Shown: piece after piece, positions 1 through 64,000 of the stretch
How positions within the stretch are numbered: the first letter of the stretch is position 1
How the letters are laid out: each line of letters opens with the position of its first letter
DNA from: an uncultured delta proteobacterium
GTDB taxonomy: Bacteria > Desulfobacterota > Syntrophorhabdia > Syntrophorhabdales > WCHB1-27
Assembly (NCBI GenBank): GCA_963810935.1
Contig: CAWEPK010000010.1
Location: 256,001 to 320,000 of the forward strand
Length of the DNA: 64,000 bases
Direction of reading: 5' to 3'
Made by a program: the position numbers and the translations under genes
The notes under the pieces: model-generated
The model's database searches: none
What the model saw: the letters and a program-made list of their open reading frames with translations, nothing else
What the model was told of the DNA's origin: nothing

Positions 1-97
1 GGATATGGCTGAAGTGCCATATCCGCGTGCCTCCCCCGATCTCGGCCCCCTCATCCACGAAGCTCGTCTCGTGACGATAATACCCTGTTTTGCTCAT
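1..97 (-). CDS. N-terminus of a hexapeptide-repeat sugar N-acetyltransferase (WbpD/WlbB-like), truncated by the window edge
   Basis: Manual translation from ATG at 97 gives MSKTGYYRHETSFVDEGAEIGGGTRIWHFSHI, typical of a left-handed beta-helix acyltransferase start. It follows a nucleotide-sugar dehydrogenase gene. Confidence 0.75.
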   Translation of the reverse strand, partial: MSKTGYYRHETSFVDEGAEIGGGTRIWHFSHI

Positions 98-1763
98 ATG
101 TCCCAGGCCCTCCGGCAGAGACGCGCTCCTGCGCGTGCCACTTTCTCACCCCGTCCTTTATCCTCTGTATGTGTCCCCTTCCCAACCCCTTCACCTCGCA
201 GCCAAGCTCGAAGTACCGTTTTATCCTGCTGTCCGGCAGGATGCCGAAGCAATCGATAACTGCGAACGGATGGCCGGCCGAGGCCACTATGGTATCAGGG
301 TCGAGGTCGAGGTAAGACTCGTGGCGCACGGCAAGGACCAGTGCGTCGATACCGTTAAGGGCACAGTTAAGGTCTTTCTGCACCTTCAGGTCTTTAAGCT
401 TTTTCTGATTGCGGAAGAAGACCGCTTTGCTCGCCGACGGGTAGTCCTCCTGGTTCTCGAACTCCCACCACCTGTCCACATATGGGTCATGGACCCTGAT
501 TTCCGCGCCCATCTCCGATAAGCGCCTGACGAGCACTTCCGAGCCGGAATACCGCGTATCTCCCACGTCTTCCCTGTAGGAGGCGCCCAGGATGAGGACT
601 TCCGCGCTCGCGATCGGCACGTTCATATTGCGCAGGGCGTCGCGCACAAGCTGGGCGGCATGGAGGGAGCGGGTATCGTTTATGTCTATCGCAAGGGGGG
701 TGATGCGGAACGTGTCGTCCTCGAACCCCAGGATGTGCCTGTTCGCCCATACGCCCAGGCCTCCGTCTTTCGGCAGGCAATAACCCCCTATGCCCGGGCC
801 GGGGAAGATCATGTTGCTGTGGGTGGGACGCATCTTTATCGCCTTGATCACCTTTACGATATCGACCCCGTTCCTCTCGGAAAAAAGGCTCCATTCATCG
901 AGGAAAGCAAGGATGGTTGCCCTGTAGCTGTTCTCGACGACCTTGGCCGTCTCCGATTCGATGGGCCTGTCTAAGACGGTCAGGGGGAATTTCTTCGTGT
1001 TGATAACCTCGTTGAGGAACTTCACTACACGCTCTTTCGCCTCTTCGCTCACGCCCGAGCAGACGCGCCAAAAGTCACGGATGGAGGCAACATACTCTCT
1101 GCCGGGCATAACACGCTCGTAGCTGTGGGCAAGCAGCGGGTCGGACGTAATACCCCTCTGACGGAATATCTTCCTCATCGCGGGCAGGGCGACCTGCTCG
1201 GTCGTGCCGGGCGCGACCGTCGTCTCGATCAGCACCAGGCAGTCGGGCCTGATGCGCTGGGCTATGATGTCGAACGATTCTTCGAGGGCGCTCATCTCTA
1301 CGTCCCCGGTCCGCACGTTGCCCAGGTCTTTCTTTGCGTAGTCGAGCTGGACGTCCACCACGACCACGTCCGCCAGCTTCAGGACGTCGTAAACGTAGGT
1401 GGCGACCAGGGTCCTCTTCTCGAGGACACAGCGCCTTATCATCGGGTCGACTTCGGGGTCTTCCGCTTTCACAGGCGAGATCCCCTGGTTGAGCAGGGGT
1501 ATCTTCCAATAGCTCCTTGCGCTCGGCCTCTGCATGCCGATTGCGAGCTTGGCGGGTGCGCCTTCGGAATCCGTAGTGTCTGCTATGATTGCGGCCATGA
1601 CCGCGCCCACGAAGCCGACGCCCATGACTACTACGATCTCCCGGCCCTTCACCCTTGCCTCACTGACGAGGACTTCCATACGGGCGAGCTCGGCGCGGTG
1701 GTCGGCTGCATCCGGCATAGGGTAGACAGTACCATCGGGGCTGACCGATACGAGGTTGTCCAC
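51..1763 (-). CDS. UDP-glucose/GDP-mannose dehydrogenase family nucleotide-sugar dehydrogenase
   Basis: GVGFVG Rossmann motif, ETTVAPGTT, catalytic GGYCLPKD, and YREDVGDTR. AAGGAGG RBS before the GTG start. Confidence 0.92.
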   Translation of the reverse strand: MDNLVSVSPDGTVYPMPDAADHRAELARMEVLVSEARVKGREIVVVMGVGFVGAVMAAIIADTTDSEGAPAKLAIGMQRPSARSYWKIPLLNQGISPVKAEDPEVDPMIRRCVLEKRTLVATYVYDVLKLADVVVVDVQLDYAKKDLGNVRTGDVEMSALEESFDIIAQRIRPDCLVLIETTVAPGTTEQVALPAMRKIFRQRGITSDPLLAHSYERVMPGREYVASIRDFWRVCSGVSEEAKERVVKFLNEVINTKKFPLTVLDRPIESETAKVVENSYRATILAFLDEWSLFSERNGVDIVKVIKAIKMRPTHSNMIFPGPGIGGYCLPKDGGLGVWANRHILGFEDDTFRITPLAIDINDTRSLHAAQLVRDALRNMNVPIASAEVLILGASYREDVGDTRYSGSEVLVRRLSEMGAEIRVHDPYVDRWWEFENQEDYPSASKAVFFRNQKKLKDLKVQKDLNCALNGIDALVLAVRHESYLDLDPDTIVASAGHPFAVIDCFGILPDSRIKRYFELGCEVKGLGRGHIQRIKDGVRKWHAQERVSAGGPGTYEQNRVLSSRDELRG

Positions 1764-1928
1764 GATCGTCCTCCTTGCGAAAGCGATATTTGGTTGTTCG
1801 CTTGCTTCTTTTCTAAGTTATCCGTAGTTTTCCGTACAGGATGCAGCAGAATCGCTACATAAATAACGTTACTCCAAAGAGGCTGACGAAGCAAGAAAAA
1901 AATATTGTGGGCTGATTTGCCTTCCCGG

Positions 1929-3450
1929 CTACTCGGCGTTTTCCGCCGAAACGACGATCCTCTTTTTTCCCGTAAGCTTTATCGGGGAATGGCGTTTGAG
2001 GTATTCCACAAAGCCGTCGCGCATGTCGGTCGCGCGAACGCGGTTGCTGCCTTTCCGGAAACCAACGAGTCCGTCGCCTCCCTCGGCCAGGAAGTCGTTA
2101 GTCGCTACCCTGTAGGTCTTCGATTTATCCACGGGCAGGCCGCCGACAGACATGCGCGTCACTTTCCTCCGGCCGTCGGCGCTGACCGCATACGCTACTT
2201 CCAATCCCGATACCTGCAGAAACCCCCGCCGCCCGGCCGCTGCCTTCTCGAATATGTCTATAAGCGCCTGACCCGTAAGGTCCATGCAGACAATGTCGTC
2301 GTCGAAGGGAAGGGTCATGTAGATGCGCTCCATGGTGATTTTGCCCGCCGGGATGTCGGTCCTGATCCCGCCGCTGTTCTGGATGGCTACCTGCGCGGCG
2401 GTCGATTCCCTCATGGAGTCGGCTATAACGCTGCCGAGGTTCGATTCTCCGTATGGCTGCCTGGTCAGGTCGACGGGCGTCTCGCCCACAACCTCGTTCA
2501 GCATGGGCCTCAGCTTCGACTCGTACCGCCCGATGAGCCGCGCCGTTTCTTCGTCGGCTGCGTCGTTCGGCCCGGACCAGACGGTCTTCAGACTCACCAT
2601 ACTCCGTTGCCGATTTCAGCTTTCCCGTCTTTTCGTCGACAACCATCTCCAGAGCGCCCAGGTAAAGCCCGCGGGCGCCGGCCTGTACAATGATGGTCCG
2701 TTCCGTCTGCACAGGGTCGGCAAGCGCCGTGTGGCTGTGGCCTCCTACTATGACGTCGATGCCGGGGACCGACGAGCCGAGCCGCATATCTTCGGCAAAG
2801 CCCAGGTGGCTCAAGAGAATGACCAGTGTCGCCCCTTTTCCCCTCACCTCGGCTATGAGACCGGGCAGCAACTTTTCAGGGGACCTCTGCTTTAACCCCG
2901 CCACGTGCTCCCTTTTGACCGCTGTTGCGACATCAGGTGTAGTCAGCCCGATCACGGCTATCTTTATGCCTTTCCTTTCCAGGATTACGTACGGCTTGAC
3001 ACCGGGCAGGGCATTGCCCTCCCTGTCGACGATGTTGGCAGACAGGAACGGGAAGCGGGCACCCTCCGTCAGCGTCCTGAGCGTTGCCGGCCCCCAGTCA
3101 AATTCATGGTTGCCGAGCGTCATGGCATCGAAACGGAGGTCGTTCATCAGGTCGAGCACGGGGCGTCCCAAAAAAAGGTCGGACACGGGTGCTCCGTGAA
3201 ACATATCACCGGCGGCTAGCAGGATTACGCTATCCGGACGGGCTGCCCTCCGTGCCTTTATCATGGCAGCGAGGTTTGCCGCGCCGCCGACCGGTCTGGC
3301 CGGGTCAAGGGCCCTCTCTATCCTGGGCGAGACATAGCCGTGCAGGTCGTTGACGTGGAGCAGGATAAGCTTTTCCGCGGCCGCTGCGCAAAGCGCCATG
3401 GCGTGGAAAGCGGCGCAGGCGAGAAGGGCGACAAGAAAACATTTACGCAA
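1929..3450 (-). CDS. Secreted 5'-nucleotidase/UDP-sugar hydrolase (metallophosphoesterase plus C-terminal domain), one apparent frameshift near 2592
   Basis: NDLHG, AGD, LGNHEFD and GGHSH motifs in ORF 2125..3558. ESNLG, NSGGIR, LPF and ATNDFLAEGGDG in ORF 1929..2600. The signal-peptide start TTG at 3450 overlaps the MFS stop codon. Confidence 0.85.
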
Positions 3451-4741
3451 AAGGCACGCCCTGATCCACGCTATCGGCAGGCATCCGGCGGCGCACCTTC
3501 CTCGGCGCCGAGGCCCAGGCGAACGGACAGGAAGCGGCGCAGGCCGCGACTCCGACAAGCAGGGCTATGCGATAGCTGCCGGTAGAATCGAATATGACGC
3601 CTCCCAGCCAGGGCCCGACGGCGCACCCGGCCCCTATCGTCGCCTCGACGACGCCGTAAATGAAGCCGAATGATTTACCCTGAAAAAGGTCCGCCGCAGT
3701 AGCCATGAACATGGGTGCGTTTACGCCCCATCCTGCACCGAAGAGGGCCATAAAGAAATAAGCCGGCGCCCGGCCGTGCCCGGTTTCGACAAGGAGCAGA
3801 AGGATAAGGGAGGCTGCAAGGAGCGTAACGCCCAGCGTGAAGGTAAGTTCCCGTCCTATCCTGTCCGAAAGCCATCCCCAGAATATCTGGGAGATGGATG
3901 TCGTAACGCCCATTATGGCGACCATAAAGGCCACGTCCATCCTGCTGAAACCGCTGTCGGCGAGCAGCTTGGGCCCGTGGATGATGACCAGGTACACGGG
4001 TAATACGACCAGGAAGGCAAAGATCAGCAGGGACCAGAACCTTCCCTCCTTCGCCGCGCTCGCCAGCGTCCAGCCGGTCTCCGCCCAGGCGCGGTCCACT
4101 ATCTCGACACTCCGCTTCTTTCCCGCGAAGTCGTCGGTCCCGTCAACCTTGAGCCCCATCTCCTGTGGATTGCGCCTCATAAGCGCGACTGTCAGGGGGA
4201 AGAGGAGGGCGAAGACGCATACGGCAAGCACCGTAAAGGCCGTCCGCCAGCCGGCGGCCCCGATAACGTATTGCGTCAGAGGCGCGAATGCGAATGTGCC
4301 GAACCCCATGCCGGAGACGGCGATGCCGCTCGCCAGGCCGCGCTTTTTCTGGAACCAATGGGAGAGAACTGCCGAGTAAGGGCTGATGCTTATAAAGGTC
4401 ACCCCAAAGGCCGCTATGACCCCGTAAAAAAGGTAGAGCTGGCCAAGCGAATGCACGTGGGCGGACAGCGCAAGACCCGCGCAGAGCACAATGATGCCCG
4501 GAGGGATGACACGCCTCGGACCGAATTTGTCGATCAGTATGCCGACAAGAGGGGCCGAGCAGGTATAGACAACGAAGGAGACGGATTGCACCCCCGCTAC
4601 TGCGGCCCGGCTCCAGTGAAACTCATCGAGGAGCGCCATGAGGAACAGCGCAAAAGTGGTCCGCATCGCGAGCCAGGTGCCCAGCGAGAGAAAAGCGACC
4701 GCGACTATCGTCCAGCCGTAATAGAAGCGTTTATATCCCAA
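3443..4741 (-). CDS. MFS transporter
   Basis: About 12 hydrophobic segments; motif A-like GILIDKFGPRR and GWLSDRIGR; WFQKKRGLASG. Confidence 0.92.
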   Translation of the reverse strand: MGYKRFYYGWTIVAVAFLSLGTWLAMRTTFALFLMALLDEFHWSRAAVAGVQSVSFVVYTCSAPLVGILIDKFGPRRVIPPGIIVLCAGLALSAHVHSLGQLYLFYGVIAAFGVTFISISPYSAVLSHWFQKKRGLASGIAVSGMGFGTFAFAPLTQYVIGAAGWRTAFTVLAVCVFALLFPLTVALMRRNPQEMGLKVDGTDDFAGKKRSVEIVDRAWAETGWTLASAAKEGRFWSLLIFAFLVVLPVYLVIIHGPKLLADSGFSRMDVAFMVAIMGVTTSISQIFWGWLSDRIGRELTFTLGVTLLAASLILLLLVETGHGRAPAYFFMALFGAGWGVNAPMFMATAADLFQGKSFGFIYGVVEATIGAGCAVGPWLGGVIFDSTGSYRIALLVGVAACAASCPFAWASAPRKVRRRMPADSVDQGVPFA

Positions 4742-4871
4742 GGGTCGATTCCAACCGGGATTATTATACCTTAATTGGACGAACCGGGGCGATTTTCCAC
4801 GGCACCCGCGTGAAAGGCCGCCTGCCGATGATTAGATTAAGCGAAAAGACGGACTTACAGAAGGGGGCCAA

Positions 4872-6509
4872 ATGCAGGCGACCGTAGGCGCATACCTTAT
4901 CCGCCGCCTTGGGCAAATAGGCATCGGCCACGTTTTCGGGGTGGCTGGCGACTACGTGCTTAAGTTCCTCGACCTGATCGAAGAAAGCGATATAAAGCTG
5001 ATCAACACGTGCAACGAGCTGAATGCCGGCTATGCGGCGGACGGCTATGCCCGCGTTGCCGGAGCGGGGGCAGTCTGCGTCACTTACGGTGTAGGGGGTT
5101 TCAGCGCATACAACGCAGTAGCCGGCGCCTTTGCCGAGCGCGTGCCGCTGGTTGTGGTAAGCGGCGGCCCGAGGACGAGTCTCCGGGGCAGGCTCCATCC
5201 GTACCTGCTCCATCACACCCTCGGTGAGATGAACCTGCAGCGGGATATCTTTGAAAAGATCACCCAGTATTCAGCGGTGCTCGCGAGTCCGACCCATGCC
5301 GCCTGGCAAATCGACGAGGCCCTGGCCGCCTGTCTCAGGTATTCCCGTCCGGTTTACCTGGAGATACCTGCGGACATGGTGACTGAACGGTGCCAGCAGC
5401 CGGGTGAATGGAAGCCGGACACGTCCCTTCACGTCGATCCTGAGGTCGTCGACGAGGCCATAGAAGAGACGCTCGACCGCATATCGCGCGCATCGCGGCC
5501 TGCTATACTGGCCGGGGTCGAGGCGGACCGGCTGGGCGCGCGGGATGCCCTGCTTGGCGTCATTGGCCGCTCCGGTTTCCCTGTAGCCACGACGGGCCTC
5601 GGCAAGGGTGTCCTCCCGGAGAGCACCAGGGGCTACGCGGGCACGTACATCGGCGCCCTGGCAAACGAAACTGCGCGCAAAACAATCGAAGAGGCAGACC
5701 TCCTGCTCTGCCTGGGCGCCTGGATGACGGACCTCGACCTGGGCGGCTATACCGCCCACCTCGACGAGAACCGCATGATAATCGCCAACTCGGAGAGAGT
5801 AAAGGTACGCCACCACGTTTACGAGCACGTCCCCATCAAGGACTTCCTCGAAAGCCTGGTAAAGCGCCTTCCCGCCGCGGGTATGGGCGGTGAATGCGGG
5901 GAGCTTCCGGAAGCGGTCTCCGGCAGGCCCTATGTCGCCTCACCCGGCGCGAGGCTGACCACGGACCGCTTCTGGGCCAGGATGGATTACTTTCTCGACG
6001 ACAGCCACATAGTGGTGAGCGATACCGGGAGCTGCACGTTCGAGAGCGTCAAGCTCCGCCTGCCCGGGAAGGCGGACTACATTGGCCAGTCATTCTATGC
6101 ATCCATGGGTTATGGTCTCCCCGCCGCCCTGGGCGCTAAGCTCGCCGCGCCGTCGCGCAGGCCCGTTGTTTTCGTGGGCGACGGCGCCTTCCAGATGACC
6201 GGACAGGAGCTATCGACCGTCATCAGGCATAAGCAAAACCCGGTCGTCTTTCTCCTGAACAACGACGGCTACCAGGTAGAGCGTGCAATCTACGACAACG
6301 CCTACAACGACATCAGCATGTGGGATTACACGCAGCTAGCCGAGGCGTTCGGAGGCGCACCGGGGGTTAAGGTTTCTACGGAGGGAGACTTGGAGGCGTT
6401 CCTGGCGAAGGCCGCCGATAACCGGGACGCACTCATGTTCGCAGAGGTGCGCTTCGATCGGTCGGACTTCAGCGCGACATTGAGGCGGATAGGCGAAAAA
6501 CTGAGGTGA
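4872..6509 (+). CDS. TPP-dependent alpha-keto acid decarboxylase (indolepyruvate/pyruvate decarboxylase family)
   Basis: FGVAGDY, CNELNAGYAADGYAR, LLHHTLG, and the TPP motif GDGAFQMT...NNDGY. Confidence 0.92.
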   Translation: MQATVGAYLIRRLGQIGIGHVFGVAGDYVLKFLDLIEESDIKLINTCNELNAGYAADGYARVAGAGAVCVTYGVGGFSAYNAVAGAFAERVPLVVVSGGPRTSLRGRLHPYLLHHTLGEMNLQRDIFEKITQYSAVLASPTHAAWQIDEALAACLRYSRPVYLEIPADMVTERCQQPGEWKPDTSLHVDPEVVDEAIEETLDRISRASRPAILAGVEADRLGARDALLGVIGRSGFPVATTGLGKGVLPESTRGYAGTYIGALANETARKTIEEADLLLCLGAWMTDLDLGGYTAHLDENRMIIANSERVKVRHHVYEHVPIKDFLESLVKRLPAAGMGGECGELPEAVSGRPYVASPGARLTTDRFWARMDYFLDDSHIVVSDTGSCTFESVKLRLPGKADYIGQSFYASMGYGLPAALGAKLAAPSRRPVVFVGDGAFQMTGQELSTVIRHKQNPVVFLLNNDGYQVERAIYDNAYNDISMWDYTQLAEAFGGAPGVKVSTEGDLEAFLAKAADNRDALMFAEVRFDRSDFSATLRRIGEKLR

Positions 6510-6523
6510 AAACAATATAAAAC

Positions 6524-6561
6524 AAAAAGGGACCGGCCCCACGGGTTACTGGCCCCTTTTT
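6524..6561. terminator. Probable bidirectional intrinsic terminator
   Basis: AAAAAGGGACCGG...CTGGCCCCTTTTT imperfect hairpin with A/T tracts on both sides, between convergent genes. Confidence 0.6.
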
Positions 6562-6583
6562 GTCCTTATTTTTTACGTCACGT

Positions 6584-8023
6584 TTATCCCGTACGCCTCC
6601 ACCCCATCTCGTCGATCTGGTCCTTGTCGATCTCGAGCTGTATCTCCCTTGCGATGCGCTGCACTGCGTTCATCGGCACGTAGACGTCCCTGGCAAGGCG
6701 GCGGGCCAAAAGAAAGTCGTTATACCCGATATCCTTGACCTGGCCGATCCTCCGGCCGTTGCGGTCCGCTACCTCCATGCCCTGGAGTATCGTCGAGCCG
6801 ACCATGGCGACCATCTTCCTGTCCCTGAAAGCGACAATGGGATGCTCTCCGCGAAGCTCCAGGCGGAAGTCTTTGCCTCTCTCGTCGATATGCTTCTGGA
6901 TGATATTCTGGCTGGGCACGAAGGCGTCGTTGACCGTCTGCTGGTACCAATGGTAGCGCGTGTCGCCGGGCAGGCTGCTGACTGCCACGAAATCAGGTCC
7001 GCTCGCCGTGAGGTCCACCTGCGAGGCGAGTATCTGCCTAACGTAATCTATGTTCGATTTGAGGACTAACGGTTCCGGCAGGCCGGCAGGGCACAACTCT
7101 TCGGCCTGCCTGTTCTCGTACTTCTGGAAAAGCTCGGCAACGATGTGCAGGTGCTCGATCTCCATGGCCAGCGCCGTCTCCCAGACGCTCCTGATCCTCG
7201 GGTCGACCTCCTGTTCCATGAGGGAGTGGTAGAGCCAGCACTCATTATATTCGTGAAGGACGGCCATTTCGAACCAGGATGCCCTCGGGTCCATCAGCGA
7301 TTCGTACTGTGTGACGTGCTGTTCCTCGATCATCCCGATCTCGGCATAGAGCCCCCGCGCCGTCGCGTCCATGGCCCTGTTGCCGACGTTCATGTAGAAG
7401 TTCATCGTCTGCTGCTCTGCGGCTGTAAGCGTGAGAATGCACAGCATGTCGAGGGGCGGGCAGTTCTTCATGTCGAGGGGGTTACGGACGTCATCGAAGG
7501 GGAACCTGTGCTCTGCGACCGTCGGCCGCCCGACGGTAATCTCCGTCTGCCCTCTCACGATGTCGCCGGCGTCTTTCCCCTGGAACAGGTCGAGGAGGTT
7601 CGCATACCGGTAGAGGTGGTCGAAATCTTCGAGCAGGCCGAAATCGAACACCTGCTTGGCGTAGCGGTCCGAGAGCTTGCGGGCCAGGTCCGCCGTGAGA
7701 TCGACGGCAAGCTGCTCGTACCCGATGGTGTTCTCGACAACCGACTCGTCGGGAGGGATAAGCCAGTTGATCATTTTCTGTTGCTGCTGCTCTACTCTGC
7801 GCGTCATCGCTATCTGCTTCTTCAGCTCCGCATCGTGCGTCATTCGTGCCCATTCGTGCTTGAAGAAGGCCGCCTCCATCTCGGTCCCGTTCATGAGGAT
7901 GACGCGGCACCGCGTGTACGGATCGACGGTGTTTTTGTCGTAAGGCTCGATGTCGAGCTTCGACCAGCTCTGGAACTGCCGGTCGATGGGGATTCCCTTT
8001 TCCTTGAAGGGGTTAAAGGCCAT
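6584..8023 (-). CDS. Tandem ferritin-like (di-metal four-helix bundle) protein with a C-terminal PRC-barrel/DUF2171-like domain
   Basis: Repeated E..H helices (EDFDH, EEQH, EIEH). The C-terminal GMEVADRNGRRIGQVKD...YVPMNAV segment resembles a PRC barrel. AAGGAGG RBS. Confidence 0.7.
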   Translation of the reverse strand: MAFNPFKEKGIPIDRQFQSWSKLDIEPYDKNTVDPYTRCRVILMNGTEMEAAFFKHEWARMTHDAELKKQIAMTRRVEQQQQKMINWLIPPDESVVENTIGYEQLAVDLTADLARKLSDRYAKQVFDFGLLEDFDHLYRYANLLDLFQGKDAGDIVRGQTEITVGRPTVAEHRFPFDDVRNPLDMKNCPPLDMLCILTLTAAEQQTMNFYMNVGNRAMDATARGLYAEIGMIEEQHVTQYESLMDPRASWFEMAVLHEYNECWLYHSLMEQEVDPRIRSVWETALAMEIEHLHIVAELFQKYENRQAEELCPAGLPEPLVLKSNIDYVRQILASQVDLTASGPDFVAVSSLPGDTRYHWYQQTVNDAFVPSQNIIQKHIDERGKDFRLELRGEHPIVAFRDRKMVAMVGSTILQGMEVADRNGRRIGQVKDIGYNDFLLARRLARDVYVPMNAVQRIAREIQLEIDKDQIDEMGWRRTG

Positions 8024-8138
8024 GATTATTACCTCCTTGCAATTGCTTATCGGAACATCGGCAGGCGCTTATTGCGCATACTATTGCAAATATAGGTATC
8101 CTACTCAAAGGGTCAACCTCAGCGGGGCTTATGGGAAA

Positions 8139-8693
8139 TTATGTTTCCGACCGCAGCTTTGCGAACAGGTGGAAAAGGTCGGCCATCTGGTAGCTCGCGT
8201 TGATACCGCTGGGATTAGGCAGCACCCACAATATGGAGTCCCCTATCTTTTCTGCCTGCCTGCCATGCATTGCACGGGGCCGGTCGAATGCCTTCCTGTA
8301 CGCGTCGATGCCAAGCACGGCAACGGCCCCCGGCCGGAAAGCAAGTGCATTTCTTTCTAGCCGCCTTACGCCCTTTTGCAGGGCGGCCGCCATCAGCTCG
8401 CTTGCCTGCGCCGTAGCCATGTTGACGATGTTGGTGATGCCGTAGCCAAAGTCGAGGAGCTGCCTCTCCTCGTAAGGGGTCAGCAGCCTGTCGGTGAAAC
8501 CGGCGGCGAAGAGGACCGGCCAGAACCTGTTGCCCGGACGGGCGAAATGGTGGCCGACTGCGCCTGAGTAAAGGCCCGGGTTGATCCCGCAGAAGAGGAC
8601 GCGCAGCCCGGGCGCTATCAGGTCGGGCACGCCCCTGCCCTTTGCTGCGAGAAGCTCTTCTCTCGTGGGACGGCGGTGGACTGGCGCAATCAT
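8139..8693 (-). CDS. mug: G/U mismatch-specific DNA glycosylase
   Basis: GINPG, HHFARPGNRFW and LPNPSG motifs. Confidence 0.92.
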   Translation of the reverse strand: MIAPVHRRPTREELLAAKGRGVPDLIAPGLRVLFCGINPGLYSGAVGHHFARPGNRFWPVLFAAGFTDRLLTPYEERQLLDFGYGITNIVNMATAQASELMAAALQKGVRRLERNALAFRPGAVAVLGIDAYRKAFDRPRAMHGRQAEKIGDSILWVLPNPSGINASYQMADLFHLFAKLRSET

Positions 8694-8776
8694 TCCATAT
8701 GAAGTATAGGAAGCCCGGCCGGGCGGCGCAATCGCTTTGGAGCGGACAAGCTTACCGCCCCTTCAGGCAAATTGCT

Positions 8777-8805
8777 TGACACATTCGCGGCATTGCCTCA
8801 GATTA
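8777..8805 (+). promoter_or_regulatory. sigma70-type promoter
   Basis: TTGACA-N17-CAGATT upstream of the methyltransferase RBS. Confidence 0.45.
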
Positions 8806-8858
8806 TCGCATGCCGTTTGAGGCGGCATGTGCCCGAAGAAGAGAGTCAGGAGGGAAAA

Positions 8859-9464
8859 TTGAAGAACGAGATTGCAGAGCTTAACAGCCTCTGGACGCCC
8901 ATACGCCCGTACCTCGCGCGGCAGATCGGGGAGCTTTACGGCCGCACGGACGGCAGCGTCGTCGAGATAGGCCCTTTCTCCGGCCTGGCGTTCGAGCTAG
9001 CCGCGGCGGGCATCGGCGAATCATTCTGCATGGCGGTTTTCCCGCATGAGATAATCGGGCCGTTGCGTGAAGAGGCAGCAACCCAGGGGGCGGGCGGCAG
9101 GGTGCGAATTGTGGAAAGCGACCCGCAGCTTTCCGTTCTGCCGGACGGCGCCTTCGACCTCGCGGTTTTCAGGGGGGCCTTCTTTTTTCCATCGTTCTTC
9201 AAGCCCGACCTTCGGGCAATTTACAGGCTGCTGAAAGAAAAAGGCATGGCGTTCATAGGCGGCGGTTTCGGCCGGTACACGCCGCAGGAGGTCATTGACG
9301 GCATCAAGGACCGCTCGAAAGAGTTGAACCTCTCCCTGGGCCGCGTCCATTTTTCCGAAGAGGACCTGCGGACAGCCGTCCGCTCGTCATCGCTCTCGGA
9401 AAAGGCGGCCTTCATAACCGAAGGCGGCCTTTGGATAGTCCTGCGCAAAGGAAAGGAAGCGTAA
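8859..9464 (+). CDS. Class I SAM-dependent methyltransferase
   Basis: VVEIGPFSG motif I variant, FDLAVFRGAFFF, IYRLLK. TTG start at 8859 after AGGAGG (the ORF track starts at 8772). Confidence 0.75.
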   Translation: MKNEIAELNSLWTPIRPYLARQIGELYGRTDGSVVEIGPFSGLAFELAAAGIGESFCMAVFPHEIIGPLREEAATQGAGGRVRIVESDPQLSVLPDGAFDLAVFRGAFFFPSFFKPDLRAIYRLLKEKGMAFIGGGFGRYTPQEVIDGIKDRSKELNLSLGRVHFSEEDLRTAVRSSSLSEKAAFITEGGLWIVLRKGKEA

Positions 9465-9484
9465 CGAAACAGAGGCTTCGCTAT

Positions 9485-9609
9485 GGAAAGAATCCGGCCC
9501 ACGCCAATCTTGGGGAAAGATCGTGGGCCGGATGATATAGGCTCCCGGAAAAAAGGGGGGATCGGGGGGGTCCTAAGAACCGGGAAGCCGCTATTGCTAT
9601 CGTAACTGT
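9485..9609 (-). ncRNA. Candidate sigma54-dependent small RNA with C-rich loops
   Basis: Two GC-rich hairpins with C-tract loops immediately downstream of a -24/-12 motif; no convincing ORF. Confidence 0.5.
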
Positions 9610-9619
9610 CTTAAATAAA

Positions 9620-9636
9620 TGCAATATGCGGGCCAA
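9620..9636 (-). promoter_or_regulatory. sigma54 (-24/-12) promoter
   Basis: Minus strand reads TTGGCCCGCATATTGCA, i.e. GG-N10-GC matching TGGCAC-N5-TTGC. Confidence 0.65.
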
Positions 9637-9855
9637 AAACCGGGGCTGGATTAAGAAAAAAAGCGGAAGTGTGGAAATGCAGCTAATTATTAGACTTATC
9701 GGACCACTGCCATGGCCGGTCGTTAATGATCCGCCCTGCGGGCGAAAAAGAATATACCAGATACCCTCAATACCTCAATATATCACGGTCTGCGACTGGG
9801 AAATATGCCAGAACGACTAAGGTGCATCGACAATAATTACGGATAACGGAAAGGT

Positions 9856-12313
9856 TCATTCTTTATTGTCCGGCGGGCCTACCCTCACTTTCACGATACG
9901 GTCCGGAAGCAGGTATCTCCCCGCCGTCTCATTGACTTCGTCAAGCGATACCTTCTCTATCCGCTGGGGCCAGACCTTAAAGAAACCGGGGGCCAGCCCG
10001 TACATCGTATCGAGGCACATGCTGGAGATAATGGCCCCGTTCGTCTGCATCTGTATGTAATGATTGCCGATCATATAGCGCTTGGCGTCGGCCACTTCTT
10101 GTTCGGTAAACCCCGCCGTGCGGATGCCGTCGATCTCTTCTTTCACGATGCGCTCTACGTCGGCGGCGTGAGACCCGTCGGTCCCTATGTAAATACCCAT
10201 TGCACCCACCTCGTAAGCTTCCTGGTTGAAAAAGGTAACGGCGTAGGCGAACGGGTTTTCCTCCCTGAGCTTCCTGTGGATCCTTCCCCCCATCCCTGAA
10301 AGCACTGCCCTCATCACTTCTACCGCGTACCTGTCCTCGTCGATCAGCCCCGGGCCGGGAAAACAGAAGATCAGATGGGTCTGGTAAATATTACGGATAA
10401 GCGACCTCTCCCTCGACGCATGGGGGACAAGCTCGACTTTCCGCAGTGCCCGGCCGCCGCCCGTCCAACCGGAAAAAAGGTCGCGGACGAGTTGTTCCGT
10501 CTCTTCTTTCCCGATGTCGCCCGAAAGGGCGAGCACCGCGCTTCCGGGGGCCAGGTAATTACGCCGCAGCGCCTCCAGGTCGTCCTGCGTCAGGGCCGTC
10601 ACGTCGCCTGCCGACCCTATCTGGTCCGATGCGTAGGGGTGGCCCTCGTAGAGCAATTTGTTCATCTCGGTGAAGGTATACTGCAACGGGTCGTCGTCCC
10701 TCCTGCGGATGTCGGAGAGCACCTCTTCCTTGATTCTCGCAAGCTCGTCCGGCCGGATGGCGTTCGATACGATCAGCTCCCTGACGAGGGAAAGGGCCTC
10801 TGCAAAGTCCTTCGTAAGGAACCGGCCGGACAGGCCGAAAACATTCCGTCCGCTGACCGGGCTTATGTCCCCCGCCATCAGATCGATTTTCTTCGCGATC
10901 TCCTGCGCGTCCATCTCCTCCGTCCCCCGCAGCAGCAGCCGGGACAATACGTTGAAGCTGCCGCTTTCGCCCCGCCTCTCTTCCTTGAGACCACCCACAA
11001 ACCCGATCATGAAAGAGAAACAGGCGCTTGCCGCGTTCCGGTTGTAGACGCACGTCATGCCGTTATCGAGGCGAAAGGTGAAGGGGTTCTGCTCCTTGCG
11101 CGGCAGCAGTGCAACGGTGACCCTGGCTTCCCGCCTGAGATAGACATCCAGGACCCGTATCAGGTCAGTAGCCGTGACCCGGTCAACGGCAGAAAGGTAC
11201 TTTTCGTCGTAAGCCGGGTCTCCCGTAAGCGTCTCGAAGGTGCCGAGCTCGGCGCGCCTTGCCCTGGACGGACTCTGCGCCGTACACATAGGACGCCCTG
11301 GCGATGTTCTTTGCTTTTTCGACCTCCCAGGCCCCTATCCCCTCCTCCCGCATGCGGATAAGCTCTCTCTCGAATGCCTCTACGATTTCTTCGTACCCGC
11401 GTCCCTTAAAGGTGGCGAGCAGCACAAAAATACCTCTCCGCACGGGTGTAAACACATACGAATCGGTGTCTGTGACGATCCCCTCCTTATGCTTCAGCGC
11501 AGACTGAAGGCGCGAGCTGTCCCCATCCGTAAGGATCTTCGAAAGCACATCGAGCGCAGGCGTGTCCTCGTCACTGAACGGGCCGATGGGGTAAGAAAGG
11601 GCAATGTAGCTCTCGGCCACGTCCTTCTCTATGATTTTCAGGCGGTCCTGCGCGCCCGGCGCCTCGGACGGCGGCTGTGCGCTTTTTTCGGGCGCCCCGG
11701 AAGGCGCGCCTTCAAGGATATCGAGCATAACGTCTTTATCGAAATCACCCACCACAACGACCGCCGTCCGGTCAGGCGTGTAGTGGCCCCCGAAATATGT
11801 GATTATGTCGTCCCTGCCGATGGAAGCGACCGACTGCGGGTACCCTATGATGGGCCGCCCATAAGGATGGCCGGGGTAGCTCGCCAGGAAAAGCTCGTTA
11901 AAGAGCTTGCGCTGGGGGTCGTCCTCTCCCATCTTTATCTCTTCCAGCACGACTTTCTTCTCTTTCTCAAGCTCTTTTTCGGGAAAGGCAGGGTGGAATA
12001 CGGAATCGACCAGGAGCCTTAACCCCCCTTCGAAGGCGTCGCTCGGGACCACGATGTGATAAACCGTGTTGTCGTGCGAGGTGAAGGCGTTGATGGCGCC
12101 CCCCATAGCCTCGATCTTCGGGGCAATCTCATATCCCGGCCCGCTGTCGGTCCACTTGAATATAAGGTGCTCTATGAAATGGCTGATGCCTGCAATCCGC
12201 TCGTTCTCGAAGGCGCTCCCCACCTGCACCCACACCTGGGCCGCGGCAACGCCCACGCCTTTTCTCTGGTCGATGATGCATCTCAGCCCGTTCTTCAACT
12301 GTATCGTTTCCAT
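9856..12313 (-). CDS. M16 (pitrilysin) family zinc peptidase, apparent +1 frameshift near 11251
   Basis: HFIEH inverted zincin motif, INAFTS and HPYGRPIIG in the N half. A second M16 lobe lies in ORF 9856..11289. Removing one C joins ...GKAR to ELGTF.... Confidence 0.85.
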
Positions 12314-12387
12314 GCCTTTTCGCACTCTCCAATAATAATATAATGATTTACGCGAAAGAGGAGGAGGCCTTACGCGACCGCTCGCTT

Positions 12388-13703
12388 TCAGGGCGCCGCA
12401 ATGGCGGCCAGGCGGGTTACTATGTCTTTCGTCCCCTCAAACCCTTCGATGAGGTTGGCCGTCGATATCCTCTCGTTCAACCCGTGCATCCCCATGTTAT
12501 CTTCTTTCGTTAAGGTGACCGGGAAAAAACCGTAAGCGGGGATGCCGAGGTTGCGGAAATGGCGCAGGTCCGTCGCACCCGTCGTCAATGAAGGCAGGAC
12601 GGGGATGTCGCCCTTCAGCGATCGCACGGCTTCCTCTATTGCCCGGAAATAGGGGGTGTCATAGGGCGAGGCGGCGGAATCGGTCCTGCCCGTAAGGAGG
12701 ACCTCGACATCTTTGCCTGCCAGCCTCTGCATTTTACTGATGAAGGCGTCATGAGAGGCATCGGGCAGTATGCGCGCATCGAACTGGGCAGTCGCTTCCG
12801 TGGGGATTACGTTCACCTTCTCGCCGCTTGCGAGCATAGTCGAAGTGACGGTATCGCGCAGGATCGAGTTCAAGTGGGGATCAGCCTCGATGTATGCCAG
12901 AAATTTCTTGTCGGAAAGGGCCTCTTTCACGCTTCCGCAACGAAAACCGCCGATCTTGCCTTCCTTAAGCATGCCGGCGAGGTACTTTCTCACAAGGCCG
13001 ATGGCCCGCAAAGGCTGCTTCCCGGCAATGATCCTTCCGGCAGCACGGATGATCTTATCGTTGGCGTTGTCGCCGTGCGGCATCGAGCCGTGGCCGCCGG
13101 TCCCTACGGCCTTAAGCATGAACTGGCAGACCTTTTTTTCGGCCACCGCCACCTGGGCATGCAGAAAACCCGCCTCGTCCGAGATATCGCCCCCTTCGCT
13201 CAATACGAAGGAGGCGCTCGTAAGCTCCCTGGCCTTTTTCAGCACGTATTCGACCCCGAGCTTACCCGAAGTCTCCTCGTCGCCGGTGGCAAGGAAAATC
13301 ATGTCGCGAGCGGGCGTTATGCCCTGTCTGTGCACTCCATGAAAGCAAGAAGCAGGCAGATGACCTGCGATTTCATGTCGATCGCGCCGCGGCCGTAAAT
13401 GAAGCCGTCTTTAATTACGCCTGAGAACGGCGGGACCACCCACCCCTCGTTATGGGCAGGCACCACGTCTATATGGCCAAGCAGCACGACGGGCCTGCCC
13501 GGTCTTCTCCCTTTCAGGCGCGCCAGAAGGTTCGCCCGCCTCGGCTCTGGGGAGTAAATCTGCGAAGCCATGCCTTCCTTCTTCAGCATTGCCTCGATGA
13601 ACCGGACGGCCCCTTCTTCGTTCCCCGGAGGGTTCGACGTGTCGATCTTTATGAAATCGGACAGGGCCTTGACTACAGGATGGCTCGCATCAGCGCTCTT
13701 CAT
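12388..13703 (-). CDS. M20/M25/M40 family metallohydrolase, apparent -1 frameshift near 13336
   Basis: GHIDVVP, YGRGAIDMK, DEE, GGHGS, GATD and HGLNERI motifs split over two ORFs. The ATG at 13703 overlaps the end of the GGDEF gene. Confidence 0.85.
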
Positions 13704-15105
13704 AACGCACAATATTTTTTCCTTCACTTTTTGCCCGATATAGAAGCTCGTCAGCAGCGCCTATGAGCTTCTCTGCGTCTCCTTCTTCGTGGCAGCCCGC
13801 GACGCCGCCGCTGACTGACGCCTGGATCTCTTTCTCCTCATAGGAAAAGGCCTGCGCCGCAAGCTTTTGCCTCAGGCGGTCCGCTATGATCGCTGTGTCC
13901 CGCACATCAGTCTCCGGCAGTATTACGAGGAATTCCTCTCCGCCGTATCGGCCCACGCTGTCGATCCCTCGCACCCCGCCCCTTAAGGTATGCGCCACCC
14001 CGACCAATACGGCGTCACCCGCAAGGTGGCCGTAGAGATCGTTGATCTCTTTGAAATTATCGATGTCGAACATGATAATGGAGAGGTGAGAGCCGTAACG
14101 GCGGGACCGCTGAACTTCTTCCTCGAGCTTCGAGACAATTGCGAGGTGATTGTAAAGCCCGGTCAGGCCGTCGCATACGGAAAGAGATTTGATCTCTTCG
14201 AAGAGATTGATCTTCTCCAGTGCAGTCGTTATGTGCGAACAAAACCTCTTGAAAACCGATTCCTCTTCGTAGCTAAAGGGCTTGCCACGATATACACCCG
14301 CGTAGCCGCACGTCCTGCTGCTCGTCACGAGGGGGACTATCACGGATTTCAGGTCATCGGACGACGACCGGCTGTCCGCCTTCCCGCTGATGACGACCTT
14401 CACCTTCTGCTCCCGCTCCTGCTCCGCGAGACGCGTCATCTTCTTTATAAGCGTGCCTGTTATGACGTCTCCTATGTCCTGACCGAGGCTGACGTTCGGG
14501 TACACATATATCTCGAACTGGCCCTGCCTCGGCACGAGGGCGGCGAAGGCCTCGAAGGAGAGGTAATTCTTTATGAGGGAAAAGGCATGCTTGAAAATCG
14601 AGGCGGGTTCTTCCGTTTCGCCTATCATATGCTGCAAGCCTTTAACCAGCTCGAGCTCCAGCAGGTTGAGCTTGTCCGCCTCCCGCCTGCTTTCCATCTC
14701 CGAGATGGCCGCGGCGGACTTGCGCCTGCCCGCGTACTCCTTTATCGCATTCGTGACGATGAGATAGACTTCTTCTTTGCTGGCAATCGGTTTTTCGATG
14801 CACGTACAAGCCCCGGCTTGCAGCGACAAAAGCCTTTCCGCTCCTCCCGCGGTGATTGCGATCACGGGCAGGCCCGGCTCGGCCTGCCGGATACTCTTGA
14901 GCATGTCGTCGGGAACACCGCTTTCCGATGGGGCGATATCGAGGAGAAGCGCTTCGGGTCTTGCCGGCGCTATATGGTCCTTTGGGTAACCGGCGTGGGA
15001 AAGGACCTCGCCTTCGAGATCGCCGTATCCGATGAGAAATGCATCGAACCATTCTCGAAGCGCGGGATCGCCGGTAACGATGAGAAGCCTTTTCCGTTTC
15101 TCCAT
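13690..15105 (-). CDS. Diguanylate cyclase with degenerate N-terminal receiver and GAF-like domains
   Basis: DGLTGLYN, DIDNFKEIND.YGH, RYGGEEF. The N-terminus is REC-like (LLLD...IEKP). Confidence 0.88.
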   Translation of the reverse strand: MEKRKRLLIVTGDPALREWFDAFLIGYGDLEGEVLSHAGYPKDHIAPARPEALLLDIAPSESGVPDDMLKSIRQAEPGLPVIAITAGGAERLLSLQAGACTCIEKPIASKEEVYLIVTNAIKEYAGRRKSAAAISEMESRREADKLNLLELELVKGLQHMIGETEEPASIFKHAFSLIKNYLSFEAFAALVPRQGQFEIYVYPNVSLGQDIGDVITGTLIKKMTRLAEQEREQKVKVVISGKADSRSSSDDLKSVIVPLVTSSRTCGYAGVYRGKPFSYEEESVFKRFCSHITTALEKINLFEEIKSLSVCDGLTGLYNHLAIVSKLEEEVQRSRRYGSHLSIIMFDIDNFKEINDLYGHLAGDAVLVGVAHTLRGGVRGIDSVGRYGGEEFLVILPETDVRDTAIIADRLRQKLAAQAFSYEEKEIQASVSGGVAGCHEEGDAEKLIGAADELLYRAKSEGKNIVRYEER

Positions 15106-15137
15106 AAAAAAGAAGGGGGGAACGAGTCCCCCCCTTT
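15106..15137 (-). terminator. Intrinsic terminator of the small Lys-rich ORF
   Basis: Minus strand AAAGGGGGGGACTCGTTCCCCCCTTCTTTTTT: GC hairpin followed by a U tract. Confidence 0.75.
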
Positions 15138-15141
15138 GATG

Positions 15142-15228
15142 TTACTTCTTACCCTTCTTATCCTTCTTTGGCGCCGCTTTCTTCGGTGCCGCCTTCTTTG
15201 CTCCGCAACCTTTCACTCCGCAAGTCAT
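15142..15228 (-). CDS. 28-aa Lys/Ala-rich small protein MTCGVKGCGAKKAAPKKAAPKKDKKGKK (absent from the ORF track)
   Basis: Has its own promoter, a GAAAGGGGGTGA RBS, an ATG...TAA frame and a downstream terminator. Confidence 0.7.
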   Translation of the reverse strand: MTCGVKGCGAKKAAPKKAAPKKDKKGKK

Positions 15229-15252
15229 ATCTCTCACCCCCTTTCAAAAACC

Positions 15253-15281
15253 ATATTATGTAAAATGGTCTTTGTTGTCAA
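15253..15281 (-). promoter_or_regulatory. sigma70 promoter of the small Lys-rich gene
   Basis: TTGACA-N17-TAATAT on the minus strand. Confidence 0.7.
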
Positions 15282-15305
15282 CAACAATGTTAGCGTTTGT
15301 CTGTG

Positions 15306-15527
15306 CTATGCCGAGACAACTTCCTTCACTTCCGGCACCTGCTTTTTCAGCTCGCTCTCGACACCCATCTTGAGCGTCATCATGCTCATGGGGCAACTAC
15401 CGCAAGCGCCCGTCAGCTTCACCTTTACAACGCCGTCCGTCGTAACGTCGACCAGTTGTATGTCTCCCCCATCCCGCTGCAGCATGGGTCTGATCTTCTC
15501 TATAACCTCTGCGACTTTTTCTTTCAT
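15306..15527 (-). CDS. NifU/Nfu-type Fe-S carrier (single domain)
   Basis: IRPMLQRDGGD and GACGSCP. Confidence 0.92.
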   Translation of the reverse strand: MKEKVAEVIEKIRPMLQRDGGDIQLVDVTTDGVVKVKLTGACGSCPMSMMTLKMGVESELKKQVPEVKEVVSA

Positions 15528-15692
15528 CGTTTCCTCCGACTTTTTTGTTTTCTCCCTCGCGGGTTACCTTAGTATAACCCTCCGCAAGGCACCTGTAAAG
15601 AAAAGCAGCGGCATTATTAGGAGAAATCCACCAGGAAACGGTTCACTAATTCAGCATAGCCGGCGCAAGCGAGGCAGGTGTGCCGAGGGCCC

Positions 15693-16775
15693 TTACGCGC
15701 GGCGCTCGAAGCCGGGCAGGGAAGACGATATATTCCTGGAAAACGCGAGCACGGAGATCATGGCGCCCAGGCCTTCAGGGTTGATAAGCCATTTCGCGGC
15801 CACCCTGTCGGCCGCAGGTATCTCTCCGAGCGCCTCTATCGCTCCGGCCTTACAGAGGAAGCGGTATTGCTCGATCTCCCCTTCCCTGCGCCAGCCTTCT
15901 TCTTCGAGCATGGCCGAAAGGTGGTCAAAGTTCACGTGGTGGGTGATATCCATGGAGCCAAGGCCCGCGAACAGGTCTTCCCGTATCTCCCTGTGCTTGT
16001 AGCCGAGCGCGCTCCCGCCGAAGAACCTGCCTGCGGCAATTTCGGCCCCGTGGTACCCGTAGTCGAAAACGAGAAGGCAACCCTCGGCGACGATCTTTGA
16101 GACGGCGCGGACTATCGGGAGCATGGCGCCCGTCGCCTCCGACACCTGGCCCTCCTGCACATAAACTGGGTAGCGGCGAAGGAACTCGGCGAGCTTCGCG
16201 CCGGGCCGACCGGGCTGCTCGAAGAAGCCGTCCTGCCACCCTACGTAGACCTCCTCTATATCTCCATGCCTGTTGATTACCTTATGGAAGGGCAAAGCGT
16301 CGAAGAACTCGTTCGCGATAACAAAGGTCGGGCCTTCCATGCGGGGCGCTTTGTCAAGGCTTTCGACCCATTGTACCTTGCCGCGTCTTTCTTTCTTCCC
16401 TTTCTCCAGTATGACGTAGCGTTCCAGGGAAAGGCGGGTGAAGGCCGAGGCGATGTCTGCCGCGAGCCTGCCGGAGGCGCCGCCGAGCTCCAGCACATTT
16501 ACCGACGATTTGCCGAGGCGCGCGCAGACGTCTTCGATATAGCGGCCGATAACGCGTCCGAAAACGGCGTGGATTTCGGGAGAGGTAATATAATCGACGC
16601 CCTCCTGCTTACCCGCCCTGTAGTAGCCGTGCTGCTCGTCGTAAAGGACGGCCTCGACGAAGCTTTCATAAGTGATCGGGCCAACGCGTGCGATCCGCGC
16701 CCGCAAGGCGCCTTCAAGGCCACCGGCGCGCGCCACGTCCCCTGCCGTCTTTACGCCTTTTTTTTCAGCGGTCAT
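15693..16775 (-). CDS. MidA/NDUFAF7-family SAM-dependent methyltransferase
   Basis: GYY, DYITSPEI, ELGG, ANEFFDALP, DYGY and DITHHVNF. The start is uncertain. Confidence 0.88.
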   Translation of the reverse strand: MTAEKKGVKTAGDVARAGGLEGALRARIARVGPITYESFVEAVLYDEQHGYYRAGKQEGVDYITSPEIHAVFGRVIGRYIEDVCARLGKSSVNVLELGGASGRLAADIASAFTRLSLERYVILEKGKKERRGKVQWVESLDKAPRMEGPTFVIANEFFDALPFHKVINRHGDIEEVYVGWQDGFFEQPGRPGAKLAEFLRRYPVYVQEGQVSEATGAMLPIVRAVSKIVAEGCLLVFDYGYHGAEIAAGRFFGGSALGYKHREIREDLFAGLGSMDITHHVNFDHLSAMLEEEGWRREGEIEQYRFLCKAGAIEALGEIPAADRVAAKWLINPEGLGAMISVLAFSRNISSSLPGFERRA

Positions 16776-16791
16776 TTTTTCGACATGGGCC

Positions 16792-17583
16792 TTACTTGCC
16801 CGCGTTGAGACCGACCCGGAACAGGTAGCCCTGGAAGGCAAAAACCACTCCGTCCGGGACGATCTCGTTAACGCGCAGTCCCGGCGAAAGCTCCTGGCCC
16901 TCCTGAAGAATTTTTTCGTTGATCCTCGCCACCCGCGTTTGCGGGTCTGCGCTGTAAGCGTGACCCGATATCCTGAACTCGGGCAAAGCGCCCCTGATGG
17001 CGGACGGCAGCTCTCCGATCTCGATCATCCGGCCTGCGGTCTTCCTGTTCCTTTCCCTCGGGGCTTCCTGTCGCGCAGGCGGCTTCTCGCCCTGGACGGC
17101 AGACGCCCGGGGCAGGCGCGATATTTCAAGCGACCGTCTCGATGCCGCCGCTTCACCCGATCCTGCGCCTTCCGTCCTGGCATCTTTACCAACGGGCACG
17201 GCTGCCTGAGCTGCGGCTGCGGCCGGTGGAACCACCGCCCGATCCGGCAAAGGGGCGCCGCCCGTCGCAGGCGCGCCTACAGCAACCGATGCCTGGCTTG
17301 AGCCACCTTCGGCAAGGACCGTGCCCGGGACAGGTTGTGGGCTTTCCTTCGCCGGACCTGCGCCCTGCTGCATCGCGCTATTCCCTTTTTCCACCTCGCG
17401 GCCGCTTATCCACCACATAATTGCGACAGCATTCAACAGGAGCACGGCAGAGAGGATATAAGGCCACGAGAGCCGCCTTTTGGGCGCACTCTCCCGGCCC
17501 AGGGAAAACACCGCGAGCCTCGGCGCTTCCTCGCGCTCTCTCTTCTGCTCCAGTTTCTTCAGGGCTTCGAGAATATAGGACAT
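16792..17583 (-). CDS. exeB: General secretion pathway protein B (ExeB/GspB)
   Basis: MSYILEALKK N-terminus, single TM helix, C-terminal ISGHAYS...INEKILQEG domain; directly after exeA. Confidence 0.85.
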   Translation of the reverse strand: MSYILEALKKLEQKREREEAPRLAVFSLGRESAPKRRLSWPYILSAVLLLNAVAIMWWISGREVEKGNSAMQQGAGPAKESPQPVPGTVLAEGGSSQASVAVGAPATGGAPLPDRAVVPPAAAAAQAAVPVGKDARTEGAGSGEAAASRRSLEISRLPRASAVQGEKPPARQEAPRERNRKTAGRMIEIGELPSAIRGALPEFRISGHAYSADPQTRVARINEKILQEGQELSPGLRVNEIVPDGVVFAFQGYLFRVGLNAGK

Positions 17584-17584
17584 G

Positions 17585-19243
17585 CTACCTGACCACCTTC
17601 TCCGCAAGGACCGGACCCCGGTTGGCGGCGCCTGCCCCGCTAAGCCGCATGATCGTGCGCGGCCCTGCGACCCCGTCCGGCACTATATCCGATGCAATCT
17701 GAAATGTCCTTACCTGCCTCTGCAGGGTCTCGTCGAATACGCTTTCCTTCCCGGCAGCCGGCTGCCGGCCGGCCGCGACGGCGAGCTGCCTTTCGAGCCA
17801 GGCCACCTGGCTCCCGCGCGCGCCCCGTTTCAGCTCGCCTGCGTAACCAGGCGGCGTGCGCCATAAGAGAAGGTAGCTGCCCGACCAGCGCCCGGCTATC
17901 CGGCCGGTGTCTACACGCCTCGTCTCGCCCCCTATCACGACGGTAGCAGTCTCGCCTTTCAGCGCGGTCAGCGTCCCGTAGTATTCGACGTTCTTATCGT
18001 CGATGAGGCTCAGAAAGGCAGGCCGGTTGATCTCCACCAGGGTACTGATGCTGCCCCTGCCCCAGAGACACGCCAGCCCTTGCGACCGTGCCTGTTCGCA
18101 GGGCCGCCGCTTGTCCCTCTCATCGTAGCGGATGCCCCATGCATTAAAAAGCGCCGTATATGCGGCCGCCCGTGTGGCCGTCGGACTCCGGCCTTCCGGT
18201 CTTTCCAATCCGGCCGGCGAGAGGGCAGCGGCTTCTTCTTTCGCCGTGTCCGCTCCTTCCGGTCCCTTAGCGGCTTTTTCCGCCTGCGTCACACCTTCCG
18301 CCGCCCGATGGCCTGCCTGGGCGGCATTGACGGGTTTTCCGCCCGGGACTGCGTAGAGATAATAGAAGCCGGCCGCGACGCCGAGCAGGACTAAAAGAGC
18401 ACCCGCCGCAACAGGGACCAGGGCCCGTCTGCGCGTTCCCGTTGCCTCCCTCGCGGCCTTCCGCAACGTCCATACGTCAACACGCTCCTTGCCGTCGGCG
18501 AATGCACCTAGCATCGCCCTGTCGCATATGACATTGATGAGCCGGGGGACGCCCTTGGTAAGCCGGTGTATCATCCGTACAGCCGCCGGCGTGAAGGGGC
18601 GCAACCTGACGACGCCGGCCGCGGACAACCGATAGTCGATATAGTCGGGGATTTCCCTGCGTGAGAGGGGGCCCAGATGATAGCGGGCCGTGATGCGCTG
18701 CGATAACTGGCGAAGCTGAGGCGCTGCAAGCATCTCGCGAAGCTCGGGCTGCCCGATCATTATCATTTGAAGGAGCTTCTGTTGCCGCGTTTCCAGGTTG
18801 GTAAGCAGACGTATCTGCTCAAGTACCTCGATCGACAGGTTCTGCGCCTCTTCGACGATCAGGACGGCCCTCCGTCCCTTGTCATGGACACTCAGCAGGT
18901 AATCGTTTATCCGGTCGACGAGCGCCTTTACGCTCGTTGTGCCTTCCGGGTAGGCAATCCCGAACTCGTCACAGACGGCAGCCAGCAACTCGTTAGCCGT
19001 TAATTTCGGGTTGAGTATGAACGCAACTTCCGTGCCTTCGGGGATTAATTCGAGGAAACGGCGGCAGACGGTGGTCTTGCCCGTCCCCACTTCGCCCGTC
19101 AGGAGGACGAAGCCGCCTTCTCCCGTCGTGCTGAAAAGGAGGTGGGCAAGAGCCTCCTTATGGCCCTCGCTCATGTAGAAGCATGACGGGTCGGGAACGA
19201 TTGAAAACGGTTTCTTCGTAAGACCGAAATATTCTTCGTACAT
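17585..19243 (-). CDS. exeA: ExeA/GspA AAA ATPase with C-terminal peptidoglycan-binding domain
   Basis: YFGL..KPF, Walker A GEVGTGKTT, GQPEL, QRI, GVPRLIN, and a C-terminal FQ....DGVAG motif. Confidence 0.92.
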   Translation of the reverse strand: MYEEYFGLTKKPFSIVPDPSCFYMSEGHKEALAHLLFSTTGEGGFVLLTGEVGTGKTTVCRRFLELIPEGTEVAFILNPKLTANELLAAVCDEFGIAYPEGTTSVKALVDRINDYLLSVHDKGRRAVLIVEEAQNLSIEVLEQIRLLTNLETRQQKLLQMIMIGQPELREMLAAPQLRQLSQRITARYHLGPLSRREIPDYIDYRLSAAGVVRLRPFTPAAVRMIHRLTKGVPRLINVICDRAMLGAFADGKERVDVWTLRKAAREATGTRRRALVPVAAGALLVLLGVAAGFYYLYAVPGGKPVNAAQAGHRAAEGVTQAEKAAKGPEGADTAKEEAAALSPAGLERPEGRSPTATRAAAYTALFNAWGIRYDERDKRRPCEQARSQGLACLWGRGSISTLVEINRPAFLSLIDDKNVEYYGTLTALKGETATVVIGGETRRVDTGRIAGRWSGSYLLLWRTPPGYAGELKRGARGSQVAWLERQLAVAAGRQPAAGKESVFDETLQRQVRTFQIASDIVPDGVAGPRTIMRLSGAGAANRGPVLAEKVVR

Positions 19244-19368
19244 GGCCGTCTGAGAGTGGGATATGCCTTCTTATCCGGCCCCTCTCCTCTTTGCTTTAGT
19301 CGGTTGTTTCCTTTTATGAATGATACCGTCTTTCGTCGCCAAAGATCAACTGAATTACGGGAAGAGGC

Positions 19369-21045
19369 CTATTTGTTCCTTGCCGACCGTGTGAAGAAAA
19401 GGATAGAGAGCGCGCAGAAAAGAGCCACAGCGGCTTTAAGGACAAAGAGGAGTGCTCCCGTCGCGGGGACATCGATAAATAACAGGACGAAGGCCAGAAA
19501 AGCAAAGAACAGCAGGCAGACGTGCGCGGTCCTTATGTCGGAGATGCGCATCGCCTCCCTCGCCGGGGCAGCCGGGTCCCTGCGGCCGGGATCGGCGTCC
19601 GGCGCCCGCCTCCTGCCGCGTTCCAGAAGCCAGTCCCGCGCCCGGTCGGGCAGCTCCTTGACAAGGGCCGTGTAGTCGATGAGGTCGTTTGCCATGGAGG
19701 CACGCAGGCGTGAAGGATCGACATACGTCTCGAAGGCCTTCTTTACGGAAGGCGCGAGGTGGTCGTTAAAATCAAAGTCAGGATAAAGGGCGAGGCCCAT
19801 CGCCTCCGTCGTGATGATCGCCTTGGAGAAAAGGGCCAGGTCCGCGGGAAAGCCGATCTTGCGCGCCGCCCCCTTGTTGATGAGCCTGAAGAATATCCAC
19901 GCGATGCTCGGGTTTGCGGGCGAAAAGAAAAGCTCGCTCAGCACCTCGTAGGCATCCTTCTCGAAGCCCGCCGTATCACTTGCCTCCGTGACGCGTGCAA
20001 GGCGCAGGAAATGCGCCAGGAACCTTTCTATATTTTTGTTCGCGAAGGCCACCAGGCAACTCGTAAGCTCGCGGCGCTGCTCCTCGTTGAGGTAGCCCAC
20101 CATGCCGAAATCGTAAAAACAAAGGCCGTTGCCCTCTATCGCAAAGGAATTGCCGGGGTGGGGGTCGGCGTGGAAGAACCCGTCGACCAATATCTGCTGA
20201 AGCTGTGCATCGACGCCGTGGAGGGCAAGCAGCTTGCGGTCCAGGCCCTCTTTTTCGACCGCCGCGAGGTCGTCCGTCCTTACGCCGTGGATGTACTCCA
20301 TCGTAAGGACGCGCGAAGTCGTATAGTCCCAGTAGATGGCCGGCACCTTTATGTGCGGGTTGCCGGCGAAGGCGAAGCGGAAGCGGTCGGCATTGCGTCC
20401 TTCGACCGCGAAGTCGAGCTCGCGGCGCGTCCAGTCGGCAAACTCCTTCACTACCTGCACGGGGCTGTATGGGCGCACTGCCGGTAGAAGCCGTTCGGCG
20501 AGGCGGGTGAGGGCCAGCAGGATGCCTATGTCCTGGTCGATCACCTTTCGTATGCCGGGACGCTGGACCTTGACCGCCACCTCCTCCCCGTGGTCGAGGA
20601 ACGCACGATGCACCTGCGCGAGCGATGCGGCTGCGACCGGCTGTCTGTCGAACGAGCGGAAGACGGCATCGGGCGGGCCGCCCAGGTCCTCCCTGATGAT
20701 GCGCTCCACGTCTTCGAAGGGGAAAGGCGTGACGTCGCTTTGGAGCTTGGACAGCTCGTCCGAAAGCTCCTCGCCGACGAAATCCGGGCGCAGGCTCAGT
20801 ACCTGCCCGAGTTTGACGAAGGTGGGTCCGAGTTTTTCGAGGGTTTGCCGAAGGAGTGGGGCGGGTATCCCCGCGAGGCCGCCTGCGGCGCGGCGACCTG
20901 CGGCCTTCGACGGGCGGGGCCGGGGCCCGGCCGCATCCGTAAGGGGCTGACGGCGGAGGCGGAAGCGCGCGGCGAGGTACCTGCCGCCGAGAACCACCAC
21001 GGCGGCAACGATGAGCCGCAGCCTCCCGAGGCCCGCTATGCGCAT
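19369..21045 (-). CDS. ABC1/UbiB (AarF) family atypical kinase
   Basis: LGPTFVKLGQ, AAASLAQVHRA, VAVKVQRP, HADPHPGN and DFG. Confidence 0.92.
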   Translation of the reverse strand: MRIAGLGRLRLIVAAVVVLGGRYLAARFRLRRQPLTDAAGPRPRPSKAAGRRAAGGLAGIPAPLLRQTLEKLGPTFVKLGQVLSLRPDFVGEELSDELSKLQSDVTPFPFEDVERIIREDLGGPPDAVFRSFDRQPVAAASLAQVHRAFLDHGEEVAVKVQRPGIRKVIDQDIGILLALTRLAERLLPAVRPYSPVQVVKEFADWTRRELDFAVEGRNADRFRFAFAGNPHIKVPAIYWDYTTSRVLTMEYIHGVRTDDLAAVEKEGLDRKLLALHGVDAQLQQILVDGFFHADPHPGNSFAIEGNGLCFYDFGMVGYLNEEQRRELTSCLVAFANKNIERFLAHFLRLARVTEASDTAGFEKDAYEVLSELFFSPANPSIAWIFFRLINKGAARKIGFPADLALFSKAIITTEAMGLALYPDFDFNDHLAPSVKKAFETYVDPSRLRASMANDLIDYTALVKELPDRARDWLLERGRRRAPDADPGRRDPAAPAREAMRISDIRTAHVCLLFFAFLAFVLLFIDVPATGALLFVLKAAVALFCALSILFFTRSARNK

Positions 21046-21060
21046 CGGTGAAGGCCGCCT

Positions 21061-21543
21061 TTATTCCGCCTTTATCTCCACTCTCTTTGCCGCCTCGTGC
21101 GTCTTCGGCAAAACGATCGTGAGGACCCCGTTCTTGAAGCGCGCCTCCACCTTGTCCCTGTCTATGTCAGCGGGCAGGGGAATTACGCGGCGGAAAGGCC
21201 CGTAGGCGCGCTCCCTGCGGTGGAGGCCCTTCGCTTGCGTCTCCTCTATCTTTTTCTCCCCCCGGACAATGACCGAGTCCTGGCCGAGCGTTATCGAAAG
21301 CTCGTCCGGGCTCATGCCCGGCGCCTCGACCTCTATCCGCACGTCCTCATCCTCTTCGATAACGTCGACGCTCGGCTGGAACCCCTGGCCCGGTATTCTG
21401 ATCGGTTGGGTCGCGATCCTGGACAAGGGCTCGAACACGGAATCGACCATCCGGTTCATCACGTCGCGCACAGTATCGAAGGGGTTAATCGTCTGCCACG
21501 GTCTTGCGTAGTGCTGCTCTTCTCTCTTCTTTCCTTCCGCCAT
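21061..21543 (-). CDS. Hsp20/alpha-crystallin small heat shock protein
   Basis: ERAYGPFRR and ARFKNGVLTIVLPK. Confidence 0.92.
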   Translation of the reverse strand: MAEGKKREEQHYARPWQTINPFDTVRDVMNRMVDSVFEPLSRIATQPIRIPGQGFQPSVDVIEEDEDVRIEVEAPGMSPDELSITLGQDSVIVRGEKKIEETQAKGLHRRERAYGPFRRVIPLPADIDRDKVEARFKNGVLTIVLPKTHEAAKRVEIKAE

Positions 21544-21644
21544 GACAAACCTCCACTTTTTTTAAACGTAATGCAGGGGCGGGGTGGGCGCAACGGAAAA
21601 GGAAGCTGAAAAAAGCGACTGTAAATCGGTGATGCAGTGCCTTG

Positions 21645-22082
21645 TTACGAGCCGAAAAGGCGCACGTGCTCCTGCTTCACGCACTTGTCCATGACGAACG
21701 TGATCCCCTCATTCTCGGCCAGGGCTTTGGCCTCTTCGCTGACTATGCCGAGCTGGAGCCATATCGCCTTCGGCCGCAGCCTCACGGCCTCCCGCACGAC
21801 GGGCAATACCTTGTCGGCCTTCATGAATATATCGACGATATCGACCTTTTCCTTGATATCGGCGAGCGACTTGTAAGAAGTCTGCCCAAGGATCGTCTCC
21901 TGTCCGGGGTTTACCGGGATAACCTTATACCCTTTACCCATCAGGTAGCGGGCTACGCCGTTGCTCGGTTTGTCGGGGTCGGCCGAGAGGCCGACTACGG
22001 CGATGACCCGGCCGCCCGAAAGAAGCCCTTCAATGGTCTTGTCGCGCTCTTTGCCCGGACTGTTTTCCATGTCTTTCTCCAT
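21645..22082 (-). CDS. CoA-binding protein (YccU-like)
   Basis: IAVVGLS, IPVNP, VDIVDIF, WLQLG and MDKC. Confidence 0.9.
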   Translation of the reverse strand: MEKDMENSPGKERDKTIEGLLSGGRVIAVVGLSADPDKPSNGVARYLMGKGYKVIPVNPGQETILGQTSYKSLADIKEKVDIVDIFMKADKVLPVVREAVRLRPKAIWLQLGIVSEEAKALAENEGITFVMDKCVKQEHVRLFGS

Positions 22083-22175
22083 ACCCCATTCTATTTCCCT
22101 GACAGCGCCAAGTCAAGGCCGGCCTTGCCCGTGGGGCTTCCCATAACCCCCCATCTGTGCTACTCTAATACGAGT

Positions 22176-22601
22176 ATGTTTGGTATAGGTCTGCCCGAAC
22201 TCATCATTATCATTATAGTTGCGCTCCTCGTTGTAGGTCCGACGAAGCTACCCGAGGTGGCGCGGTCCCTCGGCAGGGCCCTCGGGGAATTCAGGCGGAT
22301 GGCCGACGATGTCAAGGAGACCATCGAGCAGGAGATGAACGTCGAGGAAGAGAAGGGCGGACAGGAGAGCGCAAGCGGGCAGGGAGAGGCGTCCAAGAAG
22401 GGCGAGGCCGAACCGGTGGCCGAAGGCACGCCGGGCGTGGGCCCCGTCCCCGGTGAAGGCGAAGGGGGCGACCCCGAAGGCGGAGAGGGTACGCCGGCTG
22501 CGGGCGAAGGCAAGCCGGAAGAGCCTGCGGAGGGCACCGCTCCCGGAGAGCGCGAGGAACCCTCGGAGGGCACAGGTCCCGATGCACGAAAGGACGCATG
22601 A
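22176..22601 (+). CDS. tatB: Twin-arginine translocase subunit TatB (TatA/B family) with a long acidic tail
   Basis: MFGIGLPELIII...GPTKLPEVARSLG; overlaps the tatC start codon. Confidence 0.85.
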   Translation: MFGIGLPELIIIIIVALLVVGPTKLPEVARSLGRALGEFRRMADDVKETIEQEMNVEEEKGGQESASGQGEASKKGEAEPVAEGTPGVGPVPGEGEGGDPEGGEGTPAAGEGKPEEPAEGTAPGEREEPSEGTGPDARKDA

Positions 22602-23321
22602 TAGAGGAAAAAAAGCCCTTCACGAGCCACCTGAAGGAATTGCGGGACAGGCTGGTCGTCAGCCTGATCGGCCTAGGCATCGCTTTCATCATCACCTACA
22701 GTTTTAAAGAGAGAATATTCCACTTCCTTATGCAGCCTTTCATCCAGGTGATGCCCGCGAACAGCTCCTTCATATTCACAAGCATCACCGAAGCTTTCAT
22801 AACGTATTTCAAGGTCTGCATCGTGGCAGCCCTGTTCCTGGCATCCCCCCTGATCCTCTACGAGGTCTGGATGTTCGTCTCGCCGGGCCTTTACCAAAAG
22901 GAAAAGAAGTACATCGCCCCCTTCATCATTTTCGGGAGCTTTTTCTTTATTTCCGGCGCGCTTTTCTGCTACTACGTGACCATGCCGGTCGTCTACCATT
23001 TCTTCGTGAGCTATGCCGGACACATGATCGTTCCTATGCCTTCCCTCAAGGAATACATGAGCCTCACCCTCAAGCTGCTGGTCATCTTCGGTCTGGTGTT
23101 CCAGATGCCGCTCGTCGCGTATTATTTGGCAAAGGCGGGTATAATCAATTACAGTATGCTAGCGAAGAAGAGGAGGTACGCCATCCTCGGTATCGTCGTG
23201 ATGTCGGCGATTATCACGCCGCCGGAGGTGTCGAGCCAGTTTATGATGGCGCTGCCCATGTACGGCCTCTTCGAGCTGAGCGTCCTTATTGCGAGGGTCT
23301 TCGGAAAAAAGGAGGTCGTCA

Positions 23322-23338
<17 letters not shown>
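22598..23338 (+). CDS. tatC: Twin-arginine translocase subunit TatC
   Basis: HLKELRDRL, FVSPGLY..EK, FQMP and AIITPP. Confidence 0.95.
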
Positions 23339-24680
<1,342 letters not shown>

Positions 24681-24681
<1 letters not shown>

Positions 24682-26498
24682 TGTGCGGAATAGTCGGATA
24701 TATCGGCCAAGATGAAGCATACCCCATCCTGATAGAAGCCCTTAGAAGGCTTGAGTACAGGGGCTACGATTCCGCAGGGATCGCCGTCTCGTGCGACGGC
24801 AAGATAGAGGTCGCCCGGCAAAAGGGCAAAGTGGAGGAGCTCCGGAAGCTGTGCGACGGCGGCTTCAAGGGGCGCCTGGGCATAGCCCATACCAGGTGGG
24901 CCACCCACGGAACGCCTTCCGAACGGAACGCCCATCCACACAGGGCGGGCGACGTGGTCGTAGTCCACAACGGCATCGTCGAGAACTACGTCGAGCTGAA
25001 GGAGCAGCTGCGCGGCCTCGGCCACAAGTTCCTGTCCGATACGGACACCGAGGTCATACCCCATCTCGTCAGCGAGCACATCAAGGAGGGGGCGGACTTC
25101 GCGGAAGCCGTGCGCCTATCCTTAAACGAGATGGCCGGCTCCTACGCGCTCGCCATCATCAGAGAGAACGAAAAGACCCTGATCGCGGCAAAAAAAGAGA
25201 GCCCCCTTGTCCTCGGCATCGGCGACGGGGAGTTCTTCATAGCGAGCGACGCCCCCGCCCTGATCGGCAGGACGAACAGGTTTATTTTCCTCGAAGATAA
25301 CGACCTCGCCGTCATGAAAGACGGCAAGCTGACCCTCACGGATACGTCCGGCAGGCCGGTCGAGCGGCCGGTTCACATCATCAACTGGACAGGCGCCATG
25401 GCCGAGAAGGGCGGCTACAAGCACTTCATGCTGAAGGAGATTTACGAGCAGCCCAGGGCCATCTCCGAGACGCTCCTCGGAAGGGTGAAGGAGGAGCGGG
25501 GAGAGGTCGATTTCGAGGAGCTGAAGCTGCCCCCCTTGAGCAGGATCAAGCGCACCTGGATGATCGCCTGCGGCACATCGTACCACGCGTGTCTGATCGG
25601 AAAGCACCTCTTCGAGGAAAACCTGCGCATGCCCGTCGAAGTCGATATAGCGTCCGAGTTCCGCTACAGGAACCCGATCATGGGGACGAACGACATGCTC
25701 ATCCTCGTGTCGCAGTCGGGGGAGACGGCGGATACAATAGCGGTCATGAAAGAGGCGAAGAAGAGGGGCGTTTTCACGCTGGCCATCTGCAACGTCCTCG
25801 GCAGCACGCTAGCCCGCGAGGCGGACGGCGTCATTTTCACGCACGCGGGGCCGGAGATAGGCGTCGCCTCGACCAAGGCGTTTACAACGCAGATATCGGT
25901 CCTCTTCCTGCTCATGCTCCATCTGGGCAGGAAGCTGGGCGTCATGGACCAGGAGGCGCTTAGCGCAAAGATAGGCGAGATCAGGAAGATACCCCACAAG
26001 ATACAGCGCATCCTCGACGCGTCGACGGACATGGAAGACCTGGCCCGCAAGTATATGCACTACAAGAATTTCCTCTATCTGGGAAGAGGAATAAGCTACC
26101 CGGTCTCCCTTGAAGGGGCGCTCAAGCTCAAGGAGATATCGTATATCCACGCAGAGGCATACGCAGCAGGCGAGATGAAGCACGGCCCCATAGCGCTCAT
26201 AGACGAGCACATGCCCGTTGTCTTTGTCTCACCAGGCGACCAAACCTACAAAAAAACGTGCAGCAACGTGGAAGAAGTCGTCTCGCGGCGGGGCAATATT
26301 ATCCTGTGCACAGACCTCGACACCCACGAGATGTCGCCCAAGGCCTCAACCATATTGACCGTCCCGGAGACGCTCTACGAGCTTCAACCCATGGTATTCA
26401 TCGTCCCGTTGCAGCTCTTCGCATACCACATAGCGAACCTGCTAGGGACAGACGTAGACCAGCCGAGGAACCTCGCCAAGAGCGTTACGGTGGAATAG
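24681..26498 (+). CDS. glmS: Glutamine--fructose-6-phosphate transaminase
   Basis: MCGIVG N-terminus, EYRGYDSAG, HTRWATHG, SQSGETADT and PRNLAKSVTVE. AAGGAGG RBS before the ATG. Confidence 0.97.
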
Positions 26499-26891
26499 CA
26501 GTTTAAGAACCGGGGCGAACGGGTGCCGCAACGTTCAAGCATTTGGATGCCCAGAGCATCGAGCCCGGGAACCCTCGAAAGACACAACTAAGAGCAGTAA
26601 TTGCTGTAGAATGCCTGCACCTACAGGTAGAGCGTGAAGCTTTCGGCACGAGGTTACAAGTTACCAAGAAAAATGATGCATTTATTGGAAGTAACACGAC
26701 AAAAGCTGCGATGCTCCTGTCGCCCTTCCAAATGTCCATATTTCACGATAATGGAAAATATGGACAATGCTTATAAGTACATAACATCACAAGATAACGG
26801 AGAATCTGATACATATACCGTACAAAAACGAGCATCGAGTAAGCGATACGTTGACATAGGTTAGAATTGGTGTGATGGCAATCGTCAGTTG

Positions 26892-27287
26892 TCATTGTCC
26901 ACTTGTTGGAGTATCCGCTTCCGTTGTTGGGGGTGCAGTAGTCTGCGTTGTTGAGGATGGATTAACCGCCGTATTCGCATGGCTGGGCGCGAAATTGTAC
27001 TCTTCCAACATTGAACTACCACCCATACTCTTATGGCTGGGCGCGAAATTGTACTCTTCCAACATTGAACTACCACCCATACTCTTATGGCTGGGCGCGG
27101 AATTGTACTCTCCCAAATCTTCTGAGCTCGAAGGCGGAGCCTGAACAGAAGCAATTGCAGCATCCTGCTCGGCCTGGAGCGAAGCATTCCCCGTCACGGA
27201 GAAGACGCCTGCTCCGTTACCTGACGCACCTGCCAGTCCGGCAAGAACAAAGAATATCAAAACGGTATAGAATATGATCTGTCGCAT
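26892..27287 (-). CDS. Secreted low-complexity protein with an 18-aa tandem repeat
   Basis: GAGGAGGG RBS, signal peptide MRQIIFYTVLIFFVLAGLAGA, and three EYNxAPSH units. Confidence 0.65.
   Translation of the reverse strand: MRQIIFYTVLIFFVLAGLAGASGNGAGVFSVTGNASLQAEQDAAIASVQAPPSSSEDLGEYNSAPSHKSMGGSSMLEEYNFAPSHKSMGGSSMLEEYNFAPSHANTAVNPSSTTQTTAPPTTEADTPTSGQ
26979..27116. repeat. 54-bp tandem repeat, about 2.5 copies
   Basis: ATGGCTGGGCGCGAAATTGTACTCTTCCAACATTGAACTACCACCCATACTCTT at 26979 and 27033, with a partial copy at 27087. Confidence 0.95.
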
Positions 27288-27300
27288 GTGATCCCTCCTC

Positions 27301-28599
27301 TCATCGGTCTTCTATCCACCAGGCATCGAGGTTTCCTGTCTTCGGGTCAAACTCCAGCATGTACCCGTCAGACCAACGGACCAGCCTGCTGCACGCACTG
27401 CCAGCGCAATGCAGACCATCGCGAAAGGTGAAGTCTTCGGGTATCTCGTTTTTGCCCACCATGGCCATGCGTTGCTTCGGTGAGACATAACGATAATATT
27501 TGCTGACCAGATCGACCATGCTATAGACGACAAAATATTTCCCCGCCAGTCCCTCGGCCGACGAAACGGCCTTCTTGTCTGCCTCGGCAACCAGCCTGAC
27601 GTCGGTGATTGAACGGAAATCGTCTTTGGCAATAGGGGAGACCTGGCAGGCGCCGGACTTGGGATTTTCCAGGAATGACTGGATGCACTTACCGTAACGG
27701 TAATCGAATATGGGAAGCCATCCGGCCAGGTGACCCTTGAAGCCGGCGGGCTTGGCGATGATGACGTAGGGTACCTTGGCCTTGGTGAAATACTTCCCTG
27801 CAATGTCAGCGCGCCCTATCGGGTCAGGGTCCCAGTCTGTGTCGTCCGGCAGGATCAGCATCGTGGGCGTTTTCACCCCCTCCAAAATGGGGCCGAACCC
27901 GGTGTACACCTCGTCGAACCAGGGGGAGCTGCGGGGGCCGGTGGCGTTGGGGGCGCTGAGGAGAAGTATATCGGCTGCTAGGTCCGGTTGCTGGGCCGCC
28001 TTGAGGGATACCCACGCCCCCCAGGAATGGCCGGCCAGTATAATCCGGCTGTAGCCCTGCGCTTTCAGTTCCTTGAGGCGCTGCCGTACCGCAACGGCGG
28101 CCGGCGCCACCTTGACCATGCTCAGATGCTTTTGCGGTATGAACTGCCCTTTTTCTATCTTTGCCCCGATGACGTCCCAGCCCTCGTCGTTAAGCGTCTT
28201 AAGGAAATACGGGCCGGCATTCCCGGCCGCCAGGTAGTGGTTCTGGCTGAAGCCTTGTATGTAGTAAATGACGCCCCTGGCCTTCGCCGGTCCGAGTCCA
28301 GCTTTGAGCGGACGGGGGGTGAACTCCCTGAACTGAAACGGTTCCTCGTCTCTGGCAACCTGCATCTTGCGCTGGACGCATTCCTGCACGAGATTATGTA
28401 ATTTCTGCCCTTTACGACCTGATACGGCGCACTCCTCGCGGCATTCCTTGCGGAACCGTTCCTGCAATTCCCCCATATCCTGGGCCGCGGTCCGCCGGGT
28501 GTCGACGAGACCGGCCGCAACGATGGCAAAAAAGATTATCGCTAGTGATATTAAGCGGAACTTCTGCGCAGAATGCCTGAAGGGATGATCGTTATCCAA
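27301..28599 (-). CDS. Exported alpha/beta-hydrolase fold protein
   Basis: N-terminal hydrophobic segment, nucleophile elbow GHSWG, candidate Asp (DWDP) and His (KGH). Confidence 0.7.
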   Translation of the reverse strand: MDNDHPFRHSAQKFRLISLAIIFFAIVAAGLVDTRRTAAQDMGELQERFRKECREECAVSGRKGQKLHNLVQECVQRKMQVARDEEPFQFREFTPRPLKAGLGPAKARGVIYYIQGFSQNHYLAAGNAGPYFLKTLNDEGWDVIGAKIEKGQFIPQKHLSMVKVAPAAVAVRQRLKELKAQGYSRIILAGHSWGAWVSLKAAQQPDLAADILLLSAPNATGPRSSPWFDEVYTGFGPILEGVKTPTMLILPDDTDWDPDPIGRADIAGKYFTKAKVPYVIIAKPAGFKGHLAGWLPIFDYRYGKCIQSFLENPKSGACQVSPIAKDDFRSITDVRLVAEADKKAVSSAEGLAGKYFVVYSMVDLVSKYYRYVSPKQRMAMVGKNEIPEDFTFRDGLHCAGSACSRLVRWSDGYMLEFDPKTGNLDAWWIEDR

Positions 28600-28815
28600 G
28601 ATGCAATTACAATATATCAGCCGTGCAATATAATCAAGTTTCGGCTATTTGTTATGAGCATGCTCCTAGGCTCCGACGGGTAACCTTCACACATGGGAAT
28701 TACTACTCTCATTCATTACGATCAGAAAGACTCTATTGTCAGAGGAGCCTCAGGCCGCACGCTTTCAGAAACAGAGCTATTCGAAACTGGCCTACGCTTG
28801 TTTTTTGCGTCTTTT

Positions 28816-30261
28816 TCACCTCCGCGAAAAATAAAGCTTGATGCCTCTGTAGAACAGCGCGACTCCGAGCCACGCAAAGACCACTGCCAGAGGGTAAACT
28901 AGCAGACGCGGGAACAGCGCGAATAAGCCGGCGAGTACTAGCAGGAGCGCCCCGATGCTCGTCATCACCCGGGCTTCGACCGGCTCCAGCACCCGCCTGC
29001 CCGTGAAAGCGGCGCCGATTGCGTTGCCGATGCGGACCGCTCCGGCCGCCGTCCGCCCGACGCTGCCGCTTCCGGTCGTCACTAGCGGCCGTGCGCGGCG
29101 CCGTCCGCCGAGGGAGCGCACTTTCTGCTTTTCATCCAGCACTATCTCCGTTGCCTGCGCGAGGTCCTGAAGATACATCTCCTCCATCTCGCGCGCAAAC
29201 GTTTCGTCCTCCACTACCGCGTCCAGCTCGCAGTTGGCGAACCAACTGCTGATATTGAGGTTCGTTGAGCCGACGCGCGCCCAACGCCCGTCGGCGACCG
29301 CAGTTTTCGCGTGCAGCATGGTCCCGTTCCATTCGAAGACGCGCACGCCTGCCTCAAGTAGAGGACGGTACCCTGCCCTCGATAAAGGCCTTAAAACGGG
29401 GATGTCCGTCCCGTTAGGTACGAGGAGGCGCACATCGACGCCGTCCTTTGCCGCTGCTCTCAGGGCTTGCACAAAGGTAGGCATGCCCGCGTAATATGCA
29501 TCGGTCAACCAGATCCTTTTTCTCGCAAGGGCGGCGATGAGCTGGTCCAGGCGCAGCATGCCGGCCGTCGCGGGCAATGTGGCTACAATGCGTAGGGTCA
29601 TGTCGCCGGCAAGAGAAGCCGCTTCGCTGCCTGTTATCTCCCATTCCGGAACCGGCTCACCCATCATGGCCCACACTTGCGCAAACGCGCGCTCGATGTC
29701 CGCAACAGCGGGCCCGCGCACTTCTACCCCGGTATCACGCCACGGGTCTATCTTTTTCTCAGGGACGCCCTTCCACATCCGTCCGATGCATAAGCCGCTT
29801 ATAAAACCGACTTCTCCGTCGATCGCCATCATCTTGCGGTGATCGCGCGAGAACCAGCCAAAGGGACTGTCGAAGCGCGGAGGATTGTAGCAGCGGACCT
29901 CGGCGCCTGCCGAGCGCAGGCGATTCCAGAACCGCCTGCGGGTATGGCCGAAGCTCCCCAACCAATCGTAAATGACCCGGACGCGCACGCCTTGCGCCGC
30001 CTTGGCGATCAGCGCGTCGGCAAATTCCCGTCCCGTATCGTCTTCATGGATGATGTAAGCCTCGAAGTGGATGTGGCTTTTCGCCGCTCCTATGGCGTGC
30101 AGCCAAGCCGGGTAATTCTCATTCGCGTCTTTGAGCAGCCGCACGTGATTGCCTTCGAGGAGAGGGGCGCCGCAGGCGCGCGAAAAAGCCTGGTCGGCGT
30201 GGACGCGCAGCTCCTTGAAGGTATGGTGCTCCTGGTTGATGCGTCGCGTTACGGACTTCAT
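28816..30261 (-). CDS. Cardiolipin synthase (ClsB-like phospholipase D)
   Basis: Two HxKxxxxD motifs ([16 protein letters not shown]), WRDT and GSTNLN. Confidence 0.92.
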
Positions 30262-30366
30262 GACCTCATGATTCTTTTGATGCCGCCCGCCCCTTAAGAG
30301 ACCGTCATCCTACATTGTACAGCAGTAACCGGTGAAAAACATAGGCTGCCGTTAGTCTGCGCCGGT

Positions 30367-30981
30367 CTAAGGCGAACCCTGCATCCCCGACACTGCCCAC
30401 AGGTACAGGGAGGCCACCGAGCCGTAAGGCGAATAACGCCTCCTGTAACGTTCGAATTGCTCTCTCGTCAGATCCTTCAGCCCGTACAGGTTCATCATGC
30501 CCCGCCGTATGGCCTGGTCGCCCCAGCTTACGATGTCCGGCCGGCAGAGGGAGAAAAGCAGGAGCATCTCGGCCGTCCAGACCCCTATGCCGCGCAGGGA
30601 CGAAAGGTGCTCGACGACATCATCGTCGGCCATCTCCTGAAAGCGGGAGAACTCCACCAGGCCGCTCGCGGCCGCTTCGCCTATCCCCTTGATGTATTCT
30701 GCCTTCCGCCCTGACAGCCCGCATTGCCTGAGATCGGAAACGTCCGTCCCGGCGATGCGCTCCGGCGTGACCTCGCCGAGAAATGCGCGCAATCTCCCCC
30801 GTACTGCGTTGGCCGCTTTGTTAGATATCTGCTGAGCCACGATGCTCATAACGAGCGCATCGAAAGGGTCGGGCCTTATCTCCCGCTCGATCGGGCCTAT
30901 CATGTCGATTGCCGCTCCGAGCTTTTTGTCGCGCCGTTTGAGGTGCTCTATCTCGGTCTGCCCGTATCTGAATATCGGCAC
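30367..30981 (-). CDS. DNA-3-methyladenine glycosylase II (AlkA-like HhH-GPD family)
   Basis: SIVAQQIS, LRGIGVWTAEM and YSPYGSVASLYLW. GTG start after AAGGAGG. Confidence 0.9.
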   Translation of the reverse strand: MPIFRYGQTEIEHLKRRDKKLGAAIDMIGPIEREIRPDPFDALVMSIVAQQISNKAANAVRGRLRAFLGEVTPERIAGTDVSDLRQCGLSGRKAEYIKGIGEAAASGLVEFSRFQEMADDDVVEHLSSLRGIGVWTAEMLLLFSLCRPDIVSWGDQAIRRGMMNLYGLKDLTREQFERYRRRYSPYGSVASLYLWAVSGMQGSP

Positions 30982-31028
30982 GCCGCCGCCCTCCTTGTGT
31001 TGTCGGCCCAAAGCCTTCGGTGTTTTCG

Positions 31029-31295
31029 TCAGCGATACCGGACGGCCAGGATAAGCACCGTGCACATCAGTACGAACGTGACGAAATTGGCGACGATGAT
31101 CGGCAGGCAATGGGTGTAAAAGCCATAAATCATCCAGAGAAAAATGCCCGTCGCGTTGAGACTTATCATGGCTAGCGAGAGGTCTTTCGCAGATTTGACG
31201 CGCCACGTGCGGACGACCTGGGGAATGAAGGCGATCGTCGTAAAGGCGCCGGCGACCATGCCCAGCACCATGACGGGGTCGAAGTTTAAAGTCAT
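31029..31295 (-). CDS. SemiSWEET/PQ-loop transporter
   Basis: TTIAFIPQV..TW, DLS, LWMIYG and PIIVAN; three TM helices. Confidence 0.9.
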   Translation of the reverse strand: MTLNFDPVMVLGMVAGAFTTIAFIPQVVRTWRVKSAKDLSLAMISLNATGIFLWMIYGFYTHCLPIIVANFVTFVLMCTVLILAVRYR

Positions 31296-31386
31296 GACAA
31301 ATAATTTAGCATAATTCCGAAGGACCGTCTCCGGTCCCCGCTCGCCTCGCGCTTCGGATATCGCAGGGGCCGCCCAATCTGGCGCT

Positions 31387-32250
31387 TTACAGCCAGCGGA
31401 CCTCGCGCACCTTTCTAGGGATGGTCTTCGTGATGCGATGTTTCGGGTAGCCTACTATGACGGCGCTGTAGATGTTCCGGTCGCCCGGCAGCCCCAGGCG
31501 GCGGGCTATGGCGTTCGAGAAACCGGCCGCGGTCAGCAGGAAGCCCGCCCAGCACGTGCCCAGGCCCAGGGTCGGCGCCAGCATCTCCATGTTCCTCACC
31601 GCGATGGCGCAGTTCTCATGGACCAGCCGGTTCGATCTCTCGCCGTGGACCGCGATCAGGGCGGGGGCGTTCCGAAAGATAAGGCCGCGCGACCGGCCCT
31701 TTTGTCGCGCCTCCCCGAACCGCTCGTAGTAGCCGAGGGACCGTGCGACCATCGCTTCCCCGAACAGCATGCCCGCCAGCTTCCGCCCCACGGGGTTGCC
31801 GAGGAGCCTGAGTTTCTTCCACATGATCTGCACGACCATATCTTCCAGCTCTTCGAGGAGCCTCCTGTCCCGCACGATAATGAAACCCTCCGTTTGGGCG
31901 TTGGAGGCAGTACCCGCGTGCGTGCCCGCTTCGATGAGCCGCTCCATGACCTCAACCGGCACTTCGTTTCCAGTGAAGTTCCTCACGGACCGGCGGAGCA
32001 GGAGAAAGTCCCTCATGGCTTCCGACGTTATTTCGCAACCGCCCTCATCGAACGTGCCGGCAGGCAGGCCGCTGTGGGCCAGCGCCCCTGCCGGGCATAT
32101 GGCGACGCAGTGGCCGCAGAGTGTGCACCTGTCCTGTCGCCGCACTGCCGGGGGCAACCCTGCGTGCAGCCCGGCCTCGATAATGCCTGTGGGGCACTCA
32201 TCCACACACCACCCGCAGCCGGTACACCTGCCCGCATCGATTTTCACCAT
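31387..32250 (-). CDS. Nitroreductase family protein with N-terminal 2x[4Fe-4S] ferredoxin domain
   Basis: CTGCGWCVDECP, CTLCGHCVAICP, RRSVR, LGLGTCWAG and VGYP. The start is uncertain. Confidence 0.9.
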   Translation of the reverse strand: MVKIDAGRCTGCGWCVDECPTGIIEAGLHAGLPPAVRRQDRCTLCGHCVAICPAGALAHSGLPAGTFDEGGCEITSEAMRDFLLLRRSVRNFTGNEVPVEVMERLIEAGTHAGTASNAQTEGFIIVRDRRLLEELEDMVVQIMWKKLRLLGNPVGRKLAGMLFGEAMVARSLGYYERFGEARQKGRSRGLIFRNAPALIAVHGERSNRLVHENCAIAVRNMEMLAPTLGLGTCWAGFLLTAAGFSNAIARRLGLPGDRNIYSAVIVGYPKHRITKTIPRKVREVRWL

Positions 32251-32493
32251 TTTACGAAGCCCTCCCCTGTCTGCTTCATCGGCCATTCCGGAGATTTTTA
32301 CAGATTGCCGGGAAAAAGGCAAAGGATAAAACAACGCCGTCTCCCGTGACATGCCTCTGACAATCGCACGTGAGGGATATAGACTATCGGGAATACAGCA
32401 CGTGTCCGGCCCGTTATAGAAGCAGGGCCTTTTCGTGTCTTTAAAAGGGTCCGGGAAAGCGGTATACTAGGGTTGCCAAAGGAGGTGGCTGAT

Positions 32494-33009
32494 ATGTCTG
32501 CCTATTCCGAGATGGTGATGCAGCATTACAAGAGCCCGCGCAACAGGGGAAGGATCGAGGACCCGGACGGTGTCGGCGAAGTCGGCAACCCCGTGTGCGG
32601 AGACATGATGACCATCATGATAAAGGTGAAGGAAGACCGCGTTGACGACATCAAGTTCGAGACCTTCGGCTGCGGGGCAGCCGTGGCCGTATCGAGCATC
32701 GTCACCGAGATGGCGAAGGGAAAAACGCTCAAAGAAGCGCTTGAGATAAGCACTGAGACCCTGGCGGCCCAGTTGGGGGAGCTGCCGAAGAACGAGCTTC
32801 ACTGCTCGAACCTCGGCGCGGATGCCCTACATAAAGCGATCATGGATTATTACGACAGGCAGAAAGGCCGGCAGAAAAAGACGCGAGGGGGAAAAGTTGA
32901 ATACCAGCGCGATAGCGGACAGAACTGCTACTGCCCGTATTGCGAGCACGAGCTGCCTTCCGGAGAGCCCCTATGCAGCAACTGCGGGAAATCCACAGAG
33001 GCGGAGTGA
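32494..33009 (+). CDS. iscU: IscU/NifU-N Fe-S scaffold with C-terminal zinc-ribbon extension
   Basis: YSEMVMQHY..PRN, GNPVCGD, FGCG and HCS; C-terminal CPYC...CSNC. AAGGAGGT RBS. Confidence 0.9.
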   Translation: MSAYSEMVMQHYKSPRNRGRIEDPDGVGEVGNPVCGDMMTIMIKVKEDRVDDIKFETFGCGAAVAVSSIVTEMAKGKTLKEALEISTETLAAQLGELPKNELHCSNLGADALHKAIMDYYDRQKGRQKKTRGGKVEYQRDSGQNCYCPYCEHELPSGEPLCSNCGKSTEAE

Positions 33010-33030
33010 CCGGTTGAAAACCATGAGAGG

Positions 33031-34191
33031 ATGACGATGATCTACCTTGACAACATATCGGGGACTCCCCTGCACGCAGACGTAAGGGCAGCCATGGTGC
33101 GATACATGGAAGACGGCTTCGGCAACCCCATCAGCCAGCACAAGGCGGGGGACGCGGCGCTGGGGGCGCTCGAAGGCGCGAGGAAAGAAGTTGCTCATCT
33201 GATAGGGGCGCAGGACGAAGAGATCATTTTTACCTCGGGCGGTACGGAGTCGATCAACCAGGCCGTGAAAGGAGTAGCCTTCGCTATGGGCGGGAAAGGC
33301 CGCCACATAGTTGCGTCGAACATCGAGCACCAGGCCGTGCTGCGTTCTTTGCGCACGTTGATGAGGCTCGGGTACCACGTCACCTCCCTGCCCGTTGACG
33401 AATACGGCCTCGTCGATCCCGCCGACGTGGAGAAGGCGATAACGGACCAGACCGTGCTCGTAAGCATCATGCACGCGAACAACGAGATCGGGACCATCGA
33501 GCCGATCGAAGAAATCGCGAAGATAACGCGCAGCAAGGGCGTGCCGCTCCATACGGATGCGGTCGCTTCCGCGGGCGTTATGCCGGTGGACGTCGAGGCT
33601 TTGGGCGTTGACCTGCTGAGCCTTGCCGCCAACCAGTTTTACGGGCCGTCAGGCGTCGGCGCCCTGTACGTGCGCAAAGGCATCAAGGTGGCCCCCCTGC
33701 TCGACGGCGGCATACAGGAGAACGGGCTCAGGGCAGGGACGCAGAACATGATCGGCATAGTGGGCATGGGAAAAGCCGCGGAGCTCGCCAAGCGCGAGAT
33801 GTCGGCCAGGATGGAGCATCTTTGGGGTTTGAAGAAAAGCTTCCTCAAGCATATAGGGGAGATCGACGAGGTGGACATCAACGGCCACCCGACGAAATGC
33901 CTCCCCCATCTTATCTCCTGCTCCGTGCGCTATGTGGAAGGGGAATCACTGGTGCTCATGCTCGACGAGGAAGGCATCTGCGTCTCGACGCGCTCCGCCT
34001 GTGCAACGGGGTCGCTGCGCGCATCCCATGTCCTTACTTCCATCGGGCGCGACTACGCCTCGACCCAGGGGACCCTCATCTTTTCCTTCGGCATCGAGAA
34101 TACGATGGACGACGTCGACAGGTCGATAGAAGCCCTGAAGCGGAGCGTCGATTTTTTGAGGAGCATGTCGCCGCTCTACCGGAAAAAATAA
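33031..34191 (+). CDS. IscS/NifS-like class V aminotransferase-fold protein lacking the PLP-binding lysine
   Basis: FTSGGTES, IEHQAV, HANNEIG, HTDAV and STRSAC; AANQFYGP replaces the usual SAHKFYGP. Confidence 0.88.
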   Translation: MTMIYLDNISGTPLHADVRAAMVRYMEDGFGNPISQHKAGDAALGALEGARKEVAHLIGAQDEEIIFTSGGTESINQAVKGVAFAMGGKGRHIVASNIEHQAVLRSLRTLMRLGYHVTSLPVDEYGLVDPADVEKAITDQTVLVSIMHANNEIGTIEPIEEIAKITRSKGVPLHTDAVASAGVMPVDVEALGVDLLSLAANQFYGPSGVGALYVRKGIKVAPLLDGGIQENGLRAGTQNMIGIVGMGKAAELAKREMSARMEHLWGLKKSFLKHIGEIDEVDINGHPTKCLPHLISCSVRYVEGESLVLMLDEEGICVSTRSACATGSLRASHVLTSIGRDYASTQGTLIFSFGIENTMDDVDRSIEALKRSVDFLRSMSPLYRKK

Positions 34192-34264
34192 CCGTTTTCG
34201 CTTGCGGCAACAGGCAGGCTTTATCCCTATCATATAAACCTCCTCCGCCAAAAAGGACGAAAAC

Positions 34265-34293
34265 TTGACATTTTAACATTATTCCTTCAAAAT
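34265..34293 (+). promoter_or_regulatory. sigma70-type promoter
   Basis: TTGACA-N17-CAAAAT upstream of the hybrid kinase. Confidence 0.5.
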
Positions 34294-34474
34294 AGTCGTG
34301 ATCCGCTAAGTGCGCCCCAGTCCCACACAAAGCTTTCTGAAGCAATAGAAAACGAAAAGATAGACTCAGTTCTACTTGATGCAGACCGATTGTACGGAAC
34401 GGACCGGAAAGGGAATGCCCAGGCAAGACCGGTAAATCCGCAGGAATCGATTTCTAAAAGGAGGCTGAGAAAAG

Positions 34475-36997
34475 ATGGCCGGAACAAGGATCGAAAGCAA
34501 ACCGGAAAGAATACGCTCCCTTGAGGCCGCGGCAGGCAGCCCGCAATCTGCGGCATATGGGCGGGCACCCGTTTGCTGTCCCGGACCGGGGCGGCAGGCA
34601 CAGCAGATGCGCTCCACGCGGAAGGATAAGTGGGCGCAGGGCAGTTTCGAGTTCACGGGGCGGCCTTCCCCAAAAGATCGATCGAACACGCCCGCCCGGG
34701 CGGCAGAGCCTGACATTTATTACAAAACCGTCTTCGAAACGATGACGGAAGGCGCGCTCATTCTCTCGCCCGACGGGGTCATAATCCACAGCAACCCCGG
34801 ATTTTCGGATATTGTCAATCTTCCGCCGCAGAAGCTCGCCGGCACCTCTATTTCCCGGCTCGTCCTGGACGAAGACCGCGCGCTTCTCGAAGGGGTGCTG
34901 AAGAACGGCCGTGAGGACCAGACACAGGCAGAGGTAGTGCGCCTGTCGGCCGGCTCCTGTGTGCGCTCAGTGCGGTTGTCCGCCACCGCCCGGACGATGG
35001 GAGACCAGGCGAGGATCTGCATGGTCGTCACCGACATCACGAGTAGGATGGAGGCCGAGGACGCGCTTAAGCAGACAAAGGACCGGCTCAACCGCGCCGT
35101 CGAGACGCTCCAGGAATCCCAGGCAAAATATATTGAGCTGTTCGAGCATGCAAACGACATCGTGTTCACCCTCGACCTTCAGGGCAAGTTCACGTCGGCT
35201 AACGGCATGACATACCGGAAGCTGGGCCTGGAGCCGAACAGCATCATCGGGAAGAATTTCCACGATATCTTTACGTCGGAACATCCGAAGTTCGCGTCCG
35301 GGCTGATCGAAAGGGTCCTGGCAAACAAGCCGCACCTGCTCGAAGACCAGCCGTGGGAGCTGGAGGCAGCCGCGGCGGACGGCTCGGTCATAAATTTCGA
35401 GATGCGCGCGCATTTCATGCTGGACAAGGAGAGCCTCGTCGGGATCCGCGGCGTAGTCAGGGACATCACGGAGCGCCAGCAGGTAGAAATGGAGCTGAGC
35501 CGGCTTGCCACCGCCATAGAGCAGGCAGTGGAAAGCGTGATCATCCTCGATAAGAACGGCAAGATACAATATGCCAACAAGGCATTCTTCCGCATCAGCG
35601 GCTATTGTAAGGAAGAGGTCCTGGGCAGGACCACGGCCTTTCTGAAAAGCAACAAGAAGGACGACGAGACCTTCTATCGCGGCATGTTGAGCACAGTCAG
35701 CACGAAGAGCGTATGGACCGGCCGCATCTCCAACAGAAAAAAAGACGGGTCGATGTACGAGGCCGAGACGACTATTTCGCCGGTGAGAGACAAGTCTGGT
35801 AAGGTAGTCAACTATGTGGCCGTCGAGAGGGACGTCACGGAAGAGGTAAGACTGGAGCGGCAGTTGAGACAGATGCAGAAAATGGAAGCCATAGGTACGC
35901 TCGCGGGCGGCATAGCCCACGACTTCAACAACATCCTTTCGGCGATCATCGGCTTCTCGGAGATGTCCATCGAGGATATCGACGAAGGACACCCGGCCAA
36001 ACATTACGCCTCCCAGATACTGCGGGCGGCAACGAGGGGAAAGGACCTTGTCCGCCAGATCCTCGTTTTCAGCCATCGAAACGAGGAGGAGCGGAAGCAC
36101 TTCAAGCTGGGCGGCATTATCAAAGAGGCGCTCAGGCTGCTCCGCGCCTCTTTGCCCTCCACCATTGAGATCGCGGAGCATGTGGAGGAGGAATCAGGCG
36201 TCATCTTCGCCTGCCCCACGCAGATACACCAGGTGCTCATGAACCTTTGCACCAACGCGGGCCATGCCATGAGGATAAGGGGCGGCGTTCTCGACGTATC
36301 CCTTTCCGACTTCGTGCTCGACTCGGCGACAGAGGCGCCATATCTAGGGATGGAGCCGGGCTCGTACCTGAAAATATCGGTGGCCGATACGGGCGAAGGA
36401 ATAACCCCCGATATCCTCGACCGTATCTACGATCCGTTTTTCACAACTAAAAGCCCGAGCGAAGGGACCGGCATGGGGCTGGCGGTCGTGCACGGCATCG
36501 TGAAGAGTCACGGAGGCGCCATAACGGTCAAGAGCACGCCCGGAAGGGGCTCCGTCTTCAACGTCTACTTCCCGAGGATCGACCAGACATTCGTCGAGGA
36601 GACGGAGGTACAGCTCGTGCTCAGCACGGGGACCGGGCGGATACTTCTTGTAGACGACGAGGACCTGCTGGTCGAGATGGGTGCATCGATGCTTCAGCGC
36701 CTGGGATACGAGGTGCATGCCGTGCGCGATAGCCTGGAAGCGCTCGAGATCTTCCGCCAGGACCCCACCAGGTTCGACCTCGTTATCACGGATCAGACCA
36801 TGCCGCGTCTGACGGGGACGGAGCTGGCCAGGGAACTGGCCGCCCTAAGGCCCGATATCCCCGTTATCCTCTGCACGGGCTTCAGCGAGATGGTGAGCCG
36901 TGAAACGGCCAAAGACATGGGCATCCGCGATTTCCTGACTAAGCCCGTCTCGCGCAGCGAGCTTGCGGAAAGCATAAGACGCGTGATGGAAAACTAA
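34475..36997 (+). CDS. Multi-PAS hybrid sensor histidine kinase/response regulator
   Basis: Three PAS domains, QKMEAIGTLAGGIAHDFNN H-box, N box, DPFFTTK, GTGMGL and a C-terminal REC domain. The start is uncertain. Confidence 0.93.
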   Translation: MAGTRIESKPERIRSLEAAAGSPQSAAYGRAPVCCPGPGRQAQQMRSTRKDKWAQGSFEFTGRPSPKDRSNTPARAAEPDIYYKTVFETMTEGALILSPDGVIIHSNPGFSDIVNLPPQKLAGTSISRLVLDEDRALLEGVLKNGREDQTQAEVVRLSAGSCVRSVRLSATARTMGDQARICMVVTDITSRMEAEDALKQTKDRLNRAVETLQESQAKYIELFEHANDIVFTLDLQGKFTSANGMTYRKLGLEPNSIIGKNFHDIFTSEHPKFASGLIERVLANKPHLLEDQPWELEAAAADGSVINFEMRAHFMLDKESLVGIRGVVRDITERQQVEMELSRLATAIEQAVESVIILDKNGKIQYANKAFFRISGYCKEEVLGRTTAFLKSNKKDDETFYRGMLSTVSTKSVWTGRISNRKKDGSMYEAETTISPVRDKSGKVVNYVAVERDVTEEVRLERQLRQMQKMEAIGTLAGGIAHDFNNILSAIIGFSEMSIEDIDEGHPAKHYASQILRAATRGKDLVRQILVFSHRNEEERKHFKLGGIIKEALRLLRASLPSTIEIAEHVEEESGVIFACPTQIHQVLMNLCTNAGHAMRIRGGVLDVSLSDFVLDSATEAPYLGMEPGSYLKISVADTGEGITPDILDRIYDPFFTTKSPSEGTGMGLAVVHGIVKSHGGAITVKSTPGRGSVFNVYFPRIDQTFVEETEVQLVLSTGTGRILLVDDEDLLVEMGASMLQRLGYEVHAVRDSLEALEIFRQDPTRFDLVITDQTMPRLTGTELARELAALRPDIPVILCTGFSEMVSRETAKDMGIRDFLTKPVSRSELAESIRRVMEN

Positions 36998-37052
36998 AGA
37001 GCAGGTCTGAAAAACCGGTGGCCGGACGGACAGGGGCGGTAAAGGAGGGGCG

Positions 37053-37643
37053 ATGGACATCAAGGGCAAGGCGATCGACATTTGCCTGCGACCTAAGGAA
37101 ATCTGGCCCGAGATCAAGCGGGAGCACTCGGGCTCGAGAGAGCTCTTCGAGTCTTACGCGGCCGTCCTTGCCGGCATGCCGGCCGCCGCCCATCTCATAG
37201 GTGCGACCGTTGTTGGCATCTCTTTCCTGGGCGTCCGCTACCGCGCGCCGTTTATCCCCGCCCTGGGTTACGCGGTCCTCTCCTACTGTTTCTCCCTGGC
37301 CGGGCTTTGCATCTTCGCCCTTGCGGCAGCCAGCCTCGCCCCCAGGTCCGGCTCGGGACATACGTTTCAGAACGCACTGAAGCTGGGCGTTTATTCCTCC
37401 ACGCCTTGCTGGATAGCAGGTGTTCTTTTTGTCGTCCCTGTCCTCATGCCTGTTGTCGTTCTTTTTTCCCTGTACGGCTTCTACCTTCTCTACCTGGGGT
37501 TGCCCGTGCTCATGGAGACGCCGCCAGGGAAAAGGCCTTTCTATCTTGCCTCTCTCATCGCAGTCGGTTTTGTCATCTCCGCAGTTGCCTGCCTACTTGC
37601 GGCCTCATTCTTTCCCCAGGGCCGCAACATAGGCGTCGTCTGA
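37053..37643 (+). CDS. Yip1 family membrane protein
   Basis: PKEIWPEIK, YSSTP.W and LYGFYLLYLGLPVLM. Confidence 0.85.
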   Translation: MDIKGKAIDICLRPKEIWPEIKREHSGSRELFESYAAVLAGMPAAAHLIGATVVGISFLGVRYRAPFIPALGYAVLSYCFSLAGLCIFALAAASLAPRSGSGHTFQNALKLGVYSSTPCWIAGVLFVVPVLMPVVVLFSLYGFYLLYLGLPVLMETPPGKRPFYLASLIAVGFVISAVACLLAASFFPQGRNIGVV

Positions 37644-38004
37644 TGCATTCTCTTGGGCCAATAAATCAAGGAGGGGCTCACGACCCGGAATCCGGATCGT
37701 GAGCCTGCGGTTTGGAGAGAAGCATTTGGAGGCGGAAGCGGAAGGCCTCTCGGCCTTATACAGGAGATAAAGCAAGTCGCATGCCGCAACGCAGCCACGT
37801 GCGAATTATCCTGTGCAAACGGCCATTTATGGCCAAGTGCCGTGCGGGCGATCAAAAGCGGTTTGGGCGCTTTCGGTAATAGCCGGTCCTTCTTTGGAGG
37901 CGCAGGGTACCCTGCGGGCAGCGGGACGCCGGCAGACAGGTGCATTTTTCGCCTTCAGGAAACCCGTGTGCTAAAAAAGACGCCGGGTGTGCGGAAAAGG
38001 GCCG

Positions 38005-38331
38005 CTATTCTTCCTCGACCCCGATCTTCCGGCCGTCTCCTCCCGGCGTCCGCCCCTCGTTGATGAAGGCGGCAAAAGGCGTATTGAAGAAGCGAATCTC
38101 GGAATGCTCCTGGTACTCCCTCTGCTTTCCGCTCTTGCCGAGGTCCAGGATCACGCCCTTCAGGACAAGAAAAGCCTCCTTGTCCACGCTCGCCTCTTCG
38201 CACCATCCTTTAAGCGTATCGTCCCCTTCACCGACTACGAACTGATACTTCTTCTTCAGCAGGAGCGCGTTGACGCGCTTCACGTGTTCCCTGTTGCCGA
38301 TGTCCATTATGTATTTTCTTTTGCAGAACAT
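38005..38331 (-). CDS. Hypothetical protein
   Basis: Open frame with host-like codon usage; no motif recognised; the start may be at 38307. Confidence 0.5.
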   Translation of the reverse strand: MFCKRKYIMDIGNREHVKRVNALLLKKKYQFVVGEGDDTLKGWCEEASVDKEAFLVLKGVILDLGKSGKQREYQEHSEIRFFNTPFAAFINEGRTPGGDGRKIGVEEE

Positions 38332-38454
38332 AGGAGAAACATGGCCCCGAAACGCAATGATGTCAAGGCGTTATGACAGGGGCCTTTCGGACGAAAAATA
38401 AAATCCGCATGGATAGGGCGAAAAAGTCGTTTCGCGCTCGTTTCGCGGTCTCTA

Positions 38455-38487
38455 ATAGGGCATAGGCGGGACTCGAACCCGCATCGT
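38455..38487 (-). other. Isolated tRNA/tmRNA-like T-arm fragment (possible att scar)
   Basis: Minus strand GATGCGGGTTCGAGTCCCGCC forms a perfect GCGGG/CCCGC stem with a TTCGAGT loop. No 5' half is found. Confidence 0.5.
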
Positions 38488-38848
38488 TAAATCACCTATC
38501 CCCTGTAATTGCAACTGTTTATGAAGATAGAAGCGGCAAAAAACGTCGCCCTGATGTCGCCCCATGGCGACGCCGACCGAGGAAAGTAGGTGCATTCTTT
38601 TTAGGCCGCTCTTACCCACTAAAACCATGGATATTCCAAAATTTTGAGTACACTATAAAGGTCTCGGGATGGATATCACGAAACGATTGCGGATTATAAC
38701 AATGTATTCATGCTCTGCCCGGTAACGCCTGTGCGGGAATCCGGCCACGAAGGCATAGAAAAGGCTTGAGGGACTGGTTGGTGCACCCCTAAACGCAACC
38801 CGCTTTGCCCCCCCTTGAATCCGCATTTTCGCTGGTCTATATTTTTGA

Positions 38849-39238
38849 ATGTCGTCAAGAAGACTTGTATTGGTAGTTGATGATGAATCCATGGTCGAGG
38901 AGATAATCGAGGCGCACGTGGGTGACTTGGGGTGCGAACACGCCTCCTTTAATGATCCGCGATCAGCAATGGCGTTTTTCAGGCACAACTACAAAAACAT
39001 CGATCTCGCAGTTATTGACCTTACCATGCCCGGCATGACCGGCAATCAGATGGCTCAAGAGATGTATGAAATGGCACCTGATCTGCCAATAATCCTTATG
39101 ACGGGTTATTTGACGGTCGATAGCATTAACCCCAATGTCAGCCTTCTTCTTCACAAGCCTATACTGAAGGCGGAACTCATTGAAGCGATGAAGAGATTTC
39201 TCGGCCCTTCGATGTGCGTGGTAGAGGAGGCAGGATAA
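38849..39238 (+). CDS. Single-domain response regulator (REC)
   Basis: VVDDE, DLTMPGMTG, MTGY and HKP. Confidence 0.88.
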   Translation: MSSRRLVLVVDDESMVEEIIEAHVGDLGCEHASFNDPRSAMAFFRHNYKNIDLAVIDLTMPGMTGNQMAQEMYEMAPDLPIILMTGYLTVDSINPNVSLLLHKPILKAELIEAMKRFLGPSMCVVEEAG

Positions 39239-39444
39239 CGGGAATCAGGTAGACGGAAGTGAACCCCGAGTTGTTCTGGCTAGACGAAGCCCTACGCTTT
39301 CTGATCCCGGTGTGCGTAGCGCTCAATGCCACTCCTACCTGAGAGTCAAAGCAAGTATACCTGCCGTCAATGTTTAGGGCGTTCCCGTGCGTTGCCAGTC
39401 TTGAATCCCTTTACCCGTTTTTCAGGAGCCTGTAAAATAATACC

Positions 39445-42081
39445 ATGACCCACAAACAGCAAACGGGGAAATACCTTTTAGCTGTCTCTCTGGTAGTTGT
39501 TGCGACTGTCCTTCGATGGGCCATGGGGCATTTCTTGGGGACAACGGCCCCGTTCCTAACCTTCTACCCCACCGTCATACTTGTTGTTCTTATATGTGGG
39601 CTTGGCCCCGCCATTGTCACCGTCGTTCTGAGTGGGCTTATAGTCGATTTCCTATTCTTGCCGCCTATCTATTCATTCAAGATCGAACCCCATGGAGATG
39701 CTCCCGCCCTCCTTTTCTTTCTCATGGCCGGGGTATTTCTCGCCATCATAGCCCACCGGCTCAATATTATAAGGATGCTAAACGCACTGAGGCGCTACGA
39801 GCTCCTGGCCGGCAACGCCCGTGACATCGTTCTGTTCATCCGCCGTGGAGACGGTCACATACTGGAAGCCAATCAAGCCGCAACGAACGCATACGGTTAC
39901 AGCCGGGACGAGATTCTCTCACTGACAATATACAATCTGCGGGTTCAGGACAACTATTTACTCACCGACTCCCAGATGGATAAGGCCGATTCATCAGGCA
40001 TTCTGTTCGAAACAAACCATAGGCGAAAGGACGGGACGACTTTTCCCGTGGAAGTCAGTTCACGGGGCGTCTACATCGACGGCGAGCGAGTCCTGTTAAG
40101 CGTGATACGAGACATCACCGAGCGCAAAGAGGCAGAAAACAAGCTTCGAGAGAGCGAAGAGATGCTGGCTCGCGCCCAGCAGATGGCCCATGTAGGCCAC
40201 TGGTGCCGTGAAATCTCCACAGGAAAAGGGCGCTGGTCAGATGAAACCTACCGTATCTTCGGACTCGAGCCACAGGAGTGCGAGCCGACTCGCCAGTTCT
40301 TTCTTGAATGTGTTCACTGCGATGACCGGGCGCGAGTCGATAAGGCCCTCCGTGATGCTGCCGAAGATGTGCAGCCTTACGACGAGATATTTCGGATTGC
40401 CTGTCCTGACGGCAGCGTCCGCTGGGTGCACTCAAAAGGTGAAGTTACCCGTAACCCGGAAGGCAAGCCCTCATTGGTCTTCGGCACAAGCCTCGATATC
40501 ACCGAGCGTAAGCAGATGGAGGAAAAGCTACGCAAGTCTCATGACGAGCTTGAGCAGCGGGTGGCCGACAGAACGGCAGAGCTTGCAAGGCTTGCAGCGG
40601 CTATGAATAGCGCGAGCGAAGGGATCGTCATAATGGATACCGATTGGCGCATAGAATACGTCAACCCCACCTTCACCCGGTTATGCGGCTACGAAAGCGC
40701 AGAGGTCATCGGCAGGGACATAAAGTTTTTCCGTCCTGAAAAGATGGATCACGCAGTGTACGACAGGGTACGAGAATCAGCTAAGTCAGATAAACCCAAC
40801 ATCAATCGTTACCCTTTGAGGAAAAAGGATGGAAGGAACTTTCAAGTAGAGAGCACAATCACACCCATCAAGGACTCCGCCGGGAATATCACAAGCTATG
40901 TGGTCGTATGGAGGGATATAGGCGAGCAGATAGAGCTTGAAGAGCGACTCCGCCAGTCCCAGAAGATGGAAGCCGTCGGCACCCTCGCCGGGGGCATAGC
41001 CCATGACTTCAACAATATGCTCGCCGTCATCATAGGGAACGCTGAGCTTGTTCTCGACGACATAAACGAAGACAGCCCCAAACACAACATCGACCAGATA
41101 TTGAAGGCTTCCAAGAGGTCAAAAGACCTCGTTAAGCAGATTCTTACGTTCACTCGTAAGGACGAACCGCAACGGAAGGAGCAGCACCTTATCCCCCTCA
41201 TTCAAGAGTCTTTCAACCTCCTGAGAGCCTCGATCCCCTCGACTATAGAAATGAAACTCAACATCAAGGCTAAAGCTGACACGGCCAAGGTGAATGAAGC
41301 GCAATTTCAACAGGTGCTGATAAACCTGTGCACAAATGCAGAACACGCCATGAGAGAAACCGGCGGCACTCTCTCAATATCCCTCGAAGATGAAACCCTT
41401 CATCTTGACGGCTCGCATGACTCGGAACCTCATCGATATCTCAGGCTCGCGGTGAGTGATACGGGCGCGGGTATGGACGAGGCGGTGAGAAAAAGGATAT
41501 TTGATCCGTTCTTCACCACCAAGGGTCTCGGAGTGGGGACGGGTATGGGTCTGGCCGTTGTCCACGGCATAGTGCAGTCCCATAATGGTTTCATTTCAGT
41601 TCAGAGTGAACCGGGGAAAGGTTCCACCTTCAGCATCTTGTTTCCCGAGGCCAGAGGTAAGATAGTTTCTGATGTCGAGCCTGAAGTTGCACCCATTGGC
41701 GGAGAAGAACGAATCCTCTTTGTGGATGATGAAATCCCCGTGGTGGAAATGACGACCAGCATACTCAAACGCATGGGGTATGAGGTTATTTCATTCATCG
41801 ACTCTCAAGATGCGCTGGACGCATTTGCCAATGCCCCGGACGATTTTGACCTCGTGATAACCGACCAGACCATGCCGAGAATAACGGGTGTTGAACTGAG
41901 CGAGAGATTGAAAGCAATACGCCCGGATATCCCGGTCCTTCTCTGCACCGGCTACAGCCACGTAGTATCATCCGAGCAAGCGAAGGCTCAGGGGATAGAC
42001 GGCTATGTCATGAAACCGCTCGATAGGCGCGAACTGGCTGAGGCAATACGGAAGGCATTAGATCGGGGGGGCATTTGTTGA
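39445..42081 (+). CDS. Membrane-anchored (DUF4118-like) multi-PAS hybrid histidine kinase
   Basis: N-terminal TM helices, three PAS domains, QKMEAVGTLAGGIAHDFNN, DPFFTTK and a C-terminal REC domain. Confidence 0.93.
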   Translation: MTHKQQTGKYLLAVSLVVVATVLRWAMGHFLGTTAPFLTFYPTVILVVLICGLGPAIVTVVLSGLIVDFLFLPPIYSFKIEPHGDAPALLFFLMAGVFLAIIAHRLNIIRMLNALRRYELLAGNARDIVLFIRRGDGHILEANQAATNAYGYSRDEILSLTIYNLRVQDNYLLTDSQMDKADSSGILFETNHRRKDGTTFPVEVSSRGVYIDGERVLLSVIRDITERKEAENKLRESEEMLARAQQMAHVGHWCREISTGKGRWSDETYRIFGLEPQECEPTRQFFLECVHCDDRARVDKALRDAAEDVQPYDEIFRIACPDGSVRWVHSKGEVTRNPEGKPSLVFGTSLDITERKQMEEKLRKSHDELEQRVADRTAELARLAAAMNSASEGIVIMDTDWRIEYVNPTFTRLCGYESAEVIGRDIKFFRPEKMDHAVYDRVRESAKSDKPNINRYPLRKKDGRNFQVESTITPIKDSAGNITSYVVVWRDIGEQIELEERLRQSQKMEAVGTLAGGIAHDFNNMLAVIIGNAELVLDDINEDSPKHNIDQILKASKRSKDLVKQILTFTRKDEPQRKEQHLIPLIQESFNLLRASIPSTIEMKLNIKAKADTAKVNEAQFQQVLINLCTNAEHAMRETGGTLSISLEDETLHLDGSHDSEPHRYLRLAVSDTGAGMDEAVRKRIFDPFFTTKGLGVGTGMGLAVVHGIVQSHNGFISVQSEPGKGSTFSILFPEARGKIVSDVEPEVAPIGGEERILFVDDEIPVVEMTTSILKRMGYEVISFIDSQDALDAFANAPDDFDLVITDQTMPRITGVELSERLKAIRPDIPVLLCTGYSHVVSSEQAKAQGIDGYVMKPLDRRELAEAIRKALDRGGIC

Positions 42082-42437
42082 CTTCTCCGCCTCTTGAGCC
42101 GCCCGCCGATCAGTAACGCATGGGGCTGAGACCCTCTGCACCTGCACCCACCCATGACCCCCTCAAAGAAAACGAACGGTTATAGTCCAGCCCACCGTCG
42201 ATGAAATGGTTTGGCATCCGTGAGGCGATCCATTATCCTTTTATAGCCCACTTGACGTTTTCATCAAACCGCGCAGATAGGAGGGGATTCATAAAGGCAG
42301 CAAGGAAAAGCATTACCGAGCCAGACAGGAACAGAAGTGTCGCCTATCTCCGGGGAGCGACGGACAGAACATAGAGAAGAATAAGGCGGACATTCTTTAT
42401 CTCGCCAACGAGAAGAAAGTGAGCGGACCACCGGCCG

Positions 42438-42890
42438 TCAAGGGCTGAGGATTTTGTGCCAGAACGCCTTTTCCGTGTTGAAGCCGCGGCGGGCCTGGTC
42501 CAGAGGCATCATATGGGCGTCTTGCATGCTCGTGCCTCCCGTCGCTATTTGCAGATTCCCCGCCGCATCGCATAGATAGTAAATCTGCTCGTTGGTCTCG
42601 AATATAAGGGTTGTCATCAGGACGCGTTTCCCCTGATCTATGACATCGATGCGATGCCGGACCGTACGGGCCCGGTCGGTAAAAGACCGGAACACGGAAG
42701 GGACCTGCTCATCTCCGGCGGCCTTTAAACCGAGCAATGCGGCAGTGAAATGGTCGATGCCGGCGCTCGTGCCTTTCTGCAGGACGGCCTGTATCTCCGG
42801 GTCGAGCTCGTTGCCGGAAGCGCTCACCGATAGAAGCGGCAGCCCCAGCATAAGCGCCGCCGATATACCGAGTAAAAGAGCTCTTTTCAT
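42438..42890 (-). CDS. Hypothetical secreted protein
   Basis: Signal-peptide-like MKRALLLGISAALMLGLPLLSVSA; co-oriented with the lipoprotein gene. Confidence 0.6.
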   Translation of the reverse strand: MKRALLLGISAALMLGLPLLSVSASGNELDPEIQAVLQKGTSAGIDHFTAALLGLKAAGDEQVPSVFRSFTDRARTVRHRIDVIDQGKRVLMTTLIFETNEQIYYLCDAAGNLQIATGGTSMQDAHMMPLDQARRGFNTEKAFWHKILSP

Positions 42891-42925
42891 TGCTTTCGTG
42901 TCTCTCATCGCTTTGGGGCCGCGGC

Positions 42926-43522
42926 CTACCAGTCCGGCATGGTCCGCGAGACAGGCGGGCCGTATTTGAAGGCAAAGTATCCCGTCCCCTCGGACTGCCA
43001 CTGGGCCAAGTCGCTCTCATAGCGCCTTATATCGTATTCGAGGAGCGCCTGGAGGTAAGTAAGGTCGATGGGGCTTGTCGACGTCATGCGGCGCACAATG
43101 TCGGCATTGCGTATCGGATAGTATGACTTGCCTACGGCCAGGTAGGCTTTGACTGCGTCCGCCGCCTCGGCATATCTGGCCTGCCGGTAAGATATGAGCG
43201 CCTTGTACGCCAGGACGCGAAGATAGACGTTCGACCCTCCCTTAAATGCCCCGGCCTTTTCAACAAAAGCGGCGGCGTTCGTCAGGTCGTTCACATTATA
43301 GGCAGCGGTAGCGGCAAAAGCATACGCGGCTGCGCTCGGCTGGGCTTTGGCAGACCTCATGAATAGCTCCTGGGCGACCGCGAATTCCCCGTCGTCGAGC
43401 GCACGCTTGCCCTCGTGCATATCGCTTTTCGCGCGCAACGAGGGCTGAGAGCAGCCAAGGGCAACCACGGTAAGAAGGGCCAGAATCGCTACAGCACGGG
43501 TTGTTTTTGCCATCTTCCGCAC
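42926..43522 (-). CDS. TPR-like lipoprotein
   Basis: Lipobox VALGC after a hydrophobic stretch, Ala-rich helical repeats, GAGGAG RBS. Confidence 0.7.
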   Translation of the reverse strand: MRKMAKTTRAVAILALLTVVALGCSQPSLRAKSDMHEGKRALDDGEFAVAQELFMRSAKAQPSAAAYAFAATAAYNVNDLTNAAAFVEKAGAFKGGSNVYLRVLAYKALISYRQARYAEAADAVKAYLAVGKSYYPIRNADIVRRMTSTSPIDLTYLQALLEYDIRRYESDLAQWQSEGTGYFAFKYGPPVSRTMPDW

Positions 43523-43663
43523 CTCCTCGGCGCTAACAATGTATCATTTCCTGTATTATAACGGCGTATTGATCCGGGGACAAAAAGCAATCTAAGTACC
43601 CGCGCGCTTTTGTCAAGCAGCGGCAGGCCCGCAAAAGGCGTCAGCCGGAAAAACAGCCGGACC

Positions 43664-43996
43664 TTAATAAACGACCTCCGCGCCCGGGCAGTTCTCCTTC
43701 AGCCACTCAACGTAGTCGCGGCTGCACTGCGCCCGGCGTGCTTCGGGGACAGGAGGCATGCAGTTCACATACCTGGTTTTGGGACAGGTCTTCTTCTGTC
43801 TCTCCTGTGGATCGGTCTTCCCGGTTTCGGGGAGCACCCTGCCCTGCGGCATCACCGCCGTCGAGGGGCCCGAGGACCGCTCGGCCTGGCAAAGCAGGAC
43901 GGCAGCCGGTCCGGCAGCATGCGCCGGTGCAGCAGGTCCGAGGCATGACAATCCGCCGACCAAAGTTAACAGAATGACGGGCCCGAGATACCTCAT
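43664..43996 (-). CDS. Small exported Cys-rich hypothetical protein
   Basis: Signal peptide; C-terminal CPKT..VNCMPP...C...WLKENCP domain. Confidence 0.6.
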   Translation of the reverse strand: MRYLGPVILLTLVGGLSCLGPAAPAHAAGPAAVLLCQAERSSGPSTAVMPQGRVLPETGKTDPQERQKKTCPKTRYVNCMPPVPEARRAQCSRDYVEWLKENCPGAEVVY

Positions 43997-44170
43997 GACA
44001 GATTTCTATCATACCGGCGGGTTTTTGTCATCTTTTCCGTCGACCGGGGCTGCTTTTAGGGCCTTTAAAAATCGCCTTCATTTTCGACCTTCATTAATGG
44101 TAATATCATCCCTGATACGGCGGGACGGAAACTACGCAAGCTAATGCCGGGCGAGCCGGGAGGTGCTGTC

Positions 44171-44701
44171 ATGGGGTCGTGGATGACGTGCGTTTGCGGT
44201 GGACTTATTCACCTCAACATGTTCGCGGGCACGCATATCTGCCAGTTGATAGAAGATGCGGACTACGACATGGTCGAGGACCCTGTCGACAGGGAAAAGA
44301 TAGAAGATCTCTATTTTAAGAAAGGTGTAACCGTCTACAGGTGCCTCACGTGCGGCCGCCTGGCAATAGACTGGGAGGACAACGGCAACGTCACGTTCTA
44401 CCTGCCCGAGCTGAAGCGGCCGGAAGCCGCACTTGTCGAATCGGAGAGGGGCGGGGCAGCGCCGGAACAACCGCAGGCCCGACCTACCGATGAGCGGCTA
44501 GCCGAACTCGAAGCCCTGGCGGAGGCCGAGTATGACCGGATGTACGACTCAAGAAGCCCCACAGGCGCTTACTCATCCGCGAAAGAGGCGTTCTACGCGG
44601 CCATCACCCTTGCAAGGCAACTGGGCCTCGAAGAGGACGCGAAGCGGCTGGAGAAACGCCTTCAGCACGTGAAGGATGTCTTCAGGCACCAGTTCTCATA
44701 G
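44171..44701 (+). CDS. Hypothetical two-part protein (CxC...CxxC domain plus helical domain)
   Basis: GGAGG RBS before the ATG at 44171; CVCG and CLTCG motifs; low-complexity linker. Confidence 0.55.
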   Translation: MGSWMTCVCGGLIHLNMFAGTHICQLIEDADYDMVEDPVDREKIEDLYFKKGVTVYRCLTCGRLAIDWEDNGNVTFYLPELKRPEAALVESERGGAAPEQPQARPTDERLAELEALAEAEYDRMYDSRSPTGAYSSAKEAFYAAITLARQLGLEEDAKRLEKRLQHVKDVFRHQFS

Positions 44702-44725
44702 AGATTCTCCTGCGGCTCTGTTTTT

Positions 44726-45340
44726 TCAGCCCTCGGCTACGTCACCTTTAGGATAGCTTTTCATGCGGGCGCTCATCGCCTTTCCCAGCCAGGCGATGGT
44801 CGTGCCCAGGTCCAACATGTTCCGCAGGCCCTCCTGGTCGCCGGCCACTTCGCCTTTCTCAAGGCCGAAACCGAGGTTCCAGTACGTCGACCCGGGGATG
44901 ATGGCGCCTGACATGAGGAAAAGGTGGTTCATGGTGTCGAAGGCATGCGTGCCCCCGCCCCGCCGCACCGCCGCTACCGACGCCCCTATTTTTCCCCTGA
45001 GCAGGCCTCCGTTCGCAACGCTGACAAGGCCGACGCGGTCGATGAGCGCCTTCATCTCTGCCGTCACGTCCGTAAAATAGGTCGGGCTTCCCAGGATAAT
45101 GGCGTCTGAGGCAAGTATCTTTTCGAGGCAATCGTTGAAGACGTCCGTTTTTACGCTGCACCGGCCGTCCTTCGTATTGAAACAGCGGTAGCAGGCCGTG
45201 CATCCCCTGATCTTCTTTCCGCCGAGATGGATAAGCTCCGTCTCCCATCCTGCCTTCGATAACGGCTCCAGCACCTTTTTGAGCAGTATCTCTGTATTCC
45301 CTCCCCTGCGGGGGCTTCCGTTTATTGCTACAGCCTTCAT
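44726..45340 (-). CDS. Iron-sulfur flavoprotein / NADPH-dependent FMN reductase family
   Basis: INGSPRRGGNT, CTACYRC...C, GSPTYF and RRGGG. GGAGGAG RBS. Confidence 0.92.
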   Translation of the reverse strand: MKAVAINGSPRRGGNTEILLKKVLEPLSKAGWETELIHLGGKKIRGCTACYRCFNTKDGRCSVKTDVFNDCLEKILASDAIILGSPTYFTDVTAEMKALIDRVGLVSVANGGLLRGKIGASVAAVRRGGGTHAFDTMNHLFLMSGAIIPGSTYWNLGFGLEKGEVAGDQEGLRNMLDLGTTIAWLGKAMSARMKSYPKGDVAEG

Positions 45341-45505
45341 GGTCTCTCCTCCAGGATATAAATAGTCACGCATGGGCCGGACAGCGCCCGGCAACGGCGA
45401 TAAAACAGCGCGCGTATATGGAGATTGTACCACTTTCGAGCTGCGACAGGCCAGGCGTTTTGCAATCGCGGCATCGACGGCAAAGAGATGGGTGTCGAAA
45501 AACAT

Positions 45506-45534
45506 TTGACGTTTCGTGCAGCCTCGCGTATAAC
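45506..45534 (+). promoter_or_regulatory. sigma70 promoter
   Basis: TTGACG-N17-TATAAC. Confidence 0.6.
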
Positions 45535-45583
45535 CGAAGAATGCCTGACGTTTGAGCGGGCCGTAGCCCGAAAGGAGCATACG

Positions 45584-46051
45584 ATGACAGGAAAAGCGAT
45601 TCAGGACTATTACCCTGAAGAATTTGCCCATTGCTTCGGGTGCGGGCCAAACAACAAAGACGGCTGGCAAATCAAGAGTTATTGGGAGGGCGAAGAAAGC
45701 GTCTGCCATTTCGCGCCGAAGCCCTTCTATACCGGCGGCTCGCCGGGGAACGCCTACGGCGGCTTTATCGCATCGCTGATCGACTGTCACAGCGCAGCAA
45801 CCGCCGCTGCCGCAAAATTGATTGAAGACGGTTTCAAGCTGGGCGACCGGCCCCTTTACCGCTTCGTAACCGCATCTCTGAAGGTGGACTATCTGAAGCC
45901 GACACCCATGGGGACCGTCCTGGAGGTTAAAGGCAGGGTCAAAGAGATCAAAGGCCGCAAGGTCACGGTTGCAGCGACCCTCTCTGCGGAAGGCGCAGTC
46001 TGCGCCCGGGGCGAGGCACTCATGGTGCAGCTGCGCGAAGACAGCGTATAA
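45584..46051 (+). CDS. PaaI-like hotdog-fold thioesterase
   Basis: HCFGCG, YGGFIASLIDCH and VTASLKVDYLKPTP. AAGGAG RBS. Confidence 0.88.
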   Translation: MTGKAIQDYYPEEFAHCFGCGPNNKDGWQIKSYWEGEESVCHFAPKPFYTGGSPGNAYGGFIASLIDCHSAATAAAAKLIEDGFKLGDRPLYRFVTASLKVDYLKPTPMGTVLEVKGRVKEIKGRKVTVAATLSAEGAVCARGEALMVQLREDSV

Positions 46052-46080
46052 TAAGAGAGGTCCAAAGAGAGGAGGCATCA

Positions 46081-46617
46081 ATGAGAAAGGCGGTCGTACT
46101 ATACTGGACCCATACGGGAAACACCGAGAAGGTGGCGATGGGCATCGAGCGAGGCCTGAGGGGCGGCGGGTTCGACACGGTCATCAGGAAGGTGCAGGAC
46201 GCCGAGGACGTAGATTTTTATGATTATGACCTGGTCTGCTTCGGCGTCCCTTCCTATAGCTGGCATCCTCCCAAGGCTGCCGACGATTTCCTCAAGGCAA
46301 AGTTCGCCCGCTACAAGTCGGAGGGAAGAATAAAGCTGAATGCTCCCCCGGTAAAAGGAAAGAGCGCCCTTGTTTTCTGCACCTATTCCGGTCCGCACAC
46401 GGGCATAAGAGAGGCCATGCCGGCAGGCAAGTATGTAGGTCAGTTCTTCGAGCACCTCGGTTTCGTCGTTGTGGATGAATGGTACGTCCTGGGCGAGTTC
46501 CACGGATCGGAAGAGAACAGCACGCTCGGGAGGATGGGAGATACCAGGGGCCTTCCGACCGACCAGGACATCAACCGGATAGAAGACCAGGCCAGGGCGC
46601 TCGCCGGCAGGATATAG
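46081..46617 (+). CDS. Flavodoxin-domain protein
   Basis: YWTHTGNTEKVA FMN loop, GVPSY and CTYSGPHTG. Confidence 0.85.
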   Translation: MRKAVVLYWTHTGNTEKVAMGIERGLRGGGFDTVIRKVQDAEDVDFYDYDLVCFGVPSYSWHPPKAADDFLKAKFARYKSEGRIKLNAPPVKGKSALVFCTYSGPHTGIREAMPAGKYVGQFFEHLGFVVVDEWYVLGEFHGSEENSTLGRMGDTRGLPTDQDINRIEDQARALAGRI

Positions 46618-46677
46618 GGGCCGAGGCCGGCCCGTGCGCTCCTTCACTTTACCGCGCCGAGGATGCCGCGACGTGCT

Positions 46678-47364
46678 CTACGGTTTTCCCACCCAGGCGG
46701 AATAACCGCCCGACGTGTAGATGCACGCGAGGGGGTTATTGCCGAACACGCGGTCCTTCACCGCAAGCACAGTGCTCGGCGCCTCAGCATACTTGAAAAA
46801 CAGGGAATCGTGGCCGACGCATAGACCCAGGACGACGTTGAAGTCCGTGTGCGCGTTGTTCAGCAACATGGCCTGGAGGACCGGGTTGCACATCGGTTCC
46901 CGCTCGCCTATGAAGATCTTCTGATCGTCCCTCACGCCGATCGTTTCTTTCGGGACAGCCCCCGCCTTGCACGCAACAGAGGCCGTCTCGAAGCCATGGC
47001 TCTTTAATATGCGGTCGACAACGGCCGCCTCATCCGCCAGGCCGATGCAGAAGGCCAAGCCGATCTTCGAATAACCCATCTTGTGCGCAAACTCGCAGAT
47101 TTCGAGCATCCTCGGCTTGACGGGGTGCATCACGTAAGGCTTCTTCTCTCTGCCCGCGTAGCACTCCCCCTCCTGGATAGTTGCCTGCCGGGCAAACTCC
47201 GCGATCTCTTCCTTGCGGTACTCCTCCTGCGCTTTGCGCACATCAGCCTTTCTGCCAAGTGTCGGGCACGCCTTGCCGCCTGTGCCTTTGGGGTCCCTGC
47301 ACGCTCTCATGCCCTTTGGGACTTCGCAGACCGCGCACTCCGGTAGGGATTTCTTCGCCATCAT
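46678..47364 (-). CDS. DUF1847 family Cys-rich protein
   Basis: KIGLAFCIGL, ACK, MCNP and GLCVGHDSLF...VKDR. Confidence 0.85.
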   Translation of the reverse strand: MMAKKSLPECAVCEVPKGMRACRDPKGTGGKACPTLGRKADVRKAQEEYRKEEIAEFARQATIQEGECYAGREKKPYVMHPVKPRMLEICEFAHKMGYSKIGLAFCIGLADEAAVVDRILKSHGFETASVACKAGAVPKETIGVRDDQKIFIGEREPMCNPVLQAMLLNNAHTDFNVVLGLCVGHDSLFFKYAEAPSTVLAVKDRVFGNNPLACIYTSGGYSAWVGKP

Positions 47365-47601
47365 GGGCCTCCGTATTCGAGAATTGCCAAATTATATACC
47401 TCCGGCATCCAATTTTCTGCCTCATCCGTTTGCGTTTCTTCACCCGCAGCAGCGCGCTTGCAGGTTTCTCACCTTAATGATCGCACGTGTTTTCGCCGGT
47501 TACAAGGGTCCCCTTCAGGTAGCTCGAATCCTGGACAAGGTTATCTTGACGGGGTTTGCGAGGTCAAGCTATTATTGTGACATCGTAAGAAGGGGACACA
47601 A

Positions 47602-47976
47602 ATGATAGAGCAATGGCTGGAAGAGATAAAACGGACCGCCGATCCGGCTGAGCTGGGGATGATCCTCGTGCACAACGGCATCGTGAGGGGCACGTCGAAG
47701 AAGGGCGAAGCGGTCACGAAGATGCGCCTGACCTACGATGCCCCGGGCCTGGAAAAACTGATCGGAGAATACAGGCGGAAGGAAGGCATAGTCGGAATCA
47801 AGGCCTGGATAAACAGCGGAGAACTCAGCGTGGGCGACGACATTATGCTCGTACTGGTCGCCGGGAGGTTCAGGACCGATGTGCTGCCTGTTTTCGAATC
47901 CCTTATCGGCAAAATAAAGGGCGAGATCGTCAGCGAGCGTGAGATAAAACCGGACCCTCAAGGACAGGACCTTTAG
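47602..47976 (+). CDS. moaE: MoaE-family protein (molybdopterin synthase large subunit-like)
   Basis: GMILVHNGIVR, GELSVGDDIM.V.VAG..R. Confidence 0.75.
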   Translation: MIEQWLEEIKRTADPAELGMILVHNGIVRGTSKKGEAVTKMRLTYDAPGLEKLIGEYRRKEGIVGIKAWINSGELSVGDDIMLVLVAGRFRTDVLPVFESLIGKIKGEIVSEREIKPDPQGQDL

Positions 47977-48568
47977 GCAGGGTCAGACGGTTGCCCGGAA
48001 AGCGATGCCACTATCAGGTAGTGATAGGGCCCGAGGTCCTGCGCCTGCCCGGTCTTGAAACCGAAGCGCTCCAGGACGGTTTTGGTTTCGTTTTCGGAAA
48101 GCCGTATGCGAGCGGGCGGTCCCATCCCATCTTCGACCTTCTTGAACTCCACGACGGCAAACTTTCCGTCCGGTCTCAACACCCTGGCCGTTTCCCGCAA
48201 TGCCACCTCGCCCGTGCCGTCGCGCAACAGGTCATGCAGCACCGTTGCCATGAGGCAGATATCGACAGAGTCGTCGGGCAGCGGTATGCCTTTGTTCGCA
48301 TCCGCAAAGATAGTCTTGATATTTTCCAGGCCCAGGCTCGCGGCCCGCTCCCTGACCCTGGCAAGCCCCTCTTCCCAGGCATCCATGGCATAGACAGCCC
48401 GGCCGGACCGATGGCCTCCGCCAGGGCAATGGTATAATCCCCTTTGCCGCAGCCAACGTCAAGCAGGGCAGTCGATTCTCCTACCCGCAACTCGTCGAAG
48501 AAACGGGCACGGTCGATCATCTCGAACGTGCCATGGCCTGCGCCCGGCGGTTTATGGTCCTCTGCCAT
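47973..48568 (-). CDS. Class I SAM-dependent methyltransferase, apparent -1 frameshift near 48397
   Basis: LDVGCGKG in the upstream ORF; VDICLMATVLHD and RVLRPDG in the downstream ORF. Confidence 0.82.
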
Positions 48569-48676
48569 CAATATATCCTCCTTTTATCTTATGCGGCCGG
48601 GCGGCAAAGGTCAACCGCTGCCGGCAACCTAAGGTGTCTTGCTCATCGACCCTCGGCCGGAGAGCTTGATATCCCC

Positions 48677-48706
48677 TTGACAATGTTATGAACATATGTT
48701 TATAAT
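48677..48706 (+). promoter_or_regulatory. sigma70 promoter with an overlapping 20-bp palindromic operator
   Basis: TTGACA-N18-TATAAT; TTATGAACATATGTTTATAA at 48686-48705; the ATG lies 6 nt after the -10 box. Confidence 0.75.
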
Positions 48707-48712
48707 ATCGAC

Positions 48713-49015
48713 ATGCCGAGACCAAAGAAATATAGATGTGTAAGCTGTCGCCCGGATGCCACGTATTTCAAGCCCAGGGGTATACCGCTCACTCAGCTCG
48801 AGGAAGTCTGCCTGAATATGGATGAGGTGGAGGCCCTGAGGCTTTGCGACCTGGAGGGGCGCTATCACGAGGCGGCGGCTGCACAGATGAAGGTATCGAG
48901 GCCCACTTTCGGCCGGATCATCAAGGAAGCGAGGCGAAAAACAGCCGAAGCCCTTCTGGGGGGCAAGGCCCTTAAAATAGAAACGAACATCAACAATGAG
49001 GAGGATACGCAATGA
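48713..49015 (+). CDS. DUF134 family HTH DNA-binding protein
   Basis: MPRPKK.R, FKPRG, EALRLCD and M.VSRPTF. Confidence 0.9.
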   Translation: MPRPKKYRCVSCRPDATYFKPRGIPLTQLEEVCLNMDEVEALRLCDLEGRYHEAAAAQMKVSRPTFGRIIKEARRKTAEALLGGKALKIETNINNEEDTQ

Positions 49016-49392
49016 AAGTATGTTTTCCGGTCGAGAAGAATGAAGGAATGAACAGCATGGTCTACGGCCATTTCGGCTCGGCCCCGGCGTTCGTCATGGT
49101 AGATACGGACGAGAAAGGCCTGACGGTCGTCGACAACAGGGACGTCAACCACGTGCACGGCGCGTGCAACCCCATCCAGGCAATTGGCGGCCAGGCGGTC
49201 GATGCGGTCGTTGTCGGCGGCATAGGCGCAGGCGCGATAAACGGGCTTAACGCGAAGGGCATCCAGGTTTATCGGGCCTCCGTGGGGACGGTCGGGCAGA
49301 ACGTTGAGCTTTTCAAAGCGGGCAAGCTCCCCATGCTTACGCTCCAGCACGCGTGCGGCGGGCACAGCACCGGCGGCTGCGGCCACCACTAA
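49012..49392 (+). CDS. NifB/NifX family metal-cluster-binding protein
   Basis: HFGSAP.F, HGAC, GGIGAGA and a Cys/His tail. Confidence 0.88.
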   Translation: MKVCFPVEKNEGMNSMVYGHFGSAPAFVMVDTDEKGLTVVDNRDVNHVHGACNPIQAIGGQAVDAVVVGGIGAGAINGLNAKGIQVYRASVGTVGQNVELFKAGKLPMLTLQHACGGHSTGGCGHH

Positions 49393-49409
49393 GAGAACGA
49401 GGGGGGACT

Positions 49410-49642
49410 ATGCCGATCTATGAATACGTCTGTAAGAAATGCGGAGAAGTAACGGAGCACCTGGTGCTGGGCAAGGCGAAGACCCTGCCTGCAAGGGATG
49501 CGGAAGTCAAGAGGTCGTAAAGCTCATGTCCGCGGCGAACGTCGGGGCCGCTTCCCCGTCGTTCTCGCCGCCCCAGGCAAGCGGCGGCTGCTGCGGCTCG
49601 CCAGGCTCCTGCGGGAACCCGGGAAGCTGCTGCTCCGGTTAG
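49410..49642 (+). CDS. FmdB-family zinc-ribbon protein, apparent -1 frameshift near 49475
   Basis: MPIYEYVCKKCG in one frame continues as CKGCGS..V.KLMS...CCG in another. Confidence 0.8.
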
Positions 49643-49913
49643 GAAGGGGAACTGTCCCTCGGATAAGGTGCTGTAGTAAAGAGCGGGCGCAGGTAATATC
49701 GAACACTGTAAAAGATATTGCCGGCGCCCGTTTTATATTGCCGGGCAGACCCACTTCAGATCGCCCGGCTGCATCTCTTCCGTCACGCACTATTCTCGGG
49801 CCATTGACATTAACGTTATGTTAAGCTAAGATTAACCTTAACGGGGTGTCCCTGCAAAAAACTCTATTTCCAAGTATTTACACGTTCCATTCGGTCCATT
49901 TAGGGGCCAATAT

Positions 49914-49931
49914 CACGGCATATACCTTGCA
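49914..49931 (+). promoter_or_regulatory. sigma54 (-24/-12) promoter of the dsr cluster
   Basis: CACGGCATATACCTTGCA is GG-N10-GC with TTGC; AT-rich upstream region with TTAAC repeats. Confidence 0.55.
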
Positions 49932-50051
49932 TTCACATATCGGAGAGATTACAAACAGGATATATTAACGTCCGCTCAGATATATGGACCGCGCCCTCCA
50001 AAACCGGGGTGCCGGCCATGCAGCGGCTTTATGACTACCCAGGAGGACCCC

Positions 50052-51212
50052 ATGACTGACGACACCCCCCTGCTCGACGACCTCGAGAAGGGACCATGGC
50101 CGAGCTTTGTTAAGGAGATGAAGCGGGCTGCAAAGAAGAACCCCGCGGCAAAAGATCTCCTTAAGATCCAGGAGCGCTCCTATCATGACCGGGTAACCCA
50201 CTGGAAGCATGGAGGCATAGTGGGGGTTACAGGCTACGGGGGAGGCGTAATAGGCAGGTACTGCGATGCGCCCGATGACTTCCCATTCGCCGCTGCCTTC
50301 CACACCATGCGGATCAACCAGCCCGCAGGCTGGTTCTACACAACGGACGCCCTCCGGAAGATCTGCGACATATGGGAGAAGTACGGAAGCGGCATGACCA
50401 ACTTCCACGGCTCCACAGGGGACGTCATCCTCCTGGGCACCACCACGGAGAACCTCCAGCCCTGCTTCGACGAGCTTACCGAAGCAGGCTTCGACCTGGG
50501 CGGCTCCGGCTCCGCGCTTCGCACCCCCGCTGGCTGCATAGGCCAGGCCAGGTGCGAGTATGCCAATATCGACACCTTAGACCTTATCTACGACCTCACC
50601 ATGACCTACCAGGACGAGATACACCGCCCCCGCTGGCCCTATAAGTTCAAGATCAAGGCGTCCGGCTGCCCCAACGACTGCGTTGCCGCCATAGCAAGGG
50701 CGGACTTCACGATCATAGGCGCCTGGCACGACTCTCTCCGTATAGACCAGGAAGGGGTAAGGACCTATGTGAAGGATGGTCTGGACATAGACTCCCTCGT
50801 AGTCCGCAAGTGCCCCACCGAGGCCCTTGACTGGGACGGTACTACCTTAAAGCTCATCCCTGAGGACTGCGTCCGCTGCATGCACTGCATAAACACCATG
50901 CCGAAGGCCCTAAGGCCCGGCATAGTCAAAGGGGCAACCATCCTGATAGGCGGCAAGGCCCCTATCTTAAAAGGCGCCAACCTCTCCTGGGTGCTTGTCC
51001 CCTTCATGGAGATAAAACCCCCCTATACGGAAGTAAAGGACCTCCTTGCCAAGATATGGGACTGGTGGGACGAGCACGGAAGGACGCGCGAGAGGGTAGC
51101 CGAGACCATACAGAGGATCGGCCTGAAGGAGTTCCTAAAGGCGGTCGACCTTCCCCCCGTGCCCCAGATGGTCAATAAACCGAGAGCCAATCCCTATGTG
51201 TTCTTCAAATAA
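50052..51212 (+). CDS. dsrA: Dissimilatory sulfite reductase alpha subunit
   Basis: [39 protein letters not shown]5C...GCPNDC siroheme motif, CVRCMHCIN and NPY. Confidence 0.97.
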
Positions 51213-51222
51213 GGAGACAACC

Positions 51223-52288
51223 ATGAGAAAGACCGATATAGGACCCCCCGACTTCAAAACGATGCTCCCCGACGTGATCAAGGACAACTACGGCAAATGG
51301 AAGTACCACGAGATCGTAAAGCCGGGCGTCCTCCGCCATGTCTCGGAATCAGGCCAAGAGGTCTACTCCATCCGTGCAGGCTCCCCCAGGCTCGTCTCTA
51401 TAGACTTCATAAGGGACCTCTGCGATGTGGCCGATAAGCACTGCAACGGCCACCTCCGCTTTACAAGCCGCCACAACATAGAGTTCATGACCCCGGACAA
51501 GATCAAAGGTGGAGCCTATTATCGCAGACCTCACAAAACTGGGCCTCCCCATAGGCGGGACGGGCAAGTGCATCTCGAACATCGTCCACACCCAGGGGTG
51601 GATCCACTGCCACAGCGCGGCAACCGACGCATCGGGCATAGTAAAAGCAGTCATGGACGCCTTCCACGACCAGTTCACCGAGATGAAGCTACCGAACCAC
51701 CTTCGGATATCCCTTGCCTGCTGCATCAACATGTGCGGTGCGGTCCACTGCTCCGACCTTGCCATAGTGGGCGTACATACGAAGCCCCCCCGGCCCGACC
51801 ATGAGAGGGTGCTCGCCCAGTGCGAGATACCTACAACCATACAGTCCTGTCCCACAGGGGCGATCCGAAGGCACCCGGATGCTGACATAAAGAGCGTGGT
51901 TGTCCGCGAGGACCTCTGCATGTACTGCGCCAACTGCTTTACCGTCTGCCCGGCCATGCCGCTTGCCGACGGGGATACGGACGGTGTCGCCATTTACGCA
52001 GGGGGCAAGGTGCCCAATGCCAGAAAGCCCCCGATGTTCTCCCGCATGGTAGTCCCCTACCTGCCCAATAACCCTCCCAGGTGGCCCGAGGTAGTGGACG
52101 TCCTCAAGAGGATAGTCGATGTCTATGCATCATCCGCCAGGCCGACCGAGAGACTGGGCGAGTGGATCGAGAGGATAGGCTGGGAGGCCTTCTTCAAAAG
52201 GACCGAGATACCCTTCACCGAGCAGCACATAGACGACTTCACCCATGCAGTGGAGACTTACAGGACTACCACGCAGTTTAAGTGGTAG
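51223..52288 (+). CDS. dsrB: Dissimilatory sulfite reductase beta subunit, apparent +1 frameshift near 51508
   Basis: [52 protein letters not shown] and HIDDF. Confidence 0.95.
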
Positions 52289-52442
52289 GGGGAATGATGC
52301 ACTTTCTTCCTTTTTATGAGGGGGTGGCTCCGGCGGCTTCGCCGCTGGAGGGGGCGACGATAGCCCCGGTAATTGCCGACTTTACCCATGTAGTCGAGAC
52401 TTATAGGACTACCACGCAGTTTAAGTGGTAGGGGGAAATGAT
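52235..52442 (+). repeat. Imperfect direct repeat of the dsrB 3' end (52235-52298 and 52378-52442)
   Basis: GACTT(C/T)ACCCATG(C/T)AGT(G/C)GAGACTTA(C/T)AGGACTACCACGCAGTTTAAGTGGTAGGGGGA occurs twice. Confidence 0.92.
52317..52377. repeat. Structured dispersed repeat, copy 1 (REP/MITE-like)
   Basis: About 61 bp nearly identical to 59376-59436; two hairpins. Confidence 0.85.
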
Positions 52443-52456
52443 CAGGAGGTTTAACA

Positions 52457-52773
52457 ATGCCTAAGACAAATTAGGTGGAAAAGAAATAGAGATCGATGAG
52501 GACGGCTTCATCCAGGAGCCGGAGAAATGGAACAAAGAGGTGGCGGAAGACTTGGCAGTAACCGAGCATGCCTCTCCCATGGGAGAGGAACACTGGAAGC
52601 TCGTCAACTATCTGAGGGAATACTACCTCAAGTATGAGATCGCCCCTCCCGTCCGTATGCTGGTGAAGCAGACAGGCTTAGACCTCAAGAAAATATATAC
52701 GCTGTTTCCCGGCGGACCGGCGAAAGGGGCGTGCAAAATAGCGGGCCTGCCCAAACCGACGGGCTGCGTGTAG
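52457..52773 (+). CDS. dsrC: Sulfur carrier DsrC, apparent -1 frameshift near 52470
   Basis: AGGAGG RBS; EIDEDGF...W; C-terminal GPAKGACKIAGLPKPTGCV with both conserved Cys (CX10C). Confidence 0.93.
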
Positions 52774-52786
52774 GGGGCAATACGGC

Positions 52787-53689
52787 GTGAGTATTTTTCT
52801 GGCCATATTGACCTATTTCGGTTACGTCTTCGTAGTGACCATGTACACGGTCAAGGCCGTGAAGTACGTGAGGCGCCCGCGTCACCTGAGATGGGACCTC
52901 TACCCGGTCATGCACGAGGAGAGGTACCGTTACGGCGGCTCTTATTTCGAGGAGATCAATGGTGCGGCCGGGGCGCGCAAGAAACACCGGCTGCGCAGCA
53001 TCTTTTTCCTTTTGAAAGAATATGTGACTATGGGGGAGTACTTCAAGCGGCGAATAAGCTACTGGCTGGCCCTCTACCCCTGGCACATAGGCTTTATCCT
53101 GATAATCGGCTTCCACATCTGCACGTTCTTCGCCGCTGTCGTCATGCTCCTCGGCGTGCCCGTATCGGCAGGATCACCGGTTGCTGCGGGGCGGGTATTT
53201 TACTACGTCGTCCTCTTTACAGGCGTCGTAAGTTTCGTGAGCGGCATCATCGGAAGCATAGGGATGGTAATCAACAGGCTGACTGCCGCCGACCTGAAGG
53301 ATTACGCGACCCCTCAGAACTACTTCACCTATATCTTTTGTCTCGCCATTTTCGGGAGCGGGCTCTACGCCTGGTACTTCGACCCGACTCTCTCGGAGTA
53401 CAGGGATTTCTGGGTCGGACTGATCACGTTCAAGCCCATTATGGTCGCTCCCGCGGGAACGCTCCATATAGTCTTATTCGACCTCTTTCTGGTTTATCTC
53501 CCTTTTACGCGCTCGATGCACTATATCACCCGCATATTCGCCTTCCTCTTCATAAGGTGGGATGACGAGCCCAACCTGCGGGGAAGCCGCCTCGAATCCC
53601 AATTGATCCGCCAGATGGGACAAGGGGTGAGCTGGGCGGCGCCGCACGTACAGACGGGCGGGACATGGGTGGACCAGGTGAAGTCATGA
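52787..53689 (+). CDS. DsrM-like/NarI-type membrane cytochrome b (first module)
   Basis: LRWDLYP...YGGSYFEE; heme His pairs WHIG...FH and LH...PFTRSMH; about six TM helices. Confidence 0.82.
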   Translation: MSIFLAILTYFGYVFVVTMYTVKAVKYVRRPRHLRWDLYPVMHEERYRYGGSYFEEINGAAGARKKHRLRSIFFLLKEYVTMGEYFKRRISYWLALYPWHIGFILIIGFHICTFFAAVVMLLGVPVSAGSPVAAGRVFYYVVLFTGVVSFVSGIIGSIGMVINRLTAADLKDYATPQNYFTYIFCLAIFGSGLYAWYFDPTLSEYRDFWVGLITFKPIMVAPAGTLHIVLFDLFLVYLPFTRSMHYITRIFAFLFIRWDDEPNLRGSRLESQLIRQMGQGVSWAAPHVQTGGTWVDQVKS

Positions 53690-53705
53690 AGGTTGGAATA
53701 AGTCT

Positions 53706-55304
53706 ATGAAGAAGAGAATAACTGTCCGGGACATGTCGAGAGCGGACCGGCAGCTTGCCACGCTTGCGCCGTCCGGCTTTATGCCGCTGCCTCCCCCTTA
53801 CGACGGTCCAAACGTGATAGGCGAGCTTTCAGACGAGCAGAAGGCTCGGTACGAGGCCTCCCTCGACGGCGTCATAGCTGTAGGGGTGCGGAAACCGCAA
53901 AGCCCCGCCGAAGAAGAGGCGTTCTGCCGCGGCTTCCTCTCGGGCCTCGCGAAGCTCATGACCAAAGAAAACAACTGGACGTTCCTCCAGCCCCTGATGC
54001 ATTCGCTGGACTACTGCGTCAAGTGCCAGCTTTGCAGCGACTCATGTCCCGCGTATCTGGGTAGCGGCAAGCAGGAAATATACCGGCCGACCTTCCGGCC
54101 GGAGGTCCTCCGCCGCATCATCAACAAATATCTCAAGGAAGAGGGCGGTCTGCTCCGCAAGCTGACCGCGAGCGACATCGAACTGAACTTCACCCTTCTG
54201 GCAAGGCTTGAAGAGCTTGCCCACAGGTGCACGCTGTGCCGCCGCTGCGCGCAGGTCTGCCCGCTTGGCGTCGATAACGCGCTGATCTCGCGGGAGATCA
54301 GGAAGCTTTTCAGCCAGGAGATGGGCATCGCCGCGAAAGAGCTGCACGAGCAGGGCACCGTGCAGCAGTTGAAGGTGGGTTCGAGCACGGGCATTACGCC
54401 CAAGGCGCTGGCCAACATCATCGACTTCATGGAAGACGACATAGAGGAGAAGACGGGCAAACGCATAAAGATACCCGTAGACAAGGAAGGGGCCGACGCC
54501 CTTCTCGTGCACAACGCGGGGGAGTTTCTCGCCTGGCCGGAAAACCCGGAGGCGTTTGCGATCCTTTTCGACGCGATGGGCATCGACTATACCCTTTCCA
54601 GCGATCTGGTAGGCTACGATGCGGTCAATTACGGCATATGGTATGATGATGTGCAGGCAGCACGGGTGGCGGTGCGCCACGCGGAGGCTGCGAAGCGCCT
54701 GAAGGTGAATAAGATCTACGTCGGTGAATGCGGCCATTCGCACAAGGCGCTCCTCGTGATCGCCGACCGGATACTGACAGGCGACCTCAATATACCGAGG
54801 GAAAGCTTCCTGCCTCTCATGGAGCGGTTCGTCACGAGCGGAAAGGCAAAGTTCGACCCGTCGAGGAACGCTTTTCCCGTGACCCTCCACGACCCGTGCA
54901 ACATGGTCCGCCTTATGGGTATCGTCGAGCCGCAGAGGAAGATACTCCGGGCGATTTGCCCGGATTTCAGGGAGATGACGCCCCACGGCGTAGAGAACTA
55001 CTGCTGCGGAGGGGGCAGCGGCTTTGCGATCATGCAGTCGATGAACTTCCCAGACTGGCGCAACGCCATATCGGGAAGGATGAAGATGAAGCAGGTCATA
55101 GAGGCTTTTGCTGATAGACCCGATCCGGGCGTCAAAAAGTACGTCTGCGCCCCCTGCTCGAACTGCAAAGGCCTCTTGAGGGACCTGATCACTTATCACG
55201 GCGCGTATGAAAAGAGCGGCATATTCTACGGGGGCCTGGTAGAGCTTGTTGTCAATGCGATGGCGGACCTGAAGAAGCCGTACATCGATTGGGAATGGCA
55301 CTAA
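53706..55304 (+). CDS. DsrK-like/HdrD-type CCG-domain Fe-S protein (first module)
   Basis: CVKCQLCSDSCP, CTLCRRCAQVCP, GECGH and HDPC...CCGGG...CSNC. Confidence 0.88.
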   Translation: MKKRITVRDMSRADRQLATLAPSGFMPLPPPYDGPNVIGELSDEQKARYEASLDGVIAVGVRKPQSPAEEEAFCRGFLSGLAKLMTKENNWTFLQPLMHSLDYCVKCQLCSDSCPAYLGSGKQEIYRPTFRPEVLRRIINKYLKEEGGLLRKLTASDIELNFTLLARLEELAHRCTLCRRCAQVCPLGVDNALISREIRKLFSQEMGIAAKELHEQGTVQQLKVGSSTGITPKALANIIDFMEDDIEEKTGKRIKIPVDKEGADALLVHNAGEFLAWPENPEAFAILFDAMGIDYTLSSDLVGYDAVNYGIWYDDVQAARVAVRHAEAAKRLKVNKIYVGECGHSHKALLVIADRILTGDLNIPRESFLPLMERFVTSGKAKFDPSRNAFPVTLHDPCNMVRLMGIVEPQRKILRAICPDFREMTPHGVENYCCGGGSGFAIMQSMNFPDWRNAISGRMKMKQVIEAFADRPDPGVKKYVCAPCSNCKGLLRDLITYHGAYEKSGIFYGGLVELVVNAMADLKKPYIDWEWH

Positions 55305-55317
55305 GGGAGGGAGTGCT

Positions 55318-55653
55318 ATGGCAGAGCAAAAGGTGTTCGTATTGGGCCGGGAAGGGATAAGCGGCGAAGACGAAACACTCGGGTTCGAGATATTAATGGC
55401 AATGGTCCGGAGCCTCTCCAGCCGCGAGGAGCTTCCGGCCGCGATCGTTTTCTGGAATACGGCGGTGCGGCTTCTGACCGACGCGTCGCCCGTGTTGGAG
55501 CAGCTCAAGGCACTGGAGGAGAAAGGCGTCGCCCTGGTCGCCGGCAAGCTTTGTCTCAGCGAACTGGAGATAACGAATCTTGCCGTAGGCAAGGCCGGAA
55601 CTATGGACGACATCCTCGACCTGTTCAATAAGTACGGGGTGGTGAGCTTGTGA
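55318..55653 (+). CDS. DsrE-fold protein (YedF C-terminal-like)
   Basis: LG..ILM, P..IVFWNTAV.L, LKALEEKGV, GKLCL and AVG...TM pattern. Confidence 0.75.
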   Translation: MAEQKVFVLGREGISGEDETLGFEILMAMVRSLSSREELPAAIVFWNTAVRLLTDASPVLEQLKALEEKGVALVAGKLCLSELEITNLAVGKAGTMDDILDLFNKYGVVSL

Positions 55654-55684
55654 TAAGAGGATTTACAGGGGCTTCCGGGGAGCG

Positions 55685-56665
55685 ATGACCCTCCCCCTTC
55701 TCTCGGTCCTCGGCCTTGCGGCCCTCGGCTGGGCGGGCGCGCAGCTCCCCGGCCTTACCGCTGTCGCAGTCCCTTATGCGGCCCTTCTGCTTTTCGCAGC
55801 AGGCTTCGTCTACCGTCTCGCTGCCTGGGGGACCTCCCCCGTGCCTTTTCATATCCCCACAGTCTGCGGCCAGCAGCGGTCCCTGCCCTGGATAAAGTCA
55901 TCAACGATCGACAGCCCTTCCACCCGGACGGGCGTCTTCTTTCGTATGGCCCTCGAAGTCCTGTTGTTCCGTTCCCTATGGCAGAATGACAGGATGGAGA
56001 TGAAAAGGCACGAGAAGCTGATCTACGGCTCCAACCGCTACCTCTGGCTCTTCGGCCTCATGTTTCATTGGTCGCTCCTTATAATTCTCTTCCGCCACAT
56101 GCACTTTTTCATGGAATTCCCCGGCATCAGTCGGGTCGAGTCGATAGACGGCTTTTTCCGCATCGGCCTGCCTGCCCTCTATATGAGCAACGTCTTCATC
56201 GCTGCGGCACTTATCTTCCTTTTCGCAAGACGCCTTACCCCCAGACTCCGCATGATATCCCTGCCGCAGGATTACTTCTCCCTTTTCCTTCTCATGGCAG
56301 TAATCGCTTCCGGCACGCTCATGCGCTATTGTTTCAGGGCCGACGTCGAGCGCGTCAAGGAAGTGGTGACGGCCCTCGTCTCCCTAAAGCCGATAGCCCC
56401 GGCCGGGATAGGCGCGTTCTTCTATATCCATCTTTTCCTGGTATCAATTCTCTTCGCCTGGTTTCCATTCAGCAAGCTTATGCACGCACCGGGCGTTTTT
56501 TTGAGCCCCACCCGGAACCTGAAGAATGACAGCCGCGCGAGAAGGCACGTCAACCCGTGGAACTACCCCGTAAAGGTGCACACTTACGCGGAGTATGAGG
56601 AAGAGTTCGGCAAGGCTATGGAGGAAGCAGGCCTGCCCGTGGATAAGGGGGGCACGCATGGCTGA
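55685..56665 (+). CDS. dsrM: DsrM membrane cytochrome b
   Basis: PVPFHIPTVCGQQ.SLPWIK, EVLLFRSL, FHWS...RH and HLFLV...FPFSKLMH...LSPTRN. Confidence 0.92.
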   Translation: MTLPLLSVLGLAALGWAGAQLPGLTAVAVPYAALLLFAAGFVYRLAAWGTSPVPFHIPTVCGQQRSLPWIKSSTIDSPSTRTGVFFRMALEVLLFRSLWQNDRMEMKRHEKLIYGSNRYLWLFGLMFHWSLLIILFRHMHFFMEFPGISRVESIDGFFRIGLPALYMSNVFIAAALIFLFARRLTPRLRMISLPQDYFSLFLLMAVIASGTLMRYCFRADVERVKEVVTALVSLKPIAPAGIGAFFYIHLFLVSILFAWFPFSKLMHAPGVFLSPTRNLKNDSRARRHVNPWNYPVKVHTYAEYEEEFGKAMEEAGLPVDKGGTHG

Positions 56666-58237
56666 GCCGAAACAGGAAGAGATGCTTCAAGGCATCGACT
56701 ACAAGGCATCCGGCTGGATGGCCCCATCCGCCCCTTTCCGCAAAGGGACATACTCCTACGGCGCGCCGGTCAAGCACCAGAAGTACCTGGAGCTGCCCAA
56801 CATAAGGGAGTGGCAGCCGACGGATGCGGACTGGAAGCTCCCGGAAAACTGGAAAGAGATCGTCCTCTCCGGCATGAAGAAGCTCCTTGCCCGCCACCGC
56901 TCGTTCAGGCTTTACCTGGACATCTGCGTCCGCTGCGGCGCCTGCGCGGACAAGTGCCATTACTACATCGGCTCCGGCGACCCTAAGAACATGCCCGTCA
57001 TCCGCGCGGAGCTTTTACGCTCCGTTTACCGCCGCTACTTCACGACCGGGGGCCGCCTTTTCGGCCGCCTGGCAGGCGGGCGAGAGCTTACCGAGGACGT
57101 GATCAAGGAATGGTTCTACTATTTCTACCAGTGCTCGGAGTGCCGCCGCTGCTCCGTCTTCTGTCCCTACGGCATCGATACCTGCGAGATCACGATGATG
57201 GGCAGGGAGTGCTCAACCTGGTGGGCATCAACATCCAGTGGGTGGTGGAGCCTGCCTCCAACTGTTTCAGGACGGGCAACCACTTAGGGATTCCTCCCCA
57301 TGCAATGAAGGAGACCCTCGAATTTGCCGTAGACGAGCTGGAAGGCATAACAGGCATCAAGGTGGACCTCCCCATAAATAAAAAGGGCGCGGAAATCCTT
57401 TTTGTAGCCCCTTCGGCGGACTTCTTCGCAAGCCCCCACTGGTATACGCTTTTGGGCTACCTGGCCCTCTTCCATGAGATAGGCCTCGACTACACGTGGA
57501 GCACCTATGCGTCCGAAGGGGGCAACTTCGGCCTCTTCCATTCTTCCGAGCTTGAAAAGCGCCTCAACGCAAAGATTTACGCGGAGGCTAAAAGATTGGG
57601 AGTCAAGTGGATACTCGGCGGAGAATGCGGACACATGTGGCGCGTCATCCACCAGTACATGGATACCATGAACGGCCCGGCCGACTTCCTTGAAGAACCG
57701 GTATCTCCCATAACCGGTACGAGGTTCGCGAACGCCCGCTCCACGAAGATGGTCCACATATCGGAGTTTTCCGCAGACCTCATAAAGAACGGCAAGATCA
57801 CCCTCAACCCGTCCCGGAACGACAAGTACAGCATCACGTACCACGATTCGTGCAACCCGGCCCGCGCGATGGGGCTTTTTGAGGAGCCCCGCTTTATCCT
57901 GAATAACGTCGCAAACTACTTCTACGAGATGCCGGAGAACACAATAAGGGAAAAAACTTTCTGCTGCGGCGGCGGTGCGGGTCTTGGGGCCGACGAGAAC
58001 ATGGAAATGAGGCTCAGGGGAGGACTCCCGAGGGCAAACGCGGTCAAATACGTACATGAGCGCCACGGCGTAAACATGCTCGCCTGCATGTGCGCCATCG
58101 ATAAAGCTTCGCTCCCTCCCCTCATGGAATACTGGGTGCCGGGGGTCGAGGTATGCGGCGTCCATGAACTGCTCGGGAATGCCCTCGTGATGAAGGGGGA
58201 GACGCGGACGACCGATTTGCGGGGCGAGCCGCTATGA
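56658..58237 (+). CDS. dsrK: DsrK, apparent -1 frameshift near 57209
   Basis: ICVRCGACADKCH, PKNMPV.RAELLRSVY, CSECRRCSVFCPYGIDT, SEGGNFG, GECGHMWR and HDSC...CCGGG. Confidence 0.93.
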
Positions 58238-58611
58238 GACCGGCCGCCGTCATCATCGCCATCTTTTTGGTTCTCCTCGCCCTGCCCTTCGTCTATAATA
58301 CGATAAGCAGGGGAGCGCCCCCTGTCCTCGTCCCGCCGCCCGGGGGCGAGAAACAGTGCGTCGAGCCGGTGGAGTACATGCGCAAGCACCACGTCGAGAT
58401 TCTGAAAGATTGGCGGGATGAGCGCGTGCGCGACGGGAAGGTTGCATACGTCTCCTCGACAGGTAGGTCCTATACGATAAGCCTCACCGGGACGTGCCTT
58501 GGCTGCCATTCCAACAAGGCGGAATTCTGCGACCGCTGCCACAACTACCTGCGGGTAGAGCCTAACTGCTTCGACTGCCATGTCGTGCCGAAGGCAAAGG
58601 GGGCCGGATGA
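58234..58611 (+). CDS. dsrJ: DsrJ triheme cytochrome c
   Basis: Three CxxCH motifs (CLGCH, CDRCH, CFDCH), QCVE..YMR..H, and an N-terminal anchor. Confidence 0.93.
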
Positions 58612-59312
58612 ATAGAAGAGACTTCCTCCGCACCCTCGCAATTATGGGTTTTGCCATCGTCGCTCCCGCCGATATACTCAAGGCTGCGCAGCCGGGCAGA
58701 CGATGGGCGATGACGATCGACCTGTCCGCGTGCTCCGACGGGTGCACTGATTGCATCTCGGCCTGCCACACGATCCACAATGTACCCGATATCGCCGACC
58801 CCAAACGGAAGATACGGTGGATATGGACGTCGCCGTTCGAGGACCTTTTCCCGGAGGCCCCGGCCTATAAAATGCGCGGTCCCGTCCTCGCACTCTGCAA
58901 TCACTGTGAGGAGCCGCCCTGCGTGCCCGTCTGCCCGGTCAAGGCCACATTCAAGAGGGCAGACGGCATAGTCATGATGGATTACCACAGGTGCATAGGC
59001 TGCCGGTACTGTGTTGCCGCCTGCCCTTACGGGGCGCGCAGCTTCAACTGGGAGGACCCGAGGCCGTATATCCGCAAGGTCGATCCCGGATACCCCACCC
59101 GGACAAGGGGTGTGGTGGAAAAGTGCAATTTCTGTGAAGAACGGCTGGTAAAGGGGCTTATGCCCGCCTGCGTGGAAGCGTGCAGTAAGGGGCTTGCCTT
59201 CGGCGACCTGAACGACAGCGGGTCTGCCGTAAGACGCCTTCTTTCATCGAGGCACGCGATGCGGCGGAAGGCCTACCTGGGCACGAAACCAGACGTGTTT
59301 TACCTGATATGA
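58608..59312 (+). CDS. dsrO: DsrO periplasmic Fe-S protein
   Basis: Tat motif [34 protein letters not shown] and EKCNFC. Confidence 0.93.
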
Positions 59313-59325
59313 GGGCAATAAATGA

Positions 59326-59486
59326 CCCTGCTGCTTGCAGCAGGGTATCCAGGACAACGAGCTAAGGCGAGTCTTTGAGGGGGAGGCTCCACCGGCTTTG
59401 CCGGTGGAGGGGGCGACGCTAGCCCCAGTAATTGCCACGGAGCGAAGCGAAAAGAGGTCTCCCTGCAGCAAGCTGCAGGGAATCCA
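59326..59486. repeat. Composite intergenic repeat: an inverted pair of 20-bp palindromes flanking copy 2 of the structured repeat
   Basis: CCCTGCTGCTTGCAGCAGGG (59326-59345) and CCCTGCAGCAAGCTGCAGGG (59461-59480) surround 59376-59436. Confidence 0.85.
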
Positions 59487-59507
59487 CCAGTTGAGGAGCG
59501 GCAGGCG

Positions 59508-60660
59508 ATGATTGAAAAAGGGCTGAAAGGCGGCGGCGCTTATTGGGTGTGGCTCTCCTTTCTTTGCCGCACTCACAGTTGCGGGCTTCATCGCCTGGCT
59601 TCAGCAGTGGGCATACGGCCTCGCCGTCACCGGCATGGGCCGGACGGTCTCCTGGGGGCTTTATATAGCCAACTTTACCTTCTTCGTCGGCGTAGCGGCA
59701 TCTGCGGTGACCGTCGTCCTCCCTTACTACCTCCACAACGTAAAAGAGTTCAGGCGCATAGTCATCCTGGGCGAGTTCCTGGCCGTCTCGTCGGTCGTCA
59801 TGTCGCTCCTTTTCATTATCGCGGACCTAGGCCGTCCGGACCGCGCATTCAATATGATCGTCCACCCGACGCCCACGTCCCTGCTCTTTTGGGACATGAT
59901 CGTCCTCAATGGATACCTCATCCTGAACCTCGTGATCGGCTGGTCCACCCTGGACGCGGAAGCCAAAGGAGAGAAGCCGCTGGCATGGGTCCGCTTTTTT
60001 ATCATTTTGTCGATCCCGTGGGCGGTCAGCATCCATACGGTGACTGCCTTTATTTACCAGGGGCTCGTTGCCCGCCCGCTCTGGCACAGCGCTTTGTGGG
60101 CGCCGCGATTCCTCGCCTCGGCCTTCGCCTCCGGCCCTTCCCTGCTTATCCTTCTGGCCCTCTTCCTCAAAAAAGTGAGCCGCTTCGACGCAGGGTCGGA
60201 TGCAATCCGCAAGGCGACGACGATAGCCACGTATGCACTCCTCGTCAATATATTCCTGCTGCTGGTCGAGCTGTTTACGACGATTTACGCTGCCGTGCCC
60301 GAGGACACGGAATCGCTGAAGTACCTTTTCTTCGGCATCGACGGGCACAATGCCCTCGTCCCCTGGATGTGGGCTTCGATGGCGCTCATGGGCCTATCTG
60401 CATGCGCCCTTCTCTTCGAGAGGCTGCGGAACAACGAGGCTGTTCTCGTCTTTATCTGCCTCGCCATATTTATAGGCGTCTGGATCGATAAGGGCCTGGG
60501 GCTGGTAGTGCCGGGCTTCATCCCCTCCCCCCTGGGAGAAATCATCGAATACGGCCCCACGTTCCCTGAATGCCTCATCACGGCAGGGGTGTGGGCATTA
60601 GGAGCGCTGATCGTGACGGTGATGTACCGTGTAGTCGTGAGCGTCAGAGAAAGTGCTTAG
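59508..60660 (+). CDS. dsrP: DsrP (NrfD/PsrC family), apparent +1 frameshift near 59565
   Basis: MIEKGLKG..YW, TGM...VSWGLYIANFTFFVGVAAS, DLGRP, SIHTVTAF, PRFLASAF and WIDKG. Confidence 0.92.
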
Positions 60661-60696
60661 TTTTCTTTTTGCTTTTAGAACAGGGAGGTAGTGGTT

Positions 60697-61497
60697 ATGA
60701 ACATTTCGAGAAGGGACCTTTTGGGAAGCATGGGAGGGCTCGTCCTGGGCCTCGGCCTGGGAGGGCTAGGCACGGGCATCACAAACGGCATAGCAGCCGA
60801 GGCGCAGCCGCAGGCCGCCGAGCTGCCGTGGCCCTATAAGAAGCTCGACCCCGACTCTGCTGCGGAGAGGGCCTACGAGGGATACTACAAGGGCGCCTGC
60901 TGCTTCGGCGGCTTCGACGGCATCGTGGGTGAGCTGCGCAAGGAGGTGGGCGCGCCGTACACGACCTTTCCTTCGTCCTTGATGGCCTTCGGCGAAGGCG
61001 GCGTGGCCGGCATGTCAACCCTCTGCGGGGCGCTGAACGGGGCGGCCATGGCCATATTCCTGACCGCGGGCGGCATGGACAAGGAGAAGAAGGACAGGGC
61101 CTTCAAGCTCATAAGAGAGCTGTACACGTGGTACGAGCAGGAGCCCCTGCCCGACTACAAGCCGAAGAACCCGAAGTTCCAGATCGTCGCTTCAGTCTCC
61201 CGCTCGCCTCTGTGTCACGTCTCGGTCACGAACTGGTGCAAGGTGTCGAAGTTCAAGTCCTTCTCTAAGGAGCGCGCGGAGCGTTGCGCCTGGATATCGG
61301 CTTCCGTCGCCCACCGTGCGGTCCTGCTGCTCAATGATAACCTGGCAGGCTCGTTCAAGACCGCCCACGGCTTGACCGCCCAGACGCAGACTTGCCGTAG
61401 CTGCCATGACCAGGGAGGAATGCTGGAAAACTCGCGGGGAATGATGGATTGCGGAGGATGCCACTTTACTCCCAAAACGAAGCATCCTAAGATATAG
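60697..61497 (+). CDS. Tat-exported split-Soret cytochrome c-like protein (C-GCAxxG-C-C domain plus two CxxCH)
   Basis: SRRDLL Tat motif; LPWPY.KLDP, GACC, LCGALNG, SPLCH and ERC; CRSCH and CGGCH. Confidence 0.82.
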   Translation: MNISRRDLLGSMGGLVLGLGLGGLGTGITNGIAAEAQPQAAELPWPYKKLDPDSAAERAYEGYYKGACCFGGFDGIVGELRKEVGAPYTTFPSSLMAFGEGGVAGMSTLCGALNGAAMAIFLTAGGMDKEKKDRAFKLIRELYTWYEQEPLPDYKPKNPKFQIVASVSRSPLCHVSVTNWCKVSKFKSFSKERAERCAWISASVAHRAVLLLNDNLAGSFKTAHGLTAQTQTCRSCHDQGGMLENSRGMMDCGGCHFTPKTKHPKI

Positions 61498-61559
61498 TAA
61501 CCCTTTGAAGCGGGGCGAGTCGTCAGGCACGCCCCAATCCTGTTCGTAGGAGAGGTGTT

Positions 61560-62972
61560 ATGGCGGATAATAAGAAACCCGTAGCGCAGCAGGGAGCAAA
61601 GCCAGGCGCCGGCGAGGCGCAGCCTCCTTCCATGGGATGGAAGGAGCTTTACTTAAAGGAAGACTGGTGGGCGATCTACCTTGGGCTCGGCATTGTGGTG
61701 GTTGCGCTCATCGCTTTCCTGAGCGGCAGTACTGTCGTTAAGGCGCTGTCCGTCAACCCGGGCGGTCTGAAATGGTCGTCCCTCGACCAGCTCGGAACCC
61801 ATTTCAGCAATAACATCCAACTTTACGTCCTGCAATTGATCTGCTGGCTCATCATCCTTGGAATACCGGCGAGAATAATGGGCATAAAGGGGTCCAGCTT
61901 TGTCCCGTCCTTCATAATCCTCTATATACTCTCGGTCATCATGTTCGCCATCGGCGGATGGGTGGACGCTGGCAAATACAACATGGAGCCGCCCCTCCTC
62001 GCGCTGATTCTCGGCCTTCTGATAGCCAATATTGTACCCCTTCCACAGTGGATCAATGCGGGCTTCCGGGTCGAGTATTACGTGAAGACAGGCATCGTCC
62101 TTTTGGGAGCGACGTTCCCTCTCACGCTCGTCTTCTCCGCCGGGCCGGTGGCCCTCTTTCAGGCGACGGTCATTTCTCTTATCACCTGCCTGGTGATATA
62201 CTTCGCCGCCACTAAGCTGCTGGGCCTTGATAAAAAACTTGGCGCGCTCCTCGGCGTCGGCGGCGCGGTCTGCGGTGTCTCCGCATCCATCGCAATCGCG
62301 GCGTCGGTAAGGGCAAAGAAGGAACACCTATACATGACGGTGACCCTCGTCGTTATCTGGGCGCTCGTCATGGTTTTCTTCATCCCCTTTATGTCCAAGG
62401 TCTTCAACCTTAACGCCGGACAGGCGGGCGCATGGGTGGGGACCTCGGAGTTCGCCGACGCGGCAGGCTTCGCGGCAGCATCCGCTTATGGCCGGATGTC
62501 GGGCAATGAGAACGCAGCCCTCCAGGCGTTTACCCTTATGAAAGTTATCGGCAGGGACATCTGGATAGGTATCTGGTCCTTTATCTTCGCCCTGATAGCC
62601 TGCCTCAAGTGGGAGAAAGAAGAATGCGGCGTAAGGCCGAGCGCAATGGAGATATGGTGGAGGTTCCCCAAGTTTGTCATCGGTTTCTTCGTTGCCTCCT
62701 TAATAATGACGGCGGTGACTGCCGGGTACGCGGCACCCGTGTTCAATAAGGTCGTCAAACCTGGGTTGATCGGACCTATCGCGTCACTGAGAGGCTGGAC
62801 CTTCATATTCTGCTTTATGAGCATAGGACTGACGACCAGGTTCAGGGAGCTGAAGGGAGCCGGTGTGAAGCCCTTCGGTGCGTTCACCCTAGGCGTGATC
62901 ATCAACGTGGTGCTAGGCTTCCTTCTCTCGGTATACGTTTTCGGCGATTATTGGACGAAGCTCGTTAAGTGA
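61560..62972 (+). CDS. Putative sulfate exporter family (YeiH/UPF0324) transporter
   Basis: EDWWAI, KTGIVLLG, VCGVSASIA, AGAWVGTS and RFPKFVIGF; many TM helices. Confidence 0.88.
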   Translation: MADNKKPVAQQGAKPGAGEAQPPSMGWKELYLKEDWWAIYLGLGIVVVALIAFLSGSTVVKALSVNPGGLKWSSLDQLGTHFSNNIQLYVLQLICWLIILGIPARIMGIKGSSFVPSFIILYILSVIMFAIGGWVDAGKYNMEPPLLALILGLLIANIVPLPQWINAGFRVEYYVKTGIVLLGATFPLTLVFSAGPVALFQATVISLITCLVIYFAATKLLGLDKKLGALLGVGGAVCGVSASIAIAASVRAKKEHLYMTVTLVVIWALVMVFFIPFMSKVFNLNAGQAGAWVGTSEFADAAGFAAASAYGRMSGNENAALQAFTLMKVIGRDIWIGIWSFIFALIACLKWEKEECGVRPSAMEIWWRFPKFVIGFFVASLIMTAVTAGYAAPVFNKVVKPGLIGPIASLRGWTFIFCFMSIGLTTRFRELKGAGVKPFGAFTLGVIINVVLGFLLSVYVFGDYWTKLVK

Positions 62973-63229
62973 GAACTATAAGGCAGCGGATTGATAATCC
63001 GACACCGGCCGGCGAGAAGTGCGACCCGGCCGGCCGGTGCGCGGGCTGCGCGCACTTCGAGGCGGACCCGGCCATGGTTGAGTCCGCGTTGCCGGGGATG
63101 ACGGTTCTCGCATCGGCCTACTCGTCGGTAAGCGCCGGTGTGGGGCTGTGTATGCTCCACGACCTCGTTGTCTCCCCGTGGAAGGGGTGCGGGGACTTCG
63201 AGGAGCGGGGCGGCGGCAGTCCGGCATAG
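62969..63229 (+). CDS. Small Cys-rich hypothetical protein
   Basis: CAGCAHF...GLCMLHD...CGDF; GTGA overlap with the transporter stop. Confidence 0.65.
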   Translation: MRTIRQRIDNPTPAGEKCDPAGRCAGCAHFEADPAMVESALPGMTVLASAYSSVSAGVGLCMLHDLVVSPWKGCGDFEERGGGSPA

Positions 63230-63254
63230 CGTACAACGTGGAAGGAGGGGTCTC

Positions 63255-64000
63255 GTGGAAGACGAGATAAGCAGGAGAGATTTTCTCAAGACGACCGTCG
63301 GCGCTGGGGCGGTATTGATGGCAGGAGGTGTCATGGGAGGGGCAAAGACGGCTTACGGCGCAGTAAAAATGGCGGAGCTCGACAAGCTGAACATCACGAT
63401 CATAACCGACAACTATTACGACGCCCTCAGGCCCGACGCGCCAATAACGAAGAGGTTCCGCACGCAGCCCGGCAAGTGGATGCACGCAGAGCACGGCCTC
63501 TCGTATTTTATCGAGACGGCGGGCGGCGGCAAGACCGGCGTTTTCATGTTCGACTACGGCCTCGATGCGCAGGGCGTGAAAAGGAACATGGACGTGCTCG
63601 GCCTCGATGCAGGCAGGGCGGAAGGCTTCGGCCTGTCGCACGGCCATTTCGACCACTGGGGCGGCTTCACTCAGATGCTCGCCTTGAATAAAGACAGGAT
63701 AAAGAAGGGGGCGCCGCTCTACCTGGGCGAGGGCGCGTTCGACCAAAGATATTCGTTGGTGCCGGGCACCAGCCAGAGACTCGATATCGGCCGCTTGAGC
63801 AAGGCCGACATAGAGGCAACGGGCCTGGTTCGGGTCGTTGAGGTCAAAGCCCCCACGGAGGTTATGCCGGGCGGTTATTTTTCGGGCCACGTCGAGCAGG
63901 TGACCGAGTACGAGAAAGTGCCGCCTGTCCTTCTTGTCGAGCAGAACGGCGCAATCGGCGTCGATTCCTTCCCCGGCGAGCAGGCAATGGCGTTCAACGT
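63255..64000 (+). CDS. Tat-exported metallo-beta-lactamase-fold hydrolase, truncated by the window edge
   Basis: Manual translation MEDEISRRDFLKTT...ITDNY...AEHGLS...FDYG...LSHGHFDHWGG; AAGGAGG RBS before the GTG. Confidence 0.88.
   Translation, partial: MEDEISRRDFLKTTVGAGAVLMAGGVMGGAKTAYGAVKMAELDKLNITIITDNYYDALRPDAPITKRFRTQPGKWMHAEHGLSYFIETAGGGKTGVFMFDYGLDAQGVKRNMDVLGLDAGRAEGFGLSHGHFDHWGGFTQMLALNKDRIKKGAPLYLGEGAFDQRYSLVPGTSQRLDIGRLSKADIEATGLVRVVEVKAPTEVMPGGYFSGHVEQVTEYEKVPPVLLVEQNGAIGVDSFPGEQAMAFN

Follow-up and report, generated by a model that had tools for sequence, protein, structure and literature searches.

Described bacterial RNAs offer several points of comparison for the locus considered here. 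Members of the 6C family carry long C-runs in both loops, the Vibrio Qrr RNAs combine sigma54, LuxO and Hfq features, and the CsrB/Rsm sponges display multiple GGA motifs in their loops. Among the closest systems, sX13 of Xanthomonas is portrayed as an RNA of about 115-125 nt for which Hfq is dispensable, with G-rich motifs at about 5% of ribosome-binding sites (RBSs) (PMC3771888). The 6C sRNA (Mycobacterium/actinobacteria) is described as having C-rich loops that bind mRNA directly and independently of a chaperone in a GC-rich genome (PMC6486639), the myxobacterial Pxr is placed behind a sigma54 promoter, next to the response regulator nla19, and given three stem-loops (PMC5568312), and ncS35 is reported to be confined to Burkholderia (PMC5760752).

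Here we characterize a locus within a 64,000-nt stretch of DNA (hereafter the window, to which all coordinates refer unless a contig is named), which belongs to a genome of genus g1, labelled G000. The RNA is predicted on the minus strand of a 391-bp intergenic gap flanked by a methyltransferase-like ORF (+) and an M16 peptidase ORF (-) (Table 1). We assign a probability of roughly 0.6 to the reading that it is a sigma54-dependent trans-acting sRNA, which would be co-activated with a formate dehydrogenase (fdh) operon and would pair with G-run RBSs to block translation.

Table 1. Features of the RNA locus, of promoters sharing its upstream box and of a paralogue (window positions unless a contig is given)
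Feature	Position	Strand	Remarks
sigma54-type -24/-12 promoter	9620..9635	-	TGG and TTGC invariant in 11/11 homologues; rpoN in genome
Predicted RNA	9609-9487	-	two hairpins; length ~125 nt
Predicted +1	9609	-	deduced from spacing to -12
Variable unstructured 5' leader	9590..9609	-	sequence not conserved
Hairpin P1: outer stem, U-rich internal loop, 3-bp inner helix, C-rich apical loop	9540..9589	-	
Loop-1 C-tract C7-GAT-C6, predicted seed	9555..9571	-	near-invariant; predicted open
Hairpin P2, exact 12-bp base, C4 loop at 9518-9510	9492..9533	-	also the RNA's intrinsic terminator
U-rich tail TCTTT	9487..9491	-	most g2/g6 homologues have T5-6
Upstream box 1 (18 bp, quasi-palindromic), putative sigma54 enhancer-binding-protein site	9795..9812	-	kept in 11/11
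Upstream box 2, 22-23 bp from box 1	9772..9789	-	weaker in three g1 loci
Third box-like half site	9744..9761	-	g1 only; pattern matched in 2/4 g1 loci
M16 peptidase C-terminal ORF, usual upstream neighbour, outside the RNA	9856..11289	-	Pfam PF05193/PF00675
Convergent methyltransferase-like ORF, variable neighbour	8772..9464	+	weak PF08241
Box and sigma54 promoter (L162/L172)	G000:C2:7199-7293		heads nuoE-nuoF-gltD-like-fdhA(UGA)-hydrogenase operon
Box and sigma54 promoter (L163)	G000:C12:118967		heads TRAP transporter operon
Paralogue L033	G000:C20:21684-21776	-	between PAS/LuxR-like gene and UvrD/AddA-like helicase gene

A preliminary description of this DNA had claimed a -24/-12 site on the minus strand, a hairpin with a C7-GAT-C6 loop, a second, 12-bp hairpin with a C4 loop and a TCTTT tail, and the absence of a convincing ORF. 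Each of these was found in place, the promoter start given earlier (9636) including one T too many. The site at 9635-9620 departs at one position from what we take to be the sigma54 consensus, TGGCACG-N4-TTGCW, and the 4.06-Mb genome has only 36 sites of that quality, both strands counted (~0.002 per 400 nt). The sole ORF starting in the RNA body in G000 does so at a TTG at +102. Between the predicted +1 and an invariant CCGG the leader measures 26-34 nt across the 11 homologues recovered, and a terminator scan returned a terminator-like match within P2 (9507-9494), followed by a U-tail that is weak at the window locus (TCTTT) and U6 in most g2 homologues. The neighbouring M16 gene is split over two overlapping frames in the window (9856-12325, minus strand), probably as a result of an assembly indel, and forms one open frame of ~775-855 codons in most relatives.

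Folding of positions 9609-9484 gave -46.9 kcal/mol (z -4.1), and 0 of 200 shuffles were as stable. In a sequence-only alignment of the 11 homologues, 5 of 23 pairs showed changes on both sides, a number reached by 14 of 500 shuffles; when five new metagenome sequences were added, 6 of the 23 pairs covaried (15 cells), which no shuffle out of 500 reached, slid controls giving at most 1 pair. A model-fitted alignment with paralogues, which leans toward the model, yielded 13 covarying pairs. Five of the six covarying pairs lie in P2, and the near-invariance of P1 leaves it little covariation support (1 pair with both sides changed), so that its pairing rests on folding. For 9 of 10 7-mers of loop 1 the opening energy was 0.0 kcal/mol, predicting a fully open loop; the C-rich apical loops, carried on stable stems, are predicted to be accessible, and they are conserved.

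Conservation was followed in a family sample of 22 genomes from genera labelled g1-g6, the genomes with the RNA being termed carriers. When the gap was compared with 41 genomes by BLAST, strong matches (E<=5e-16) appeared in 11, all from the window's family, and beyond the closest genomes only the two hairpins matched. A covariance model recovered the RNA in the same 11 of the 22 family genomes, which span three genera (g1, 4/4, G000 included; g2, 6/7; g6, 1/1; g3, 0/6; g4, 0/1; g5, 0/3), and in 0 of 74 genomes from the order's other families. In metagenomes, 10 contigs matched a class-specific pattern, and these yielded the five new distinct sequences. Conservation of promoter and loops, on which the preliminary description had made its reading depend, was borne out: the promoter is present in 11/11 genomic homologues (six with one mismatch, five with two) and in 10/10 metagenome matches, the loop-1 C-tract is nearly invariant, and the stems covary.

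Among the matches listed, the named records with the element are a Syntrophorhabdales bacterium, a Syntrophaceae bacterium and an uncultured delta proteobacterium, and such records point to Syntrophorhabdales as its range. A scan of named genomes, with a pattern that proved too loose, gave, among the matches listed, 7 of the first 80 loci at >=75 bits, and 0 scored in the other 39; the seven come from delta-proteobacterial/Syntrophorhabdales-type records and, their scores equalling those of earlier matches, they were not recounted. Weak matches (26-28 bits) in 3 of 150 genomes of a phylum sample were judged to be chance: one is a hairpin of repeat-like character, another falls in coding sequence, and the third is a 5' region that has neither structure nor a sigma54 site. 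Four weak family matches (model R2) had no C-loop architecture and were rejected, and one pattern run on viral contigs gave 0 matches.

We then considered which mRNAs the C-rich loops might address. By the counts of a rough in-house gene caller (3838 genes in G000), GGGGG occurs in the RBS window of 250 genes, versus 56 in a control window, and GGAGG in 1068. Both of the G-run RBSs that the preliminary description had cited from the window exist, but the ORFs behind them are just 28 and 36 codons long. The first (15228-15142, minus strand), behind a G5 RBS, is lysine/alanine-rich with an AAPKK repeat and resembles a tiny histone-like peptide; the second (49410, plus strand) ends early, possibly through a frameshift or an assembly indel, and its start presumably resembles that of an FmdB-type zinc-ribbon protein. 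An altered 16S anti-SD was rejected as the source of the G-run RBSs: the 16S tail is canonical in 5/5 genomes (four carriers and one non-carrier; the G000 assembly is without one), so the G-runs do not stem from a change in the ribosome. Across 26 paralogue families of at least eight members, with names read from example sequences, TRAP binding proteins headed the G5 shares (8/24; p 9e-5, uncorrected and with paralogues that are not independent), followed by enoyl-CoA hydratases (4/9), CoA ligases (6/24) and TRAP small permeases (5/18), an effect that weakens when the reference is the 2441 genes that have an SD motif of whatever kind.

Rank 2 of 3826 predicted targets is a CBS-domain gene (124 aa, C5:160330-160704), situated in a run that we take to be valS-nucleotidyltransferase-CBS-gatC-gatA. 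The gene is found in 17/22 family genomes, and its RBS is a G5-G9 run in 10/10 carriers and GGAGG in 7/7 non-carriers, a switch not seen in the two genes that follow it. Two further candidates from the top of the predictions, an acyl-CoA dehydrogenase and YaaH/SatP, were rejected as targets, each having lost its RBS G-run in 3/3 other carriers, which leaves a conserved G-run RBS in 1 of the 3 candidate targets compared. Genome-wide, the G-run/AGGAGG ratio is 0.097-0.139 in carriers and 0.044-0.076 in g3/g4, with an overlapping 0.086-0.133 in g5 non-carriers, and the RBS of the nuoE-like gene discussed below is G5 in 7/11 carriers and 2/7 non-carriers; as the carriers are kin, each of these correlations may be a single event. 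A gene with a G6-run RBS directly after the 6S RNA (G000:C8:312807-314679), rny-like and presumably encoding RNase Y, is another candidate target.

RBS pairing appears to us the most likely mechanism, on the grounds of precedent and of one conserved target. The RNA would fold into two GC-rich hairpins that expose their C-rich loops, and these would pair with G-run RBSs, probably without Hfq, thereby blocking translation; mRNAs whose RBSs are G-runs are thus probably silenced, the CBS-domain gene behind valS being the best candidate. A search of G000 found neither Hfq nor LSm nor ProQ, an absence made uncertain by the genome's completeness of 93%. A different mode of action would be that of a protein sponge or scaffold, in which a sigma54-dependent RNA of the same regulon offers its C-rich loops to Rho or to an RRM, KH or cold-shock protein and not to mRNAs. 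The near-invariance of the whole of P1, U-rich internal loop included, goes beyond the needs of seed pairing and would suit this alternative, as would the two of three compared targets that are not conserved and the presence of CsrA in the genome. However, the GGA motifs of the RNA all lie wholly or partly in stems and not in loops, making it a poor fit to a CsrA sponge. Pairing agrees with the switch at the RBS of the CBS gene and with the existence of a G-run class of RBSs, and it is the way in which C-loop RNAs of similar shape act (PMC3771888, PMC6486639). We consider a sponge or scaffold unlikely.

As regards the control of the RNA, each of the 11 RNA promoters is preceded by two 18-bp boxes of quasi-palindromic sequence, separated by 22-23 bp. 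The boxes lie at about -103/-81 in g2/g6 and about -202/-180 in g1, where box 2 of three loci scored -7.9 to 0.4 at a fixed 22-bp offset. This tandem operator motif is new and goes beyond the preliminary description. A box matrix built solely from the g2/g6 sRNA promoters was run on G000, and the top 3 of 13 listed box pairs were C2:7199, C12:118967 and the RNA locus, each with a sigma54 site downstream (background, 94 of 3000 random intergenic positions); such a site is missing at the fourth-ranked pair and present at the fifth, C16:139478, which lies beside an activator gene. The best models for the C2:7199 operon are NuoE, NuoF, GltD-like, NuoG-type and FdhA, all under curated cut-offs. In fdhA an in-frame UGA marks the position of the active site, the formate dehydrogenase of this operon usually being a selenocysteine enzyme, and the genes after fdhA bear what we take to be NiFe hydrogenase motifs.

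The nuoE-like gene is found in 18/22 family genomes. Upstream of it, 12/12 g1/g2/g6 genomes have paired boxes scoring 14.7-36.3, followed 79-89 nt later by a sigma54-type site (eight with two mismatches, four with three), and both are absent in g3/g5 (0/6). Thus, some genomes have this operon with the box and others have it without, and the distribution of the box follows that of the genera with the RNA. One genome, G015 (86% complete), has the fdh-type box and no RNA match. Among nine operons fetched, a UGA-containing fdhA was found in 5/6 carriers and in both g3 genomes and was absent in G019 and G015. These comparisons strongly support an operator shared by the RNA gene and the formate dehydrogenase operon. 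An enhancer-binding protein would bind the tandem 18-bp box, and the same protein would activate the RNA gene, the nuoE-nuoF-gltD-like-fdhA operon and, in G000, the TRAP transporter operon, the signal presumably being formate, H2 or redox state.

It seems to us improbable that the RNA, its promoter and its base-pairing are real and the shared box nonetheless does not denote functional co-regulation with fdh, or that the targets are other than the named G-run genes. Promoter duplication or different activators could give a shared box, the fdh and sRNA promoters being alike beyond it in some genera, and C-rich seeds yield many low-specificity target predictions; moreover, no activator gene was found among the RNA-flanking ORFs, nor did 14 stretches from relatives, taken from the surroundings of the RNA and of the fdh operon, contain one. 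Such origins of the box sit poorly with its retention at both loci across three genera despite diverging spacers, and with its disappearance where the same fdh operon has no sigma54 site. G000 has, besides rpoN, 31 PF00158 matches at ~24 activator loci. One candidate, C10:50843-52246, picked on account of a related kinase located behind a box in G018, was rejected, having close orthologues in g5 and being missing from g6 and most g2 genomes. The locus in G018, a g3 genome without the RNA, consists of a box pair and a 3-mismatch sigma54-like site before a cache-type sensor kinase (L174, G018:C25:117330), which is a possible lead to a cognate two-component system. A LexA/SOS regulon was likewise rejected, the best score upstream of lexA being 2.1 versus pair scores of 25-32 at the regulon sites; recA was not located in this check. 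A near-identical activator gene with its neighbours occurs at G000:C2:1-5500, C3:79-5628 and C3:106219-107619, reflecting assembly overlap or contamination (7% reported).

The element is real, and comparative evidence strongly supports it as a sigma54-type gene of its own. The -24/-12 site is kept in all homologues while the leader and the downstream gene vary, which argues for an independent gene and not just a terminator. Its downstream neighbour is the convergent methyltransferase in 4/11 loci, a co-directional gene in at least two and different in the rest. Were the element only a terminator or cis-element of the flanking genes, and its promoter match incidental, the terminator-like appearance of P2 with its U-tail and the M16 gene on the same strand upstream in 10/11 loci would be accounted for, but not the promoter and box belonging to every homologue, the one RNA copy that has moved away from M16, or the seven other M16 loci from which the element is absent (six from RNA-less genomes and one from the carrier with the relocated copy). 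Neither hairpin is followed by a plus-strand U-tract, and the loops are conserved, which terminators do not require; we regard this explanation as very improbable, and a role as the leader of a gene fits no better. Hardly credible is a leaderless mRNA encoding a tiny peptide, as the 10-11 codon ORF seen near +6 to +8 in 4/6 g2 copies is missing from G000, the other g1 copies, g6 and 2/6 g2 copies, and no conserved small ORF was found in the RNA among the homologues.

Two g3 loci (L253 and L254) hold related multi-hairpin, repeat-like inserts of 300-450 bp 3' of M16, at the site of the RNA in carriers. A second RNA copy is present in all four g1 genomes, and a third in G001 (i.e., 1-2 paralogues per genome). 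In the paralogues (L032-L036) both stems persist and loop 1 is shorter (AAACCCCCAU); allowing up to 4 mismatches, they have no sigma54 site. The labels given to the neighbours of L033, PAS/LuxR-like and UvrD/AddA-like helicase, are our assumption from their sequences. A second paralogue class has a conserved AT-rich upstream region behind the PAS/LuxR-like gene, and the third copy is convergent to a dnaE2-like gene.

Formate dehydrogenase is an enzyme class of interspecies electron transfer, and if the co-regulation is true, an RNA regulator would be tied to core energy metabolism. We put forward, as a tentative and on balance doubtful extension, that in syntroph-like anaerobes the RNA may serve a formate/H2/redox regulon as its post-transcriptional arm, a single sigma54 activator driving both the RNA and an NADH-linked selenocysteine formate dehydrogenase-hydrogenase operon, and the RNA muting mRNAs with G-run RBSs. 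Within this extension, and with the same reserve, a G-run in place of GGAGG could serve as a one-letter address code enriched in genes of organic-acid uptake and CoA activation, the CBS RBS could have been rewritten to fall under RNA control, and feedback may act on the operon's own first gene (the G5 RBS of the nuoE-like gene). Regulation in syntroph-like anaerobes is poorly charted, and what is gained is a clade-restricted sRNA family, a new operator motif for sigma54 promoters and a connection with formate dehydrogenase. Natural comparisons are at hand in the fdh operon, which has the sigma54 box in some genomes and lacks it in others, and in the CBS gene with a G-run or a GGAGG RBS, and both the operator and RBS pairing are accessible in E. 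coli reporters without culture of the host.

The RNA would be expected to act in the manner of sX13 and 6C and to be turned on in that of Pxr, yet the family itself is undescribed so far and lies outside each of those named. A search of Rfam 15, which the preliminary description had proposed, returned no family at its gathering threshold. The best score at the window locus was 27.1 bits versus 52, to the Streptomyces Scr3202 (RF02833), through a C-rich loop hairpin and terminator, and the best for a paralogue (L032) was 29.5 versus 79, to the Burkholderia ncS35 (RF02870; PMC5760752), likewise through a C-rich loop hairpin and terminator and with the loop motif AACCCCCAU in common. Both scores fall far under gathering, and the likeness is most likely convergence. 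The locus has no match to 6S RNA (RF00013), and the genome's 6S gene lies at C8:312807-312988. In the g6 genome, a c-di-GMP-I-GGC riboswitch-like aptamer (L011:965-1043, minus strand; 58 bits against a threshold of 59) is seen upstream of the convergent methyltransferase gene. We found no description of the RNA in the literature on sRNAs of Syntrophorhabdus and syntrophic Desulfobacterota, nor in that on formate dehydrogenase and sigma54 in Syntrophorhabdus; surveys of RNA motifs that Rfam has yet to take in could include it.

With Pxr and with the Vibrio Qrr RNAs, the RNA shares a gene behind a sigma54 promoter and diverged paralogues in some genera; unlike Pxr, it has no adjacent activator and two hairpins, and its paralogues show no sigma54 site (PMC5568312). 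Its C-rich loops are predicted to bind mRNA directly and probably without a chaperone, in a GC-rich genome, as in 6C, from which it differs in giving no 6C model match at E<=5, in a loop 2 of only C4, in phylum and in sigma54 control (PMC6486639). Measured against sX13, the window RNA has two stems instead of three, a longer C7/C6 tract, a sigma54 promoter with an upstream box, no Rfam match at E<=5 and a host of an unrelated phylum (PMC3771888). The likeness to sX13 extends to a similar length, a 5' end without structure, stable hairpins whose apical loops are C-rich, a comparable share of G-rich RBSs (6.5% here and about 5% there) and the place of Hfq, which is dispensable there and was not found here (PMC3771888).

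Follow-up and report, generated by a model that had tools for sequence, protein, structure and literature searches.

The DsrMKJOP complex of Archaeoglobus fulgidus is a menadiol:DsrC-trisulfide oxidoreductase (PMC10861901), and the same organism carries extra dsrMK copies, AF0543-0547 (PMC3949148). Paralogues named DsrM2 and DsrK2 have been annotated as DsrMK-like and are transcribed in peat (Hausmann et al. 2018, PMC6018796; Hausmann et al. 2019, PMC6372793); in Desulfosporosinus SbF1, dsrM2/dsrK2 are SBF1_1810002/3, annotated before dsrA (PMC6372793). Neukirchen et al. 2023 (PMC10504309) describe a basal DsrMK clade whose members, from archaea, Clostridia and Deltaproteobacteria, occur in organisms that possess DsrMKJOP as well. 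Finally, Diao et al. 2023 (PMC10591310, Table S1) list five Syntrophorhabdia sulfite reducers, all five with dsrABCD, dsrMK, dsrJ and dsrT, and without sat, apr or qmo.

The locus of interest lies at the end of the window (the whole 64,000-nucleotide stretch of DNA that was analysed), in an assembly estimated to be 93% complete with 7% contamination. A preliminary description proposed the order dsrA-dsrB-dsrC-[M/K pair]-DsrE-like-dsrMKJOP-cytochrome-transporter-MBL; every one of these genes is present, co-oriented on the + strand and in that sequence (Table 1). It also held that dsrD, dsrN, dsrT and dsrL are missing from the cluster, which is the case for all four. DsrAB is assigned to the bacterial reductive type, with dsrA and dsrB both above curated cut-offs and an intact dsrB copy on contig C8, while DsrMKJOP consists of five adjacent subunits, each above its family cut-off. 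The 168-base gap between dsrB and dsrC is filled by a genome-wide repeat and a duplicated dsrB end, and these stand where relatives carry dsrD-dsrN. The dsrB-tail duplicate was considered as a remnant of dsrD, and rejected in favour of a repeat-associated duplication.

Table 1. Features of the dsr cluster and its surroundings in the window.
Feature	Positions	Strand	Details
Sigma-70-like promoter match upstream of dsrA	49804..49832	+	consensus match only, 10/12
dsrA, bacterial reductive type	50052..51212	+	TIGR02064, 561 bits vs cut-off 393
dsrB	51223..52288	+	C-terminal part 369 bits vs cut-off 341.5
~80-bp REP-like repeat, then diverged duplicate of last ~60 bases of dsrB	52297..52442	+	
dsrC	52457..52773	+	both C-terminal cysteines present
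dsrM2, NarI-family membrane cytochrome b	52787..53689	+	DsrM model 29 bits
dsrK2	53706..55304	+	two 4Fe-4S motifs, GECGH Cys342, one CCG motif ending in Cys
YedF/DsrE-fold protein, one conserved Cys, not DsrEFH	55318..55653	+	
Canonical dsrM	55685..56665	+	NF038037, 445 bits vs cut-off 300
Canonical dsrK, Asp-type CCG end	56658..58237	+	C-terminal part 460 bits vs cut-off 400
dsrJ	58234..58611	+	143 bits vs cut-off 100
dsrO	58608..59312	+	302 bits vs cut-off 200
Genome-wide REP-like repeat, second and longer copy	59316..59494	.	
dsrP	59508..60660	+	393 bits vs cut-off 350
Tat-exported split-Soret-like cytochrome c	60691..61497	+	220 bits, cut-off 400
YeiH/PSE-family putative sulfate or sulfite exporter	61560..62972	+	
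86-aa Cys-rich ORF	62969..63229	+	conserved in G001 and G014
Tat-signal metallo-beta-lactamase-fold protein	63255..64000	+	runs on ~300 bases beyond window

Sigma-70-like consensus matches number seven, against 5.2 expected by chance. The YedF/DsrE-fold gene 3' of dsrK2 is patchy, occurring in only part of the order; the split-Soret-like cytochrome c has an equivalent place in G001 and G014; YeiH/PSE-family genes near dsr genes are also seen in Eggerthellaceae and Bacillota loci; and the 86-aa ORF has no Pfam or NCBIfam match.

Four of the window genes contain single-base frameshifts: dsrB (51502), dsrC (~52470), dsrK (57209) and dsrP (~59570). The extra base in dsrB is missing from contigs of the public runs (4/4 runs), and the base missing from dsrK is present in the run contigs (3/3 runs covering the site): both frameshifts are assembly errors. 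The dsrP break is spanned by two run contigs with one gap each, whose position is not shown, and is likely also an assembly error. dsrC is one base short by comparison with a congener only.

Sequence comparison identifies the first pair as DsrM2/DsrK2, a named but uncharacterised DsrMK paralogue, rather than the unrelated Hdr or Nar module that would have undercut the preliminary description. Both homology to the annotated dsrM2/dsrK2 and linkage to dsr genes were found: the pair resembles that of Desulfosporosinus SbF1 in sequence family (54% identity between window K2 and the K protein of SbF1 contig 181), in size (~300 and 535 aa) and in its dsrAB linkage. K2 scores 344 bits on the DsrK model (cut-off 400), 186 on HmcF and 178 on TmcB; falling below the canonical cut-off and outside the canonical clade, it is a paralogue and not a canonical DsrK. 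In a midpoint-rooted FastTree phylogeny of 74 of the 138 collected proteins (fragments, seven duplicate loci, around two thirds of the K2-type rows from outside the order and the window's frameshifted canonical DsrK were left out), the K2 type and canonical DsrK lie on opposite sides of one long branch. Window K2 carries the DsrK motif set of two 4Fe-4S motifs, one CCG motif and the GECGH cysteine, and the K2-type motifs are invariant in all 94 aligned K2-type proteins. The architecture of a cytochrome b with a CCG-domain Fe-S protein is shared with HdrDE of Methanosarcina, HmcEF, TmcBC and NarI; unlike HdrD, however, K2 has one CCG motif rather than two, and, unlike Nar, no Nar catalytic subunits are linked to it. 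As in A. fulgidus, the CCG motif of the DsrK in DsrMKJOP ends in Asp and that of the extra DsrK in Cys, with GECGH in both.

His100/110/227/245 of window M2 align with the four DsrM histidines His128/138/249/267, for which haem binding is predicted. The second histidine, which the window protein keeps, is missing from each of 50 homologues outside the order and from 7 of the 24 within it, and M2 may therefore be something other than a plain dihaem quinol oxidase in some of its carriers. On the DsrM model M2 scores only 29 bits.

PDB sequence searches found no DsrMK structure. A structure model predicts that K2 binds DsrC: the pair scored 0.71 (best control 0.00), model runs agreed in at least 97% of contacts with a partner pLDDT of at least 86, and the C-terminal tail of DsrC was placed beside the CCG region of K2. 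The mark used is reached by 51 of 78 solved pairs versus 2 of 108 mismatched pairs; the model was built with a relative's DsrC (L028), and distinguishes neither the family member nor the redox form of DsrC.

Taken together, the cluster is probably the principal operon for dissimilatory sulfite reduction in a bacterium that likely belongs to Syntrophorhabdales, with two modules re-reducing DsrC. DsrAB would load sulfite sulfur onto DsrC. Quinone-pool electrons would then return oxidised DsrC to its reduced form through both the canonical DsrMKJOP and the paralogous DsrM2K2; that a trisulfide is the substrate and menaquinol the donor is taken over from characterised homologues. The low DsrM score of M2 counts against this reading. 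Since the first pair is DsrK-type and DsrC-linked, the earlier proposal that one operon recycles DsrC by two routes is plausible, as the modelled contact also suggests.

How unusual is this arrangement? Both modules occur in 39 of the 43 dsrA-bearing genomes of the order (inferred to be Syntrophorhabdales) and, within the family, 12 of 14 genomes have both within one cluster; the preliminary views of an unusual design, and of two modules that as a rule replace one another or lie unlinked, are thus not borne out. The order-wide cluster reads dsrAB-D-N-(YHS)-C-M2-K2-(E)-T-MKJOP, with dsrC-dsrM2-dsrK2 nested in it as a conserved unit. Earlier papers have already placed dsrM2/dsrK2 ahead of dsrAB and recorded more than one DsrMK copy. 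What differs here is the placement of M2/K2 after dsrC, directly ahead of dsrMKJOP: in Desulfosporosinus the pair lies upstream of dsrAB, and, unlike in A. fulgidus, both modules here share one cluster with dsrABC, the second being a full member of the DsrMKJOP type. With the clade of Neukirchen et al. the locus shares a JOP-less DsrMK beside DsrMKJOP in one deltaproteobacterial genome. K2 was at first assumed to belong to that clade; this was then doubted on rows of Supplementary Table 1 (PMC10504309), where Desulfosporosinus OT and BG and two Chloroflexi rows are without M2/K2 neighbours of dsrA or dsrC. Judged from these supplement rows, in which several cells were cut short, the K2 family is probably distinct.

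A second dsrAB, 98.8% identical to the window copy and encoding an identical DsrA protein, lies on contig C8 and is followed by dsrT. G001 has sat-aprBA-qmoABC-dsrAB-dsrD as a third dsrAB locus. The dsrAB copies appear to be homogenised within genomes, for which the literature searched gave no precedent, and topic-specific searches for dsrAB with sulfite reduction in Syntrophorhabdales or Syntrophorhabdia returned no match; one listing on dsrAB duplication and concerted evolution looked unrelated. In all three congeners dsrD-N-C is separate from the operon, and two of the three have it next to tRNA-Ser(GCT). Comparison with congeners suggests that the genus split an ancestral cluster, in which case DsrT would be supplied by the second locus, dsrAB-dsrT, which this genome is shown to have, and the tRNA-Ser-adjacent locus, seen in congeners and missing from this assembly, would supply DsrD, DsrN and a second DsrC.

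Finding dsrD in this lineage is not straightforward. The Pfam DsrD profile matched none of 41 genomes, 15 of them with dsrA, and no control either; this null is uninformative, since the gene turned up in 41 of 96 genomes once a lineage alignment was used (dsrD, unseen by Pfam, is present in 40 of the 43 dsrA-bearing ones). Pfam support for the name is weak (best E 0.018, top match for one of three proteins tested) and a PDB sequence search gave no DsrD match, so that the designation depends on gene position and size, a winged-helix-type match and the table of Diao et al. Genes absent from the operon were to be sought elsewhere in the genome: dsrT was recovered, while dsrD and dsrN are very likely located in unassembled DNA. 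A block syntenic between two congeners holds ftsY, lepA and tRNA-Ser(GCT) and has no orthologous match in this assembly, making a gap likely.

Against this background, other readings of the locus can be weighed. A Dsr pathway genuinely free of DsrD and DsrN would agree with the lack of a DsrD-like match in the assembly (best E 4.3 with a lineage-specific profile; no matches with the lineage alignment), with a sole CobB/DsrN homologue that sits in a cobalamin operon, and with the dispensability of DsrD in D. vulgaris (PMC8794893); given that all three congeners have dsrD-N-C and that the adjacent tRNA-Ser(GCT) and pst operon are missing from the assembly along with the linked ftsY and lepA, it is unlikely. 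That the operon is decaying or mis-assembled, as the four frameshifts, the duplicated dsrAB, the contamination estimate and, in G002, the joining of the window's upstream flank to dsrAB-dsrT might suggest, is highly improbable: the run contigs mend dsrB and dsrK and hold the C8-locus junction sequence, largely refuting it, and G001 keeps an identical gene order through the MBL gene. As for metabolism, the genome search proposed earlier found no sat, aprA or qmo in this assembly, which is 93% complete and has a proven gap; most likely the strain reduces sulfite and lacks sulfate activation. That view rests on the absence of sat-apr-qmo and not on the two modules; the pairing is common and present in all seven dsrA genomes with aprA, and is no marker of a sulfite-only life, contrary to the earlier idea that the design speaks against sulfate reduction. 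Table S1 of Diao et al. (PMC10591310) scores presence only; aprA was found in 8 of the 96 genomes searched. A full sulfate reducer, with a sat-aprBA-qmoABC-dsrAB-dsrD island like that of G001 in unassembled DNA, is a possible though less probable reading: two of three congeners have aprA, and at least one large block is demonstrably missing from the assembly. However, the hdr-flx flank of the G001 island continues without the island in G000 (contig C7), the closest congener, G002 (66% complete), is also without aprA, and dsrAB depth of ~2x the flanks in 4/4 runs, a weak measure, fits two copies rather than three. Disproportionation of sulfur compounds, which the preliminary description thought would fit, or reverse (oxidative) Dsr activity is improbable. 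In its favour is the lone DsrE-fold ORF with a conserved Cys inside the operon; this ORF resembles YedF and is patchily distributed across the order, the genome has no DsrE/TusD match (TIGR03012, the one profile used for dsrEFH), neither apr nor sat was found for an oxidative branch, the window cluster has no linked gene of dsrL size, and nothing was found in support of disproportionation. Of the 12 Fer4_20 matches in the genome, considered as dsrL candidates, none lies at a dsr locus, and the three scanned sit in other contexts. As for a source of sulfite, no glycyl-radical enzyme (desulfonase) and no Xsc above cut-off were found in the genome, nor was AsrC or another NIR_SIR gene, and there was no clear thiosulfate reductase, 0 of 7 scanned molybdoenzyme-type proteins exceeding the PhsA cut-off.

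A different question is whether DsrM2K2 depends on DsrAB at all. Instead of a spare trisulfide reductase it could be a separate quinone:DsrC-disulfide oxidoreductase, a bacterial HdrDE that ties the DsrC thiol/disulfide pool, and Hdr-Flx by way of it, to the membrane whether or not DsrAB is present; we regard this as a minority possibility, in keeping with the proposal of DsrC as a redox hub (PMC5947623). Four genomes (G081, G033, G082, G022) carry a stand-alone dsrC-M2-K2, and none of them has a NIR_SIR-domain gene (the positive control, G083, matched). Retention of the unit without a sulfite reductase is not explained by a pure trisulfide-recycling role. For dsrC, M2 and K2 alike, comparison of G081, G033 and G082 gives a dN/dS of 0.07-0.20: the unit is under purifying selection in genomes without a sulfite reductase, which hints at a DsrAB-independent link between DsrC and quinone. 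Such selection was not found in the literature searched; Pereira et al. 2011 and Venceslau et al. 2014 may discuss dsrC-dsrMK without dsrAB. Extra copies adjoin DsrC-like genes without the final cysteine (L192, L193), and contig C7 of G000 holds an hdrABC-flx-like cluster, judged from ORF starts. On the other side, most of the order's dsrA genomes have the unit inside the dsr cluster, the loss of dsrAB from the four genomes (two pairs of which are non-independent) may be recent, and in its single CCG motif K2 agrees with DsrK and differs from HdrD.

The order offers natural contrasts for separating these roles, namely genomes in which the two modules occur together, some with and some without sat/apr/qmo, and near-complete genomes that lack DsrAB and keep dsrC-M2-K2 alone; with an assay in existence for the canonical complex (PMC10861901), the question of a trisulfide versus a disulfide substrate for the extra DsrMK is directly testable. 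For marker annotation the results counsel caution: Pfam misses the DsrD of this lineage, a 93%-complete assembly can drop an entire dsrD-N-C locus, and counts based on dsrAB would run too high where a genome holds two or three near-identical copies. More speculatively, DsrC-DsrM2-DsrK2 may be a portable, self-contained respiratory module: a quinone:DsrC-disulfide oxidoreductase of the membrane, independent of DsrAB, that would provide fermentative and syntrophic anaerobes with a protein-based counterpart to the heterodisulfide cycle of methanogens and that Dsr surveys would have overlooked; in this genus it would head one of several loci made by copying a dsrAB cassette homogenised by gene conversion.

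The first DsrMK-like pair of the window lies between dsrC and a YedF/DsrE-like ORF that precedes dsrMKJOP. In a profile scan its K protein (K2, 532 aa) scores highest against DsrK, at 344 bits (cut-off 400; HmcF 186, TmcB 178). It contains two 4Fe-4S motifs, the GECGH cysteine and one CCG motif with a Cys end, whereas the CCG motif of the downstream canonical DsrK has an Asp end; the same contrast separates MKJOP DsrK from the extra DsrK copies of A. fulgidus in the section of Barbosa et al. cited here (PMC10861901). An unrooted FastTree of 74 proteins, with no archaeal rows, separates 50 first-module-type from 23 canonical sequences by a single long branch. M2 (300 aa) is a NarI-family protein whose four histidines align with those of DsrM; the second is kept in 17/24 order-level homologues and 0/50 others. 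Syntrophorhabdales is the order suggested by the named homologues of the pair. Finally, contig 181 of Desulfosporosinus SbF1 encodes, before dsrA, a K protein 54% identical to K2, and the relevant parts of Hausmann et al. 2019 annotate dsrM2 and dsrK2 on that contig, with positive log2 fold-changes (PMC6372793). Given these motifs, the tree, the SbF1 homologue and the published annotation, the pair is assigned by sequence to DsrM2K2, already named and uncharacterised. Excerpts from two further papers describe such paralogues upstream of dsrAB as "not uncommon" (Hausmann et al. 2018, PMC6018796) and mention an alternative DsrMK type (DiSCo, PMC8477390).

M2 is conserved much less strongly than K2, with divergent types swapping among close relatives (27-34% versus about 70% identity), and both distal-haem histidine positions are altered together in 6/24 order-level M2 homologues. 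One genome (G019) has a K2 gene with no M2 neighbour; in another (G013), dsrABDNC is flanked by two different M2K2 copies.

Coordinates of features in the window, the source assembly (G000) and related genomes
Feature	Location	Coordinates
MoaE-like, methyltransferase, DUF134 and NifB/NifX-like genes	window	47602-49642
dsrA, first gene of the operon	window	50052
REP-like repeat copy and dsrB-tail duplicate	window	52297-52442
dsrM2	window	52787..53689 (+)
dsrK2	window	53706..55304 (+)
Second dsrAB copy	L003 (G000 C8)	11097-14662 (C8:661096-664661)
Stand-alone dsrC-dsrM2-dsrK2, genomes without dsrAB	L188, L189, L190, L195, L196	
M2 type-switching	L034	7474-8310
M2 type-switching	L043 (G001)	
M2 type-switching	L038	7700-8570
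M2 type-switching	L041	7341-8191
Extra K2-type copies with DsrC-like genes	L192; L193; L191	6308-9231; 5705-8640; 5916-8096
YHS/TRASH-like ORF (and equivalents)	L028	7344-7490
M2K2 copies of G013	L028	2-2230; 8064-10537
Molybdopterin oxidoreductase-NifS-type fusion	L182 (G000 C3)	2197-5586
Tat-exported molybdoenzyme and NrfC-like partner	L175 (G000 C1)	2773-6322

The gene order given in the preliminary description, from dsrA to an MBL-fold gene extending beyond the window, holds. The assembly (4.06 Mb, 21 contigs, 93.5% complete, 7.1% contaminated; window on contig C10) has frameshifts in dsrB, dsrC, dsrK and dsrP. In soil runs from one study, which may include the source sample, the extra dsrB base is absent from the contigs of all four runs, dsrK is restored in 3/3 runs covering the break, and the dsrP break is crossed by two contigs with one gap each; the dsrC break was compared with a congener only. 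We read the operon as intact. Its upstream flank is common to the congeners G001 and G002.

The double module was described as unusual, its parts as normally alternatives or unlinked, and the whole as pointing away from sulfate reduction; none of this is supported by a survey of 96 genomes of the order. Among the 43 with dsrA, 40 have a K2-type gene, 40 canonical dsrM and 39 both (three tables combined). Both modules share one co-oriented cluster in 12/14 other dsrA genomes of the family; of the remaining two, one has a contig that stops at K2 and the other showed dsrAB-dsrT only. A 66-78-aa ORF and dsrN lie between dsrB and dsrC in 12/12 family genomes outside the genus, and dsrT precedes dsrM in 10/12 full family clusters. 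The order dsrAB-D-N-(YHS)-C-M2-K2 recurs in 11/11 genomes from other families, a sample biased by its choice from DsrD matches, and T-MKJOP is also present in five of these within the 20 kb retrieved. Most genomes of the order have a 48-aa YHS/TRASH-like metal-binding ORF between dsrN and dsrC. Of 72 K2 loci outside the order, 25 lie within 10 kb of a dsrA and 10 have canonical dsrK. aprA occurs in 8/96 genomes. Seven of these also have dsrA, and all seven carry the two modules, in several cases immediately preceded by sat-aprBA-qmoABC; having both modules is therefore no guide to whether a genome belongs to a sulfite or a sulfate reducer. Neukirchen et al. report, in the part cited, deltaproteobacteria with basal DsrMK and DsrMKJOP together, and the supplement entries shown do not record M2/K2 next to dsrA or dsrC; that survey may therefore have missed the family (PMC10504309).

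Four genomes (G081, G033, G022 and G082; 100%, 100%, 97% and 89% complete) carry a lone dsrC-M2-K2 unit and no NIR_SIR-domain gene; a fifth, fragmented genome (G084) has the unit likewise. All catalytic motifs are retained, and with dN/dS of 0.07-0.20 among three of these genomes the units are under purifying selection. Alternatively, dsrAB may have been lost from these genomes recently. We know of no source of DsrC-trisulfide without DsrAB, and the M2K2 substrate may therefore be the DsrC disulfide. The disulfide reading agrees with a redox-hub proposal for DsrC, as cited in a portion of PMC5947623. K2 (residues 60-525), modelled as a complex with DsrC from a relative, scored 0.71 (best control 0.00; the complex-score mark is reached by 51/78 solved and 2/108 mismatched pairs), with contact agreement of at least 97% between runs and partner pLDDT of at least 86. 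The predicted interface includes DsrC residues 101-105 and, on the K2 side, residues 441-442 and 485-489, which adjoin the cysteines of the CCG motif; the model supports, short of proof, DsrC binding by K2. Extra K2-type copies are paired with DsrC-like genes lacking the final cysteine.

The reported absence of dsrT stands for the operon but not for the genome: contig C8 holds another dsrAB copy, 98.8% identical to that of the window, with an IS200 insertion and then an RsbRD_N (DsrT) gene behind it, and both C8 junctions were found in soil-run contigs. Near-identity begins shortly before the start of dsrA and ends with the repeat; beyond it lie the IS200-family element, a further duplicate of the dsrB tail that differs at six synonymous positions, and dsrT. 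Pfam DsrD gave no match in the 41 genomes tried, while an alignment of the post-dsrB ORF finds dsrD in 41/96 genomes (40/43 with dsrA; 3/3 congeners) and not in the G000 assembly. All three congeners have dsrD-dsrN-dsrC as a separate unit, adjoining tRNA-Ser(GCT) and the pst operon in G001 and G002, which are syntenic here over about 43 kb of alignments. G000 has no orthologous match to this block; ftsY and lepA within it (named from N-termini) have no match over cut-off in the assembly, and tRNA-Ser(GCT) and tRNA-Glu(TTC) are among its absent tRNAs. An assembly gap is thus the likely explanation, with true loss of dsrD-N-C the less probable one. Other common tRNAs (Ile, Ala-TGC and Lys-TTT) are likewise absent from the assembly, while ARAGORN makes three tRNA-Sec calls. 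The sole CobB-like gene of G000 lies within its cobalamin operon, dsrEFH was not found in G000, and no dsr locus of G000 holds a dsrL candidate.

The genome search proposed for sat, aprA and qmo found none in the G000 assembly. G001 carries these genes together with a third dsrAB-dsrD copy, and the flank of that island runs on without it in G000; we consider true absence from the strain fairly probable. Diao et al. list, in the part of Table S1 cited, five Syntrophorhabdia with dsrABCD and without sat/apr/qmo (PMC10591310). Contig depth over dsrAB is about 1.8-2.3x that of the flanks in the soil runs, a depth ratio rather than a copy number. G000 also encodes a 1129-aa fusion of molybdopterin oxidoreductase and NifS-type cysteine desulfurase. 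Another molybdoenzyme of G000, exported by Tat and accompanied by an NrfC-like Fe-S protein, passes no family cut-off and is a candidate reductase of sulfur oxyanions.

Because G000 and G001 each have a dsrC-headed and a dsrT-headed dsrAB copy, the duplication is likely older than the divergence of the two species. Identity is 99.5-99.8% among the three G001 copies and 86.6-86.9% between the two genomes; the copies have likely been homogenised after that divergence, with gene conversion as the simplest route, although polishing could exaggerate within-genome identity. The flank that lies upstream of dsrA in the window adjoins dsrAB-dsrT in G002, an arrangement expected from either recombination between copies or a mis-join. 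Literature searches on homogenised dsrAB copies within genomes found nothing relevant. A REP-like repeat of ~80 bp has 64 copies in G000, 16 of them directly 5' of a duplicate of their preceding sequence (2/1000 random sites). The duplicates are 15-126 bases long, and some of them are units of tandem repeats; among the duplicated pieces are the 3' ends of dsrB, of a tRNA and of an apparent infA. In relatives the same pattern follows dsrB (G001, G012) and dsrD (G010). It points to a mechanism of insertion or homing that leaves long target duplications.

From the genes, motifs and distribution observed, we infer chemistry, substrate and physiology as follows. DsrAB most likely reduces sulfite onto DsrC, which DsrMKJOP and DsrM2K2 would both regenerate from the quinone pool; DsrT would act in trans, as probably would DsrD and DsrN; and the YeiH-type transporter and periplasmic cytochrome, judged by family names only, may serve sulfur-oxyanion traffic and electron input. 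The dsr cluster of the window is typical of the order, in a fragmented form particular to the genus. It is less surprising than at first reading, and the worthwhile question is the role of DsrM2K2.
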